A DNA stretch of 64,000 nucleotides from Antedon mediterranea. Lineage: Eukaryota > Animalia > Echinodermata. The stretch lies in the NCBI RefSeq assembly GCF_964355755.1, contig NC_092673.1, positions 25,789,648 to 25,853,647 on the forward strand, in the 5' to 3' direction. A model generated the notes under the pieces. That model was not told the DNA's origin, did not search any database, and saw nothing but the letters and a program-made list of their open reading frames with translations. Each line of letters opens with the position of its first letter. Within the stretch, counting starts at the first letter, position 1. Shown piece after piece: positions 1 to 64,000 of the stretch. The translations under genes and the position numbers were made by a program.

Positions 1-529
1 TAGAATAAGTCTATAAATAAATGTAATAATGAGGATTATGCCTTGCATCCACGTGGAAACCAGTGGAAGAGATTTATATATAGGCCTACATTTATGTTTA
101 CACATTAACCTACAAATTGAATATCAAGTCATGTAATCATGTCCTTATTTGTTAAAGCCATTGACTAGACAGGGAGTATAATATATTTTGACGTCATATA
201 TCATGTATTACGGTATTTTTATACCCTTTTATTTATTTTTATATATTTGCTGTACTATTGTGGTTGTTGAACAAGGTATTGTCGTGTATACTTTTAAATT
301 GACCTTGTTGTCCATATATTGACGTGCAATTTTAAGAACTATGAAAGGAAGGAAGGAATCACCCTATTCCGGATTCAGGGAATTGTTGACTACGGGGCGC
401 AGTTTAAAACTTTCTACTTTCTCATTTAAAAAAACTCTTAACTAAACGCAGCCACGAATTAATAGTAATAATAATGTAGGTATGTGTATAGCACTAGTAA
501 TAGTATCAACTAAACCGAAGTAAAAATCA

Positions 530-897
530 AAGGCGCTTGTATTAGATGTTAACAAGATGCGTTTTAAGTTCTTTTTTAAATATAGCAATAGATTTTGATT
601 TAGTAATATGTCGGGGGAGAGAATTCCAAGGAGAAGCAGCAGAGAACATAAAATACCTTTGTTCATAGGATTTGGTGTTTATTCTAAGAACAATCAGTAG
701 GTTCTGATCAGCCGAACGAAGACTAGCAAGATGGGTGTAGGAGGGAAGTAGAACAAGTATATAGGTTGTTTTAGAAGTAGCGTTTTAAATGTTAGTAAAA
801 GGATCTTATATTTTATACGGGAGTCAATAGGTAGCCAATGAAGGTTATATATAATAGGAGATATGTGTGAGGATCTTCTAGTAAGTGTTAGAATTTA
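530..897 (-). mobile_element. Degenerate 3' fragment of an L2/CR1-group LINE ORF2
   Basis: Minus-strand translation with frameshifts gives HISPIIYNLHWLPIDSRIKYKILLLTFK...LRS...FSAASPWNSLP...FKKELKTHL, the typical C-terminal motifs of L2-clade ORF2. Confidence 0.8.
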
Positions 898-1387
898 ACC
901 CTACAGCTTCTCACTAGGACGCAATGTAAAGACGTTAACGCAACGCGACCCATAACAAGCGATGGATTATGCGAAACTTGCGTTGCCTTTATGTTTTTGC
1001 GTCCTTGTGTGAGAACAAAGCGCACAAATAGGTTGACCAATCACGACGCGATTGGTGATGGGTGACACAGCTATATCCACTGTGCTATTCAGACTGTAGG
1101 CCTACTATATTGTCCACGAATTACTGTGGTGTATAACTGTCAATATTGTAGTAATGTTTCAAATGGCGCCTCATAAGATATACGGTTTACGTAGACGCAC
1201 AGACACACCCATTATTCCATTATTATTATTATTACAATACACGTACGTTATTACTGATGGCTATATAAAAAGTGTCATCTCATCGTGACAAAGATCACTG
1301 GCAAATAGGCCCATTGAAAAATAACCAAATAGATAACATAAATATAGTGACTTCCTTTCTTATATCTATTTTTCGATTCGTGTCTAA

Positions 1388-1603
1388 AGCTCTGTCTAGA
1401 CTATCAAACTTTATGTGACGAAAAAGTTTGATGTACCCATATGGTAGTGCTATGCTTAAATATGGTAGTGATATGACATCATCATGTCCATATATGGGCA
1501 CATCACATTTTTTTGACACATAAAGTTTGATAGTGTAGACAGGGCTTAAAGCTCTGTCTACACTATCAAACTTTATGTGTCAAAAAAATGTGATGTCACC
1601 ATA
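1388..1603. mobile_element. Harbinger/PIF-type MITE family A (one full copy plus an adjacent partial copy)
   Basis: TIR AGCTCTGTCTACACTATCAAACT, TAA flanks at 1385-1387 and 1547-1549. Further full or partial copies at about 5230, 5385, 11794, 13529, 19451, 29665, 31979, 50830, 53077, 53740, 54366, 56890, 57111, 59235 and 63000. Confidence 0.8.
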
Positions 1604-1849
1604 TTCCATTTGTCCTAGTTTGAATGGAAATTACTATGATTTGATTAAGTAAACACCGCCTATTCACAATAGTATATTTGAGATATATGTACGTGATAAC
1701 ATTTTCATCCATCACAAAAATAAAACAACATATTAATAAAACCCAATACCAAACTTTATTGCACAGATCGCATTTTAAAATGAGAATCACAGTATACAAA
1801 CATATCCAAATGTCTTAATTACAAAATCTTGCTACTAATGATAATGATA

Positions 1850-2010
1850 ATAATATTCGTTCTTACATAGCGCTTATTGCACAATGCTTCTAAGCGCTGA
1901 ACATTATTACCCCGGTCATTTGTTGTGGATCAAACACGTATGGAAACACACTCCAATAATGCAGCTAGTACTCAGCGCAAAGTTGTGTCTTGATCTAACC
2001 GGGTAGGCCT
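1850..2010 (-). mobile_element. 3' part of tRNA-derived SINE family D (L2-like tail)
   Basis: Matches 29890-30020 (+), 47053-47245 (-) and 56007-56127 (-): TAGCGC...CTAAGCGCTG...ATTATTACC next to an (AAT)n tail. Confidence 0.6.
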
Positions 2011-2989
2011 ACACATGGGAAACGAAAGTAAAATATCGTCGCCCCGTATCAAGGCAAATGATGTAATACATGTCACACATATATCACATGTACTTGTCAC
2101 TCTCTTAACATAATAGTTTAATATAAAACTTAACATTAACAAATAAAACTATTCGAGTGTTGTCCTTTAACGTAAAATGCATTAATAATTAACACAATTG
2201 ATTGTAAAGTTAAATTAAATAAGTTTAAATATAATAGTATATAATGTTATTTATCTTAAGCTTATTTCAAAATAAAGACTAAGCATGTTTTTCTAGTAGA
2301 TAAGGTTTAAAATTAAAGAGTTTCTTTGAGGATATTTTTCTATTAAGTAACTCCTGTATCATACGTCCTCCAACCATTGCGGATGATGAACATCCATATT
2401 AAATTTAAGCATATCATTAAACACCATTAGTAAAAAACATTTTGAATACCAATTAGGCCTACAGACATAATTTAAATTCAACAGACGTTTTTTTAAATCA
2501 TAACAATTTCAATACAACAATACGTGTGGGATCAATAACTGGCTTTAACCATTAGGCCTATTATGTTTATTTATTTATTTGTTTACCGGATACACAGTAT
2601 CCCAATACAATTGAATGTTGATCGGAGTCAAGTTTCAGAATAAAATGGATACCATTTTCCAAAAATTAATAATTAAGTTTTCAAAATTTTCAATAATTAC
2701 GCTTTTAATAAATACGTTTTATATAATTAAATACTTTAAAATAATACTGTTTAGTTTAGAACCGATTAAAGTGATAAAAATACATATTTGATATGCAATG
2801 GAATTAGTTTTGACAAACGTTATTTACAGTTGCATAGCAACAACTATCCACCTTTTTATCAATAAGAAATTGCATCAATATTTTTTATAAATATAATAAT
2901 TAATTGCATCTAATTACTACTTACAGTCTAGGTAAATTCGTTTAAAACCCTGTCGTAAATGCACCGGGATATCTTCCTAATAAGCTAAA

Positions 2990-3139
2990 CAGTAGAACCA
3001 CTCCTTTCGGGACACACCCCTATTAAGGGTGACACCCCTATTAAGGGTGAAACTTTAACATGAAACGAACAAATAAAAACCTTATTGAGAGGAAAGTTTG
3101 TTCAGTCCCGGAAGTGTCTTCTTAGTAGGAGTTCTACTG
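2990..3139. mobile_element. pogo/Tc1-mariner-like MITE
   Basis: Ends CAGTAGAAC...GTTCTACTG with internal GGACAC/GTGTC(C/T) motifs. Related pieces at about 21662-22100, 33760-33917, 44784-45210 and 47246-47358. Confidence 0.5.
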
Positions 3140-3256
3140 TTGTCATTACATTACGGTTATATCATGTAGCGTTTATAATAAATATTCAATGAAAGCTTAT
3201 TATTCATGATATTAGGATAGATATCCCGGTGATAAATATTCCAGTGGGTACAATAA

Positions 3257-3692
3257 AGCGTGGTTCCCACTAGCGACGCAACGTAACGCAACGCAGCGAC
3301 GTTTTGACGCAAAGTTCTATATTGCGTAATCACAAGTGAGAACGACGACGAAATAGTGTTGCATGCAAGCGGGGCACAACACAATTATCGGAAGGGCATT
3401 TTCTTACGTTGCGTCACTTGTGGGAACCAAGCTTAAGCATTGTTCTTGCTCTAAAGCAAGACACGTACGTCAAAACAACAGTAGGCCTACTGCCAAACTG
3501 TGACACGGGCTAAAGCTTGGTTCCCACTAGAACGTAACGCAAGGACGTAAACGCAACGCAAGCGTTTTAACCAATGACAAGCGAAGTTATAGACAGTTAG
3601 CAATCACAAGCGAATAAGCCATCGCTTGTGATTGGTCAATTCACTTGCGTTGCGTTACGTCCTTGCGTTGCGTCGCTAGTGGGAACCACGCT
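3257..3692. mobile_element. Two copies of Harbinger-type MITE family B (3257-3433 and 3514-3692)
   Basis: TIR AGC(G/T)TGGTTCCCACTAG, each copy flanked by TAA on both sides. Other copies at 9872-10077, about 14739-14886, about 20104-20218 and a degenerate one near 905-1015. Confidence 0.8.
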
Positions 3693-3861
3693 TAAGTACG
3701 TACAAATGACGCGCTTGCGTAATGCATACGTACTATACCACATTGGTGCATTGAACTATTTGCGAACTACACAGTGACGCATTTACATACTAACGTGACG
3801 GGCTTGATTACTTAATTGACGTATTTGCGTAAAATACAACGCATTGCACATTTTAAAAGTA

Positions 3862-6800
3862 TTACCCTTGTGATGTTGTTGTAGGCATATAGAGTGCAGT
3901 TACGTGGAAATCAACGTCAATGACATAGTGTGTTGTAGTCAATAGAAGTTCCATTGCATAATCATTTAGATCGGCCTTTCTGGTCTTGTTAGTATAATCA
4001 ACTGTCGTAGCGTTTCTTATTAATACTGCGTTTTGATTTCTATGTTTTATCTGCAAGAAAAAAGTTATGTTATTACATTTATTTAATGTTAAGTAGCTGT
4101 GCTGTTACTAAATGCATATTTTGTGAATTATGTAATTTGTGTAAATCACTCACGCGCGCCCAAACATGATTAACAAAAATATGGGTTTAATCAGGTAGCT
4201 GATGTGTTTGTGTTTTTAAGTGTTAATTGACCAAATAGAACTAGTAAATAGTTCCATGTCCGGTTTTTGACATATTTGCGAGTGAGAGTAATAACTATTA
4301 TGAAGCGAGGGAAAAAAATCAGTAATATTCGATTTGTTTATTTAAAACAGGGATGAGTGACACTTCCCTGTTTAGATTTTTAAAAAGACCGAAAATGTGG
4401 AAAATGCTGTTTTGATAGAGGTGGAATGAATCGCATAGAAGCGTGACGGAGCTATGTATGTAGGCCTACTGGTGTAACAAGAAAATAAGTAAGTAGGTCT
4501 AAAACGACAATTTAACAATCAAATTGTACTTACAATATTTGACATTTTATCACTGATGGTCGTCATCAAATCAGATACTTCCTGAAATTCATTGCTGAAG
4601 TTTCTTAGAGATTGGCTATATAATCGGGCTTCGTTCACCTTTACTTCTTGAAAGACAGTGCGGTATATACCGAGATCAGTTACGTATGTTAATAACAAGT
4701 CCACTTCCTGACGATTAAAAAAATATAGTAAATCAAACTGAACGGAATATATTTCATCAGTGTGGCATATGTTTATTAAGCACGTAATAGAGTAAGATTG
4801 TTCATCGTAATAATCAACCTTACAAGGTAAGAGGGACTAACATAAGAAAAATGCCTACAAAATGATCTAATCTTTGTTACACCTGCTGGTTTCTACGAAA
4901 TTCATTGACGGTGAATATAAGGACTGAATTCAGTATATGATATAATACGACGAACTATAAAGGGTCTATAGTTCGGTATTGTACTAATGTGTGAATTGTT
5001 CCATGGTTAAATACTACAGAGAACAGTCATTGTTGATCGACGTAAAGCGTTAATCAAGTGGAAACTATTCTTTGTGAATTCCTATAGTGCCATATGAATT
5101 ACATGTTATATAGTATTATAACGATTGTTATGGATCACCGGTGTCCGGATAAAAATCCCGCAGGCAGGATCCAGGACATCCGGTCCCGTCCCTTTATGTC
5201 TATCCTGTTGTCAGCCATAGTAGGACTGAAGCTCTGTCTACACCTCTGTCTAAACTATCAAACTAGTTTGACAAAAATGTGTGATGTGCCGAAATATGGT
5301 AGTGATATGACATCATCATGTCATTTGTTGTCACATAAAGTTTGATATGTACGTAGACAAGGAACAAGCAAATTATGTGAATAAAGCTCTGTCTACACTA
5401 TCAAACAAAAAGTTTGATGTACCCATATATGGTAGTGCTATGCTTAAATATGGTAGTGATATGACATCATCATGTCCATATATGGGCACATCACATTTTT
5501 TTGACACATAAAGTTTGATAGTGTAGACAGAGCTTTATGGATAGTATTATTTCAGTACTAATACTAACCCTTGCATTACGGGCGTCTTCAAACGCAAGAT
5601 GAGGTACAGTAATGTTAATGTCGTTGGTGTTGAAGTGTCGTCTACGGAAACGTGTCCGATTCTGTAAAAAAAAACAAGCTAATAAGTAAAAAATATTACA
5701 CTGAATAACATTAAAAGCATCATATCAGATACAATACTAATTTTAAAAAATACACCATGCTAGACATACACCTGAGTTTGTTTATAATATTTAAAAAATA
5801 GTGTGTACTAATTATTAAAACAATTTTCAGAATAAAAGTCCTTATATCATATTAAAATGAAAGTGATAGTAGGCCTAAGTTAAGTAAACACGTTAGTTAT
5901 TTTTATTGTAAGAATATTATACAACAAACAGAACAATAGTATGAATAGGAAAAACATCCTAAAGAACATTTACGTCATTAGTTACCGTAATCGTTTTGAT
6001 TGTAGAAGAATTCTAATAATGCGTCGGTAGGCCTATAGTTTATCAATCGTTGTCTTTTTAGGAGTATGATAATAAGGATAAGAATGATGATGGTAACCAT
6101 GAATGATGAGATGATGATGGGATGTTGTTGGTGATGTTACTGGTGATGTTACTGGTGAGTGGGAGGGTGATAAGATAGTAACATTGAGAATTAAATGTTA
6201 GAGATTGAGATGAGGATGGTAATATTGATGCGGATTTTGTTGATGAGTTTAAATCATAATGATAATGATATTGATGGTGATAGTGGTGTTACTGGTGACG
6301 AGGAGGATAATAAGATGGTTACATTGCGAATGTTAAAGATAGAGATGGGGATGATAATGTTATTGAGATAGAACATTCACTAACTGTGAATTGATTATAA
6401 TTGTGGAAAATCACTTACGTATTCGTTAACAAATGCACTGCAAGACCTCTGTAATTCCGTGATTTTCTCAATAAGAGATGTGTGATGTATTGTCCCTGCT
6501 AATGACACAGACGTTTTGAAGCAGACCAGTATAAACAATGATCCTGAAAGATCAACGTAAAATGATTATTATCTTTTTTAATTTCAATTCACACTCGGAG
6601 AGCCCATCACTTACTAATTGGAATACATAGCAATACGAGACAACATGACAAGAGCAAAACACAATGTGAACTTTGTTGTAATAATTTGTTTGTAACTTTC
6701 AGCTATGGGTTACCCTCATGGTATCGTGTTTGAGTATCGATTAAAGCAAACAAATAAACCAACTTAAAATATTTCTTAATTTTGGATTTATTTAAAGATA

Positions 6801-7729
6801 AACTATGACAGAAAATATCAATATAATGCATGAAATATTAATTAAATAATCTCGGAAGTCTACAAATAAATTTACTGTACACATCCGTTTGGAGGTATCA
6901 CTTATGCCTACTTAAATGTTGCTTACTGCACGTATAAACAAAACCTATCACACATGGCGTGCTTATTCACTCTTCCCTGGCTTATTTACCGATAAACATA
7001 ATGACCGATTTTTCATGTAGTACCGGTATAAAAATAGATAACATGCTACTTTATTTAATGTCACAATTTTCTACATTTACTATCATGAAAAGTCGGACAA
7101 CTGTAATGTTATGGCTAAATTAGTATATTAAATATAAAAAAACTCGTAATAGTTCACTACATTTGTTTGGCCATGTAATTATTGTTTATTTGCATTATTA
7201 TTATGTATTATGAAATATTGCTTTAATTTAGAAATAATTACCAATTTATACAGTTTTTAATTGATTAAAATAAATCATTGCGTGCCACAGAAAGTGTAAA
7301 TGGGTCATGTTTACAAATGAAATACCCTTATAGGCATATACCATTGCAAATAAAAAATTCGGATACATCTTAATATTTCGTATCGTTAATTTTCATGAGC
7401 TGTGATAGTGAGAGAACAGTTGTAGTAAGGAGACAAGAAACTGCACGTGCTGTCTATGTATCTAGACATAATACCGTACGGGAATCGGGTATTCGAAAAA
7501 GTATACATGCCTCAGTAAAATACATCACGCATGCAACCGAATAGGCGTTGCAGTAAAATCAACCAAACAATTGTACTGCAGTAAAAATAATACGTTGCTA
7601 AGAAGCGTTGCAGTAAAAATACATTATCCAACATCTTGAAAACAACGATAAAATTGCCGTCAATTTATCGTATATAATTATCTTAAGTAAATTAAAAAAT
7701 AACTTACCAAATATATTAATAACCATCAT
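3862..7729 (-). CDS. Secreted 200-aa protein, candidate long-chain four-helix (IL-6/CNTF/LIF-like) cytokine, gene A. Exons 7729-7708, 6543-6419, 5661-5569, 4707-4534, 4050-3862
   Basis: All four introns are GT-AG with phases 1,0,0,0 and the spliced frame is open: MMVINIFGSLFILVCFKTSVSLAGTIHHTSLIEKITELQRSCSAFVNEYNRTRFRRRHFNTNDINITVPHLAFEDARNAREVDLLLTYVTDLGIYRTVFQEVKVNEARLYSQSLRNFSNEFQEVSDLMTTISDKMSNIIKHRNQNAVLIRNATTVDYTNKTRKADLNDYAMELLLTTTHYVIDVDFHVTALYMPTTTSQG*. Hydrophobic signal peptide, 5 N-glycosylation sequons. The gene model is read from sequence; the family is inference. Confidence 0.8.
5385..5534. mobile_element. MITE family A copy in intron 3 of gene A (second degenerate copy at 5230-5360)
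   Basis: Complete TIRs AGCTCTGTCTACACTATCAAAC...GTTTGATAGTGTAGACAGAGCT. Confidence 0.8.
6060..6370. repeat. Degenerate (GAT/GGT)n low-complexity tract in intron 2 of gene A
   Basis: Repeated GATGAT, GGTGAT and GTTACTGGTGA units. Confidence 0.7.
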
Positions 7730-8734
7730 TATAGCAATATACAGCTTTAAATGTAAAGAATCGAAATGATTGGTAAGTCGGTGAGTAAATTTTTGCTTGT
7801 TGGTCCTATTAACAATTTTAGTTTATTTATGTTGATGAAAAACTCAGAAATGATGGATGCATTGGTTTAAACTGTTGCTTTTATTTGTTTTTAAGAGGAT
7901 TTACAATTGAATACTATTGTAAATTATTATTAGAAATCTTTGTCAAAGCCGGACCGACGTGACGCAAAATCTATTTTTGGGTTTAAGGATTCGTGAAGGA
8001 AAAGGGTTGACCTTTAACGAATTTTGTTGCTATCTAAAAGCACAATAATATCAATTGTTTTGTTATTTTTAAGTTTCATTTTTTATAAGTTTTCCAAGAA
8101 AATTTTTAAGAGTTGGGCTTACTTGATTTTTTTTTGTTTTTTGTAGTGCCTTATTCATTAACTTGTTTCATTTTTTAGATTGAGGTTTAAACCGTGGGAG
8201 TAAGGGACAAAACCAATAAAACACAATTTTAAATTATTACAAATGTTGTTTTATTTTATTTGTTATTACAATTTTGAATAACATTAGGACTAATTAATTG
8301 GTAGTAATAAAAGTATATGTTTAATGTGCAGAGCTTTCAACAAAATTCCCGTGATGTACGTATGACGAGGCCCTTTCATGTATAGCTTAAGTGGGTGATG
8401 CCTTAAGTGAAATAAGGAGGCAAAGATTATCACTCGTATAATACTCCTGTGAGCCGTTACTTTTATTGGATGGCTATATTATTGCTATGGGTATTTTAAT
8501 TAGTAAGCGTACAGTCTTACCGGTTTTTCAATTATTCAAGTATTATATTTTGAATCATGTAGGTCTTTCAAAGTTATTTCCCGTGGTTTACATGCACTTT
8601 ATATTAGGTCTACAATTTCATTATAAGTATAAGTTGGTTATACATCATGTTACCCATCTAACAGGTTGCAGAATTATAAGTATATTTTGAAAATATGTTT
8701 TCCATGGTTTACGTACTTTATGATGAGTGTGTGA

Positions 8735-8925
8735 CAGTGGCTGTGTGTATACTAGTACACCGGGGTAACCCCCTACTCGTCTCGAAAGATGTACCAGGTC
8801 CTACGGTTTATATTTCTTATCCAAGAAGACTCATTCTACCATACCGCCAGAATCATGTAGCAGGCGAACCCGGAACCCTTGCTGATTTTATGGCTAGATT
8901 TTATGGTTCCACTGTCTTAACCGAT
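8735..8925 (-). mobile_element. Deu/Nin-domain tRNA-SINE family C copy
   Basis: Colinear with the best copy at 38660-38915. Confidence 0.75.
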
Positions 8926-10151
8926 TAGGCACCCACTTGATAACAATAATATAATATTATTCATAGTATTTGTGTCGACAACAATTCCTTCTTTTCCTCG
9001 GTCAATAATTATCATCATCGTGTAATCATCTGTACCTGTCATTGTCATCACCACCATCATCGTATTCATAACCATCACCATCATCAGTACGGTGATCAAC
9101 ATCATTTATTATTAAGATTTATCTTGTTTTCCCATTATATTCGTTCAATGTATTAACGAAATACAGGAACAAAACATAATTCATTATTTCAAGTTACTAA
9201 CCAGTACCAACACGACCGAGACTAGAACTCGGAATCTTCTGCCTGATATATCTACCATTTAGGCTATCATTATGATAGTCAAATTACTCATATATGTTTT
9301 GGTTTTAACCATTATTTAAACATAGGGCCACTAATCAGTTTCTCTCTTTCGTTAGAACAATATACAGTACTGAAAAAAATGTTGTTAGACCTATTTATTG
9401 ATAAACGACTTATTCCTATATGCATTTATAAAAAAATGAATAATATAGAACATTTGATTATAAAAAAAATAAGAATAGAATTAAGTTTAATATAGAAAAT
9501 AACAGAGATGTTCACAGAAATTATTAAAAGAATTGTTTCCTTTTTTGGTATGATTGATGCGCTATTTATACCGGCATCAAAGAGGGTTTGGCTTTGTGCT
9601 TCCGACCAATTACAAATGGATTGCTTCCAGAACAGATTAACAATATATCGTTGTATAGGATAATACAATATAGAATCACTTCAAATATATAATTAATCCT
9701 CATCGGTTAATAGATTAAGGCCATCTATCCTGCTGCGATTATCGGCCAAGGAATTAGCACGTGTGTGGACGTTCCATTGTCCACGATACCAATTTTGGTA
9801 GTCCGGACCATCTATCGTGTCGTGATTGGTCAATTTACTTACGTCGCATCCAAGTGGAAACCAATCTCTAAAGCGTGGTCCCCACTAGAACGTAACGAAG
9901 TGACGTATTGACGCAAAGATAATTATGTATTGCGTAATCAGAAGTGGGAACCGACGACGCAACAGTGCTGCAAACATCGAAGGTTTGATTTCACGCAGAC
10001 GGGGGAAACATATTGGAAGGGCATTTTCTTAGGTTGCGTCGGTTGCGTTATGTTGCGTCGCTAGTGGGAACCAAGCTTTAGGGAGGCTTCAACAAATATT
10101 ATTAGCCAGTTTGAATCGAAAGGAATGGTCACTCTGCTAGATAAATCTTAA

Positions 10152-10444
10152 AGATGTATTGTCCCCCAAAAACATAACAAAAATAAAGATTAATAAAATT
10201 AGACTTTAAATATGCTATTTTTGCATTTTATAGAGCAGAGGAATGAAAGTTTTCCTTATAAAAAGAAAGCATAAATTCTTCAATGTAACCAATTATTGTC
10301 TGACAGAAAATTTACTATATTTTGCTTTGAATTACGTTGATTTAGGTAAATGTTTTTCTCTTATGTGTCATTAAAATGACATATTCAACATACACACTTA
10401 AAAAAGGTATTTTTTTCGAGAGGTGGAGGGGTGACAGTATATCT
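10152..10444. mobile_element. Kolobok-like MITE (TTAA target, AG...CT ends)
   Basis: TTAA|AGATGTATTGTCCCCC...GGGGTGACAGTATATCT|TTAA. A second copy at 21717-22018 is nested in a pogo-like MITE. Confidence 0.6.
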
Positions 10445-13400
10445 TTAAAATTTAAAATTGTCATTTACATAGATATATTATTGTACTTCCTGTTCATTTT
10501 TAAATACAGTATTGTTATTGTTTTGTTTATTATATCAATATTCCAGTTATTAATCGGCAACAATAATACAGAAGTGTCGGGAATTAAACGTCAGGCAAAA
10601 ACCACAACTAAGCTTACGATGCATGTTACGGCGTGTTACCTGATGGAAAAAACCCCACCCTTCAAAGTGACAAATTGAAGGAAGATTCCTTGGAACTAAA
10701 CGATCTTAGTGTTACATACGCCCACTAAATAATCAATCTTCTGGTATCAAAATAAACTCTTCCTTAAACACACAAAAATAACAACGAAATATGAAATAAG
10801 TGTTCCTTCTAGAACAGTGTAAATTATTTTTTTATAAAAGGAAAAAAAACGTTTTATCGATGTTAATATTATTACAATCAAAATAGGCATAGATCAGCAT
10901 AAATTATATTCAATGAGGTAAATTGTCATTTACATAGATATATTATTGTACTTCCTGTTCATTTTTAAATACAGTATTGTTATTGTTTTGTTTATTATAT
11001 CAATATTCCAGTTATTAATCGACAACAATAATACAGAAGTGTCGGGAATTAAACGTCAGGCAAAAACCAAAACTAAGCTTACGATGCATGTTACGGCGTG
11101 TTACCTGATGGAAAAATTCCCACCCTTCAAAGTGACAAATTGAAGGAAGATTCGTGTTACATACGCCCACTAAATAATCAATCTTCTGGTATCAAAATAA
11201 ACTCTTCTTTAAACATACAAAAATAACAACGAAATATGAAATAAGTGTTCCTTCTAGAACAGTGTAAATTATTTTTTTATAAAAGGAAAAAAAACGTTTT
11301 ATCGATGTTAATATTATTACAATCAAAATAGGCATAGATCAGCATAAATTATATTCAATGAGGGCGATCTATCTATCTATCTATCTATATCTATCTATTT
11401 TCTCTTTTCTAATCTGATCAATATGATATTGTTTGCGTGGTTACGGAAATGAAATAATTGAAGACTACTTAATCCCAGAAAAGTAAGGGAAAATAAAATA
11501 TGTTCAGGTATTTCTAGAGGAATGTACTCTATATATTTGCTAGTTTTAAGGATTTCCGCTTAATAAATATCATAATGTTATACAATTTTCCTTTCATATT
11601 GTATACAATGTAATTTTTAATTAAGCCAACGAAATGCTTGCTGTGTCATCTTAAGAGAAAATGTTAAACAGTTTTACTTCACCTCATGCATAATTAGGAG
11701 GATGTGGAAGTCCCATCCTCTAACTTTACAAAATAGAAAATCCGATGGGTTGATCCCTTCAATATTAAGAAGACAATTTCTTCCATTTGCTAAGGCTCTG
11801 TCTACACTATCAAACTTTATGTGACAAACAAATGTGACGTGCCCATATGCGGACATGATGATGTCATATCACTACCATATTTAAGCATATCACTACCATA
11901 TTTAAGAACATCACACTTTTTTGTCAAAGTAGTTTGATAGTGTAGTTTAAATATTTTAATTGTTTTTTTAAGCCTGAAAGACAATATATTTTAATTAAAT
12001 TTTTTTAAATGTAATATGGTTCCATGAATAGTCAAATTAATTCTTAAATACGAAAAAACACAATTAATAACTGAAAAAAATTGTATTAACACGCTTGATA
12101 AAAATTAATGTATGGAATTTAACGAATTACAACAAATAGAAATGTGTTAATTTATCTTCGCGGGATATTGACTTCGCGGTAATTGACGACCTCATCAATA
12201 ATTTTTATTATATATTCATTATGTCCTTTGATTTCCTTTTGTGCTTCTACAGTACACACATTTCTTAATTGAAGAAAATATATAAAATAATACCTAATGG
12301 CCCATCGACAGTTTATTTATAATTATCTTTGAAATAGTTTTAATGATGTTTTGTTTGTCAAAGAGCTTAACGTTGGAAAATATATGTAATGCATAATGGT
12401 GTTTAGAGCAGAGGAATGAAAGTTTTCCTTATAAAAAGAAAGCATAAACTCTTCAATGTAACCAATTATTGTCTGACAGAAAATTTACTATATTTTGCTT
12501 TGAATTACATTGTTTTGGGTAAATTTTTTTCTCTTATGTGTCATTAAAATGACATATTCAACATACACACTTAAAAAAGGTATTTTTTCGAGAGGAGGAG
12601 GGGGGACAGTATATCTTTAAAATTTAAAATTGTCATTTACATAGATATATTATTGTACTTCCTGTTCATTTTTAAATACAGTATTGTTATTGTTTTGTTT
12701 ATTATATCAATATTCCAGTTATTATTCGGCAACAATAATACAGAAGTGGGGAATTAAACGTCAAGCAAAAACCACAACTAAGCTTACGATGCATGTTACG
12801 GCGTGTTAACTGATGAAAAAACCCCACCCTTCAAAGTGACAAATTGAAAGAAGATTCCTTGGAACTAAACGATCTTAGTGTTACATACACCCACTAAATA
12901 ATCAATCTTCTGGTATCAAAATAAACTCTTCCTTAAACACACAAAAATAACAACGAAGTATGAAATAAGTGTTCCTTCTAGAACACTGTAAAATATTTTT
13001 TTATAAAAGGAAAAAAAAACGTTTTATCGATGTTAATATTATTACAATCAAAATAGGCATAGATCAGCATAAATTATATTCGATTAGGGCGATCTGTCTA
13101 TCTATCTATCTCTATCTATCTATTTTCACTTTTCTAATCTGATCAATATGATATTGTTTGCGTGGTTACGGAAATGAAATAATTGAAGACTACTATACTT
13201 AATCCCAGAAAAAGTAAAGGAAAATAAAATATGTTCAGGTATGTCTAGAGGAATGTACGGTACTCTATATGTTTGCTAGTTTTAAGGATTTCCGCTTAAT
13301 AAATATCATAATGTTATACAATTTTCCTTTCATATTGTATACAATGTAATTTTTAATTAAGCCAACGAAATGTTTGCTGTGTCATCTTAAGAGAAAATGT

Positions 13401-14237
13401 GAAACAGTTTTACTTCACCTCATGCATAATTAGGAGGATGTGGAAGTCCCATCCTCTAACTTTACAAAATAGAAAATCCGATGGGTTGATCCCTTCAATA
13501 TTAAGAAGACAATTTCTTCTATTTGTTAAGGCTCTGTCTACACTATCAAACTTTATGTGACAAACAAATGTGACGTGCCCATATGCGGACATGATGATGT
13601 CATATCACTACTATATTTAAGCATATCACTACCATATTTAAGCATATCACTACCATATTTAAGAACATCACACTTTTTTGTCAAAGTAGTTTGATAGTGT
13701 AGTTTAACTATTTTAATTGTTTTTTTAAGCCTGAAAGACAATATATTTTAATTTAATTTTTTTAATGTAATATGTTTCCATGAATAGTCAAATTAATTCT
13801 TAAATACGAAAAAACACAATTAATAACTGAAAAAAATGGTATTAACACGCTTGATAAAAATTAATGTAGATGGAGTTTAACGAATTACTACAAATAGAAA
13901 TGTGTTAATTTATCCCGGACCCCCCCCCCCCCTCACTCTATTCGAGAAGAGGGAGGGACATATTCAAAGCGGGTAAATACGGCGTTTGACTTCGCGGGAT
14001 ATTGACTTCGCGGTAATTGACGACCTCATCAATAATTTTTATTATATATTCATTATGTCCTTTGATTTCCTTTTGTGCTTCTACAGTACACACATTTCTT
14101 AATTGAAGAAAATATATAAAATAATACCTAATGGCCCATCGACAGTTTATTTATAATTATCTTTGAAATAGTTTTAATGATGTTTTGTTTGTCAAAGAGC
14201 TTAACGTTGGAAAATATATGTAATGCATAATGGTGTT
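10231..14237. repeat. Recent tandem duplication (10231-12403 and 12404-14237) containing a ~460-bp block present three times
   Basis: Both units start TAGAGCAGAGGAATGAAAG and end GCATAATGGTGTT. The block occurs at 10455-10918, 10920-11363 and 12626-13089. Confidence 0.9.
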
Positions 14238-15649
14238 TTACCAAACCGATTGAGTGTGAATGCTACGAGGTTTTACGTATCGAAACAATTTCTTTACAAA
14301 AACCATGGATGCAATGTGTTTATGAATATTTCACAATCATAACTGAGATGACAGATGAGAAAAACATACACAGGCTATTCTACATGACCACGTGTCTGGG
14401 TTTTCAATCAATCATCTATGAGAGTGATCCGGGGGTACGGTATCACCAACCTCACCCTAAATTTCACTCAAACTCCATCTATGTGTCCTTCTCATAGGTG
14501 CTCAGCAAAAACGTGGTGTTGATAACTGCAGTTAGGCATTCTTGTTTTCGACGTACTTCTCGGAATAACCAAACAAATAGCCTAGCACACAACCAAAATG
14601 TTTCATTTTCTTATTCATTTTATTGTTAAAATATATTTTTTTCATCTAAATTTTCTTATCAAAATAGCAAATATAATATATGAACTCATCATGAGCAAGA
14701 TACAAAAAATTAAGTTACGCATACGTTCCTGACTATAATGCTTGGTTCCCACTTTAGACGCAATGCAAGGACGTAAACGCACGTAAGTAACGCGCACGAT
14801 TCGACCAATCACAAGAGATGAATTTATTGGTCAACTCGCTTGCGTTGCGTCTACGTCATTGCGCTGCGTCTAGTTGGAACCACGCTTAAATAAGCTTATT
14901 ATAATAAATATTGGTAGTAGACGTTATATTAAATATACTATTAATAAATACTTGTAATAGATAAATCTCAAGGTATCTAAAATAATCTATTATACATATA
15001 GATTCAGCTGCATGTATTGTCTTCGTTATTAGTAATCATAAGCGATTGTCTACATAAATATATAATTGCACGATATATAAATAAACCCTAACTACACAAG
15101 CGAGATCGAAATAAGAGGCGTAATGAAGAAATGGATTAAATGTAAAACTGGTTTGCTGGCTAATTTATATTTGCAACGCTTATTTTTACGGTTATGGAAA
15201 TAAAAGAGTAAAGTAGATTTTTTTTTTTCATTCGTCAATGACGAATAATTGATTGTACTTCATAGCAAATTTGGAACGAAAATACTGTTGCTAAATTAGG
15301 GCTACTACAATTGAGTATATCTAATTTGACTCTATATGTTCCTCATGTCTCGTCTTATTAATTTAAAAAAGGTTAGCTACCCCCTTGAAACTAATTCTTG
15401 TAGGCATAGGTTTTACCAGACCGGTTGATAAATACTAATAGAATAGTGCTAATTGGTGAAATGCCAGACCAACAGATTTTGAATACACCCATTTCTCACA
15501 CACATTTTGTTCAAAGTAATACCAGAAACATTAAGCATTATTTTAGCACACATACAATTAAATAAAGTCAAGTTATACACATCTACACAATTGATTTTGT
15601 GACCGTACATAACTTGTCTCACAAAAATGATTACAAACACTACTAGCGA

Positions 15650-18044
15650 CTAAATGTTCATTTGTATCTCGATTCTCCTTATAGCTAAAACGGCTGTAGG
15701 AAGTATCTTCACGCGACATGCAGATACCTCCAATCGGCCAATAACGTCTCCCCATCCGTCATTTGTACATACATGTGGATCATAACGAAAGGTTGTGGCA
15801 TTCATTATCTAAAATTATAAAATACATATGAAATTGTTAATTTGACGAAACTTTTAAAACACATTGTAGCATCGAAATGATGGGATTTGTGGAAAAAACA
15901 TATAGAGCACGCATGTTCTCTTGCACTGTACATAATTTTAATGTAAAACAGGAAATAGCCTATGCCTAATTTTTATAGGGATGTCAGAGGATGACAAATA
16001 ATAATACTGTACTGTACTAGGAAATTAATAATAATAATATCAAACATTCATAAACCGCTCTTTACCGGAATCTCACATCGCAATATGAAAGGTTTTAAGG
16101 AGAGATTTGAATTTGAATTGAAATGTAAAAATGCTAAATTCCACTTACATTTCTGGCTTCGGTTATCGCATCAACAGTCTTGTTTACTATAATTCCAATG
16201 AACGCAAACTGCTCATCTGAGGTGACGTTATTTTTTACATGAGACTCGTAAAGAGACGTAAATAGGCAATGGTAATTCTCCAACGAATACAGCATATCTT
16301 TTAAAATTTCCACCTGCAAAAATAACTTAGCTAAATTATTATTTATAAGAATTACTGTACGGTTGTGTCTCGAATACGAAACATTCAAATAAGCCCTGCT
16401 TAACTATCGTAAAACCTAAAAAAAAAGAAGCACCCCTTTCTTTTCGAAAAGACTCCCCTGTTTGGTTTGCAAAAGTAATCTCGAAAAGAAGCCCTTTTCA
16501 AAATAAAGATACTGTAGATAGGCTTCTCTTAATGCCAGATGCAGAATAATAATGTATGATCGTATTTATATCGTACATTTTTTGTTGGTGTTTTGATCTA
16601 CTTCGTTGGCTAAAAAAAATTATTTACAGGGAATTTCTCAAAACCATATTATTGTATTAGCAATTCACAAGATGAGGATGCACATTGGTTTTATTTTGGG
16701 ATGCGAGAAAAATTGACATCAAACAGCCCTCTTATTTTTTTTATTATTATTTTTATTTAAAAATAAGTAGGTTAAATACCGTATTGTTTTTTCCAAGGAG
16801 AGAAATATATAGACTGGGAAAATGAATAGTGCACACATTTGCAGCTGCAGAAATTGAATCCTGTGAATAAATGTATAGAAAACAGTTAATACAGCTATTA
16901 TTACAGTTCAATTATTATCAACGTGATATTTGGTGTAAAACTTAGGGGATATAATATGAGACAATAATGATAACGGTGTATTATTAATCAATTGTTTTAA
17001 GTGTGATCCATCAAATAAAGATATGAGATGTGATTGGAAGATAGTGAATGAATGATATTTTTAAAAGACGGAAGCCCAGATCAGTGATATCACTGAGGCC
17101 TTCCACTGGGGCTCCTGTACTAATAATATGTACTTATCTCAAATTTAACAAAGACTAATAAAGTTGAAGAAGCCTAAAGCAAAACCTTATTCATCAATCA
17201 TGTTAACAATTTCAATTACTTATAACATTTATCAATACTAGATATTTGGCACTTTACATTTAAAAAATTCAGCAGGATAGTTAATTAAAGATATAATACG
17301 GTTGAAGAGAATTTTTGTAATAAATGTGTTGAGAGGTGACCTCATTGTTCACACTGCCTTTTAATATAATAATAAAGTAAACTTACCTTTAATTCAAGCG
17401 TATCTTCTATAACTTTACACAGATTTGCGATTGGTTCAAAAAGTGGCGTCAAATTGACTTCAGTATCCCATGCTGGTGCGATTGGTTCAAAAAGTGATGT
17501 CAAATTGACTTCAGTAACCCATGCTGGTGTAGCCACCACCGTTGTCGCAGGTAGTGTAGTCGGCGCTCCGACTGCAAATGTCATCACGTACCCAATCAAT
17601 AATATTACTAAAATTATTGAGAACATTTCAAATTATAATTTGACAATTTTGTTTAGAATCATAAACTGCTAAAGATTACCAGTTTATTTTGATTTTACAA
17701 TTGATTGACAAATTGATTCATGTTCGTTTAAAATTATTATCAAATCGCCGCATATTTTCATAGCTTTAGGCCTAGGGTCAACTCATTTGTTAGTTAACCT
17801 GATGATCCGACCCACTTAATAAAATTCTGATTTTCTCCTCACACAACATAATAAACAAAACCAATCCAACAATCCATCACGACAGAAAGCACATTCATCT
17901 AACACGAATGAAATAAATTCAAAACATTTATGAAACCTTAAGTTTTACTAATAAATCAACAAAACAATTAGTGTAACTATTGAGAAGTATATCAGTAAAA
18001 ATAAATAATTGTATCCACTCACCGTAAGATGTATAAGAAGCCAT
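15650..18044 (-). CDS. Secreted 215-aa protein, candidate long-chain four-helix cytokine, gene B. Exons 18044-18023, 17607-17387, 16860-16780, 16313-16149, 15808-15650
   Basis: All introns GT-AG, phases 1,0,0,0, first coding exon 22 nt as in gene A. Spliced product: MASYTSYVILLIGYVMTFAVGAPTTLPATTVVATPAWVTEVNLTSLFEPIAPAWDTEVNLTPLFEPIANLCKVIEDTLELKDSISAAANVCTIHFPSLYISLLGKNNTVEILKDMLYSLENYHCLFTSLYESHVKNNVTSDEQFAFIGIIVNKTVDAITEARNIMNATTFRYDPHVCTNDGWGDVIGRLEVSACRVKILPTAVLAIRRIEIQMNI*. Signal peptide ending near AVG-AP, 5 Cys, several sequons. Confidence 0.75.
17426..17527 (-). repeat. In-frame 51-bp tandem duplication in exon 2 of gene B
   Basis: Units 17426-17476 and 17477-17527 encode PAW(V/D)TEVNLT(S/P)LFEPIA twice. 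Confidence 0.95.
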
Positions 18045-18180
18045 CGCCAATATATTCAAAACAAATTATAACAAAGTATAAATCTAATATCTTTAATCCA
18101 AATTGAAGTTATATTTCTTGATAAGTAGTTCTTCAGTGTCTCAATGAGAGCGTTTAGTTGAAAATATCAAACTTTGCCAC

Positions 18181-18213
18181 ATTTATAGACATGGGAGGAT
18201 GGCCGCCGGAAGT
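18181..18213 (-). promoter_or_regulatory. Putative core promoter of gene B: TATA box and ETS motif
   Basis: TATAAAT on the minus strand at 18187-18181, about 137 bp upstream of the ATG. CCGGAAGT at 18206-18213. Confidence 0.5.
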
Positions 18214-18940
18214 ATAGTATTTTATTAATTGCAAAAACTGGGACAGCCTCTTACTAAAGATTATGCGCAGTATGCCTGTATATTTGACTTTTAACTTGAA
18301 TCTATAAATAACTTTATTGTTTATCCAAGAATTTTTTTTCCGCCGGAAAAATACACTAGTTGCTATTTACGTAAGTTGATAATTATTAATAACGTACTAT
18401 CATTTTTTTTTCTACAGGATCTGAGACAGAAATAAGGTGGGTGTTCTCTTTATATCTTGAAGGCAACGTATTTTTTTAATTTGATTTTACCAACCCACAG
18501 TAGTCTGATATGGATACTGATATTTATTAAAAATAACCTATTACTCTAGTAACCTTTTTTTTTTATTGGTAAAACGGTTCTGAGTGGCAGTTAGGTCACC
18601 CAACATTTTGAAAGATATTGCAATTTCTTTTTCTTTTTTTATATTGATATTCAATACCTAAATGCTAATTATTATTCTAATAAAATTTAATTTTAACTCC
18701 ATTCAACCTATAGCTTTTAAAACGTTGCACACATTTTGAGTGGGTTTTTTTTTAATGACTAACGAATAATAAATCAATGCAACCTCCTCCCACAAAAAAC
18801 AGAAGGTATACTATTGACTGTTACATCAATGTGATAAAGGTGCGGTGTTGCATATTTTTTGTTTTTGTTTTATTACACTTTATTTATAGAGGGTAACCCT
18901 AAACAGCGTATGCTGACAATCAAGGGACCCTCTTGAGAGA

Positions 18941-19167
18941 TTGGCTGTGTGTATACTAGTACACCGAGGTAACCCCCTACTCGTCTCGAAAGATGTAGGC
19001 CTACTAGGTTCTTTAAAGTGCACATGAGCCAGATGTGTACACTGGACCTAAGGTTTATTGTACTTATCCGAGAAGACTCGTTCTACCACCAGACCCATGG
19101 AGTTTAGGCTCGAACCCTTGCCAATGTTAATATGGCAAGGTATTACGGTTCCACTGTCTTAACCGCT
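18941..19167 (-). mobile_element. Deu/Nin-domain tRNA-SINE family C copy
   Basis: Colinear with 38660-38915. Confidence 0.75.
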
Positions 19168-20556
19168 TATATGATTTGTTATGTCTTGATTGTTGGTGGA
19201 CGCCTGTGAATGTTTAGTGGTAATCTTTGCTAATTGTTACATGAAGGATGGGGAAATGTTTATATTCTACAGGGAAACCATTAGCATTGCTCTTAATGTG
19301 AAAATGTGACTAATAAAACATCTCGAATAAGCTGGCCTGGCATTATTAAAAAAACTCAATCAGCTCCAGAAGCATTTAGACCATCATTCTTTATTATCAA
19401 TAATGACGTGCAAAACCAGTATAGTTTGTTACAATTCACATTATTTATTAAGCTATGTCTACACTCTCAAACTAGTTGTGATGTGCCCAAATATGGTAGA
19501 GATGTTTCCAAGTATGATAGTGATATTACATCATCATGTCCATGGGGACATCACATTTTTTGTGTCAAATAAAGTTTGATAAAGTGTAGACAGAGCGTAA
19601 TTCTGCGCAATTATTTTCTTTATCTTTCCCACCCATCTGATTCCATTTGGCATCCTTGATAGTTGGTCAGCATAGATCCTGAAGGAAGTGGTAAAATATT
19701 CTATAGCGTGGTTTATTACAAAACGTCCTGACGTTTAGTCACTAACGTTATTTTATAAACTTAACCATTAAATATTGAACAACGTGCCATAACATTTCAA
19801 TTTATTAGATTGTTTTTAGGTTTTGTGTTTTTTTTTACTTTTTTCGTTTTTAATAATAAAATGAATTGTTTAATAAAATAGGGCTCTTCTGTTAGCGGAT
19901 TTGGTCAGTGTTAGTGGTAGTTGTGTTTTTTCTGTGGATTCCAACAGCACTCTCCACACCTCCTCATTTCCCAGCCCGCTTACAGTATTGGTTTCTTGGT
20001 AATTAGCCCTAATATTGATTTGATTTGCGAGTGTAACCTTTTAGAAGCCCAATTGTTCACCTCTTTTTAACTTTTAGAATGGAAAAGGCATTATATTTTT
20101 TTGTTGGTTCCCACTAGGACGAAATGCCAAACTTTGACCAATCACGAGGCGATAGATGATAAGTGCGCTTGCGTATGCTACTTCTTGTGTTCCGTTCTAG
20201 GGGATTGAGAACTAAGCTTTACCATGCATTTGGTGCACGTGGTGCTTTTCCTAATACACCTTTATTATTACCAATTGGTCTAATTATTACTGAGTAGGTC
20301 CTTGCTTTATAAGTATGTATAAGCTTTAAATTTAAATGTGCGGCGCTTAAGTTATAATACGACTCTTCCAGTCATCGGATCATTACTTCATTTAACACGA
20401 GCCCAGACTTCTTAGAATTGTGTACAGTACAGAATGTTTTCTTATTACTGATTTTATTGGATTTATTTTATGCCAACATAGCAAACCAGCCTATTGAATA
20501 CTGGAAAATCATTACAGTGATTACTTTTCTGGTAAAACTTGTATAGTAGGGTCTCG

Positions 20557-20790
20557 ATGTGACGTCACATTTTGATAGTCCAGTTGTGGATAACTTAAAT
20601 GTGAAAGTTATATATAATATGGAAGTAAAAATACAGCTGTTAGTTCTTTTTTTACTGTATAATAGTTTAGGCCTCTAAAACTCATCCGAAAGGGAATTCC
20701 CCTAACTTGACGTCACAATCTCTAACCACTTCCCATTGGTTGATATATTTACAGGTTGTACTTATTTTCCAAGGCACGTTGTGACGTAAA
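20557..20790. promoter_or_regulatory. Promoter region of FUOM with two CRE palindromes, a kappaB palindrome and a CCAAT box
   Basis: TGACGTCA at 20560-20567 and 20708-20715, GGGAATTCCC at 20692-20701, ATTGG near 20735, all within 270 bp of the FUOM ATG. Confidence 0.55.
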
Positions 20791-20824
20791 GTTCAAGTTC
20801 GCTGAACCATAACCTTTTTCCAAA

Positions 20825-23800
20825 ATGGTTGTTTTGAAGAATATACCGTCTATTATTTCTCCTGAACTTTTGTACGCTTTGGCCCAAATGGGCCATGGAG
20901 ATGAAATAGGTTAGTACAGAAACATTCTTCAGTACTGAAATAATAACATATATTAACATATTATGTGATAATATACCCCTTTTTCACTTACAAATAGGCC
21001 GCTGTAGCCTACTACCGGTTTAGCTTACCTAAACTACACCACCACTGCTGAGTCTACTGTGTGTACTAGGCCTACTCTACTACTGTACTAGCTAGCTAGC
21101 TCAGCTAGGCAGAGTAAGCCGCTAGCTACTTTACTATACAGTAGTAGTAGAAAATACCCTACCTGAATGTGGTCAGTCACGATTTTTCAATAATTAATAT
21201 TAATAAAAGCAATATGAAAATGAATTTTCTAAAATCACATGAAAAATAAATTAAAAGCATGACTTTCAGAAAAGTATATAAATGTTGCTGGTTGTTCTTG
21301 ACAATTAGTAATAATAATACTTATTATATAGTAGTCAGTCAGCACCGATTAACACGTAATAATTTAATATTAAATACTTTTCATAAGTAGATCCTTGATG
21401 AGATTTTAGACCTATAACTGACCTTGAATAGCACTGGTGATTGGTACTAAAAAGTAATTGTTTTAATAAAACTTTATGTCATTCAGTAGCCTACTGTTAT
21501 ACGTAAATTACCTTACTTAATTTGAATGACAGTGTGAATAAACTAGGACAGGTTAAACCAAAACTAACGGAGCAGACAGACAAAATATTGCCGAAATGCT
21601 GGTAGCTATCGACCCATTAATACAATCTGAATGATCAATCACATTGCATATAAATTGATTGCAGTAGAGATTGCAATGAAATGATACCTTTGGGACCCAA
21701 CAAAGTGTCCCCTTGAAGATGTATTGTCCCCCAAAAACATGAAAAGTGAAGATTAATTAAATCAGACTTTGAATAGCTTATTTTGTAGTTTTAATAAAGT
21801 TAATCACTTGCGTAGAAAAAAAAACCGAAAAAATTGATTTTTCACTAATACAATAATTTTCAAAAATAAATGGTTCAACCAAACATCATTAGCTTTCAGC
21901 CAATTTGACTATTTTTGCTTTAAATTACAGTTTTTGGTCACTATTATGATATCAAATTGGCATATTCGACAAAAAAATGTAAAAAAATATTCTGTCAGGG
22001 GGACAATACAGTACATCTTTAATAGCGGTTGACCATTAAGGTGCTAATATTTCTCCTCGTTTGTTTTACAGGAACGTGTCCCCTGTTATGAGGTGTTTTT
22101 ATTCCTAGTTGGTTACAAGAACGTTAGTTGATCATACCCAGTAATGTATTGATCACGCTATCATTAGAAAAGATTTTTGGACAAAACATTTTTTCCAAGG
22201 CAATATCTGTGTATTTATTCCTTTAAAATGTTATACCCTGATATTATATATTGATTATTATTGTTTTATTATCTGTCTTATTAAAAATAAAAACAAAAAC
22301 ATACTCTAAATCTGAAATACATTCAGATCTACAGTAGATCTAGAGGTCGACGGTGACATACGTGTCACTACACTTTGAGAAAGCCAACTGATAGTTTGGC
22401 GAAACGTCAGGTAAATAAAATAATCGTTTTTTACCATTATTACTATTATGGTTGAGATATAATTAACTATTATATTTTATCTGAAATACATTCAATTTTA
22501 CACATTTTTAGAAGTTATTTTAATAATTATTTTGAAAGATCGAGGTACCATGTTTCGAGGAATTCCCATCTGGAAAAAATGTTAATAACTTTAATTAGCC
22601 TTTACCATGCTTGTATTGAGTAATATAGTTAAAGTGTACGTCAATACTACACTTGTGGTTTCTAAAGGGTGGTTGCTAATCTAATTTGGAAATACATAAA
22701 TCTAAGGAAATGATATTTGGAAGCAATTGAAAAAGCCCTTCCGCCTCTTTCCTTCCCGGAATTGATAATAAATCTATACCATCGTGTAATTAAAATTATT
22801 TAATTTGATTTAATTAATTTTTTCTATAAAGCATAATTGTAGTTACATTACATTATAAAGTAAATGTATAATTAGATTTGACAGTAACCATCATTCAAAA
22901 TATCAATTAGTATAACATAGTATAATATTTATAGTAATAATAATATTAAATAATATAATAGCATAATAATACAATACGAAATTCCCTTATTGTCCAAGAA
23001 AATGAAAATTACTATATGGCTCATGACTACCACAGAAAAATACTTAAATTATCAGTTATATTTATAAATTATAGTTTAGTTATTCATGTCTTTTTAATTT
23101 TTAATATGTTCTGTTTTGTTTCTTGGACCGCACCGCATATTGTGAGTGCCACTGATTCAAAGGTATGGTAAAAAAATATATAAATAAATATCCTAACTTT
23201 AAGTATTTTAAATTATAGTCGGTCATCCCAGCTGTGCAGGAAGAGGTTTAATGCATTTTGGTCCTCCGCATATAGTATGCCTTTCTATCCATAATTTCAT
23301 ATTTAAAGACTATCTTATACCATATTTAAGTGTAGTACAGTTATAGAAACTTTTTCAATGACGACATCAAGTGACCAAACGTTGCGTTCATGATGTCAGT
23401 CTGATGCTTGTAGATCATTCATCTTTGTAATGTAATGTGACATTTATATAGCGCTATTTCATGAAGATCAGAGCGCTGTGGACTTAGATGTTACACCTTT
23501 TCAACAACATTCTTCTCCCCTAAGGGTCACATCGTGTCATCAGCAGCCAACTGCGATATTAAATGTCCATTTGCATCAAACCAAGAACCAATTGTTTTTA
23601 ACTCATTGTTTATAGTATCTGCGAAGACTTGTTCTACCACCAGAACCATGGAGCGAGTGAGCCTTGAACCCTGGCTATGGATTACGGTTCTACTGTCTTA
23701 ACCACTCGGCTGTGACTCACTCATCCTCGAGTCTTTGTGCGTGGACCCAACTATGCAATAATCTGCGTAATGGCATTAACAATTTCAGTAGTCAGTTGAA

Positions 23801-26800
23801 GAAAGAGTTGAAAACTTGTTATTTCAAGCAATGTTGTTAGTAAGCACTGCTGATAATGATAGAAATTTGCGCTAAAATGTTAATAGAAGCATTCACTTTG
23901 CAAAATACTTTATTGAAAAATAGAAAAATATTTAAAATGAATTAAACTAAATGTGAAATAAAATGTTTGTTTTTGTAATTAACTCATGCCTATGGTTTGG
24001 AATAATCTTCCGTTTATCAAAGTTTTTTTTTTTATTTGCTTAGAATAGAATATTTTTATTTATTTATTTGCCAAAAGCGTCGTCATAAATATTCAATTGT
24101 AATTAAAAACTTGAGTGTTATGGTTATATTGCACTAAATTGGCTATGTTGTCATTTCTTATTTGATTTTGCGTTACAGTAGAACAGTACACAGATTCAGC
24201 TATGATGTTGATGTTGTTGTTACGTGGGTATAGCTAGGTCAGTAGGAGGTGTTGTACAAATACAAATAGCAATGAAAATCTTCAATATATTCAATATAAT
24301 TTATTGTTTACTAGTTTACTATACAGGAAGTTATAATTGATCTCGACTTCCGGCCAAGCAGTAATTACTGAAAATTATACAGGTACAGTATATTGAATTG
24401 TCTATGTTTTCAAATGTTGCTTTAATTTGCACATCTAGGAGTTGCTCTAGGAGCGAGCGATCCACCTAAATCCAGCTAAAATTATAAATTGTTGACCGAC
24501 ACTATTAGTTTTAGCTGGGGAGATCAGACTTTCAGTACTGTTGGGCCTAGGCTAGGCTAGGCTCTGGAACAATCTGCCTATACATATTAGAAACTCGACA
24601 TACAGTTCTAAGTCACTTCTAAAACTTTTTCTGATTTTTCTTTTTTAATTTTGTGTTACAGTGGTACAGTACATAGATTCGACTATGATGTTGTTACGTG
24701 GGTATAGCTAGTTCAGTAGGAGGTTCCAATTGTTGTTAAAAATGGAACGATTAATAGTATTATCATTAGTAGCATGCGATGTGGCAATGAGAATATTGTG
24801 GCAATGTTTATATTGTTTAATTGTCTGAAATAATAAATGAATAATAATTTTATTTAAACAAAGAATAATGAAACAAACCTGAAAGGGGGGGGGGGAATCA
24901 TTTTTATCTCTCCAAAAAAATTGATATGAGCGTATAATGATTACATGCATTTAAATAGTTACTAAACAATAGGTTTTTATATTTGTTGAGTGTTGGATGG
25001 ATGGTCCCACTGTACAGTATATCTACTGGATGCATCTTACTGGTCATTATACACTAAATTTTGTTTAAATGTATTTTTTTTATAAAGGTCAAAGGTGTTT
25101 TTGAAAGAGTGAACATTAACCATCTTAATAGCCACCGTTAAGACATTTGGGCGACTGTTTTAAAAGAAATTTAAAACAAGTACTGTAGATGCAGGATATC
25201 AATTGTATAACTTATCCCACACCTTTTAAACTCAAATTTGTAAATTTATAATCTGTTTATACCACGCCTAGAGTTGGGTAACCAAGTGGTTAGGACACTT
25301 GACTGTCGTACAGAAAGACCCAGTTTACTCGGCTGTAAATGAGTACCTGGTTGAAAAGTAATAGAGAAGGACAAAAAGGTGGTGTGTAATGGAACTTAGC
25401 ACCCTACCACATAATTCCAAGGCTTAATAAAAATAATAATAATAGTGATAAATACTTTATTTTAACACGGAAATGTTTGTCACCACTAAGGTGTTCTTCT
25501 ACAAGGCTGTGATCAACTTATACATTACTAATTAAACATTTTTTTTTTTTAAAGAGATAAAAATATATAAACAAAAACTTTACTTTTTACATTTAGGGTT
25601 CAAAATAAAATTCTAATTTGTGGCGTTTTAAATTGGTTTTTCTAGAGTACATTCCATAATCTAGCACCAAGATATGAAAAACTTTTACAATGACCTCCTA
25701 AACAGCTCATTTCTATACTAGAATCTGAACAGGAACTTTTCAATGCAAGGTTCTTTTTATTTTTTGACTTTGTATTCTAATTTACTGTGATTTTTAAATT
25801 TAATGTAAACGTGACAATCATACAGTATGACAGTATCTGATCTGGGGGGAGTTTTGGGGGGGTTTTGAAGTAAATTTTTCTCAGAAAACTACTATTTTAA
25901 GGAATTTTAAACATGAAATAATCGTTGAAAAATGATCACATTGTGATGCTATATGATTGTCAACAATACAATAGAACGGATATAATAAACCAAATCTTTC
26001 TATTGTAAAGTAAGAATTTAGGTAACATTTCATAGAGGATATCCTTCATACATATTTTAAATACCTGAATACTCTACAATATTTAGGCCTACCTTTATTC
26101 CTGTAGGATTAAGGATAAAACTTTCTTTGTTATACAAGAAATTGACAAAGACATCTAAACTCTTATCACCAAAACTGTAAGTTCAAATGAGGGTGTACTG
26201 TATATTATATAGCCACAACAAATAAAGGACAGTAGTATTAATTAAAAACAAATGAAGTATTCTATGGGCATTCAGACTTTTGCATACAATTGAAATGGAA
26301 AATCCCTATTTAACTAAATATTATATTATGAAAATACAATTCAAGTTCTAATGTGGGTGTATTTACCCACAACAAATAATAGGGATAGTAGTACAGTAGT
26401 ATTCAAATTTAAACACAAATGAAAGTATGGCATTCCTATGTAATTATACAATTAAAATGGAAAATCCCTATTAAATAACTTAGCTAACAAACTGACAGTT
26501 ACACATGTGTTGTGGTTGTGAAAATATTTTTTTTGTTAAACAGGAAGATCTTGGAATTGTTCAAAGTACAATTTACTTTGTTTTATTTATGCATAAAACA
26601 AATTAATACTACAGTACACTATTTTATCAATGAAACTTGCGTATTTAAAAAAAAATTTACTACAGTACACAGTAAAAGGTAAAGGATACAAACAATTTTG
26701 ACCTGCTATTAAAGAATAGTAAGTAGAAATATGCGCCACCTAGCCCTTTAGCCTGCCGTTGCCTGTTAAAGAGCATATACAGTACAAGACTGCAACCTCT

Positions 26801-29800
26801 TCATGTACTGTAAGTGTCTTTGTGGCACGGCTCCACATTATCTTAACAAACTTATTAAACCATATGTCCCACTATGCAGAGGTCTTCAATCTAAACGGAT
26901 CCTTTTACAGCACATAGAACCAACCTTAAATCCGTGCCTAAGGGCTTCTTTGCACAGGCACCAGAGATCTGGGACCAACTTCCTCCCCTTTTCTAATCAA
27001 ATCTTTCCTAAAAACTCACCTATTTCAATAGTTATTCTTTTCATATTGTGCTGTGAGACTCCTCCGGTAAAGAGCGCTTTATAAATATTTGATATTATCA
27101 TTATTATTAATCATGACTTAATGTAGTCCACTCAGTATCCCCCAAACACGACTTAAATACCTTTATTATTATTATACTTTCTTAGTATACCCTGTATTTT
27201 GCAAGATATTTCTATCCAATGTGTTGAAATAAAGAGATTTAAGACAAATAGAAACTTACAGTATAATAGTACATTGTTTTTCATTATACAGAAGTACTGT
27301 ATTAATTGTTTTATAATTAAATAATAAATTATAATAATAAAGATTATTAATATTATTCCAGTAGTCTAGTAAATCTGAAACAAATAAATAATAAATAATA
27401 AATGCAATGTTTACTATAATCCCTGGTTCAACAACCTCTCATTTATGGGAGTCTTCACAATTTAATGATCGAAACAAATAATACCATATTAGGCATCATA
27501 CCAAAAAGAGAAATAAACTTTAGTTTCATTTTCATAATATTATTCTTAAATTTATTGGAATTGTACCATGATCTTTTTATACAAAATCATGATAAAATAT
27601 TGTTTTTCTTCTTTTTTTTTATTGAAAATATTATTAGCATGATTACAGCTGTTTTGTGAGTTCTATCATCCATCCTTTTGCACTGAAAGTTGCTCTCCAA
27701 TTTACACTACAGTTAACAAGTTCCTGGTCTTTTAGGAATTCATACCATTATTTATCAAAGATTCTGCAGTAAGTTTTTCTCTAAAACACATCTCTAAATC
27801 AGTCACTCCACATTGATTAAAAGTATAATACTACACTATTTATTAATTTAATATTTTTATCATGAAATTAAAAAAAAATAAAAATTGTAAATAGTGCTTT
27901 TCATAATTACCAAATTTTTATATTTTTCATTGAGTCATAGTGGCCTAGGTTGCTTTTGTTTTTCCTGATTTTTGGGGGGTTTTTTTGGTCAAATAAATTA
28001 ATGAAATTAAAATTAATTGTTAATAATTAGAAATTGTATAATATATTGCAAAAAAAAAAAATTTATAGTATGTCTTCTTACTTTATTTAAGCATGTACTA
28101 TTACTTCATTTGATAATGTATTGTTTATAATAATAATAATTAAATATTTATTTTAAAACGGTGGCTCCTTTGAAAGTTTTCATGGCGGAATGATATGTTG
28201 ATATAAAGTTTGCGTTACATCACATACTGTATATAGTTTTGAAAAGAACTGTTGAGTTTCTCTAGGAATAATAATATGCCTAGAATATTCTATGCTAAGA
28301 CCAAAAAGAACCCCCTGAAATTACAGTAGTGCAATTATAAATTATGACTAAATACAATTAGTCGACTTGATTCTGAGAATGTCATAATTTTCTCACCTCC
28401 CAAATGAAGTAATTAGATATTAAGGTATTTTAAATTAGGGTGTTATGTAAATTGAATTAAAATTTAATAGAATTGCAATGCTATGCCAACCCAATATTGT
28501 TTAAATTGTTTTGATTGGTTAATAGGATCATTTTGTGGTAGGACACGCCTATTATACCAAATCCTAAACAAATACATACAGTACATAACACACAATACAT
28601 CACACCATTTTATTACCGGTAATAGTACAATGGAAGGTATTTGAGGATATAAGTTTATCAAAAGATAGTATCAAAATGTACTTTTCAACAATTGTCTCAT
28701 ATTCTAGTTCCAGGACACACCCTTTGATGAGGTGATCTTAAACCAAATTCTAGAATTTTCTGAAGACCATAACAAACATTACACCATCACAAAAATATGG
28801 TATGATGTGAGCAAAATTAATCTTGGTATATAAATTGAAATCGTTACAATTGTCTTGTGGGTGACCACTCCCATTAATGAGGATGTTAGGTGAATCAATA
28901 TTTTAGCATCCTAAAGTGGGTCACACGATGACTGAAATCGCACCAGAGGTTTAGGTCATACGATATCGCACCAGAGGTTTAGGCCACATCTTGTAATGAG
29001 GTTATAGTTTTTAACAAAAACTGCTAAACATATGATTAAAATGTTTTAAACAAATGTTTGTGGTGCCTACCACATATTTACAGTACCGCATTTCTAAGAA
29101 AATCATCTAATTTATTAATTAAGGAGGATTAGGAATAGCTATACATATGTATACTCTATTGTTAAAATATGAGCATGATATTAATAGAACCTAGGTTGAT
29201 TGAATAATTAGAACTATTACATCACATGTGACATTTATAACAATAAATCACGTCATGAAAATCATATAGCACAATGGGAGCTTAATACTTGGAGTGTGGG
29301 ATGTGTCTATTGACTGGGGTCATTGCCTACAACCATTCACATCAGTGTATGATCTGATTTTAAATAGAGGTTGGACTTAACCTTTAGATTGCCTTTTACA
29401 TTGTCCAGACACCATAGTTGCATACACACTGAACAATCATATCGCTCGTAAAAAAAAAATAACACTATTTTCCCTATTCAACTTATTATTTTTATGGTAT
29501 TATATGAGCATTCTTCATTTTATTTATTTAACCTTATTTATAGAGGGTGATCCAAAACATGCTGACAATCTAGGGGCCCTCATAACCCTAGTTTATCCTC
29601 CTGACTGTGGTGGTCTGGAAATCATGGGTTTGAGTCCCACTTTTTGATGCTGCTTGTATCCTTAAGCTATATCTACACTATCAAACTAGTTTGACAAACA
29701 AAGTGTAATGTTCCCAAATATGGTAGTGATATGACATCATGTCCATATATGGAAACATCACATTTTTTTGTCACATAAAGTTTGATAGTGTAGACAGAGC

Positions 29801-32800
29801 TTTAGACAAGATACTTTACTTATGTTTGCCTCTCTCCACCCAGGTGTATAAATGGGTACCTGGTTAGATAAAGACACAACTTTGTGCTGATCTAGCTGCA
29901 TTATTATGAGAGTATATTTCCATACGTGTTTGATTAAAAAAAAGAATGACTGGGGTAATAATGTTCAGTGCTTAGAGGTTTCACAACATTAGGCGCTATA
30001 TAAATCTATGATATTATTATTATACTACATACTGAGCAAGTACATTTTGCATGTCAAAATGCACTCCATACAGTATATCATTATTTCTTTGCTGGACACA
30101 CTGCTTATTGAATTAAGGGTATGTGGCACAGTGTGTTTCTTTGTCAAGAGACTTGCCTCTTTCCGCCCAGTTGTATATGGGTACCCAGTAGGGTCTAAAA
30201 TCACAATTGCACTGATTACTAGCTGCATACTGTATTTATGAGAGCAGTTCCTACATGTTTGATCCAATGACCGAGGGAATTATTAATATGAAGTGCTTAA
30301 AAGCTTTGAGCATTAAGCGTTATATAAGATTGATATTAAATCCCCATCTGTACTGTAGGTAGTATGATTCCAGGCTAGTGATATGTATATTGTTGCTATG
30401 TTTTCAATCATAACAATTTTCCTTTTTAAAAATAAATCACAAACAATAGTATGATTATTTAATGCTATTGTATTGCTGGGAGGTGAGGTGGTCCAGAAGG
30501 CTATTCTCTTGTTGTAAATAGTACACAAATCACACCCCTTATCAAAATATTTTGAAATTTGATAGTTCTGTGTTTTGGTGATGAATAACAAAAGAATCAC
30601 AATTTTAACATTCAAGAGGAACTAAATCACGGAATTTCCAAATCAAACGCACATTCTTATATTTTCAAAGATATTTTGTTGGGTGTTACATCAGGCGTAT
30701 AATTTGTCAATAGTATGACCAGGTTGATATTTCATTTGCACCTTCAGGGGCTTTTTAACAAAAGATTGGTACATGACTCATACTACTATCAAACCCTGGT
30801 AGACAGAAAGAACGCTCTCTTTATTCCCTTCTTTTACACCTATAGTTTTGGCTGATGCAAACTTTCCTTCAAGTTCAATATGCAAATCAGGACCAATCCT
30901 TATACGTGCAGACGGTAAGAGGTATCTTGTTTTTTTTTCTATTTTTAGCAAATTTTGTGTCTTCATGTTGACATCATATTTCAAATTATCCATGCCATTC
31001 GATTGGTTGATTACATATCATGCATTATTTGAATACATCCCGATTGGAAGTTAATTTTTTTGTTAGAAATATTTGTTTACAAAGCTAATATAGGATTATG
31101 AATTTTTTTAATAATGTAAAGTGCGCCATCTACAATATAACAGCTATTCGCTGCCAAATAATGAATGCCATATTTATTTATGAGTCTTCAACATTCGATT
31201 CAAGATGGAAGCAGTGGTGGCGCCAGAATGTGCCTCCGCCGGAGGTCGAAGGGGTGGCATGTTTGCCAAGCATCCATTTGCTGGATTATAATTAGACATT
31301 CTCCTCTTAATCCATAAGGCATGGATTATATTACACCACATTGTATGAGCAATGCTGTAGCTTTGTTTAGTTCTTAAATTTGAATTTAAAACATTTTTTT
31401 TTAATAGGCAATGATATTCCAGGCCTTCTGAAGGCAATTTTGACACTTCTACCATTAGACACCTATGTCGATCAACCTGTAAGTGTGATCTTGTGCATTT
31501 GATCATATATTAAACTATTTTAATTTCACGACATGCCACTAGACTACCACATTTAGTAGTAATCAATCACAGTCCTACCATATAAGTGGTAATCCCCCAC
31601 ACACATATATTTCTGAGAATTATGTTTTGATGCAATAGCTACAGTATAGCCTTGTAGTTATTCTTGACATTCGAAAATTGTTACTGTAGCATTAGGTAGA
31701 CTTGTAATGGAATAAAGTAAAGTAAACAATATCAATTTGTACCGTAAATTTTAAAATGTATTAAATTATTCTGAGCGGCCAAACCTAATTTAATTTTAAC
31801 TACTGCTGCTTTTTCAATTATCTAAATTTGCAGAAATATCATACCCTGAAATAGTATAGCAATTTTTTGTTAGTACCCATGAGAGTACTTATGTACTTAA
31901 AATGGTTTGTTGAGCTTAAGATTTATACCATAAAAAACTAAATATTGATCTTATTTTAGGTGAATTCTAACTCGGTCAAGCTCTTTCTACACTATCAAAC
32001 TAGTTTTTAAAAAGAAGTGTGATGTGCCCAAATATGGTAGTGATGTGCCCAAATATGTATACCTTTATAATAAAAAAACAGCATTTAAAACATAAGAATA
32101 AGTAACAAATATACGTTTTATTTTTAATGGGATCATTTCAATTAGGCCTGGATTGAAACAAAAAAAAAATGATTTCTAGTTAATCTTATAAAGTAACATA
32201 TATGTGTTCATAAACTAATATTCATTACTTAAATTACTATTAAAAACAATTTTTTTTTTATATAATAATAAATATAACATATATCCGGTAGTAAATAGTT
32301 AATTATCAGTCTATTAGTATTTTAGGAAAAGCTATAAATACGCATTTTTACAAGCTTATAGATATTGAACAAATATAATAAGTGTTTGTTTATGAGTCTA
32401 TTATTTGTATTAAAATTCCCTAATTTTTCAGGAAAAGTACACATACACACTTACTGTTTGTGTGTAGGATGTTAATGATTATTCTGTTTAAACTCTGGAT
32501 AATATTTTGTTATAGTATAAATGTACACATCTATTCTGTTTGTTTGGAAGTATATTGTAGTATTGGTGGATGTTAGGAAGTTTAAATTTAATTTAGTATA
32601 CTGGCAGGGCAGATCAAGGATTTTCTTTTAATATGAAAAGCTAAGATAATAGATATAAAAAAAAGTAGTGCATAATGTCATTTTAGCTGTCAAAGGGGTA
32701 TGCGCATGACACAAACGCTACCCCTTTGCAGGGGTTATTCACCAACCTTCAGTTTGGGATGGTAAATGAAGGTAGGTTGTAACAGGTTTGGAAATGTCTC

Positions 32801-35800
32801 CTTCGTCTACAGTTCCAAAACGAAACAGTATGTCATACTTTGCATTGTGATAAGGTGAAAAAGTTAAAGAAAAGAAAATAAACTGTAAATGTATGCAAAA
32901 AAAAGATACAATAGAAATTACCAAATGTGTCAATCCTCCATACTGTGACAGTTTATTGAAATTGGAACAAAATCAGGGACAAATTTGAAGAAAAGAAAAC
33001 TTTCAGTTGATTAAATCCAGTGACTCATTCATATCTATAAATGTATTTAACTATACAACAGGAACAATATAAGTGTGTCAAGCCTGTATTTCGATTGTTT
33101 GCAGGTTTTTAGGAAGTGTGTGTAGGTAAAAGGAAAACATAATATAAATATTTTGATTAAGCACTGTTCTGTCAGACGCAGTTAGTCAATTAGATTCTTG
33201 GAATACGATTAGGTGTAAGGGACTATTGGTATACTCCTACGCCAGTCATTGAACCCATTGTATTTTGTATATTAAGAAAATAGAATATAAGCTTCATGTG
33301 GAAAAAACTTATTCAATTACTAATTTAACCTTTAAAATTAGTGTGAATAATAGTAAATACCTGTACTATCACTCTATCATGACACTTCCGGGCTGGGTGG
33401 TATCAGGTCCACCCCCTTGATCAATGGACCAGATGCCTGCATGAGTTGACCTTGTTATTTATTATGACAATGCAATATTACTATTTAATGAAATGGGTAA
33501 ATAAAAAAAAAGAATTGGTATATTGGCATATACTGTAGGTACTGCTGATAAAGTATCATATTTGAGTGACCTCTGTATTAACAACTATAATATGTTGATT
33601 CCTATTAAAAGTTATGAAATATGTTTTACCAGGAAGAGTTAAATTTATTTCACTCTTCACTGGTTTTACATCCCATACATTGCATTTGTTACTGCTGGAA
33701 AAGTTCTGGAAATTGACTACAAAGGCATTATAAGTTATATCAATTTGTGTTTTTACAATATAGTAAAACCCGTCCTTTGGAACACCCCTATGCAAGAGAC
33801 ACCACAAAAGGAACAATTTCCCATGAGGAGCAAAATACTTTTTAATTTAGAGGACACTACACTCTATAAAGAAATATTTGGGTCCTGAGGGTATCCCCAT
33901 AATAGTTGTTCTAATGTACATTACCACAGTAACCATTCCTAACTCAATCCTATAGTTTGCCCTGATGGGATCAAATATATCTGAATCCAACCAATCTAGA
34001 TGCTGTTCCTCTTCATATGTTTGAGTATGGTAGCCAGAATTTAGATTGTACGAAGATAATGTTTCTTTGAAATGTTTACACTGGTAAATTACTTTATGTT
34101 TGATCAAGGATATAGACAAATACTATTCATTAATTCACAAGTACAGTAGTTAACCAGTAAAATCCCTATGTTATGAATGATATTTCTGTAGCGCTTTAAA
34201 AGGGAACTTATTTTAGAACACTCTTTCTGCTTTACCACCCATGACGAATAAAGTGGAGTTTATAGTTATTATCAATTGTGTAGCAAAGCTTTATATTTAT
34301 ATTTTATAATAAGCAAGAACCTTTTAATACCTAGAGTCACCCTTTAATAAATGTACATTTTAGACATACCCTTCTTTTTGGGCATCTCTACTCAAGGAAC
34401 ATTCCTAGTAAGGTCGTTAATAATAAGGATTCTACTGTTCATTATCATAGGTATTGTTCTTTTTATTGTCATCAAAAAGACGTGGCAATTATCATAAGGG
34501 CGTGTGGCGCAGTTTGTTGGACGTTGGTTTAATGATCGTGAAGTCATGGGTTCAAATCCAACACTGATTATTAGCTGCATTAATGGGAATATGTTTACAT
34601 ACATTTTTGATGCCAAAAATTGAATAAAATGGGTTAATGTCTAATAACATTATGCACTTTATATAACTCCAGGATATTATTATGAAATAAAATGAACACA
34701 ATCTTCATATTTTAATTTCAGGCAGTGGTGATGCAGTTAGTGGATAGTGATGCTCAGCGACAGTTAAAAACCCCTGTTTGGGAAATATATAAAGAAATGT
34801 TAACAGAGGCAGAAGGTAGACAGGTAATAATAATATCAACTTTTCCCTGTTTACTGTGATAAGGAATGTCACATGAAATTAAGATTATAATATCCAGTAG
34901 TTTCTATGAAGGGATGGATGAGTCATGCACCTTTGTAGTGCATGCATAATATTATACTGTCCTCCTCTTCTTCTCATGTGTCAGTGCTTCCTCTCTCCCA
35001 TATGCCTCGCCTGTATCCCCGGGTATTACACGTACCTCACATCATTCACTACCTCCTGCCTCGCATATGGTAGTGCCTTATCTCTTGCATAAGGAATACC
35101 TTCTCCCTTACATATGGAATGCTTCTCCTTACATATGGATTGCCCACTACAATGATAAGTAGGCACATTCTTCAGTGGGAGATGGAACACTTGACCTGAT
35201 TTTAAGTACAGTATTGTAATAGCGGAAATTTAATCTGTTTATTGACCACTGATCAATAAAAACAATTTATTTCTGATGACTTTACCACAAAATGAGACAT
35301 TGTTTTTAATGTGACCTTCAGTTTACTATGTAATAATTGTTTATATAGTAGTAGGGGGAAAAAAGATATCATTTTAGAACAATGTGTGATTTTTAGTTGT
35401 TTATTTATTAACAAATATTAATAAATGTTCCTGTTTTCTGTTCTGTATTTCTAATCTTGAAATGTTTGTATTTCTTCTAGATAATAATTCAGATTATTAG
35501 AAAATGCAGTAGGGTCTATAAACCCACCCCTTGTTGCACTTTCCCATAATAAACATTAATATATAATCTTTAAAACACCATAATATTCAGAATGAAAATG
35601 TCTTACTATTTATACACAAAATAAATTCAATAGTGAATCAGTAGTGTCTAATTTCAATTAATTGTTTTGATTTGTATTTTTCTATTTCTAGATAGAATTG
35701 AGAAAGGTTGAACGATTCAAGTTTTATGATCGAGCACGAACAGCTTTTGCTGTTGTAGCAACAGGGTATTTAGAATTTTCTCAAAAAGTATTTTCTATTT

Positions 35801-36078
35801 AATTTATTTAATAATTAACATTGTTATTATATTTGTTGTCATTAACTTGAATAGTACTTTATCAAATAATAGTAATAGTTGCAGGGGCTACACTTGATTA
35901 GCTAATTGCAATTTCCTAATCAAATATTATTATTATGTACAATGAAATTTATTTTACTATTCTCCATATTGTCTTTAGTTTTTTTTAATTTAATTTTTGG
36001 TTTTTGTTTAATTTCAGAGAAAAGGCTTTGTATGGTAATCTGATTTTGAAGAAAGGTGTCATATCCTCTTCACAATGA
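20825..36078 (+). CDS. FUOM: Fucose mutarotase (RbsD/FucU family), 153 aa. Exons 20825-20909, 30846-30914, 31408-31478, 34722-34823, 35692-35765, 36018-36078
   Basis: Spliced ORF MVVLKNIPSIISPELLYALAQMGHGDEIVLADANFPSSSICKSGPILIRADGNDIPGLLKAILTLLPLDTYVDQPAVVMQLVDSD...[39 protein letters not shown]. Diagnostic MGHGDEIVLADANFP and [10 protein letters not shown] motifs; all introns GT-AG and in frame. Confidence 0.95.
22373..22411 (+). ncRNA. Candidate minimal hammerhead ribozyme variant of the Penelope-retroelement type
   Basis: TTGAGAAA core, stem II GCCAA...TTGGC, then GAAACGTC and AGG, followed by AATAAA. Confidence 0.45.
26745..27110 (+). mobile_element. Degenerate L2-like LINE 3' fragment
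   Basis: Frameshifted translation LPVKEHIQYK...KCLCGTAPHYL...APEIWDQLP...LKTHLF, followed by AGCGCTTTATAAAT and an (ATT)n tail. Confidence 0.7.
29605..30022 (+). mobile_element. tRNA-SINE family D copy interrupted by a family A MITE (29665-29801, TTA duplication)
   Basis: B-box-like GGTTTGAGTCC, core CTCTCCACCCAGGTGTATAAATGGGTACC and tail AGCGCTATATAAAT-(ATT)n. An uninterrupted site is at 47053-47245. Confidence 0.7.
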
Positions 36079-38659
36079 AATCAAATCTACTATCAGTATT
36101 ATGGGGTACTAAAATTCCATTCTACATTACATTTATTTCTCAACAATATACAACATAATTTTATTTACTGAAGAAAAGCATTAATTGTGGGCCAAAACAA
36201 AAAAAGAAAGATTATACTGTAAGAACAGAAGAAAATAATAACGAATAAAAATAAAATGTTTATTTTACTTGTACAACAATGGTAAAATGTTGTCTCTAAA
36301 AAAGACTATATAGTACATATACTGTTTGTTCGATAAATGTTAGTTTAATAATCTGATGAGAGACAATCATACTATATAAATATAAAATATGAAATTGTTT
36401 AAAGCAGAAATTGTTGTACCTAATCTTATTTTCACATTTAAATTTCTTTGAATTAAAACTTGCTTAATTATGGTCAACATAATTTAGTATTAAGATTTAA
36501 AATCCTAAATTGATGACATAATTTATTTTAAATTAGTGAATCTAAAAAGAAAAATAGTTAATCTAAATTCTAAAATTGTTTATTTTTAGTTTAGTTATAT
36601 GTAAACTTAAATTAATTATATAACTTATGTTAAAATCTGATTTCCAAATACTTTAGGTGCTAATGTCACCATGAGTTTAATTTATACAAGTATAAAATAT
36701 ATATATTAAATTATAAAAAAATGATGATTATAAAAATATTTATAATAAAATGTAAATCGGAATATACAATAATGTAGTTGTGAAATTTATAACTCTATAG
36801 TCATGTCTCAACCATAGCATTAAAACAAACATTTAAAAGGCATTGATTCACACAGTAGAACTTATTTGGGACTTATTAGTAAGGCTACACTTTCATATGA
36901 AACAAATGGACAATATATGTTTTAACATGACAGCCAATATACGTTTTAACATGAAGGCAGGAGATACCTTATTAAGGAACACTCTATTGAATCGCAAAAG
37001 TGTCGCCATATATGGGTTCTGCTGTAGTTAAAAGTTTTAGCACCAAACTACCTTGATATTGACTTATAATGTTTTTTTATAAATGTTATCATTGATCACA
37101 AAAAAGAGGAAATTGATGCATGCACATGATTTAACCAGCTGGTCTATGGGTGTCACCATGAAAGTAATGGTATCAGAAACAAAAAATGATATAAACCAAA
37201 AAAAGTTATGTGGTGTTACCATAATTCAAAGGAACAGGCACGCAGAGTGAGGTATTGTTATTCAATTCAAAGAACATTATAAGCGTCCAAAAGACAAAAA
37301 GTAACAAAAACAACAATGGCAAGAGATAATTAAGAAAATGGACGAAGGCAGATCCCAGAAAGATGAGAATCTTGTGACAGGATTGACTTCACAAATTAAT
37401 TAAAAATAGAAAATTATAAAAAAAATAAATAATTTGTTAAAAATGAAATTTAAAAAATATAATAACACCGGTGGATAAAAGTTTGAAAAAATAACGTAAA
37501 AATGATGAGCAGAAAAAAGTACAGCTGCAGGGCATAGTAATGAATATGATGACAAAATAAATACTGTAATTCAATCTTTACAGAACTACCATGGGACACC
37601 AGGGAGGAGATGCTGCTATACACAATGAAGAAGACATGTCATGGGTGTCAAAAGAACACTCTTTTTAAAGAATATATAAACTCTAAATGTTATTTATTGA
37701 TCATTGATCAACTGAAACAGAATAATAATAATCATCCAGAGAAATGTTTTCATACAACTAAAAAATATGGAATTTTCGCCAATGAGCTATGCTCGACGCG
37801 ATTATGAGATCATGTTCCGAATATGAGCATTTTTTCTATAATTTGACAGTATGATTTATATATAATAATCATAGTTGTTTATGAGCCACACTCATAAATT
37901 GTACATTGTTGCATTTATGATTTTAAGGCCACACATAGTTTTTATCTTTAGGGCGATGACTTTTAAAGCTGTAATATAATTTTATAATCATTATTTTACA
38001 GAACATCCTTTTCATTTTTATTTGTTTCATAAATTTCAAAAAGAAAAACCCACACACCAAATATGGACATTTTTATATGAAAGAAGAAACTTATCCTGAA
38101 TTCCTCATAGTGCAGACCACTGATCATTTTTTAAATATAATATTACATGATAATGTACTAAAATACCTTTCAAACAGGAAAAATAAATAGATATTAATAG
38201 TAATACAATATATTTAAATAGATGCCACAGACCAAGGTTATCAAACCACATTTGATAGCCCAATACAAACCAATTTTAAGGACATCCTTCTATGGGAAAA
38301 CCTGTGATTCCACCCTTCTTCTGGTTTCAAGGCGATGGAGAACCAGACATAATTCATTATGTTATTCATAATCATAAATATAAATCATATATCATTTTTC
38401 ATCAATCATGTGTAAAGTGGCGTAACGTGAGGCCCCTGGTTTAAGAACCCTAAATCCTCGGGCGTTTTTGGCCTTTTTCGACATTATTAATGCCTGTTTT
38501 TTCCTCTGGTCACTGCTCATGGGCCCGTGAAAATTATTATATCATGTATAATGTTTAAGGTATAATTTATTATGTGTAATGTTAAATGTATAATATATTA
38601 GTTTAACTCAGTTAGTGAAGGATCTGGACCAACAGGTGGTAAACACCTCTAAAACGGTC

Positions 38660-38915
38660 CAGTCCCAATTTGCACAGTGGCTGTGTTTGTGTGGACTAGT
38701 ACACCGGGGTAACCCCCTACTCGTCTCGAAAGATGTACTAGGTTCTTTAAAGTGCGCATGAGCTATGTGTACACTGGACCTACGGTTTATAGTCCTTATC
38801 CGAGAAGACTCGTTCTACCACCAGAACCATGGAGCGAGTGAGCCTCGAACCCTTGCCGATGATATGGCTACGTAATTACGGTTCCACTGTCTTAACCGCT
38901 CGGCCACTCACTCGC
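38660..38915 (-). mobile_element. tRNA-derived SINE with Deu/Nin core domain (family C, best copy)
   Basis: Minus strand: tRNA-like head GCGAGTGAGTGGCCGAGCGGTTAAG...GGTTCGAGGCTCACTCGCTCCA, then GTCTTCTCGGATAAGGACTATAAACCGTAGGTCC...TTAAAGAACC...GAGTAGGGGGTTACCCCGGTGT, which resembles the recalled AmnSINE1/DeuSINE core. Other copies at about 8735, 18941, 23610, 42113, 52250, 52425 and 53860. Confidence 0.75.
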
Positions 38916-39934
38916 TAACCCTCACTTATTAGACATTTCATATAGGTGAGAACCAACCAAGATCATCACATCACTTTTAGTAAGCCTAAATCATGTGAGT
39001 GCAGTGCTTACTAATGGTTATGGGCATAAAGAAAACAACATTGGTTGGTTGGTTTGCTGTCATGTCTATGGATGCAGGTAGAAAAGCTTCTTTTTCTTCT
39101 TATTTAAAAAGAAACTGCTTGAATTTAATATTAAACGGTTCCGTTTTAACTTCCTGCAAGGAGTCTTGCCGCTTGTTAGTGAACTAAACTATGGGAAAAT
39201 GTGTTCGTATATCGTAGTAACCACTAATTGTATCATATTTCAAAAAAAGGACGTTTCCACAAAAACCACATTCACAATGCATACATAAAGCAATATTTAA
39301 AGTATTACATCCAGGATTTTTTAAATTGTTGACCAAACATTAAAGATATGACATTTATACACCCTTCCAAAAAAATTAAGGGTGGATATTCTAAATGGTA
39401 TTCTATAAACATTTCTATACAGGAAGTAAAATCTAATGGTAGAAAAACCAAGCTTTTGTGATTTCCCTGAAGTTCCAGGATGAACATTAAAAAGACTAGA
39501 AAACCCAAGCTTTTTGGCATTTCCCAAGACACACAAGATGAATGTTTTCTAAAGCAGGGGAAAATCATGTGATTGGTGCTGGGGTCCTAAGGACAACCAA
39601 ATTGACTCCTTACGAACTTTTTATAAAGAATGATTTAGTTTAGTAAGCCTTAATGTCAAGTGGAGTATGATTAAATTATATATTTAAAAAGTTTAAGCTG
39701 AAGATATTTAACTTTATTTTTATCTAATTTTATTATCTTCATTTCTACTATTGATCTGTCCAACTCAAAAACAGAATATGTTCATAAACAAAAAAAATGT
39801 AAATTTGTTGATGATCTGTAATATTTCGATATTTTTATGACGCAATCACAAATAAACCACTATTTGTATAATTTTCTTGCTTGTTTATTGTTTATACTTT
39901 ATATCAGGATAAATTTTATATACAAAATGAATAA

Positions 39935-42900
39935 TTAATTGTACCAATCAAGGAATAATAATGTAAATGAGCACATAAACAAGAAAAATAAAATCCACAC
40001 TCGAAGACTTGCATTATTCTTGATAGCCTGGGGAAAAAATTAAAATAAGAATTAGCGAAAAATTAAGTAATAATTATTTTTACATACCTAAATTGATTCT
40101 TTAATGATTTGATATCTTTTAATAAGCGCTTTCATTTCGAAAGGTTTAGGCCTTGGCATAGCGTCTCGTTAAAAGTAGGTGCGTTATAAAACAAATGTTT
40201 ATATTCGTGCAATGTTACAAATAATTTCATTCGGTGAAGGATGAAATGTTCTGTTTTAGAGATAGAAACCTATCATCTTTCACCTCATGAAATTATTTGT
40301 ACCATTCCACTCATAAACATTCATTATTTGTATAACTAGTATATTTCAGAATGTAACATCATTAATGCAACTCACTTCTCTTATAGCTTCTGTAGCACCT
40401 TCAACATTCTCAGTAGATGTCACAGCTTTTTCTATAACTTGATCAATAACATTATCCTATTGAGTAAGCAAAGATATTTTATTTACTTATTTGGTGCAAT
40501 AATAATTCAATATTAAAAATGGGTTTATTTTTTTAGATAACTGCTTACTATGGTACCATAAGATGATGATAACACAATACATATGCATATATATATTTTA
40601 GTGCATAATAATTCATTTTTAAAAAGTACATGTTTTGCAAATTTTTTGACAAATTCCTTAATATAGTACAGGAATTGTTTTATCAAAAAATTGGCACATT
40701 TTTACCATTATAATTTTTTTACGCAACTGCTTTAATATGGTAACATAAGATAAGATGCAATATATATGCATATATATTAATTTGAGTGCATACAAATTCA
40801 TTTGTAATTATTTTTTGTACATAATAATTCATTTTTAAAAAGTCCATATTTTTGCCATTTTTCGACAAATTCAACAAATCATAAAATTATTTGTACCATT
40901 GCACTCATAAACATTCATTATTTTGTATAATATACCACTGTATAAATGTTTTCACCTGTTTTACAACCTCATCCATAAACACTGTTTGTAAAGCTGCAAT
41001 ATCTACAACCTTTCCTTCTAGTTCTCTAAAAAAATAAAAGAAGCTAATTTATTAAAAAACATCAACACTAAACTATTAAACTGGATTTTGGCTCCCAAAT
41101 ATGCAGATGCTGTTGTTAAAGCCACTCAATTCTTCCTCCCTGAGAGTTCATGCAAAACATACAAAAATATTCTTAAATTTAATTTGAACAATTACAGTAT
41201 ATCTATCTATCAACCGAGACTCGAACCCGAAACCTTCTGCTTGATATGTAGATATCCTAACCATTAGACCACTGGGCTTTCATGGTATTGTTCAAACTCG
41301 ATTGGAACACCTCTAGTCCCTCAATATATATATATCTTTTGACCATATAAATATTAATATTTTTTAATTTATTTTAATTGTTTACATTTGTATATTATAA
41401 CCTGTATATTGTTTTTTACATTGTACAATGAACACAAATTGGTGGTTTCATTTACAATTTCTGGCTTTTAAAATATGAGTGGAGGAGGAGGGCCATCAAA
41501 CATTTTAGAAAGAAAGAGAAGTGATCTTATTATTTACCTGACTTCATCAAGATTATTTTTCTCCTGCAGCATCATCTGGTTTTCTTGTTGGAACTGAAAT
41601 AATAAAAATAAATCAAAAATTCAAGATATAAATTTGCATATTTCGGCAGAGCATAGCACCCTCAATTTGACGATTTTAGCAAAATGAAAAGAAATATGGT
41701 GCTTTTAGTGTAGGAAGGGGGAGAGAACGAAAGTGATAATTTAAATAATTTTGTTTGGATTATTAATTATGAAAAAGCTTATTTTCTCCACAAAATTCTT
41801 ATGAAATGTGTTTTTTTAAAGAATAGTGGTAACAAATTATAATAAGTTGGAATAATTTGCCGGCATTCCAGTAATAATTTATACGCAAAATTTATTTTTT
41901 AAAAAAAACACTATAGAAGCCAAAGTTCAGAATGATTTGAATGGCAAATCACCTAATTTTTAACTAACTATAGAGGGGGTTGTACAGTACTGTAAGGAAA
42001 ATATTTTAAACCAATCATTTTTCCTATACTTGTTATACCCAGTTCAATTGAATTGGAATATTTTATTTAAACTTGGTAACCTCTCCCGTCTCCAAGAGGG
42101 CCCAGTTATGATCAGTGGATGTGATATACTAGTACACTGGATACAACCTCTCATCTCAAAAGATGTACTAGGTTCTTTAGATTGCACAAAGAGCTAGATG
42201 TGTAGTATAACACTGGACCTACAGTTTATAGTCCTTATCCAAAAAGACTCATTCTACCACCAGAACCATGGAGCGAGTGAGTCTTGTATCATTGCCGATA
42301 TTACGGCCACTCACTCACTCTAACGAATGAAATTTGTTATACCTGTTAGTACTGGGAATACACAAGCTTAAAGAAATTAATGAATAAAGTACCATTGCAA
42401 TTTCTTCAGGAGATAGCTCATTGTCAGAATACTCTTCATGATTAGTTACTTGGTTTGATAAATCTGAAATAGAATATAAAAATCAATCCCCAGATTACAA
42501 ATGCTCACTTTACTGTGCTGTATATATACGAAAATAGGGAGAATATTTTACCAGTCACTTTTCTATTAACTATTTCAATAGCAAATCAAACACAAGAACG
42601 ATCAAACAAAAACGATCAAACAATCGGTGGTTGCCACACACAACCCACGCATCTGACATACGCAAACAAAACGTTATCTCATCCGGCCGTGTTTACCAGC
42701 GGAAAAAGTCTGATCGTTTTGCAGATTGTTGTGCTATACATGGGAGTGTTATTTCCGGGCCAACTAGAGGTGCCATTTATCATGAATTTTATGTGAGCGA
42801 GAGTACCATTTCCGACCTGGGGTGTTATTTACAAAAGGGGCCTGTGGCTCAAATACTTAGTATCTGGACCCCCCGCCCCCTATTTAAAAATCCTGGATCC

Positions 42901-45900
42901 ACCCCTTTATACAAATATGTTATATACCTGAATTAGAAGTGGTTGCTTTTCTTAAATTTAACCCAGAGGCAAACTTGGCTTTACTGTTTTTGAGCTGGAC
43001 AGATTCTAACCGAGAGCTGAAACAGAAAGTAAGTATAAAAAGAAGTTAAGAGCCATTGTCTGTAAAAATCAAAGATTTGGTGGCAGATGTAAAAAAATGG
43101 ATTTCTCTCAAATTTTTACCATGAATAGACATTTCAATAAAAAGCATATCTATAACATTCATTTTAATTTTTAGCCTCCGTTGCCATGACAACGGTCAAT
43201 TATCCAAATGTTGATGTTTTTGCCATTTTTCACAGATTTTCTATAGTGAAAAAGTACAAACTTGTATACTTATTTTAACCAAAAATACTTACAGTATACA
43301 GTTTTTGTTTATAGCAGTGTAAACAACATGTATTGAGTTCCATTTAATGTAGAAAAAAAATAAATTACAAAATGGAGTTTGGTTGATACCATTATTTTAA
43401 AAAGGGGTGTTTTTAAAAAATATTTTTTTTATAAAAGTATACCTCATAAACGTACCTATAACTTCTAAAGTGGTGTTTTTAAATCAATGAGGTTTTTTTA
43501 ATTTGATAGTCAATAGGTTTGTCAACAATAATCATGAAAAAAACACTGGGGTAAATTTCGTACATAGGTTCTGTGTTGCCAGGAAAATACGAAAAATACA
43601 AAAAATGTAACAAAATATCAACAAACAAAACACATGAAACACAATTTAAATATGGCTAATCCAATAATAAAATGTATATGTGGCTTGCTATAATGCTACT
43701 AGAGTCATACGAATAGTTTAGATAAAATAGGAGAATGTGTTGCCAGGTTTATTTCAATTAATTGCCAGAAAAACAGTATTTTGCATTGAAATATTTAGTT
43801 GATGGAAAATAATGTTAAACTTGGAAATAGTTGCGTCAATGGTTTTTATAAATTTTTAAATCTTGTGTAAAGAGATACAGAAAGACCTCTTAAAATATCT
43901 GACCTTGTAAATAGGTCATTTGAGGTCAAAAGGGGTCAGAATGCAAAACAGAACAGGTCCCCACTTTACTACAACTATTAATTTTTGATCAAAATTTACA
44001 AGATAGTTCATAACAATTCTCAACAATTTTCATATTTTACCTATAGTGTTACCTTAGCAACCATTTCTATGTGTAACTAAGGAAAGTAATTTTAAAAAAA
44101 ACGTAAAAAATGGCGTTTTTATAAATACAAAGAATTGATTGCATTTGTAATTTTTCTCAATTTTACTTCTACTGCATTCCATTAATGACAAACTTGACCT
44201 TGTAAATTCATTCATTTTGAGGTCAAAATTTTACCATAGTGACTGTTTCTATGCGAAAATTTCAAAAAAATAAGGAGTTTTTCATAAATACAAAACATTT
44301 TTTCTACATAGTTTTACATTTCTACTTTTTGCCAAATTTACTTTAAATACTGAATCCTAATAATCTCAGAAAGAAAGTCTTGACGAATCTTAATAAAGGT
44401 AAAAAAATGACCTTTAGTGTTATCTTAAACCTGTTTACGTAACTAATGATATTTAAAAAAAAAAATTAAATATGGAGTTTTCATGAAAAAAAAAATGTTT
44501 ACATATTGAGGTCAAATGACATCAACATTTTACCTATAGTGTATTGTAGCAACTGTTTCTATACGTAACTAAGTACAATATTTTTAATATGGGGTTTCAT
44601 GACTACAAACAATTGATAACATAGCTTTACTACCTTTTCCCAAATTTACTTATCTACTGAATCCCAGAAAATGTCTGAGCTTGTGAAAGGGTCATTTGTT
44701 GGGTCAAGTTATGTCAAAATGTATTATTAATGTTTGTTAGAACCTGTTTCTATGCGTAACTAAGGATAATTGTTTTTTTAAATACAGTTGAACCTCCCGT
44801 AAGTGGCCACCCTTGGGACCTGGAAAAGTGGCCGCTTATAATTGTAGGCCTATTATTATTTATAATCAGGTGGTTTAGTATTTTTTAGCATTTTCAGACA
44901 AATTTTAAAAACTTTTATCATATGAAAAATGGTCGGTCAAAATCTGTGTAGTTTTCTCATCTCTTAACAGTAATGTTTTTAAAACCTCTTCAAAATAAAG
45001 CTAATATATAAAGAAATACAATAAACATGCACCTCTAATTCATAGGTCCATGCAATAAGTATCACATTTTTCGATTGGCCGCTTACAAAAAATCTCATTT
45101 TGTATAAAAAGGTGCCCGCAGCTGCTTACGGTAAGCACTAAATGCACTACTTAGATAGGAAGAACAAACAGGCTTTTCAAAGTGCGTCCGTTAAGGGAGG
45201 TGGCCGCTGTAAATAAAATATGGGGTTTTCATGAATAAAAATAATCACAGAAGAAAGTGCTTACGAATATGACCTTGTGAAACGGTAATTTGAAAATGCA
45301 AATAAGGCATGCCTGCTACTAATCTACAAATTTAAATTTGTATAAGATAAATATGCAAAATCTAAAGAATATCTCAATTTTAGTTACCATAGTAACTGTT
45401 GCTATGCATAACTAAGGGAAATTAAATAATTATCAGATAATTATTAATTAATAATTAATACTGAATCCAACCATCACAGTAAAAAAAATTTAGAATTTAA
45501 AACCAATATTTAATAATAAAGTGTGATATTTTACATGCTGACCTTAAATGAAATGAAATTTCAAATCAGGGCTTCAATATTTGTTATGTAGCATTAACAT
45601 ACCTGAGTATATCATTGACTTTTGATTGGTTCTATTTTGGGGAGGGGAAAGTGGTGGATCCAGGACTTTTAAATAGTTAGGTGGTTGAAGGCGAGGGTCT
45701 AAAAACTTAACTTTATGTCCTATCTTTTGCATTGCAATTTTTAACTTGGGGTGGGTGGCGGCTTGGAGAAAGGGGGAGGGGGTGGAATGGAGGAGTTTGA
45801 ATCCGTCTATTCATTGGAGCGATAGTAGCGGCAGTGTGGGTGGTGCTTGAAATGCATGCATTTGACACTCTATAGTGGATGATCGACCAAAGTGTTGCAG

Positions 45901-48900
45901 TTTATCTTTTTGTGGTTATAGTCGTGGTGGGGGGGGAGGGGTGGTAGTCGAAAGTGGTGGTAGATGGGCATGTGGGATCTGCTTAGGTTAGCAAATAAAA
46001 GAAGTAAACAAATGAAAGAGGAGCTTCAAAATAAGAGAGGAGTAATCTGTTGCAAAGATTAAAATTCACAACGATCTGATAATTTATTCAAATTTCCAGA
46101 GGATATAACCTATAAAATGACATTAAAACTGGGAATTACAGAATCTATAATTAAAAATTAATTTTTTTTCTCTCAACACAACTAGAACTATATAAAACAT
46201 TAAGAATTTTTCTGACCAATGAGTTTCAAATCAAATAATCAAAGAAAATAAAATGTTTTTACTAATATACCATGTTTTTTTTTTATAAAAATGCCTATGT
46301 TTCTTGCAACACTGCTTGTAGATTTTAAATTTACCCCAGTATTTTATTTTAGAAATCAATTATTAAACATTAGAACTACCTATTTGTAATAAATCAGCTA
46401 AAAAAATACACCACTTTGGGCGTTATGGTGAAGTAAAGTTTAGTTGCATTGAACAATTTAAAAAAAGTGAAAAACACCCCTTTTTAAATAAATGGTATCT
46501 CCCAAAGTATGAAATAAAAAAAAAAAAAAAAATTTGAAACAGGTACACAATGCATTGTTATTATGCATACACTAATTATTTTGTTATAATTAAATGAACA
46601 AAACAAAAATATTGTTCATCAAAGTAGTACCAATATCCATTTTAAAAAACCTTAAAAAAGGACAAAAACACAAATTTGGCCGTTGCCATGGAAATATACG
46701 TGTGAAAAAAAAAATACTTCATATTTGGTTTCTCTCAACATATATATAGCCATGTGCAAAATTTGAAAGAAATCCATTTTTTTGATTCTGCCACTCTTTT
46801 TGATATTTCTTTGATTCTTACAGACAATGGCTCTTAAATATCTTACATAACATATAGTATGTTTGTACATAGGTCAAACCAATTTGGTTAGTCCAGAGTA
46901 TGTGTGTTACAGTTAGTTTTTATTGTATTTTAAACTTGTTACAAGAGATGCCATACCTTTTATTTGAAGGGTAAAGTTTTTATCTAAATTAACATACAAT
47001 TAAAGGAAAATTTAAATAAATCCTCCAGTTAGATTCAGTACAACACCTAATAATAATATCCTGGATTTATATAGCGCCTAAATGTTGTGAAACCTCTAAG
47101 CGCTGAGCATTATTACCACATAATGTGGTCTTGATCTAACCGGCTTTCCATTTATAAACCTGGGTGGAGAGAGGCAAACGTAAGTAAAGTATCTTGCCTA
47201 AGGATACAAGCAATGCGGCGAGAGTTGGATTCGAACCTCGATCACACGTCCTATTAAGAGGACACTTTCCTGTGAAACTAATTAGAAGCAATATATGTTT
47301 CAACTTTATGGCAATCATTTGTGTCCTGAAGGCGTCCCCTAAAAGGGGGTTCTACTGCACAACAAACATAGCAGGTTACCAGTTCCATATACAGTAGGTA
47401 CGTACATTCTTTTCTTGTCAACCACTTTCTTGACACGTAAAGCTCTCTGTTCACTGTATAGCTTACAAACACCTGTAAATAATATGTAAAATTTCCTCAA
47501 TAAAATAATTTAATTTCCAGAAAAAAATTGTTTAGTTGAATCTCCCTGCACATAGACCTCTCATAAATAGACACCACACACGCAATGGACACACATCGAT
47601 AAGTATGTATGTTCTTCATATATACTGCAAATATTATTCTCCCTATCCGACTGAACAATCCTAAAAATGTTTATATATTTTTAGTGTTAAAATGTCCAAA
47701 TGTGACCTCCATCCACACTCATGTTTCTCTGAATCAAATTTATAATTAATCTATGTTTTATTAGAATGTACTGTATTATTTGATGTGTGTGGAAAATTTA
47801 ATCAAATAAACAAAAAAACATCTACAATTTACCAATACAAAATCTTTAATACAAAATTGTGAATAATTTATAATGAACTAATAAATTACAAGGAAAAAAG
47901 AGTTTCCACGAAGTATAATAATAATTGTTATACAGTGCCTAATACATATTTTTCTAGGCGCTTTACACACAAAAAAAGAAAAAAAAAATATCCAAAAATA
48001 ACGAAAGCATATTGAAGGTGATGCAGGAAAAGATTTTTACCGCACTTTTCTGCAACGAAAACTCGTTAAAACATGATTCACAGGAACCGAAGTTTGTCAA
48101 ACTTGCTGTATGTGGACATTTTTTCGTGACCCCTTATGGGAGTCTGTGTAATAGATGTACGAACCTTTTAAGTAATTGTCTAATAGTTCAAACGTAGCTT
48201 CTCTGTGTTTTTGTACCTCTTCTGTTGCCTCCTGCTTCATTGCTATTAACAACAAACAATAAAATACTGTAACTTTCATTGAAAAAAAATGTAAAGAGTT
48301 AAGTTTTAACTGAGCTTGAATCATTTTTAGGAGAGCTTTCGATTTACAATGACAAACAACTTTGAAACAAGAAAGGTCATGTCAACTCATAGTGTACATG
48401 CAGGGAATTTGGGTAGTGCTTACTCCCTCTATTTCTTTCCAAAGTTTATTAATATTTATTGTGTAATTTATTATTAAATATTAAGTGGCATTCTCTCAGA
48501 TAAAATTATTTTCAAGGATAAATTTTTAATGGTCAATGCATCTACATGCTTTTATATTGCATCTCTCTGTCTCTCTTTACCCTCTTGTTTAAATGATCTG
48601 ATTGCATCTAAGCACGTTCTCATAAATACTTGAGCGTCTGCATCTATCTGGTCCCGATCAGCTTCCGTCATTGAATTTGAATCGGACTTTAAATGACTAC
48701 AAATTAAACAAATTCTATTTAAAAAGTATTTTTTATTGTATATAATTTCATAACATAAAAATAAAATAATGTTGTGATGATTTTAATGAATTTTTTTAAA
48801 CAAACTCGCCTTGATGGGTTGATATAATCTTTTCTATGTTTTTGAAGAAAATCTTTCAGTTTAGTTATTGCCACCACCTATTTGAAAAAGAAAATTAAAA

Positions 48901-49670
48901 TAATACATACTGTAATTATACTAATACAAAAATAAAATTACCTGAAAACAAACAAATATTTGTGAGAGAAGAGCCTCTTTACTTACTTGATGATCAGCTT
49001 GTGTGACCCATTGCGTGTCATATACAATACAAGTTGTCTTTTCTGCTGGCTAACGTTTGAGGGACCCAATAAAAAATTGTGTTTGTAAATATTTTGGTTG
49101 TAATTATAAATGTGTAAAGACAAATTTGAAAAGAATGTTGGTCCAAAAAAGAATAATTAAGGTTGACATATTGACCACCTCAAATGGGAAATTTCAGTAA
49201 TGTTTTGAAAATAAATATTTTCAACAAAACGAAGATAACACCGCACAGCCTGTGGTGCGAAATAGCAGTATTACTATTAAAATACTTAAAATATTATATT
49301 ATTGAATGAAGCAGACCTATTTATTTATAAATGTATTTACAAATAATCATTGCAAAGCCGATCTCCTATCTATGGCAAACTTCCCTGCGGTAAAACGTCA
49401 CGGGCCGAAACTTCACGGGGCGAATCGACCATCTGCCGAATCTTCCACGACCGAATCCTTACGCTGCTGGGCTGTGAGATCACAATACACTACAACGCGG
49501 GGGCCTAGCAGCAGTGTACCTACCATTTCTTTGGATTTGGTGGAGAATTCTGTTTTTGGACGACTGGACTTTAAAATTGAACTTTTTAAATTGTCTTGAC
49601 CAGTTCCTAGAGCTTTATTTCTTGTTCGAACAGTTTTAACTGAAGCTTTGAAAAGTGCTGTTATGTCCAT
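39935..49670 (-). CDS. STX18: Syntaxin-18, 311 aa. Exons 49670-49524, 48877-48810, 48696-48581, 48242-48165, 47472-47406, 43016-42928, 42463-42393, 41593-41538, 41025-40956, 40456-40376, 40027-39935
   Basis: [22 protein letters not shown]...[15 protein letters not shown]...[20 protein letters not shown]...[26 protein letters not shown]...FQQENQ...[33 protein letters not shown]. Shows the N-terminus, SNARE motif and C-terminal TM of STX18; 936 nt spliced in frame. Confidence 0.95.
43050..46833. mobile_element. ~3.8-kb non-autonomous DNA transposon, Kolobok-like, in STX18 intron 5
   Basis: TTAA|GAGCCATTGTCTGTAA...TTACAGACAATGGCTC|TTAA. Imperfect inverted similarity continues for about 500 bp. 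No transposase ORF seen. A pogo-like MITE is nested at about 44784-45210. Confidence 0.75.
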
Positions 49671-49961
49671 CTTGCGTTTCGCTGGTTTTGATGATGTGGG
49701 AAATCTGGAAATTTAGTCTGCGCTGCCCAGTTGTGTGACCTTTTGCGTTTAAAACATGGCCATTATGACGGGAATTGTAACGCGATTAAATAACGTTTAC
49801 CTACGTTTTGTCTAAGATTAAACGCGTTTTGTTAAACTGTTAACTCATGAAATCACTGCTTGTCGCTGGAACTCAGAAAAAAGAAAGAAGGAAAAAGGGA
49901 AGGAAAGGAGTTGTCAGATTGATCAATTTTAGCCTCGTATTAAACGTTTTTATTATTAATT
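49671..49961. promoter_or_regulatory. Bidirectional promoter region between STX18 and VPS51
   Basis: Divergent start codons only 291 bp apart; locally CpG-richer; YY1-like AACATGGCC near 49753. Confidence 0.7.
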
Positions 49962-52900
49962 ATGGCTACTTCAGGTAAACTACAATTTAATGATAGTCCG
50001 TTTTAATAGTTTATATCGCATTTTATTAAAATATAGTTAGCTAAAATTACCAAAATTAGGATTAATAATAGCAAGGCAGGGCTAGGCCTGCCTTCCCTGT
50101 TTGTTTTTTGGTTGTGTACTCGGTTTTTCAATGGGTAAAGGGGAGTGTGCCGCCCTTTTTAGGTGCCTCTTTTTCTTAGGCATAGGTATACATGGGCGGC
50201 GGGCTAGGCCTAGGTAGGTGTTAATAACATTTTACTTTCTAGCCTTTATTTGCATTATGTTTTTTAAAAGGCCTTTCTTATTATTTGTATTTTAGTAGGA
50301 AAGAGTGTAATTTCACACTTTTTTATAAAATAAATAATTCTGTTAGTGTTAATAAAAACATATTAAATTGAGCCTACTGTATCCATAATTTAAAATTGCA
50401 ATAGAGGTTAGATAGTAATAGAATAGACCCTTTCTTTTAATTAAATAAATATATTGTTTTGTGATTCAGGAGGCGACAAGATAGATGAAGCGGGAGAAGA
50501 AATCCGCAGACGACGAAAGCATGGGATGTTGAAGCTGTACTATGGAATGGAGGAATCAAATAAGGACAACCAAGATTCAAATCCAATTGATATTAATGGT
50601 GCTCAGTTTAATCCACAGGTGTATCTGTCACGACTGATGAAAGAAAAGCGCTTAAATGAGTTGATAGACAGAGAAAGCGATATGGTTAAACGTATGACAT
50701 ATTTTTTTTATTTGATTGCCAAATATGCACTTTATCTTTTTCCCCATACAGTATATGGCAATCCTTTTGGCTGGGAGAATTTTTCAGTCAATTTTCTTTC
50801 TCCATCTTTCTAAAGATTTGTAACACCCATGTCCATGGACATGATGATGTCCCCATGGACATGATGATGTCATATCACTATCATATTTGGGCATATCACT
50901 ATCACATTTTTTTGTCACATAAAGTTTGATAGTGTAGACAGATTGTAAAATTGTATTGATTTTTTTTAAACATTTAATTTAACAGATAAGTACTTTAAAC
51001 TGGTCACACCATGTCAGTGTGGAGTTGTGGCTTGGTGGTTATGATGCTTGACTACCAATCCAAGGGTTCAAGTCCTGTCATATGTCAGGACTCCAAAGAC
51101 TTGTAATAAGTCTTTGTTTATGTAGAGCATCTTGTGTATGTTTGTCTTGTGAACAGGATTGCCACCTTTAAGAAGGATAGTGAATGAATTCACTTGTGGT
51201 TATCCAAGGGCAATTTGCCAAAAATGGAAATAAATAAGAAAACAGAATGAACTAGAAAGCCACTCCGAGAGGGCATACCTCCGCCTACTGTAAAATTCTC
51301 CTACATAAGATTTCTCCGGTAAAAAAAAATATATATATATATTTGTGTGTGTCTTATAATGCTCTTTGTGATTTAGGCTAATTTCATTACAAGCATGTGT
51401 ATGCGAGTTTGGTGTAATGGTTATGTAACAAGCCTTTCAATTAACAATAGCTTCAGTTGACTAACAATAGAACAGCAACGCGAAAATCAAACGAGTGAAT
51501 TTGAAAAGAAATAGGTTTTTTAAACTACTCGCATCAAAAAACGTGCACATTAAATCAAATTATGTTTTAAAATTACAAATCAAAAATTATAACTCTTGCC
51601 TCTTGTTCAAACATGAAGTTTTTTGGACAAGTAGTTCTCGAGAAAATGCAATTTCAGTTTACTTGTTACTTTAAGACTGCTCGCCGGCTTTTGAAAAATT
51701 CTGTCCTATCTTTTAACACTAGCAGGTCTAAAAAAGTATACTAAAAAGTGGTCCAGAATTGGGACTGTGGTTCCAAATGGTCCCAAAATTTAATGGAATG
51801 GTCCTTGACCACATATCTATCTGTCTATTCATTTTGGTAAAGATCTTGTAATTACTTTTTGAGTAATCCTGCTAACAAACAAACAAACAAACACACGCTA
51901 CCGATTACATATACCTCCTTGGCGGAGGTAAACAATTACAATTACAGCCAATGACCAGATAATAAGAATGCGACCACCACTTTACAATATTTTTTTTAAT
52001 ATGATTTTATTTTTCAGAAATTTGTTCTCTAGATAGTGACATGCAAACCCTTGTTTATGAAAATTATAATAAATTTATTAGTGCTACGGATACTATTAGA
52101 AAAGTAAGTGACAAAATAAATTATATATTTTGAAATGTAATTTCACTATAAATATCCTAATGATCATGTCCATTTGTATAGCGGAATCATTGTTACACTT
52201 TTCAACTACATGCAGCTTCTTCCCTGGATGTCAGTGCTGCCAATTGCTCTCATGTCTGTGAGTGAATTAGTGCACAACTCCTACCCATCTTGAAAGATTT
52301 ACTAGGTTCTTTGAAGTGCACACAATTAAAAAAAGTGCCTATGGTTTTTACTCCTGTTTGGATGGATAAGACTATTTACCACCAGAAAAAATCTCGGATA
52401 GACTAACTAATTTTTCACTAACCCATAGGTCCAGTGTACACATCTGACTCATGTGCACTTTAAAGAACCTAGTACATCTTTGGAGACAATTAGGGTAACC
52501 CCGGTGTACTAGTATACACACAGCCACTGTCACCCACAGACAATTGTCATAACTCATTAAGAGGGCTCCTTGATTGTCTGCATACGTTGTTAAGGGACCC
52601 CCCTATAAATAAGGTGAAATAAAAATAAACAAAATAAAATCTATTTCTTCAACATTCAATTATTTCGGTATTATTCATTATTACATAATACTTGTACAAG
52701 ACTGAACTAAAAGTTTAAAGTACAAAACATTGCCTGATATATAATTTTTACCTGAATCTTCCAAACATCTCACTTTGGAGTCATGGTTTTCCTTGGCAAT
52801 TTTTCTAAATAATATCAACACAATACAATATTACAGATGAAGAATGATTTCAAGAAAATGGAGGATGAGATGGATAGGTTAGCTACAAACATGGACGCCA

Positions 52901-55900
52901 TTACAGAATTCAGTGCAGGAATAAGCAACACATTGCAGGAAAGAAGGCAGCAAATATCAACTCTTAGTGGTGTCCATTCACTACTTAAAAAGGTGTTTTT
53001 TTATTCTATTTTTTTAAATTTTTAAATATACATCTACCGTTTCTTGTTTCCACAATTCTAGTACAGTATTATGTAAAGCTCTGTCTACACTATCAAACTT
53101 TATGTGACAAAAAAGTGTGATGTGCCCACATATGGTAGTGATATGCCCAACAATGGTAATGATATGACATCATCATGTCCATATATGGGCACATCACATA
53201 ATTTTGTCACATAAAGTTTGATAGTGTAGACAGAGCTTTACATGTGTTTATTGAAATGGTCTCTGATAACCTTGTTTCTTTTAAAATCAAGATCATGCAT
53301 TCCATTGTTCAAAATAATGCATAACTAATTTGTCTGTCATGCTGATGTATTTGTTTTGTTTCTACTGTATATTATATATTTTATTGTATGTTTTAGTTAG
53401 TGGCAGTTTTTATCGCAGTTGTTTTCAATTGGCTATTGGTTTGTGCTTCAATTTTGTATTGTAATGTTGAAATGAAGACTAGGGGAAAAAAAATGATAAA
53501 CAAATATACTGTAGCATGTGGATGTTTAACAATAGTTGTTTTTATTTACAGTTACAATTTCTATTTGAGCTTCCTGCAAGGTTAAAGAAGTGTATTGAAA
53601 TGAAAGCTTATGGACAAGCTGTCAGGTATATAATAGTTAATTAACACTCTCTGTCATAATTGGGACAAGGGCCACAATTCTTATAGGGTCTGGTAGAGTC
53701 ATTAGCCCAGACATAGTATGATCAATGATAAAAGTCTTAAGCTCTGTCTACACTTTCAAACTTTATGTGACAAAAAATGCCCATATATGGACAGAGCTTT
53801 ATGTTAAAATTCTGATTCTAAGATGTAATGTTTTCGGCTACGATATGATAAATCAGTGAACTGGTGCGCTACTCTTTCCACGATAAAGATGCACTGTCTT
53901 TTAAATGCACTTGTGTACACTGAGTCTTGAGGTATACTGTATGTCCTAGAAGACTACCGCCAGAACTAGGACCCAGAGAGTCTTGTACTATTTAAGGATC
54001 AAGAATTTGTGTTTATTCTTTCACAGGTATTATGCTAAGACCAGAACCGTTCTGAACCAGTATCAACATATGCCATCCTTTCATGGTATACAACAAGATT
54101 GTAGTGACATTGTTACTGAATTAAGATCAAAGCTAAGGGAACAATTTAGAGACAAAGAGGTGAGGGAAGCTGCGCATAATAATGTATGCAGTATAATTAT
54201 GATTATCATGTCCTTTTTAGCAAAACAATTAGTTACTTGCATTTTATTTTGTTATGATAGTCCACACCAAAACAGCTTGCAGAGTGCGTGGATCTTCTGT
54301 TGCAACTCAAGGAACCAGCTGATGAACTCTGTGACGAGTTCCTGGCACGGTGAGTATAGTCCTGAAGCCTTGTCTACACTATCAAACTTTATGTGACAAA
54401 AAAAATATGATGTGCCCATATATGGACATGATGATGTCATATCACTACCATATTTAGGAATATCACTACTATATTTGGGCACATCACACTTTTTTTGTCG
54501 AACTAGTTTGATAGTGTAGACCGAGCTTACATATTCTTGTGTTGCAGTAAAATTATACACAAACACAAAGTAAATCCAGTAGAAATTGGTTTAAGGTAAA
54601 AATTTGATTTATTTTTTTATCCTGGGTGACCTCTTTAGTACTATACTCCTCTTCCAGTGGGCCAATAATCAGAACACCAGGAGATTATCCCCTTCTCTTT
54701 TTAATTGTTTTCTTTGTTATGAAAATCAGCTTTATGTCCTATCTGAAGGATAGGGGTTCAAATCCCTTATGAGTCTTTTTTCTCACACTGCAGTTTCATG
54801 AGATTCATGAATATCATTGAGCACATACAGACACCGCTGATAATGTGCTACGAAAGTCTGAAAGATAATGGTAAATTTTATTTATTCCGTGTAGTGCCCA
54901 GGAGAAACTTGATGAAGATTTGTCTGAGATGTCAGATCAGGTAGACCCTGCGAAAGCCATTGAAGTGTCTACCCCTATAAAGGAAATGGTAGAGTCCACA
55001 GACAAGAAAGAGGAAAGGCCTTCAGAGAAGTATATGAGAAATATGCCAATGGTTCGTATTAATTGTTGTATATGAATTGCAATAGAAATAGAAATTATTA
55101 ATTGTAAAATGCATTATTTTCTTTGTTATTTTTCTTTTTTTTTATGTAGGATATTTTGGAATTTATTCACAAAGGTTGCACCAATTTCCTTGGTAATATT
55201 TGTCTTGTGATTGCATCTTACAAAGAACTGTTTGTCAACAGACAAACACATTCAGAGTAAGTTCTTTATTAATCATGTTTTTGTCAGTCAAGCCTAACTT
55301 TTTTCATGCATTCGCAGCCACAAATCACTATGCCAGCGATCAACAAAAACAAACAAACCCAAAATTGTATACTAAACTATCGTAAGTAAAATGTACACAT
55401 TTTTACCAAGAAATTATTCAGAAATCATGGCCATCTTCGACTAGACTGTCATGGTAGGAATTTAAGAAATAAAAAAAAAATTAACCAACTAGTCAATATA
55501 CCATTTTTCATTAAATTCTCAAAATTTACTCCATTTTTACCTTCCCTGCTGACTTGCGACGGCTCTTGTGTGTGTTTTTATCTTTTATTAGATTTAAATA
55601 TTTTTAATTCTGCCTTAATTCTTACACATTTTTATGGAACATTTTTGACATGTTATTGTTTGTTATGTTATAAATTTGGCCATTTGGCTATGAGATGTAA
55701 AGTTAGTCAATATTTTTGTATTTTTTGGAAATAGAGAGAATGTATATATATATCTGCTCCCCATAAAATCTAATCTATATATCCTAGTTTACTCCCTAGC
55801 CTTCATCTTGTTATCTCCGGTTTCTATTAAATATCAACATTTCTTATTAGTCCCCAGGAGCAGGACCAACTAAAGGAGGTTGCCCACGCAAAGTTAGCAG

Positions 55901-58900
55901 AGTTTGTCAAGTCAAGGATGGAGCAATATTTCTCATGTGTGGAACAAAGAATTCAAGCTGAGGTATTGTTTACAACCAGACATAAATAAATTATTAATTA
56001 GTAAATAATAATAATATTCTGGATTTATAAAGCACCTAATGTTGTGAAACCTCTAAGTGCTGTACATTATTATTACCATGGTAATTTTTGGATCAAACAC
56101 GTATGGAAACATACTTCCATAATGCAGCTAGTAATCAGCGCAAAGTTTAAAGATACATGTATATTTGTAAGTCATTAACTGTCCAAAGTGACATTTTGGT
56201 TCGCACATATTTGGGAGGTTTGCAACCTTATGAATACGAAAACATACATTCATCTTTTATTTTCATAGAAATAGTCGTATTCAAAGCAAATATACTTTTT
56301 TGGTCTATTTTTTTGCATTGAATTAAGATTGTATATAATTATAGTATAAACAGAGACAATTTATGAAAATGAATTTACTCAAAATATTTGACAAAATTAG
56401 GATAAATAGCAGTTTTTGCGCTAGGCCTGGGCAGCCCAGTCACCTGCTGTTGGCTCAAAATCTTCTATATTCTTTTCTAAATATGAAACAGTTTTTTACA
56501 TTTTATAAGTCTTAATTTAAATTCATTTTCTTACCTTTTTCAACATTTAGAAGGAATCTGTAGAGAACTCAATGCTTGTTAGAGCTCTGGACAGATTCCA
56601 TCGCCGCCTCCAAGCTGTCGATGATCTACTTCCAAAACTCAATATCATCGCTCGAGGAACAGAAATTGTTGCCAATGCTGCCCGAGAGAGGTCGCTGTTT
56701 TATTTAGAAGGATTGAAAAATCACTTTATCGAATGCACTACGGATGTGCGACAGAAGTTGTGTACGCCACATCTCATTGGAAAACAAGAAACATCAAATC
56801 TGATGGATATGCTGTCAATGATGTCATCATCAATTGTGGAACAAATGAAAATTGTTCTTGCTAATCTGCAGGTAAGGCTGCTGTCAGTTAGCTCTGTCTA
56901 CACTACTACAAACTAGTTTGACAAAAAAAAGTGTAATGTGCCCACATCATGGTAGTGATATGACATCATCATGTCCATATATGTTTGATAGTGTAGACTG
57001 TTTCTGTGACTGTATACACCATTGGCACTTTGGGAAACAACTGTAACATTTTCCTATCCCTATAAAAGAGAGATTATCCCTCCTTCATCTCTTCTGTCAT
57101 TGTCATCTTAAGATCTGTCTACACTATCAAACTTTATGTGATGTGCCCATATATGGACATGATGATGTCATACCACTACCATATTTGGGCATATCACCAC
57201 CATATGTGTATCTTCTTTTCTCCAATATCTCGTCACAAAATTGAACTTTTCTTTGCTCGGACACTAATTGTTTTCAATCCTTACTCTGTTCTAGATTCTG
57301 TAATTCTTTTTTTTTAAAATAAATGACATGCACATTTGTGTTATAGGGTTTTACCTCTGCTGACCTGACGTTTGCCAACACAGCTTATTTCCAAGGCACT
57401 TTCTGTGTTCATGATGTGCGTGAAGTGGTGGTAGTAGGATTCCTTGAGTATCTGTTTAAAGCATCATGTGTAAGTTAACAATATCAGAGATGTCTATTTT
57501 CCAATAACTATATATTTATTATTATTTTATTAACAATTTTTGAATATGACATTATTTATTAACTTGAATAAAATTGGAATAAAATAACAAAATTATTTGT
57601 TCTTTTTTTTTCTGCCTGAACTTTATTAAAACTATAAAATTACCTATTCAGTTTAAATTTATTAATCTGTATTTTTCATGTTTTGAGGGACAATGTTATA
57701 TATATCAACATTAAGACATCATCATCAATTTTGTTGTGTTTTTTTGTAAAGGTAAATGTATATTGTTCCTTAGTTAAAATTGTGACTGATTAATTTTGGA
57801 TTAAATCCTATACTGCAGACCCATGTACAGTATGATGATCAGCTCATACAGTAGTAGTAGTACTATTCTCTGCTGTTTTCATATTCTGTATCCTGCATTA
57901 TATGTGCATTTACATAATAACATTCCATCCTGAAGGACTCAAACAAAAGCACAAGTCTCGAACATGTGACTTAATTCCTTACCATTGTGCAACCTTTAAG
58001 AAGGATAGTGAATGATTTCGCTTATGGTTATCCTTGGCAATTTGCCTAAATATTTCATTTTATACTCTTTTTACTAATCTTAACATACTTTTTGTTTTTT
58101 TAGGATCTCTGTGAGCGTAGTGGTGAGAAAGGATCAGCCCCTGCAGCTATTATTCTACTGCTCTCTAGACTTCACATGGACTTTAGTAACTCAACAATAA
58201 ACCAAATTGTAAGTCTTTAATAGCTATTTAATCGTCTTTATTCACCTAGAGAAAAATTTGAGAATTCAGAATTTATATAACGATGATTTTAAATAGTAAA
58301 CATTAATTTCTATTGTTATTTCAAGGTTACAACAGCTGATAAGCAGTTTTCACTTGACCCACGTTGTAAGGTGACCCCTGCTGCCGACCTTTCAACCAAA
58401 GCTAAGAAGACGGCTCAGAAGCTTCTCAACCAATATGTACAAATACAGGGCTTACAAATCTCTCAGGTAAATAAAACAAAAGACATTTAATTTTATAAAC
58501 CTATAATTTAATCAAATAAGGGGAAACTAAAAAATTAAACTAGAGACTACAAAGTGACACAGATAACGCCAATTTACACAGTCTAGCAGTAATGGTAAGC
58601 GGAAAATCGTGTAGTTTGTCCCACATAGAATCTGTATCTATCCTGAGCGGAAACCGCCTGTCCATTTCACATTGTGTGTAAATGCTTATAAGGAATAACA
58701 TAGATTCTTTATTGTTATTACCGTTACTGCTCGTCTGTATAAATTAGCGTTAATAGTGGTTGTTGACATGGTTGCACACCCATTCCAGATCATGGGTTCA
58801 TGTCAGTGTCATTAAATAGATTTGTTGTCAAAGCCACAAATATTTTTCAACAAGAATAAACAATGATTATAATATATAAAAAGATTTAAAAAATATAAAT

Positions 58901-60545
58901 ATATTTTTCATTTTGTGTTTAACATTATTAGATGTATTTAAAAATAAAACATCCATTATTTCTTTGTATAAGATGTTGAGAAAAAGTGTTGAAACCAGGG
59001 ATTGGCTAAACACAATTGAACCACGTAATGTCCGTGCCGTAATGAAGCGTGTCGTGGAAGATGTAACAGCTATTGACACGCAAGTTGGACATCTATATGA
59101 AGAGGGTGTACGCAAGGCGCATAGCAGCGATTCTAGTCGTAGGGCTTTTAGCTTGAGCTCTGCAAGACAACAGCAACAACGAATGCAAAGACCAAGGTAA
59201 GTACAATTACAAATACACAATCCTTCAGATATGTCATATGTGACGTGCCCATATATCAACATGATGATGTCATATCACTAAATATATTTGGCATATCACA
59301 CTTTTTTGTCAAACTAGTTTGAAATTGGAGACAGAATTTAATATTTCTATATAAGCAATGTTTTATTACTTATTTTTGTTTTTTTTAGTGCAAATATCGA
59401 TAATAGTCTAATGAGCAATATACAGAAGTTGTTTTCTGAACGAATAGAGATTTTCAGCGCTGTAGAATTCTCCAAAGTGTCTGTGCTTACCGGTATTGTT
59501 AAAATAAGTCTTAAGGTAAAAACTAAAGTACTAAGCAGATATTTTGAATGTTGGAGTAAAGTAGTGTATACTGCATTAGGCAGAGATGAAATACATAAAA
59601 TATATTAACTTTTTTTAGCAAGTAATCGTATACAAATAATATTTTATAAGTGGAAAGATTGTCTGCTCTATTTAATGAGGCAGTCAAGTGAAATAGCACA
59701 GTCAGGCTTTCAAAGGATGAAAATATTTTCCCCATTCAATCAATGAAACATTCATTATTTGTTTTATGAACATTGTTGTTCTAAAGCAAAATATCATTTA
59801 GTTAATAAGCCACTTCTATTTTGAACCAAAGGCCAAGAAGGTCAAAAAAAGGTCAAATTAGCAAACTCCATTGGTGGGTTCCCATACCGCAATATTTATG
59901 CCTAACATATTGCGGTGCACCAATCTTATCATTTTTACAATGAAGTTCTTTTTAGGTGTCATTTTGTTTCACTCCATCCAGTCCATTGATTGAGTGCCTA
60001 AAAGCATAGTACTGTAATATAAAAGAAATGTTTGTATAAAAATTGTGTTTAGTAAATGCAAAAAAATTAATTCTAAAAATTCTTTATCAGACTTTATTAG
60101 AATGTGTACGTCTACGGACATTTGGTCGCTATGGGTTACAACAAATGCAAGTGGATACCCACTATTTAGACATGTATCTATGGAGATTTGTCAGTGATGA
60201 AAAGTAAGGATATGTTTATCAATTTTTCAGTAATATGTATTTACTGAATTTGTGTTTTTGTTTTTTTTAAATTATTATTTATTTTTGTTTAATTTTATCA
60301 AGAAATCAGTTGCCTGGGATTTTTTCCATTATGTAATATTTTTTTCAATATTTATTTATTTTGTTCCTATCAAGTACTCTCTCAAGTTAGAGGCAAACTT
60401 GTCTGTAAAAACAACACTAAAACGCTGGTTCAAAATGATGTATCTGGTTTTTTTTTTTCACTTTAGTTTGGTTCACTTTCTTCTTGATGAAATCATTGGA
60501 AGTACTATTCACCGCTGTTTGGACCCAATCCTCATGGAACCCAGT
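49962..60545 (+). CDS. VPS51: Vacuolar protein sorting 51 (GARP/EARP subunit), 3'-partial, 794 codons. Exons 49962-49974, 50470-50691, 52018-52103, 52837-52992, 53552-53625, 54027-54159, 54261-54349, 54895-55051, 55150-55256, 55851-55962, 56551-56871, 57347-57469, 58104-58208, 58326-58466, 58973-59196, 59389-59515, 60091-60203, 60467-60545
   Basis: Motifs [106 protein letters not shown]. All junctions GT-AG and in frame. The 13-nt first exon is less certain. The short terminal exon was not found in the window. Confidence 0.93.
51250..51932 (-). mobile_element. Helentron-associated (HINE/DINE-1-like) non-autonomous element in VPS51 intron 2
   Basis: Minus strand begins TTACCTCCGCCAAGGAGGT (hairpin), carries a (GTTT)n microsatellite, a sub-terminal inverted GGCGGAGGTA and a short stem-loop, and ends CTAGTT. 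Confidence 0.6.
53077..53237. mobile_element. MITE family A, intact copy in VPS51 intron 4
   Basis: Near-perfect palindromic arms AGCTCTGTCTACACTATCAAACTTTATGTGACAAAA at both ends. Confidence 0.85.
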
Positions 60546-61929
60546 GTAAGTATCTTATCTTATATAACTAACAAATTTCACAACAAACATTCATTGCTGT
60601 CTTTACAACAATGCATGAAACCCTGTGTAAGTATCGTCTACTAATTGCACACAGTACACCATCACTTTTATTGTTTTAAGTATAATTAACTACTTTAGAA
60701 TTATGTGAGAATAAAATGTTGATGTTAAATGTATTCTTGTATAGTTATTATGTAAAATATTTTTTTTTAGAGAATTAGCTATAATAATATACAAGGACAA
60801 GTGAAAAAAAATGTAAGGGTGTTTGCCCACATTGTAAAACGTTATGTATAAAGGCTACAGACTAGATGACCCCATCCACTTGTATACATGGATGGTATTG
60901 TTCTGTGTGAAGGCATTTTGGTACTATGTACAGTATTTTAACGTATATGATTGTGGTATAAAAATTAATTTTACACCTTTGCAGTTTCCTAGTGCTTTTT
61001 AGTTGTCTGTTTCCTCAGATAATTTATTTATTTTTTATTACAATATTTTAGTTGGTAAAAAATTACTTTGTGTTGATATTAGGTCCCTGTGATGTGTCAA
61101 TGTTTCTACAATGGTCATATTCCATTGTTTTCATTGCATAGAGTTTGGTTATGGCAAGTTTGTCCGTAACTAACAATTAAGCGTACATTTATCTGCAATT
61201 TAATTTTTCAAAATCGATCTTTTCAACAACAGTAATTCACTTTATGTCCTTATTTACACAACTTACATAATATTTTAATAAATCAACATATGCATACATG
61301 TTAGAAATTGATCATCAACTTTATTTAATAAAGGTCACACTAAACAAATTCTGATATTTAGCATACAAGCTTAAAAACTTTTGAATATTCACAACCCCTT
61401 AATCTATATGTAACACTTCTCTCTACAATTTTAAAAATTTAAATTTCTGTAAATTGTGAGATGAAATGAGATTTGTACTTTGATACAAAGCAAATTATTG
61501 TGTTGCCTCAATTCATTATCATGCATATTACAATTAGATATCATTTCCATATTTGTTAAATTGTATTATTGTAAGGTATATCCTAAACTAAGTAAATCAG
61601 ATTGTTAAACATTTACATTAACATAATTTCAATGGTTTAATTGCTTTTCTTTGTTATCAGAGACTTCATTATATATTTCTTGTATATATTTAAGTACTAG
61701 TTTATTGTTAATGCCCTTTGCCAGATATTCCAGAATATTCTAATGAATTTGGTAGATACTAAACTATAAAATATTATCGCTTTGTGATTCGTTTTGCTGG
61801 TAGTATTAATTATCGAGTTTGAATATGTTTTGCAAAAGTGTTGTTGCACCCTGAAATTGTGTGTGTAGCCTGCTAAAACCTTGTCTTACATTTAGAAATC
61901 TGAAATCTATGTCTTTTAAAATAATCAAA

Positions 61930-62470
61930 TTAATCTAAACTAGTTATCAGCTAAACTTAACATCCATTAAACTAAACTAGAAATTGTGTAAACTGAATTA
62001 ATAGTAATCACCTAAACTAGTATTAATAAACTAAAAGTACTGTATTTTCAACTTAGAAACTAGTTATCAACTAAACAAACCTAGTTAAATCAACTAAACT
62101 AAAATAGTAATTAACGAAACTGAATTAGTAACATAAACTAAACTAGACTACTAATCAATTAAACTAGTAATGAACTAAACTAGACATCAACTAAACTAAA
62201 TTAGTAATCAACTAAACTAGTATTAGTAATAAACTAAACAAACCTAGTTAAATCAACTAAACTAAATAGAACGAAACTGAATTAGTATTGTAATATAAAC
62301 TAAACTAGTAGTACTAATCAACATTGTAAACTGGTAATCAACTAAACTAAATTAATAATCACCATACACTAAAGTAACAAAACAAAACTAATAATCAAAC
62401 TAAACTACTAGTCAACTAAATTAAACTAGTAATCAATGAAATTAAAACTAGTAATAAACTAAATTAGTTT
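61930..62470. repeat. Degenerate AACTA(A/G)-based minisatellite
   Basis: Repeated CAACTAAACTAAACTAGTAAT-like units over about 540 bp. Confidence 0.8.
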
Positions 62471-64000
62471 GCTGTGCATTGAAACAATTGTTTTCACATG
62501 CACTGTTTTACTATTTTTCGATCACTACACCTACATATTATTTGCACAAACTCCCTTTTTGTTAGCTACTACCAGCTGAGCTTTTACCATTATTTATTCA
62601 TTAATAGGTGGTTTGTTTGTTGGCCTCTATTGCTTTGTGTGGAGAACATTCCCTTGTTTATATTGTAACCCGTATGTATAAGATTTGATATATTCATTAC
62701 CTGCCACATATTCTGTGCCAATCATACTGACGAGTTTAGTATTCACATTCATTACTGATGCCTGCAAATTTTACAACTTCCACTTGTCTATTTATCATGC
62801 CACATATTCAATATTTTTCAATAAATTCTTCTATTGCAATTTTAAATATTCTGGTAAACCACCATAATTAGCTTTGAAGTAAATGACTTGGGAGGCAGAG
62901 CCTTCCTCCACTATATGGTCCAGGAGGTACAATATTGTGATTATTTAGGTTCCAAGTGGTCTTAGCATTGTTTTATGAGAGCCCTACAGTATGCCTTAAA
63001 CCCTTCTACACTCTCAAACTTTTTGTAACAACAAATTGTGAGATGTGCCCATATATGGACATGATTATGTCATATCACTACCATATTTGGGCATATCACA
63101 TCAGATCATTATCCAGAATCTCATAGCTCATAGCATTAACACGATTATATCTCTTCCCCACTTCTCTGCTATTCATATTTAAATTGTCCCCTTTTATGCC
63201 ATAAATATATCATGCTTTAAATTACCAAAATTCAAAGCAAGTTTAAACTCATTTCTAACTTTTCATTGTATAAAACAAATCTGCGGTCTAACAGTATGGT
63301 ACTTGCCTTGTAAAATAAGAGGTCAAAGGTTCGAATCTAATTTTTCTTACAATAATATTACAACTTTTTTAATATGCTCAATACAATGAGATCATGTTCT
63401 ACCATTGAGGTATTATATATAACTAGAGAGTTAACTAGGAGACAGCGAGGTAATAGAAACTGAACAGGGATTCCTCAAAATGGTGCAGTTTCAATAATAA
63501 TATATTCAATAATAACTCCACAAGCAGTATTTCTATAAATTGATAATATATAAATGTGCTATGCAAAAATCTAATTTGAATATCATTCTTTAGATATACA
63601 CTGTATAAACAGCTTGGTATGGACGCCAGCTGCTATTAACAGAATATTTGTATTTATTATCCATTACTTTGAAACTAATTTAAATGAGAATGGATTTATA
63701 ATTTTATTCTATGACATTTGATTTACCTTTTCATCTGATTTAAGTCCAGATTTAATGGCTTAGTAGAAGTGTATTTGTTTATTACAAGAAATTGTATTAT
63801 TCATCAGTTTTATGAAGTAAACTCACTCACTAAAACTGCACACAATTTCCTTAGCCCAAAAGAAATTCCTTTTTTAATATCAATGAATTTGGCTTTAGAA
63901 TTTTGGTTTTTCGAAACTTTCCCATTTTCAGAAAGTTAATTGTATTATAGATTCTTGTTTTATGATGTTTTAAGATGTTATAAGCAAATTCTAATTTCTG

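Follow-up and report, generated by a model that had tools for sequence, protein, structure and literature searches.

Vertebrate genes of the IL-6, IL-11 and G-CSF type share the intron phases 1-0-0-0; LIF, OSM and CNTF genes have fewer exons, and in GH and prolactin one disulfide joins the AB loop to helix D and another lies at the C-terminus. The layout of the IL-6 gene has been described (PMC13081863), and it is known that up-up-down-down bundles require a long AB, a short BC and a long CD loop (PMC7378365). The site-III tryptophan is Trp157 in IL-6 (PMC7378365) and W195/W197 in p28 (PMC9535766). In invertebrates, an Aedes Upd-like protein acts via Dome and JAK/STAT (10.1101/2025.09.21.677592), and a review states that a GH-like cytokine is undetected in acorn worms and sea squirts and leaves echinoderms unmentioned (PMC9010856). 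A 2026 survey reports an IL6R-like receptor in sea urchin and acorn worm and found IL-6-family ligands in vertebrates alone (PMC13203501).

No paper on class-I cytokine genes of crinoids or other echinoderms was found in the literature searched, which covered few subscription journals. The only echinoderm claim that we met is an 'IL-6-like molecule' reportedly described from a starfish in 1996.

The window analysed here, a stretch of 64,000 nucleotides of Antedon mediterranea DNA, holds a gene, A, and a likely second one, B; both are candidates, open to testing, for the JAK/STAT ligands that echinoderms have been reported to lack. The best explanation, namely that A is an IL-6/LIF-like cytokine and B likely a diverged second one, has in our estimate a probability of about 0.65.

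Results

The initial annotation had proposed two same-strand five-exon genes with intron phases 1-0-0-0, and splice reconstruction rebuilt both on the minus strand with the same limits (Table 1). Gene A (7729-3862) comprises 200 codons and gene B (18044-15650), lying 8 kb apart on the same strand, 215 codons in an intact frame; all eight introns are GT..AG, internal stops are absent, and the phases are 1-0-0-0 in A as in B. Exons 3-5 of gene B differ in length from those of gene A by 1-10 codons, and the GC content of exons versus introns is 0.37 versus 0.32 in A and 0.40 versus 0.29 in B. Both models match the IL-6/IL-11/G-CSF-type gene structure that had been claimed for them, with some uncertainty about exon 1 of B. 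The 22-nt first coding exon is indeed present in both models; however, NCBI starts gene A at the second ATG, and that of B is unproven, since an in-frame ATG at 17626, immediately upstream of the exon-2 acceptor, would provide a signal-like N-terminus without exon 1. The expected N-glycosylation sequons were recovered (five in A, six in B), and the N-termini of A, B and the Anneissia orthologue of A are hydrophobic, so that the proposed signal peptides are likely as judged by hydropathy only. The protein lengths of 199 (A, NCBI start), 215 (B) and 196 aa (Anneissia orthologue) fit the size of long-chain class-I cytokines, whose mature chain has about 170-200 residues.

Table 1. Features of genes A and B, with positions in the window.
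Feature	Positions	Strand	Remarks
Gene A coding exon 1	7708..7729	-	22 nt from first ATG, 19 nt from NCBI's ATG; phase-1 donor
Gene A exon 2	6419..6543	-	125 nt; remainder of likely signal peptide and predicted helix A
Gene A exon 3	5569..5661	-	93 nt; predicted long AB loop
Gene A exon 4	4534..4707	-	174 nt; predicted helices B and C; X1 depth 27.5 at 4699
Gene A exon 5, coding part	3862..4050	-	189 nt with stop; predicted long CD loop and helix D
Gene A likely long 3' UTR, end uncertain	1976..3861	-	inferred from X1 contig depth and AATAAA sites
Gene B putative coding exon 1	18023..18044	-	22 nt, GTGAGT donor; alternatively untranslated
Gene B exon 2	17387..17607	-	221 nt; likely signal peptide, Thr/Pro-rich linker, repeats, putative helix A
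Gene B exon 3	16780..16860	-	81 nt; putative AB loop, Cys91
Gene B exon 4	16149..16313	-	165 nt; putative helices B and C, Cys124
Gene B exon 5	15650..15808	-	159 nt with stop; putative CD loop and helix D; Cys177, Trp182, Cys194

The rarity of this layout was assessed in order-4 Markov copies of the window (n = 945), with layout thresholds that were chosen after the genes had been seen. A strict search of both strands of the window returned the loci of genes A and B alone, and any chain occurred in 2 of the 945 copies. A loose search produced a chain in 324 of them, and in the window itself it added five exon-2 starts. The layout null depends on the thresholds.

Gene A is a real gene. From residue 2 onward, the spliced model is identical to XP_071948875.1, a protein of Antedon mediterranea listed as uncharacterized. 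The description of gene A as cryptic has to be withdrawn, since NCBI already predicts it, albeit without a name. Its orthologue in Anneissia japonica (XP_033110289.1, LOC117111476; 43% identity, E 5e-37) is colinear with it, and the alignment needs two gaps of one residue each, neither of which is at an exon junction. Judged from the sequences, gene A is conserved in crinoids; the protein searches gave a family of two members (Antedon and Anneissia), and in a metagenome scan 0 of 262 pattern matches were confirmed.

With regard to transcripts, the contigs of read set X1 look RNA-like, their RNA nature being a guess. One of them has 555 letters, 378 of which lie on 3673-4050 as an exact match that stops at 4050, the exon-5 acceptor; its depth of 27.5 recurs within exon 4, and 378 + 174 amounts to 552. 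Read from this arithmetic, the contig is consistent with the exon 4/5 junction of gene A, and the three other junctions were not seen among the X1 joints listed (15 of 2232). A second contig, of depth 38.8, lies on 2500-3279 with 524 further letters, AATAAA is found at 2571-2579 and 1760 downstream of the coding end, and intronic X1 pieces have a depth of 3-6. Read sets X2-X5 are even over both genes, but do not count as independent evidence since they come from one sample and are possibly the assembly's own source.

The reading as a helical cytokine is well supported for A by Atlas matches, by the layout of helices and loops on the exons and by the orthologue. In the ESM Atlas features, the best cluster for A is LIF/OSM-Hormone_1 (score 0.94, 215 of 256 features in common); A is placed among LIF/OSM, IL-6, IL-11 and CNTF clusters, the ten best family-bearing matches belong to one clan, and most named rows are of the gp130 family (LIF, IL-6, IL-11, CNTF, cardiotrophin, G-CSF). 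The Atlas model of A (pTM 0.74, pLDDT 0.73) has as its best structural row an IL-27 alpha cluster, with a TM of 0.63/0.66 over 152 residues, and the rows that follow reach TM <=0.44. Feature and structure matches count as one source (ESM) and compare predicted with predicted models, and among shuffled proteins a feature score of 0.9 was hit in 4-10 of 100 and a one-clan top ten in a third. This Atlas match speaks for a cytokine bundle. The two AlphaFold2 models made here are unreliable (pLDDT 33 and 37) and of too poor a quality to test the fold of A. In the low-confidence AlphaFold2 model of A, helices at 21-53, 78-105, 112-139 and 162-190 are separated by a long AB, a short BC and a long CD loop and map to exons 2, 4, 4 and 5, respectively, in agreement with the Atlas match.

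At the sequence level, Pfam returned no cytokine family and no Unpaired family for either crinoid A protein, even at E 10, none of IL6, IL11, LIF_OSM, CNTF, GCSF and Hormone_1 was returned at E up to 10 when eight exon pieces were included, and solved cytokines in the PDB gave no sequence or profile match to XP_071948875.1 or the A profile. Together with the Atlas false-positive rates, which are not negligible, these results can be cited for the view that A is another, non-cytokine secreted four-helix protein and that its Atlas matches stem from generic secreted helical features. We consider this quite improbable, as the IL-27 alpha match is far above all other rows and as the spacing of the loops and the exon layout independently fit a cytokine. 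From our point of view, and as far as predicted models can tell, this echinoderm protein is probably a class-I helical cytokine of the long-chain type.

Tryptophan is absent from both crinoid A proteins, and the one cysteine in the mature part of A is not conserved in the Anneissia orthologue. Because it lacks the site-III tryptophan of IL-6, A is not filed as IL-6 proper. The same absence would suit a long-chain helical hormone that works in the manner of growth hormone or leptin, in growth, metabolism or osmoregulation, with a short homodimeric receptor, rather than an inflammatory ligand of the IL-6 type. An amphioxus 208-aa type-I helical GH-like cytokine has a GHR-like partner (PMC9010856). 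In line with such a hormone, Hormone_1 occurs in the Atlas clusters ranked 1, 5 and 9 (16%, 33% and 18% of members), and both ATTTA in the likely UTR of A (6.0 vs 5.2 per kb) and STAT-like sites upstream (two each for A and B, 31 in the window) are at background. Nevertheless, IL-27 alpha heads the structure rows, the named feature rows are mostly gp130-family and A has none of the GH/prolactin disulfide cysteines, which makes a hormone an unlikely reading compared with the IL-6-type signal.

Gene B looks coding, with a coding-like GC by codon position of 0.46/0.39/0.34, and its exon 2 encodes two 17-residue repeats with one sequon each and an amphipathic stretch. Trp182, 19 residues into the last exon, would stand at the start of putative helix D. 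None of 11 candidates in the protein collection proved to be the B protein, a result of little weight, and searches of PDB sequences with exons 4 and 5 brought no meaningful match. Exon 4 alone had no cytokine match in the Atlas (best score 0.87, to bacterial hypothetical proteins), a result that has no matched single-exon control for A. Over gene B, X1 shows no joint; its pieces there are short, unspliced and 2-4 deep, leave exons 2, 3 and 5 uncovered, and are uninformative on expression.

The very low mutual identity of A and B was borne out, with the score of their local alignment being reached by 171 of 1000 shuffles. Likewise, 835 of 2000 shuffles scored as high as B against the A profile, a junction-fixed alignment had a p of 0.086, and hhalign gave a probability of 0.5%. 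A and B are neighbours with the same layout, but in these four tests they are without significant similarity (p about 0.09 at best), so that a tandem-duplicated cluster like unpaired stays a conjecture. When the A profile was run against all six frames of the window, A's own four exons were the only ones recovered among 2088 pieces. Of six junction-anchored windows of B, two matched the A profile at p about 0.02, both in helix regions and near junctions.

One could imagine that only A is a class-I helical cytokine, while B encodes a secreted glycoprotein of unrelated origin, or else is in decay or wrongly modelled, and that there is no cytokine cluster. The four chance-level tests, the lack of a database protein and of an Atlas cytokine signal for exon 4, the five cysteines and internal repeat that A does not have, and the chains of the loose null all point in this direction. 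However, B has the strand and phases of A, near-equal sizes of exons 3-5 and an intact frame at a distance of 8 kb, two of its helix-region windows do match the A profile, and rapid divergence is usual for such ligands, with the A orthologue being just 43% identical within feather stars. An unrelated B seems to us possible, though on the unlikely side. We slightly prefer to see in B, a predicted gene, a plausible long-chain class-I helical cytokine, for which only layout, coding-like composition and residue pattern speak; A and B would then be paralogues of common origin.

Discussion

In the explanation that we favour, A would be a likely secreted, likely glycosylated protein with a predicted long-chain four-helix class-I (IL-6/LIF-like) fold that binds an IL6R/gp130/Domeless-type receptor and thereby switches on JAK/STAT, and B likely a second gene of the same kind, highly diverged. 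As A has no tryptophan, an IL-6-type site-III tryptophan would not be used and the receptor would perhaps be dimerised via sites I and II; Trp182 of B could act as a site-III hot spot. Secretion, the receptor class, the JAK/STAT output and an involvement in responses to infection or injury or in regeneration are what we infer. With a named protein, XP_071948875.1, the missing echinoderm JAK/STAT ligand becomes directly testable in a regeneration model, and A as a cytokine, if true, would date long-chain class-I cytokines to at least the deuterostome ancestor.

Compared with the gp130/IL-6 family and G-CSF, the crinoid proteins differ in that they have no Pfam or PDB sequence match to them, and A lacks any tryptophan whereas IL-6, IL-11 and IL-27 ligands have one as a site-III hot spot. 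The disulfides of GH and prolactin are likewise without counterpart in A, which has one unconserved mature cysteine; B has Cys91 (exon 3) and Cys194 (exon 5) but no C-terminal pair. In an unsystematic look, none of the syntenic neighbours of IL-6, e.g. TOMM7 (PMC13081863), was recognised beside A and B in the window.

Drosophila Unpaired 1-3 and the Aedes Upd-like protein, all Domeless ligands, are invertebrate secreted cytokine-like proteins beyond the reach of BLAST as well; unlike them, the crinoid genes are deuterostome and have no Pfam Unpaired match, and the paralogy of A and B is presumed. Amphioxus GHl resembles A as an invertebrate deuterostome class-I helical protein of about 200 aa that shares little identity with its vertebrate counterparts (PMC9010856), but was not returned as a relative of A in either protein search, and the nearest structure row of A is IL-27 alpha.

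Lastly, ranks 2-4 for A in the Atlas go to unnamed cnidarian, arthropod and mollusc clusters (223-230 aa) with a feature score of 0.92, which is a score only, with no alignment or E-value; the mollusc cluster carries Pfam IL6 on 11% of its members. One could speculate that A and B are the echinoderm branch of an ancient family of IL-6-like JAK/STAT ligands, still without a name and spread across the animals, to which these clusters also belong, that an early split separated a two-site A without the site-III tryptophan from a three-site B with it, and that in feather stars both act as signals of injury and of arm regeneration, although the three suppositions taken jointly appear doubtful to us. 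The window would in that case contribute the echinoderm branch, and long-chain class-I cytokines as well as their five-exon layout would be far older than the vertebrates.

Two five-exon gene models on one strand

The initial annotation had described two same-strand five-exon genes with a 22-nt first coding exon and intron phases of 1-0-0-0, and both models were reproduced with the same limits, including the sizes of exons 3 to 5 (93/174/189 vs 81/165/159 nt). All 8 introns have GT..AG borders, the phases are alike in both genes, neither model contains an internal stop, and the several N-glycosylation sequons reported earlier amount to 5 in gene A and 6 in gene B. The GC content of exons exceeds that of introns (0.37 vs 0.32 in gene A, 0.40 vs 0.29 in gene B). 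A strict layout search with a hydrophobic N-terminus on both window strands returned genes A and B only; run on 945 Markov copies of the window, it gave a chain of any kind in 2. Since the thresholds were set after both genes were known, and since a loose search gave a chain in 324/945 copies, this supports the models rather than proving them.

Gene models and other features in the window
Feature	Position	Strand	Details
Gene A	7729-3862	minus	coding exons 22, 125, 93, 174, 189 nt; 200 codons
Gene B	18044-15650	minus	coding exons 22, 221, 81, 165, 159 nt; 215 codons
In-frame ATG, possible alternative to gene B exon 1	17626
Two 51-nt (17-residue) tandem copies, gene B exon 2	17430-17530	minus	one sequon in each
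ATTTA motifs downstream of gene B stop	14600-15649	minus	11.4 per kb against a window-strand rate of 5.2 per kb, uncorrected for local AT content
Non-coding tandem duplication between genes A and B	10231-14238		about 2 kb; most blocks 93-99%; further internal 450-nt copy
NF-kB-like site	20692		between gene B and fucose mutarotase-like gene
Fucose mutarotase-like gene	20825 to about 36080	plus	Pfam RbsD_FucU, E 1.9e-5
Two abutting ORFs in fucose mutarotase gene intron	33556-34122	minus	96 and 91 residues
Syntaxin-18 gene	about 40300-49700	minus	Pfam E 1.1e-8
VPS51-like gene	from about 50400	plus	Pfam E 0.074, under cut-off
Very high-copy short repeats	5244-5537, 3510-3690, 11780-11950, 19477-19600, others		tens of thousands of contigs match

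Gene B and the fucose mutarotase-like gene are arranged head to head, 2.8 kb apart, and the gap holds 2 overlapping matches of the 6 NF-kB-like ones in the window. The two ORFs in an intron of the fucose mutarotase gene have no Pfam match and are possibly a decayed mobile-element remnant. High-copy repeats also occur in gene A, one within intron 3 and one within the likely 3' UTR. Syntaxin-18 is head to head with the VPS51-like gene. CYTL1 is a predicted helical cytokine. The human 4p16 gene order is STX18, MSX1, CYTL1 (PMC4804413), and synteny with the window is a weak lead, with one shared gene only.

Gene A matches a protein record and has a crinoid orthologue

Gene A is a real gene. With its exon 4 as query, one of 4 candidate proteins proved identical across the query: XP_071948875.1 (199 aa), which is uncharacterized, comes from the feather star Antedon mediterranea and equals the model counted from the second ATG. 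Among 1.84 billion representatives searched, the 2 matches were this protein and an Anneissia japonica one, XP_033110289.1 (196 aa, 43% identity to the gene A protein, E 5e-37), whose full-length alignment needs two gaps of one residue each, neither of them at a junction; a profile search with this family found no further member among 555 candidates.

RNA support had been proposed as a check of the 8 junctions, and one probable RNA contig fits the gene A exon 4/5 junction. In sequencing run X1, taken as RNA by guess, the first 378 letters of a 555-letter contig match 3673-4050 and the match ends at the exon-5 acceptor; its depth of 27.5 is also given at 4699, within exon 4. The sum 378+174=552 fits splicing of intron 4, a joint not among the 15 of 2232 listed. 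The exonic differences listed for gene A are two synonymous changes and one N to D, and the indels listed are all intronic, both in gene A (4, among 12 of 39 listed) and in gene B (2/2).

Predicted fold and class of the gene A protein

We consider the gene A protein a probable long-chain class-I helical cytokine (probability 0.85). Pfam searches gave no cytokine family and PDB sequence searches no cytokine. The first feature rank in the ESM Atlas is a LIF/OSM-Hormone_1 cluster (0.94, 215/256 features), followed by unnamed cnidarian, arthropod and mollusc clusters and then by IL-6, G-CSF, cardiotrophin and IL-11 clusters (0.91-0.92), and the ten best family-bearing matches share one clan; among shuffled proteins, 4-10 per 100 also reach a score of 0.9. 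In the structure comparison, the Atlas model (pTM 0.74) has its best match in an IL-27 alpha cluster (TM 0.63/0.66 across 152 residues), with every other structure row at 0.44 or below, and the feature and structure results count as one source.

Two AlphaFold2 models are unreliable (pLDDT 33 and 37). Secondary structure from the second, low-confidence model places helices at 21-53, 78-105, 112-139 and 162-190, that is, with a long AB, a short BC and a long CD loop, the spacing that an up-up-down-down bundle needs according to the available excerpts of PMC7378365. On the gene, helix A would then fall in exon 2 and the AB loop in exon 3; helices B and C would share exon 4, and helix D would follow the CD loop in exon 5.

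Gene B

Gene B is probably a real gene, and its product has slightly better than even chances of being a helical cytokine. It has an intact frame and coding-like base use, and shares with gene A the strand, the phases and near-equal exon sizes at a distance of 8 kb. Cys91 (exon 3), Cys194 (exon 5) and Trp182 (last exon) are placed as in long-chain cytokines. With regard to the possible alternative start, lamprey IL-6.2 is without the corresponding first intron (PMC13081863). The tandem copies account for part of the extra length of exon 2.

None of 11 candidates from the protein collection was the gene B protein, a negative that carries little weight, and exon 4 alone gave only bacterial Atlas matches, all below 0.9, in a search without a like-for-like gene A control. 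The very low mutual identity noted initially was borne out: similarity to gene A is not significant by local alignment (score equalled by 171/1000 shuffles), gene A profile (835/2000) or junction-fixed alignment (p 0.086), and hhalign gave a probability of 0.5%. Two of 6 junction-anchored windows, both in exon 4, reach p about 0.02, which helix periodicity alone could give; the two genes are possible paralogues. Of the proposed cytokine pair, gene A has strong support, from its Atlas matches and helix layout, and gene B is a plausible second member.

Possible function and comparison with known ligands

Judging from hydropathy and sequons, both proteins are most likely secreted and glycosylated. 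The putative fold class suggests binding to an IL6R/gp130/Domeless-type receptor at its cytokine-binding region, which would join two receptor chains and lead to JAK and STAT activation; an IL6R-like receptor is reported from sea urchin and acorn worm in the accessible part of PMC13203501. As STAT-like sites and ATTTA motifs around gene A show no excess over background, only analogy suggests that the genes act in infection or regeneration. The main functional rival is a hormone-like role such as that of amphioxus GHl (PMC9010856, in excerpt).

Our literature search, with subscription journals mostly outside its reach, found no report of genes A and B. A 2026 survey, in its available sections, confines IL-6 to vertebrates (PMC13203501), and the accessible text of a structure-based interferon screen gives the class-II fold in no invertebrates save lancelets (10.64898/2026.05.30.728932). 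A starfish 'IL-6-like molecule' of 1996 was met only by its title, as cited in PMC9465101 and PMC8226699, and the available part of PMC13736523 contains nothing on helical cytokines. Gene A encodes a probable helical cytokine in a lineage from which the ligand has been reported absent. The unnamed clusters at Atlas ranks 2-4 for the NCBI protein (223-230 aa) come from Cnidaria and Arthropoda (56 members each) and from Mollusca (114 members, 11% of them with Pfam IL6) and may point to an animal-wide cytokine-like family, so far unannotated, with cnidarian members.

IL-6 and IL-27p28 rely on a tryptophan at site III (PMC7378365, PMC9535766, both in excerpt), whereas the gene A protein and its Anneissia orthologue contain none, so that gene A is not IL-6 proper. 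A precedent for a BLAST-invisible ligand is the Aedes Upd-like protein, which acts through Domeless according to the accessible portion of 10.1101/2025.09.21.677592.

Follow-up and report, generated by a model that had tools for sequence, protein, structure and literature searches.

Gene A, which lies on the reverse strand of a 64-kb window (the whole stretch of DNA analyzed, 64,000 nucleotides) of the genome of the crinoid Antedon mediterranea, is a genuine spliced gene of five coding exons. The gene is likely to encode a secreted long-chain class I cytokine of the group that includes IL-6, IL-11, LIF, IL-27p28, G-CSF and GH, and its product is predicted to be a ligand of a gp130/Domeless-type receptor acting through JAK/STAT. 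The class I fold itself can be assigned with high confidence, on the evidence of features from a language model, a single structure match and the exon architecture. Gene A is best read as a long-chain cytokine specific to its lineage that falls outside the subfamilies of vertebrates.

The exons of gene A (Table 1) join into a single open frame of 603 nt (200 codons), with GT-AG boundaries in all four introns and intron phases of 1, 0, 0 and 0. Apart from the first Met of the model, the product is the RefSeq protein XP_071948875.1 (199 aa, an “uncharacterized protein” of A. mediterranea), and exon 1 measures 19 nt when counted from the RefSeq ATG; with exon 4 as the query, one protein among four candidates proved to be XP_071948875.1. 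A phmmer search against 1.84 billion representatives returned two proteins at E<=0.001, namely gene A itself and XP_033110289.1 of Anneissia japonica (196 aa, 43% identity, E 5e-37, full length and nearly gap-free). The Anneissia protein is the orthologue of gene A and the sole homologue found.

Table 1. Features of the window (positions counted from its first letter)
Feature	Position	Strand	Description
Gene A 3' UTR start	3673..3861	-	under the same X1 contig as exon 5 (depth 27.5)
Gene A exon 5, coding part	3862..4050	-	189 nt including stop; predicted CD loop and helix D
Gene A exon 4	4534..4707	-	174 nt; predicted helices B and C with the short BC loop between them; phase 0
Gene A exon 3	5569..5661	-	93 nt; predicted long AB loop, conserved Pro-x-Leu, N-glycosylation sequon; phase 0
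Gene A exon 2	6419..6543	-	125 nt; remaining part of the signal peptide, then helix A up to residue 48 (both predicted); phase 0
Gene A coding exon 1	7708..7729	-	22 nt from first ATG; start of predicted signal peptide; phase 1 donor
Gene B (model)	15650..18044	-	exons 18023-18044, 17387-17607, 16780-16860, 16149-16313, 15650-15808; 215 aa
Fucose mutarotase-like (FUOM-like) gene	30842-35787	+	RbsD_FucU, E 1.6e-4
Syntaxin-18 (STX18-like) gene	49416-49712	-	E 1.1e-8
VPS51-like gene	50520 onward	+	E 0.033; head to head with syntaxin-18
MITE-like repeats	1385-1547, 3510-3696, 5244-5537, 11790-11945, 19437-19596, 29662-29811, 40183-40336, 53070-53243, 54365-54533

Splicing of exon 3 to exon 4 is seen in X1, a putative RNA run (classed as RNA by guess), in which a contig runs along exon 3 as far as the donor and then carries 17 letters matching 4690-4706, the start of exon 4, an overhang under the 31-letter bridging bar. 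A second X1 contig (555 nt, depth 27.5) aligns to 3673-4050 and ends exactly at the exon 5 acceptor; its 177 leftover letters fit exon 4, and the depth of 27.5 recurs at 4699 within that exon. Junctions 1-2 and 2-3 were not observed in spliced form in the runs examined, and run X3 contains 5545-7950 as a single unspliced piece. Other runs carry exonic variants at 4699, 5625 and 6443, two of them synonymous and one changing Asn61 to Asp, with no exon indels among the variants listed.

Each of the two orthologues contains one strong hydrophobic stretch, at residues 5-15 (KD 2.8 and 3.2, compared with at most 1.6 elsewhere), from which a signal peptide was called in both by a hydropathy heuristic. 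An ER-retention signal is present in neither protein, whereas five sequons are found in each, and the gene A product is likely to be a secreted glycoprotein. The lengths of the two proteins (199 and 196 aa), with an N-terminal leader, fall within the range of about 150-280 aa expected of long-chain class I precursors.

In an AF2 model from the two sequences, which is of low confidence (pLDDT 37), the gene A product forms helices at residues 21-53, 78-105, 112-139 and 162-190, with helix and loop lengths of 33/24/28/6/28/22/29 aa. With the reservation that applies to this model, the AB and CD loops (24 and 22 aa) are long and the BC loop (6 aa) is short, in agreement with the preliminary description, the four segments quoted in which are all present in the product. 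Four long helices with long-short-long loops fit the class I plan, and the loop lengths suffice for overhand connections. The hydrophobic-Pro motif noticed in the AB loop is kept in Anneissia as Pro-x-Leu (P68, L70).

The description of all four segments as amphipathic holds for A and C but not for B, and D is marginal, when the hydrophobic moment at 100 degrees is compared with 5000 shuffles: for gene A alone the values are p=0.017 (A), p=0.97 (B), p<0.001 (C) and p=0.15 (D), and for the two-species average p=0.03, p=0.78, p=0.0002 and p=0.04, respectively. Identity between gene A and its Anneissia counterpart is 15/25 in the AB loop, 16/28 in helix B and 15/31 in helix D, and lower in helices A (11/30) and C (10/28). 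Because the long loops of cytokine bundles cover the B-D face, amphipathic A and C together with a non-amphipathic B and a marginal D are consistent with a cytokine bundle.

Conventional searches did not connect these proteins to cytokines. Neither gene A nor the Anneissia protein, nor any of the five exons taken singly, produced a Pfam cytokine match at E<=10, and the same applies to the individual profiles IL6, IL11, LIF_OSM, CNTF, GCSF, Hormone_1 and Unpaired, among them all the profiles proposed for such a search at the outset (CNTF, LIF_OSM, IL6, IL11 and Unpaired), given that HMMER filters drop weak matches. No cytokine was retrieved from the PDB by phmmer or with a two-sequence profile, and the residue-level likeness to human CNTF, drawn by eye in the preliminary description, was not reproduced by any sequence or profile search.

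The ESM Atlas gave a different result. In the feature search, the LIF cluster ranks first for gene A (0.94, 215/256 features in common), followed at 0.91-0.92 by unnamed cnidarian, arthropod and mollusc clusters and by GH/prolactin-type, IL-6-like, G-CSF-like, cardiotrophin-2-like and IL-11 clusters. Among the best 10 matches, all eight with a Pfam family are helical cytokines (LIF_OSM, IL6, IL11, GCSF, CNTF and Hormone_1), the other two having no family. The Anneissia protein scores 0.93 each with LIF, IL-6-like and IL-11 clusters (214/256 features in common). Shuffled proteins attain >=0.9 in 4-10% of such searches, against which these scores are to be read; both results come from one method applied to related, non-independent crinoid queries.

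The Atlas models of gene A and the Anneissia protein are confident (pTM 0.74 and 0.77, respectively). The gene A model matches an IL-27-alpha cluster with TM 0.63/0.66 over 152 residues spanning positions 28-197, a value below the bar for naming a family, and the other nine matches listed have TM <=0.44. An in-order match over all four helices suggests that the connectivity is the same. With the Anneissia protein, there was no cytokine among the best 10 structure matches, the highest of which (TM 0.45-0.46) are bacterial. The two AF2 models of gene A (pLDDT 33 and 37) are too poor for judging topology; Foldseek found no significant match to them, and with the better model VIA returned generic bundles only.

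The structure searches that gave no cytokine, together with the empty Pfam and PDB searches and the rate at which shuffled proteins attain high feature scores, would be compatible with an unrelated secreted four-helix protein whose likeness to cytokines is convergent or a language-model artefact. We consider this quite unlikely in view of the large number of features shared by both orthologues, the structure match that covers all four helices and stands clear of the next one, and a matching exon plan, which is independent of the protein-level evidence.

The introns of gene A are located at residues 6/7, within the leader, and at 48, 79 and 137, where, in the low-confidence AF2 model, helix A ends, helix B begins and helix C ends; gene A accordingly has five exons, with one leader intron and three introns at predicted helix boundaries. 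With respect to the numerical intron phases of vertebrate cytokine genes, the pattern 1-0-0-0 is common to IL-11, G-CSF, EPO, IL-27p28 and GH genes, and from general phase frequencies a few percent of genes with five exons would be expected to show it by chance. LIF and OSM have three exons, and the leaderless CNTF has two. Three exons are also given for CLCF1 in the available text of PMC8780587, and a five-exon plan with a leader intron and three introns in the domain is that of IL-6 genes (bioRxiv 10.64898/2026.04.02.716188). Class II cytokines (IFN/IL-10) are unlikely relatives, because interferon genes, according to the available part of bioRxiv 2026.05.30.728932, have five exons with phases 0-0-0-0, and the first intron of gene A is of phase 1, not 0; in addition, no class II cluster appears among the Atlas matches listed for either query.

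Within class I, the original designation of gene A as a CNTF/LIF-type cytokine is borne out with respect to the long-chain class I but is too specific as to the branch, given the absent FxxK, the five exons and the small score margins: the IL-6-like, IL-11, G-CSF-like, cardiotrophin-2-like, CNTF and GH/prolactin clusters all score to within 0.02-0.03 of the LIF cluster. Gene A is therefore classified as probably a long-chain class I helical cytokine, on the basis of predicted features and without a specific CNTF/LIF placement. According to the available text of PMC9601804, FxxK, located at the start of helix D, is needed by the LIFR-binding group and is kept in >=95% of LIF/OSM/M17/CT-1 sequences. 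As was initially pointed out, this motif is absent from gene A and likewise from the Anneissia protein, and it occurs nowhere in gene B (see below). True orthology to the LIFR-binding branch (LIF/OSM/CNTF/CT-1) is accordingly highly unlikely, even though LIF heads the feature clusters of both orthologues and 20% of the members of the IL-27-alpha structure cluster carry the CNTF Pfam domain; apart from the missing FxxK, the five exons of gene A contrast with the three of CLCF1, the LIF score is only 0.01-0.02 above those of IL-6 and IL-11, and the accessible portion of a survey of the family gives no invertebrate matches to the LIFR-binding group (PMC9601804).

Similarly, IL-6 is distinguished by characteristic cysteines and a site III Trp, as described in the available text of PMC7378365 and in bioRxiv 10.64898/2026.04.02.716188. 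The gene A and Anneissia proteins contain no Trp at all, at site III or elsewhere, and no conserved Cys in the mature chain, where each has a single Cys at a differing position; gene A thus lacks both the two or four conserved cysteines and the site III Trp of IL-6. The lack of site III motifs would also suit a GH/prolactin/leptin-like hormone that has the class I fold but signals via a receptor homodimer instead of serving as an immune cytokine of the gp130 type. The genes of GH, too, have five exons with phases 1-0-0-0, Hormone_1 (GH/prolactin) clusters account for 11/30 feature matches with both crinoid queries, and a GH-like class I cytokine is reported from amphioxus in the available text of PMC9010856. 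Nevertheless, the hormone assignment appears unlikely: LIF, IL-6 and IL-11 head the cluster ranking, and in structure the match is to IL-27-alpha. Moreover, the GH family has conserved disulfide cysteines, for which the single non-conserved mature Cys of gene A offers no equivalent.

For a long-chain cytokine of the gp130/Domeless-binding type, the following mode of action can be proposed. A leader of about 22 aa, predicted from hydropathy, would be removed on secretion, leaving an N-glycosylated mature chain of about 177 aa that would fold as an up-up-down-down four-helix bundle. The long AB and CD loops would pack on helices B and D, which would account for the better conservation of these two helices and for their having more than one hydrophobic face. 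Helices A and C, amphipathic and more variable, would provide the exposed face for receptor binding (site II). Binding would dimerize a class I receptor of the gp130/Domeless type and activate JAK and STAT5-type factors, and signaling may serve a response in immunity, injury or growth. Since the sequence has neither FxxK nor the site III Trp, a simpler two-site (GH/leptin-like) or divergent site III binding mode appears likely. A STAT5-type palindrome is found at 8087-8100 (reverse strand), next to a TATA-like box and some 360 bases upstream of where gene A starts; by itself it is not above background.

About 8 kb upstream of gene A, on the same strand, the window contains gene B, for which no protein record was found and which may be an unannotated gene. 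Its model has five exons with phases 1, 0, 0, 0 and a 22-nt first exon, as in gene A, and the product contains a hydrophobic stretch and a short repeat rich in Thr and Pro, both N-terminal, as well as five Cys and, where putative helix D starts, Trp182 (in Trp-Gly), which resembles the site III Trp of IL-6 and IL-11 in position. Gene B is a candidate tandem paralogue; its similarity to gene A is not significant (exon-anchored p=0.079). It is conceivable, if somewhat doubtful, that the two genes are tandem echinoderm long-chain cytokines descended from a pre-vertebrate ancestor of IL-6, IL-11, G-CSF and GH, with the 1-0-0-0 plan kept, and serve as ligands of the orphan gp130-like receptor of echinoderms, gene B with a site III-like Trp.

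Between the two genes, 10231-14238 holds a recent tandem duplication of a non-coding-looking unit of ~1.7-2.2 kb with 93-100% identity. Short palindromic MITE-like repeats are present in many copies, with very high depth in all runs, and one of them resides in intron 3 of gene A. The FUOM-, STX18- and VPS51-like neighbors could be used as synteny anchors.

Recent surveys describe IL-6-family ligands as vertebrate-only and IL6R-like receptors, JAK and STAT as present in echinoderms (available text of PMC13203501, PMC12284397 and PMC9601804). An IL6R-like protein is reported in Strongylocentrotus (PMC13203501, available text), contigs annotated as IL-6 receptor are induced in sea star wasting (PMC4503460, available text), and a sea star IL-6-like molecule was reported in 1996, according to a title cited in PMC4503460. 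No echinoderm class I cytokine gene is named in the literature search listings, which included a term search of PMC13736523 and covered few subscription papers. Gene A probably adds a new member, from echinoderms, to a known class of cytokines, and with its orthologue it makes the question of the missing echinoderm JAK/STAT ligand directly testable. If the assignment is correct, the origin of the long-chain cytokine plan moves back to at least the deuterostome ancestor; if genes A and B descend from an IL-6/GH ancestor, the gp130-cytokine module would be older than the split between echinoderms and chordates and would have escaped notice only because its sequences diverged. Unnamed Atlas clusters from Cnidaria (56 members), Arthropoda (56) and Mollusca (114, with IL6 Pfam in 11%) match the crinoid proteins with scores of 0.92-0.93, a hint that helical cytokines without a name are widespread among invertebrates. 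Because these clusters score equally well, the crinoid gene is probably not unique but one of many overlooked invertebrate members.

Compared with vertebrate IL-6, IL-11, LIF/M17, IL-27p28, CT-2 and G-CSF, gene A is alike in a length of about 200 aa with an N-terminal leader, and it shares with the IL-6/gp130 family four long helices and long AB and CD loops (as predicted), the five exons (a leader intron and three in the domain) and the top Atlas clusters. Unlike this family, gene A belongs to an echinoderm and is devoid of detectable sequence or Pfam similarity to it, of the IL-6 cysteines, of the site III Trp and of FxxK. The neighbors identified in the partly annotated window are FUOM-, STX18- and VPS51-like, with TOMM7, the syntenic partner of IL-6, not among them. 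Unpaired proteins are longer than cytokines of the gene A type. Gene A has no Unpaired Pfam match and agrees in size and exon plan with the long-chain cytokines of vertebrates, but Drosophila Unpaired, the invertebrate ligands of Domeless (available text of PMC7378365), and the amphioxus GH-like protein (available text of PMC9010856) are likewise secreted helical ligands of class I receptors in invertebrates. A further parallel is with the IL-6-like genes of lamprey and hagfish, which were missed by BLAST and recognized by length, leader, predicted fold and exon plan (bioRxiv 10.64898/2026.04.02.716188); gene A is likewise missed by sequence search, and tandem copies occur in those animals. 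The lamprey and hagfish genes have two or four cysteines, synteny and STAT5/SOCS assays, whereas gene A lacks such cysteines; those genes are chordate, whereas gene A lies outside the chordates.

Follow-up and report, generated by a model that had tools for sequence, protein, structure and literature searches.

A likely IL-6-like helical cytokine gene next to a second candidate in the crinoid Antedon mediterranea

The product of gene B in the crinoid Antedon mediterranea is likely a long-chain four-helix cytokine that is secreted and glycosylated, and the gene is likely an ancient tandem paralogue of its neighbour, gene A. The probability of this full reading is put at about 0.65. The gene lies in a 64-kb stretch of AT-rich animal DNA, here called the window, in which the genes follow each other in the order gene A (-), gene B (-), a fucose mutarotase-like gene (+), STX18 (-) and VPS51 (+). 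One exon of VPS51 is 100% identical to an Antedon mediterranea RefSeq protein, and residues 4-795 of the VPS51 protein map as 17 stretches exactly onto 50.4-60.5 kb of the window.

Gene model and locus

The gene model of B holds up. Its frame is open for 215 codons, and all four introns are of the GT-AG type. The GC content of every intron is 0.28-0.30, against 0.36-0.43 in the five exons. Table 1 gives the coordinates.

Splice models were trained on 16 introns of VPS51 only, and both strands were scanned for signal-bearing genes with five exons and intron phases 1-0-0-0. The whole window yields two such models, gene B with a sum of 65.4 over its eight sites and gene A with 65.2, and no third gene of this layout. 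Any model at all was found in 12 of 60 Markov sequences of 64 kb, the best scoring 42.7 against 65.4 for B. Since the exon-length windows of the scan were set with both genes known, it tests the reality of the structure and not the identity of a cytokine. The preliminary description had given B the exon and phase layout of A, and this is confirmed: both genes have five exons with phases 1-0-0-0 on the same strand.

The only ATG between the TATA-like box and position 18044 abuts the box, at 18182. Another in-frame ATG, at 17626, is a possible alternative start with an equally hydrophobic leader. The acceptor of exon 2 is the weakest site of the gene, with a score of 0.4 under an unsmoothed matrix and of 5.2 when the tract is pooled. 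An in-frame alternative acceptor at 17571 scores 1.1, and its use would remove the hydrophobic core of the signal.

Two DNA contigs of one run, which may come from the assembly's own sample, show 0 differences at the locus. Run X1 differs at 16309, 16323, 17637 and 17707, with one missense change (exon 4) and small intronic differences; these are single contigs of depth below 5, and possibly errors. The 3' region was considered for AU-rich elements, which are not above background: its first 600 nt hold six ATTTA motifs, and 11% of 71 background windows reach as many.

Table 1. Positions of the genes and of the features of gene B in the window
Feature	Position	Strand	Remarks
Gene A	3862..7726	-	RefSeq XP_071948875.1; five exons (next row); predicted to encode a long-chain four-helix cytokine
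Gene A exons	7726-7708, 6543-6419, 5661-5569, 4707-4534, 4050-3862	-	phases 1-0-0-0
Gene B	15650..18044	-	five exons, phases 1-0-0-0
TATA-like box	18181..18187	-	about 140 nt before start codon
Gene B coding exon 1	18023..18044	-	22 nt, phase 1; donor score 9.4 (VPS51 range 5.2-12.3)
In-frame ATG	17624..17626	-	just upstream of exon 2 acceptor
Gene B exon 2	17387..17607	-	221 nt, phase 0; hydrophobic signal core, Thr/Pro stretch, 17-aa repeat, predicted helix A; acceptor 5.2
Thr/Pro-rich stretch, residues 22-35	17525..17566	-	13 residues, 8/13 T/P/S
In-frame 51-bp tandem duplication	17426..17527	-	2 x 17 aa; 48/51 bases identical; one N-glycosylation sequon per copy
Cys71	17417..17419	-	predicted helix A, flank of hydrophobic face
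Gene B exon 3	16780..16860	-	81 nt, phase 0; predicted A-B loop, Cys91, Pro-x-Leu motif; donor 5.7, acceptor 7.8
Cys91	16833-16831	-	exon 3, early in predicted A-B loop
Gene B exon 4	16149..16313	-	165 nt, phase 0; predicted helices B and C, Leu-x2-Tyr-x3-Phe (residues 119-126), Cys124
Cys124	16268-16266	-	exon 4, late in predicted helix B
Gene B exon 5	15650..15808	-	159 nt with TAG; predicted C-D loop and helix D, Cys177, Trp182, Cys194, Pro200
Cys177	15769-15767	-	exon 5, end of predicted C-D loop
Trp182	15754-15752	-	exon 5, near predicted start of helix D
Cys194	15718-15716	-	exon 5, twelve residues after Trp182
Pro200	15700-15698	-	exon 5, inside putative helix D
Gene B putative 3' UTR	14823..15649	-	runs to first AATAAA (14828)
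Fucose mutarotase-like gene, spliced	about 30296-36200	+	spliced contigs in run X1
STX18 and VPS51	40000-60550	STX18 -, VPS51 +	head to head, <1 kb between them

The annotation apparently lacks gene B, because exon 4 retrieves no protein: in a database that contains gene A and VPS51, no protein of 98-2000 aa matched and none of 11 candidates scored. Run X1 holds spliced contigs of STX18 and of the fucose mutarotase-like gene (depth 35-140), and its genomic background has a depth of about 4-8. At gene B it has short unspliced pieces of depth 2-4 with no joint, which are evidence neither way.

The DNA around the two genes has features of its own. Young tandem segmental duplications lie between A and B, at 10231-14238 (1.3 kb at 93%, 0.69 kb at 97% and 249 bp at 100%). 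The 3' flanks of A and B share a 66-bp match, which has the look of a dispersed repeat and is not counted as evidence of paralogy. An open stretch at 23527-23697 (-) resembles the remnant of a LINE reverse transcriptase, and 62002-62466 is an AT-rich degenerate tandem array with units of 16-23 bp. A STAT-type palindrome, TTC-N3-GAA, stands at 8081-8100 (-), directly before a TATA-like box and some 360 nt upstream of the start of gene A, where it could serve JAK/STAT feedback. No such palindrome occurs in the 1 kb upstream of gene B.

Microsynteny with TOMM7 is a marker of IL-6 orthologues in PMC13081863. The neighbours seen here are the fucose mutarotase-like gene, STX18 and VPS51; TOMM7 was not seen in the 64-kb window, which covers one flank only. 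In human, STX18, MSX1 and CYTL1 are adjacent, with STX18 two genes from CYTL1, according to a passage of PMC4804413. Gene B is likewise two genes away from STX18. The fold class of CYTL1 is disputed, and a passage of PMC10792014 cites a chemokine-like model. The parallel is a curiosity spotted after the fact.

Gene A and the case for an old duplication

The model of gene A agrees letter for letter with RefSeq XP_071948875.1, a protein annotated only as uncharacterized, and this agreement validates the exon logic used here. A HMMER search of 1.84 billion representatives gives two matches, gene A itself and its Anneissia orthologue XP_033110289.1 (43%). Pfam returns nothing at the cut-off for eight single exons of A and B, for the whole of A or for the Anneissia protein. 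Sequence searches of the PDB with A, with its alignment and with exon 5 of B return nothing meaningful.

Gene A is predicted to have a long-chain four-helix fold like that of IL-6, LIF and IL-27p28. The ESM Atlas groups it with clusters of LIF, IL-6, G-CSF, CNTF and IL-11; clusters of LIF, IL-6, G-CSF, cardiotrophin-2, IL-11 and hormones score 0.91-0.94 against it, LIF-like on top, and the ten best family-bearing matches all belong to one clan. The Atlas model has a pTM of 0.74. In a structure comparison with predicted models on both sides, its best row is an IL-27 alpha (IL-27p28) cluster, with a TM of 0.63/0.66 over 152 residues; the other rows have a TM of 0.44 or less by query.

AlphaFold2, run on two sequences, gives four long helices (21-53, 78-105, 112-139 and 162-190) joined by long A-B and C-D loops, at a pLDDT of 37. 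With this low-confidence model Foldseek finds nothing at E 0.001, and VIA finds generic bundles (best Z 9.8) and no natural cytokine in 50 rows. Such blanks, obtained with a poor model, say nothing against a cytokine fold. Gene A is the stronger IL-6/LIF-like candidate of the two.

Gene B is probably an old tandem duplicate of gene A. This is the best reading, although the sequence evidence is thin. It draws on the adjacency of the genes, their common strand, matching phases, similar exon sizes and equally strong splice sites, on one block of similarity that spans an exon junction, and on 33 identities in 150 aligned residues.

The shared block consists of the A-B loop proline and helix B. The block tests were picked after the alignment had been seen, and should be read in that light. 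Across the junction of exons 3 and 4 (junction 3), where the junction itself slips by one residue, 12 of 5000 shuffles score as well as the ungapped block against the A/Anneissia profile, and a free search for this block falls at the same register (125 of 3000). The three junctions taken jointly are matched by 133 of 5000 shuffles; at junctions 2 and 4 there is no anchored similarity, with 2256 and 2193 of 5000 shuffles as good. A motif in exon 5 has a p of 0.012, and matched exons combined have a p of 0.047, against 0.45 for unmatched ones. The spacing from Pro-x-Leu to the helix B motif is identical in B, A and XP_033110289.1. Exon 3 of B is four residues shorter than that of A.

Whole-protein likeness is not significant. 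Local z values are 0.9-1.1, and global z is 1.8 against A but -0.2 against the Anneissia protein. The HMM score of gene B, -0.4, is at the shuffle mean, 1101 of 2770 scored shuffles reaching it, and hhalign gives probabilities under 1% for A against B. In the alignment of B with the Anneissia protein, 21 of 147 residues are identical.

The preliminary description had called gene B an old paralogue. Layout, position and the junction block speak for it, but ordinary whole-sequence statistics lend it no support. The motifs it had compared in exons 3 and 4 are present, but their likeness is slight (p 0.57 and 0.91 exon by exon), and only the block that spans the junction is significant. A motif pattern that 6 of 20000 shuffles contain was drawn up with B already in view and is not counted as a test.

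No orthologue of gene B was found by the protein search with exon 4 or by the A-seeded HMMER search of the 1.84 billion representatives. Gene A shares the phases of B. It and the Anneissia protein differ from B in having no extension and a single mature Cys each, which is unconserved and differs in place between the two.

Extension, cysteines and helix D

Residues 1-21 or 1-22 of gene B form a signal-like hydrophobic leader; with a hydropathy of about 2, it qualifies as a secretion signal on that measure. The N-terminal extension that follows is for the most part a recent duplication in frame rather than a mucin domain. It had been described as mucin-like and rich in Thr and Pro. A stretch of this kind is present, but it is only 13 residues long, and most of the extension is the 51-bp duplication, which had been missed. 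The second 17-aa copy runs into predicted helix A. The protein has six sequons, two of them from the repeat, a number reached by 43 of 5000 shuffles; the four core sequons are reached by 223 of 5000. The extension would form a flexible glycosylated tail, lately lengthened by the 17-aa duplication.

The fold of gene B is likely long-chain four-helix, judging by the exon layout and by the block of A-B loop and helix B. Predicted helix B is amphipathic (p 0.011); for predicted helix C the p is 0.43. Five Cys stand in the mature region (71, 91, 124, 177 and 194) against one in A, as first described. On the predicted helices, Cys124 is on the face of helix B opposite the hydrophobic moment (160 degrees), and Cys71 and Cys194 are on the flanks of the hydrophobic faces of their helices (81 and 91 degrees).

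A bundle of the up-up-down-down type has its C-D loop alongside helix B, and its A-B loop passes across helix D. For this reason the simplest wiring, placed on the helices of gene A, would be 124-177 plus 91-194, the kinds of pair that had been proposed, with Cys71 free. An intrachain bond between Cys124 and Cys177 is somewhat favoured; one between Cys91 and Cys194 is suggested only tentatively. Other wirings are possible, either 91-177 plus 124-194, or 71-194 plus 124-177, which would free Cys91.

The cytokine reading of gene B is weakest at helix D. The putative helix contains Pro200, has no helical amphipathicity (p 0.97) and shows some beta periodicity. These features suit a gene that descends from the same cytokine gene and whose C-terminal half was remodelled, with a proline-broken or shortened helix D and new disulfides. 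Its product would then be a decoy, an antagonist or a non-cytokine secreted glycoprotein. The likeness to A points the same way, being limited to the block at junction 3 and a single motif in exon 5. Such remodelling is nevertheless unlikely. When exon 5 is folded alone, the low-confidence model (pLDDT 43) has no strands and is helical only from residue 200, over residues 200-212; in the Atlas it has no usable match. In gene A, too, helices B and D, which are buried, lack a clear moment (helix D, p 0.53), and the exon sizes of B still suit four long helices.

An odd number of Cys could also mean a partner chain. The preliminary description had raised the idea of an IL-12-type heterodimer, in which gene B would supply the alpha chain and its odd Cys would be bonded to a soluble receptor-like chain. 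A bond between Cys71 and Cys194 (helices A and D) is possible and would leave Cys91 of the A-B loop free for this, and the best structural neighbour of gene A is itself such an alpha chain, from the family of p35, p19 and IL-27p28. The interchain Cys of the IL-12 and IL-23 alpha chains lies late in the A-B loop. Gene B has no Cys there; Cys91 lies five residues before the loop proline, and no p40/EBI3-like gene was noticed in the window. In both G-CSF and CNTF, the free Cys17 is in helix A. Passages of PMC3130716 and PMC8939829 give G-CSF five Cys with Cys17 free, and CNTF a free Cys17 as well; gene B has five Cys, one of them probably free. An odd Cys thus needs no partner chain, the idea of one finds no support, and a heterodimer is improbable.

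A recently silenced gene or young pseudogene might be expected to be absent from the protein database and seemingly from the annotation, as gene B is. This is very improbable. Although identity to A has fallen to about 22%, nothing in the frame, the splice sites or the start context is broken; the sole visible recent insertion is in frame, and sequons are enriched. At such divergence, an intact frame would imply selection until recently.

It is scarcely credible that gene B is an unrelated secreted protein with the layout of A by coincidence: global similarity of A and B is not significant, and genes for secreted proteins often have a phase-1 intron behind a short first exon, but the genes are adjacent on one strand, four phases match, exon sizes are similar, and the best ungapped block falls in the expected register across the same junction.

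Comparison with known cytokines and significance

The intron phases of vertebrate IL-6-type genes are 1-0-0-0. According to a passage of PMC13081863, IL-6 in vertebrates is encoded by five exons, the signal region being interrupted by one intron and the domain by three, and gene B has this plan. It also resembles IL-6, IL-11 and G-CSF in its length of about 200 aa. It differs from them by the Pro in predicted helix D and by the 17-aa repeat extension, lacks the short-range Cys pairs of IL-6, and has no sequence match to any Pfam cytokine family.

LIF and OSM have a long-range disulfide from the A-B loop to helix D, and the vertebrate genes for LIF, OSM, CT-1 and CNTF have fewer exons. The link of gene A to this group is its top Atlas cluster. 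Proteins of the LIF/OSM/CT-1 type carry FxxK at the start of helix D, as a passage of PMC9601804 states; the motif is absent from A, B and the Anneissia protein. For IL-6, G-CSF and MGF, part of PMC3271213 gives the pattern C-x9-C-x6-G-L-x2-[FY]-x3-L. None of the three proteins has it in full: the tail Leu-x2-[FY]-x3-[FL] is present in all of them, and the C-x9-C half is absent. Gene B lacks both signatures and is not filed as an orthologue of IL-6/G-CSF or of LIF.

By analogy, gene B most likely works like an IL-6-family ligand. The product would be secreted and glycosylated and act as a single chain. It would bind a receptor of the gp130/Domeless type and turn on JAK/STAT, this receptor and pathway being proposals, and its expression would be inducible and low-level. 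The site III hot spot of IL-6 is Trp157 in a passage of PMC7378365. Trp182 of gene B is a candidate for the same role, by position only; gene A has no Trp at the equivalent position.

A disulfide from helix B to the C-D loop is of a kind found in short-chain cytokines. In a bolder reading, crinoids have retained two class I helical cytokines that diverged in ancient times and are both built on the gene plan of vertebrate IL-6. The disulfides of B, one of LIF type from A-B loop to helix D and one from helix B to C-D loop, would be unlike those of the vertebrate long-chain cytokines compared. The locus would be a relic of a deuterostome cluster that predates the split of long and short chains, and would supply the ligands of echinoderm JAK/STAT. 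This larger picture is quite unlikely.

The invertebrate helical ligands of Domeless and JAK/STAT treated in passages of PMC13203501 and PMC8226699 are Drosophila Unpaired (Upd1-3); the crinoid pair, by comparison, has a vertebrate IL-6-type exon layout. Besides insect Upd, the relevant passages of these two papers and of PMC9601804 report no IL-6-family members in invertebrates, and they do report receptor homologues in echinoderms. One passage of PMC8226699 places an IL-6-like molecule reported from a sea star below sequence-similarity thresholds. Structure has been used to trace IL-6 to lampreys and hagfish, in part of a 2026 preprint (PMC13081863), and likewise to trace IL-1 in invertebrates, as a passage of PMC13736523 describes. 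No description of helical cytokine genes from crinoids or other echinoderms was found in a literature search outside which subscription journals largely lay.

Gene A also has a score of 0.92 with unnamed Atlas clusters in which cnidarians, arthropods and molluscs predominate. Invertebrate helical cytokines may be widespread yet unrecognised.

Judged by the searches made, gene B is likely an IL-6-like type of cytokine in a phylum without described members. Gene A carries most of the significance, and gene B adds a seemingly unannotated gene with unusual cysteines. Together, with the exon plan of IL-6, the two are testable candidates for JAK/STAT ligands in a regeneration model. If they are two deeply diverged paralogues, the diversification of these ligands is old in the crinoid lineage.
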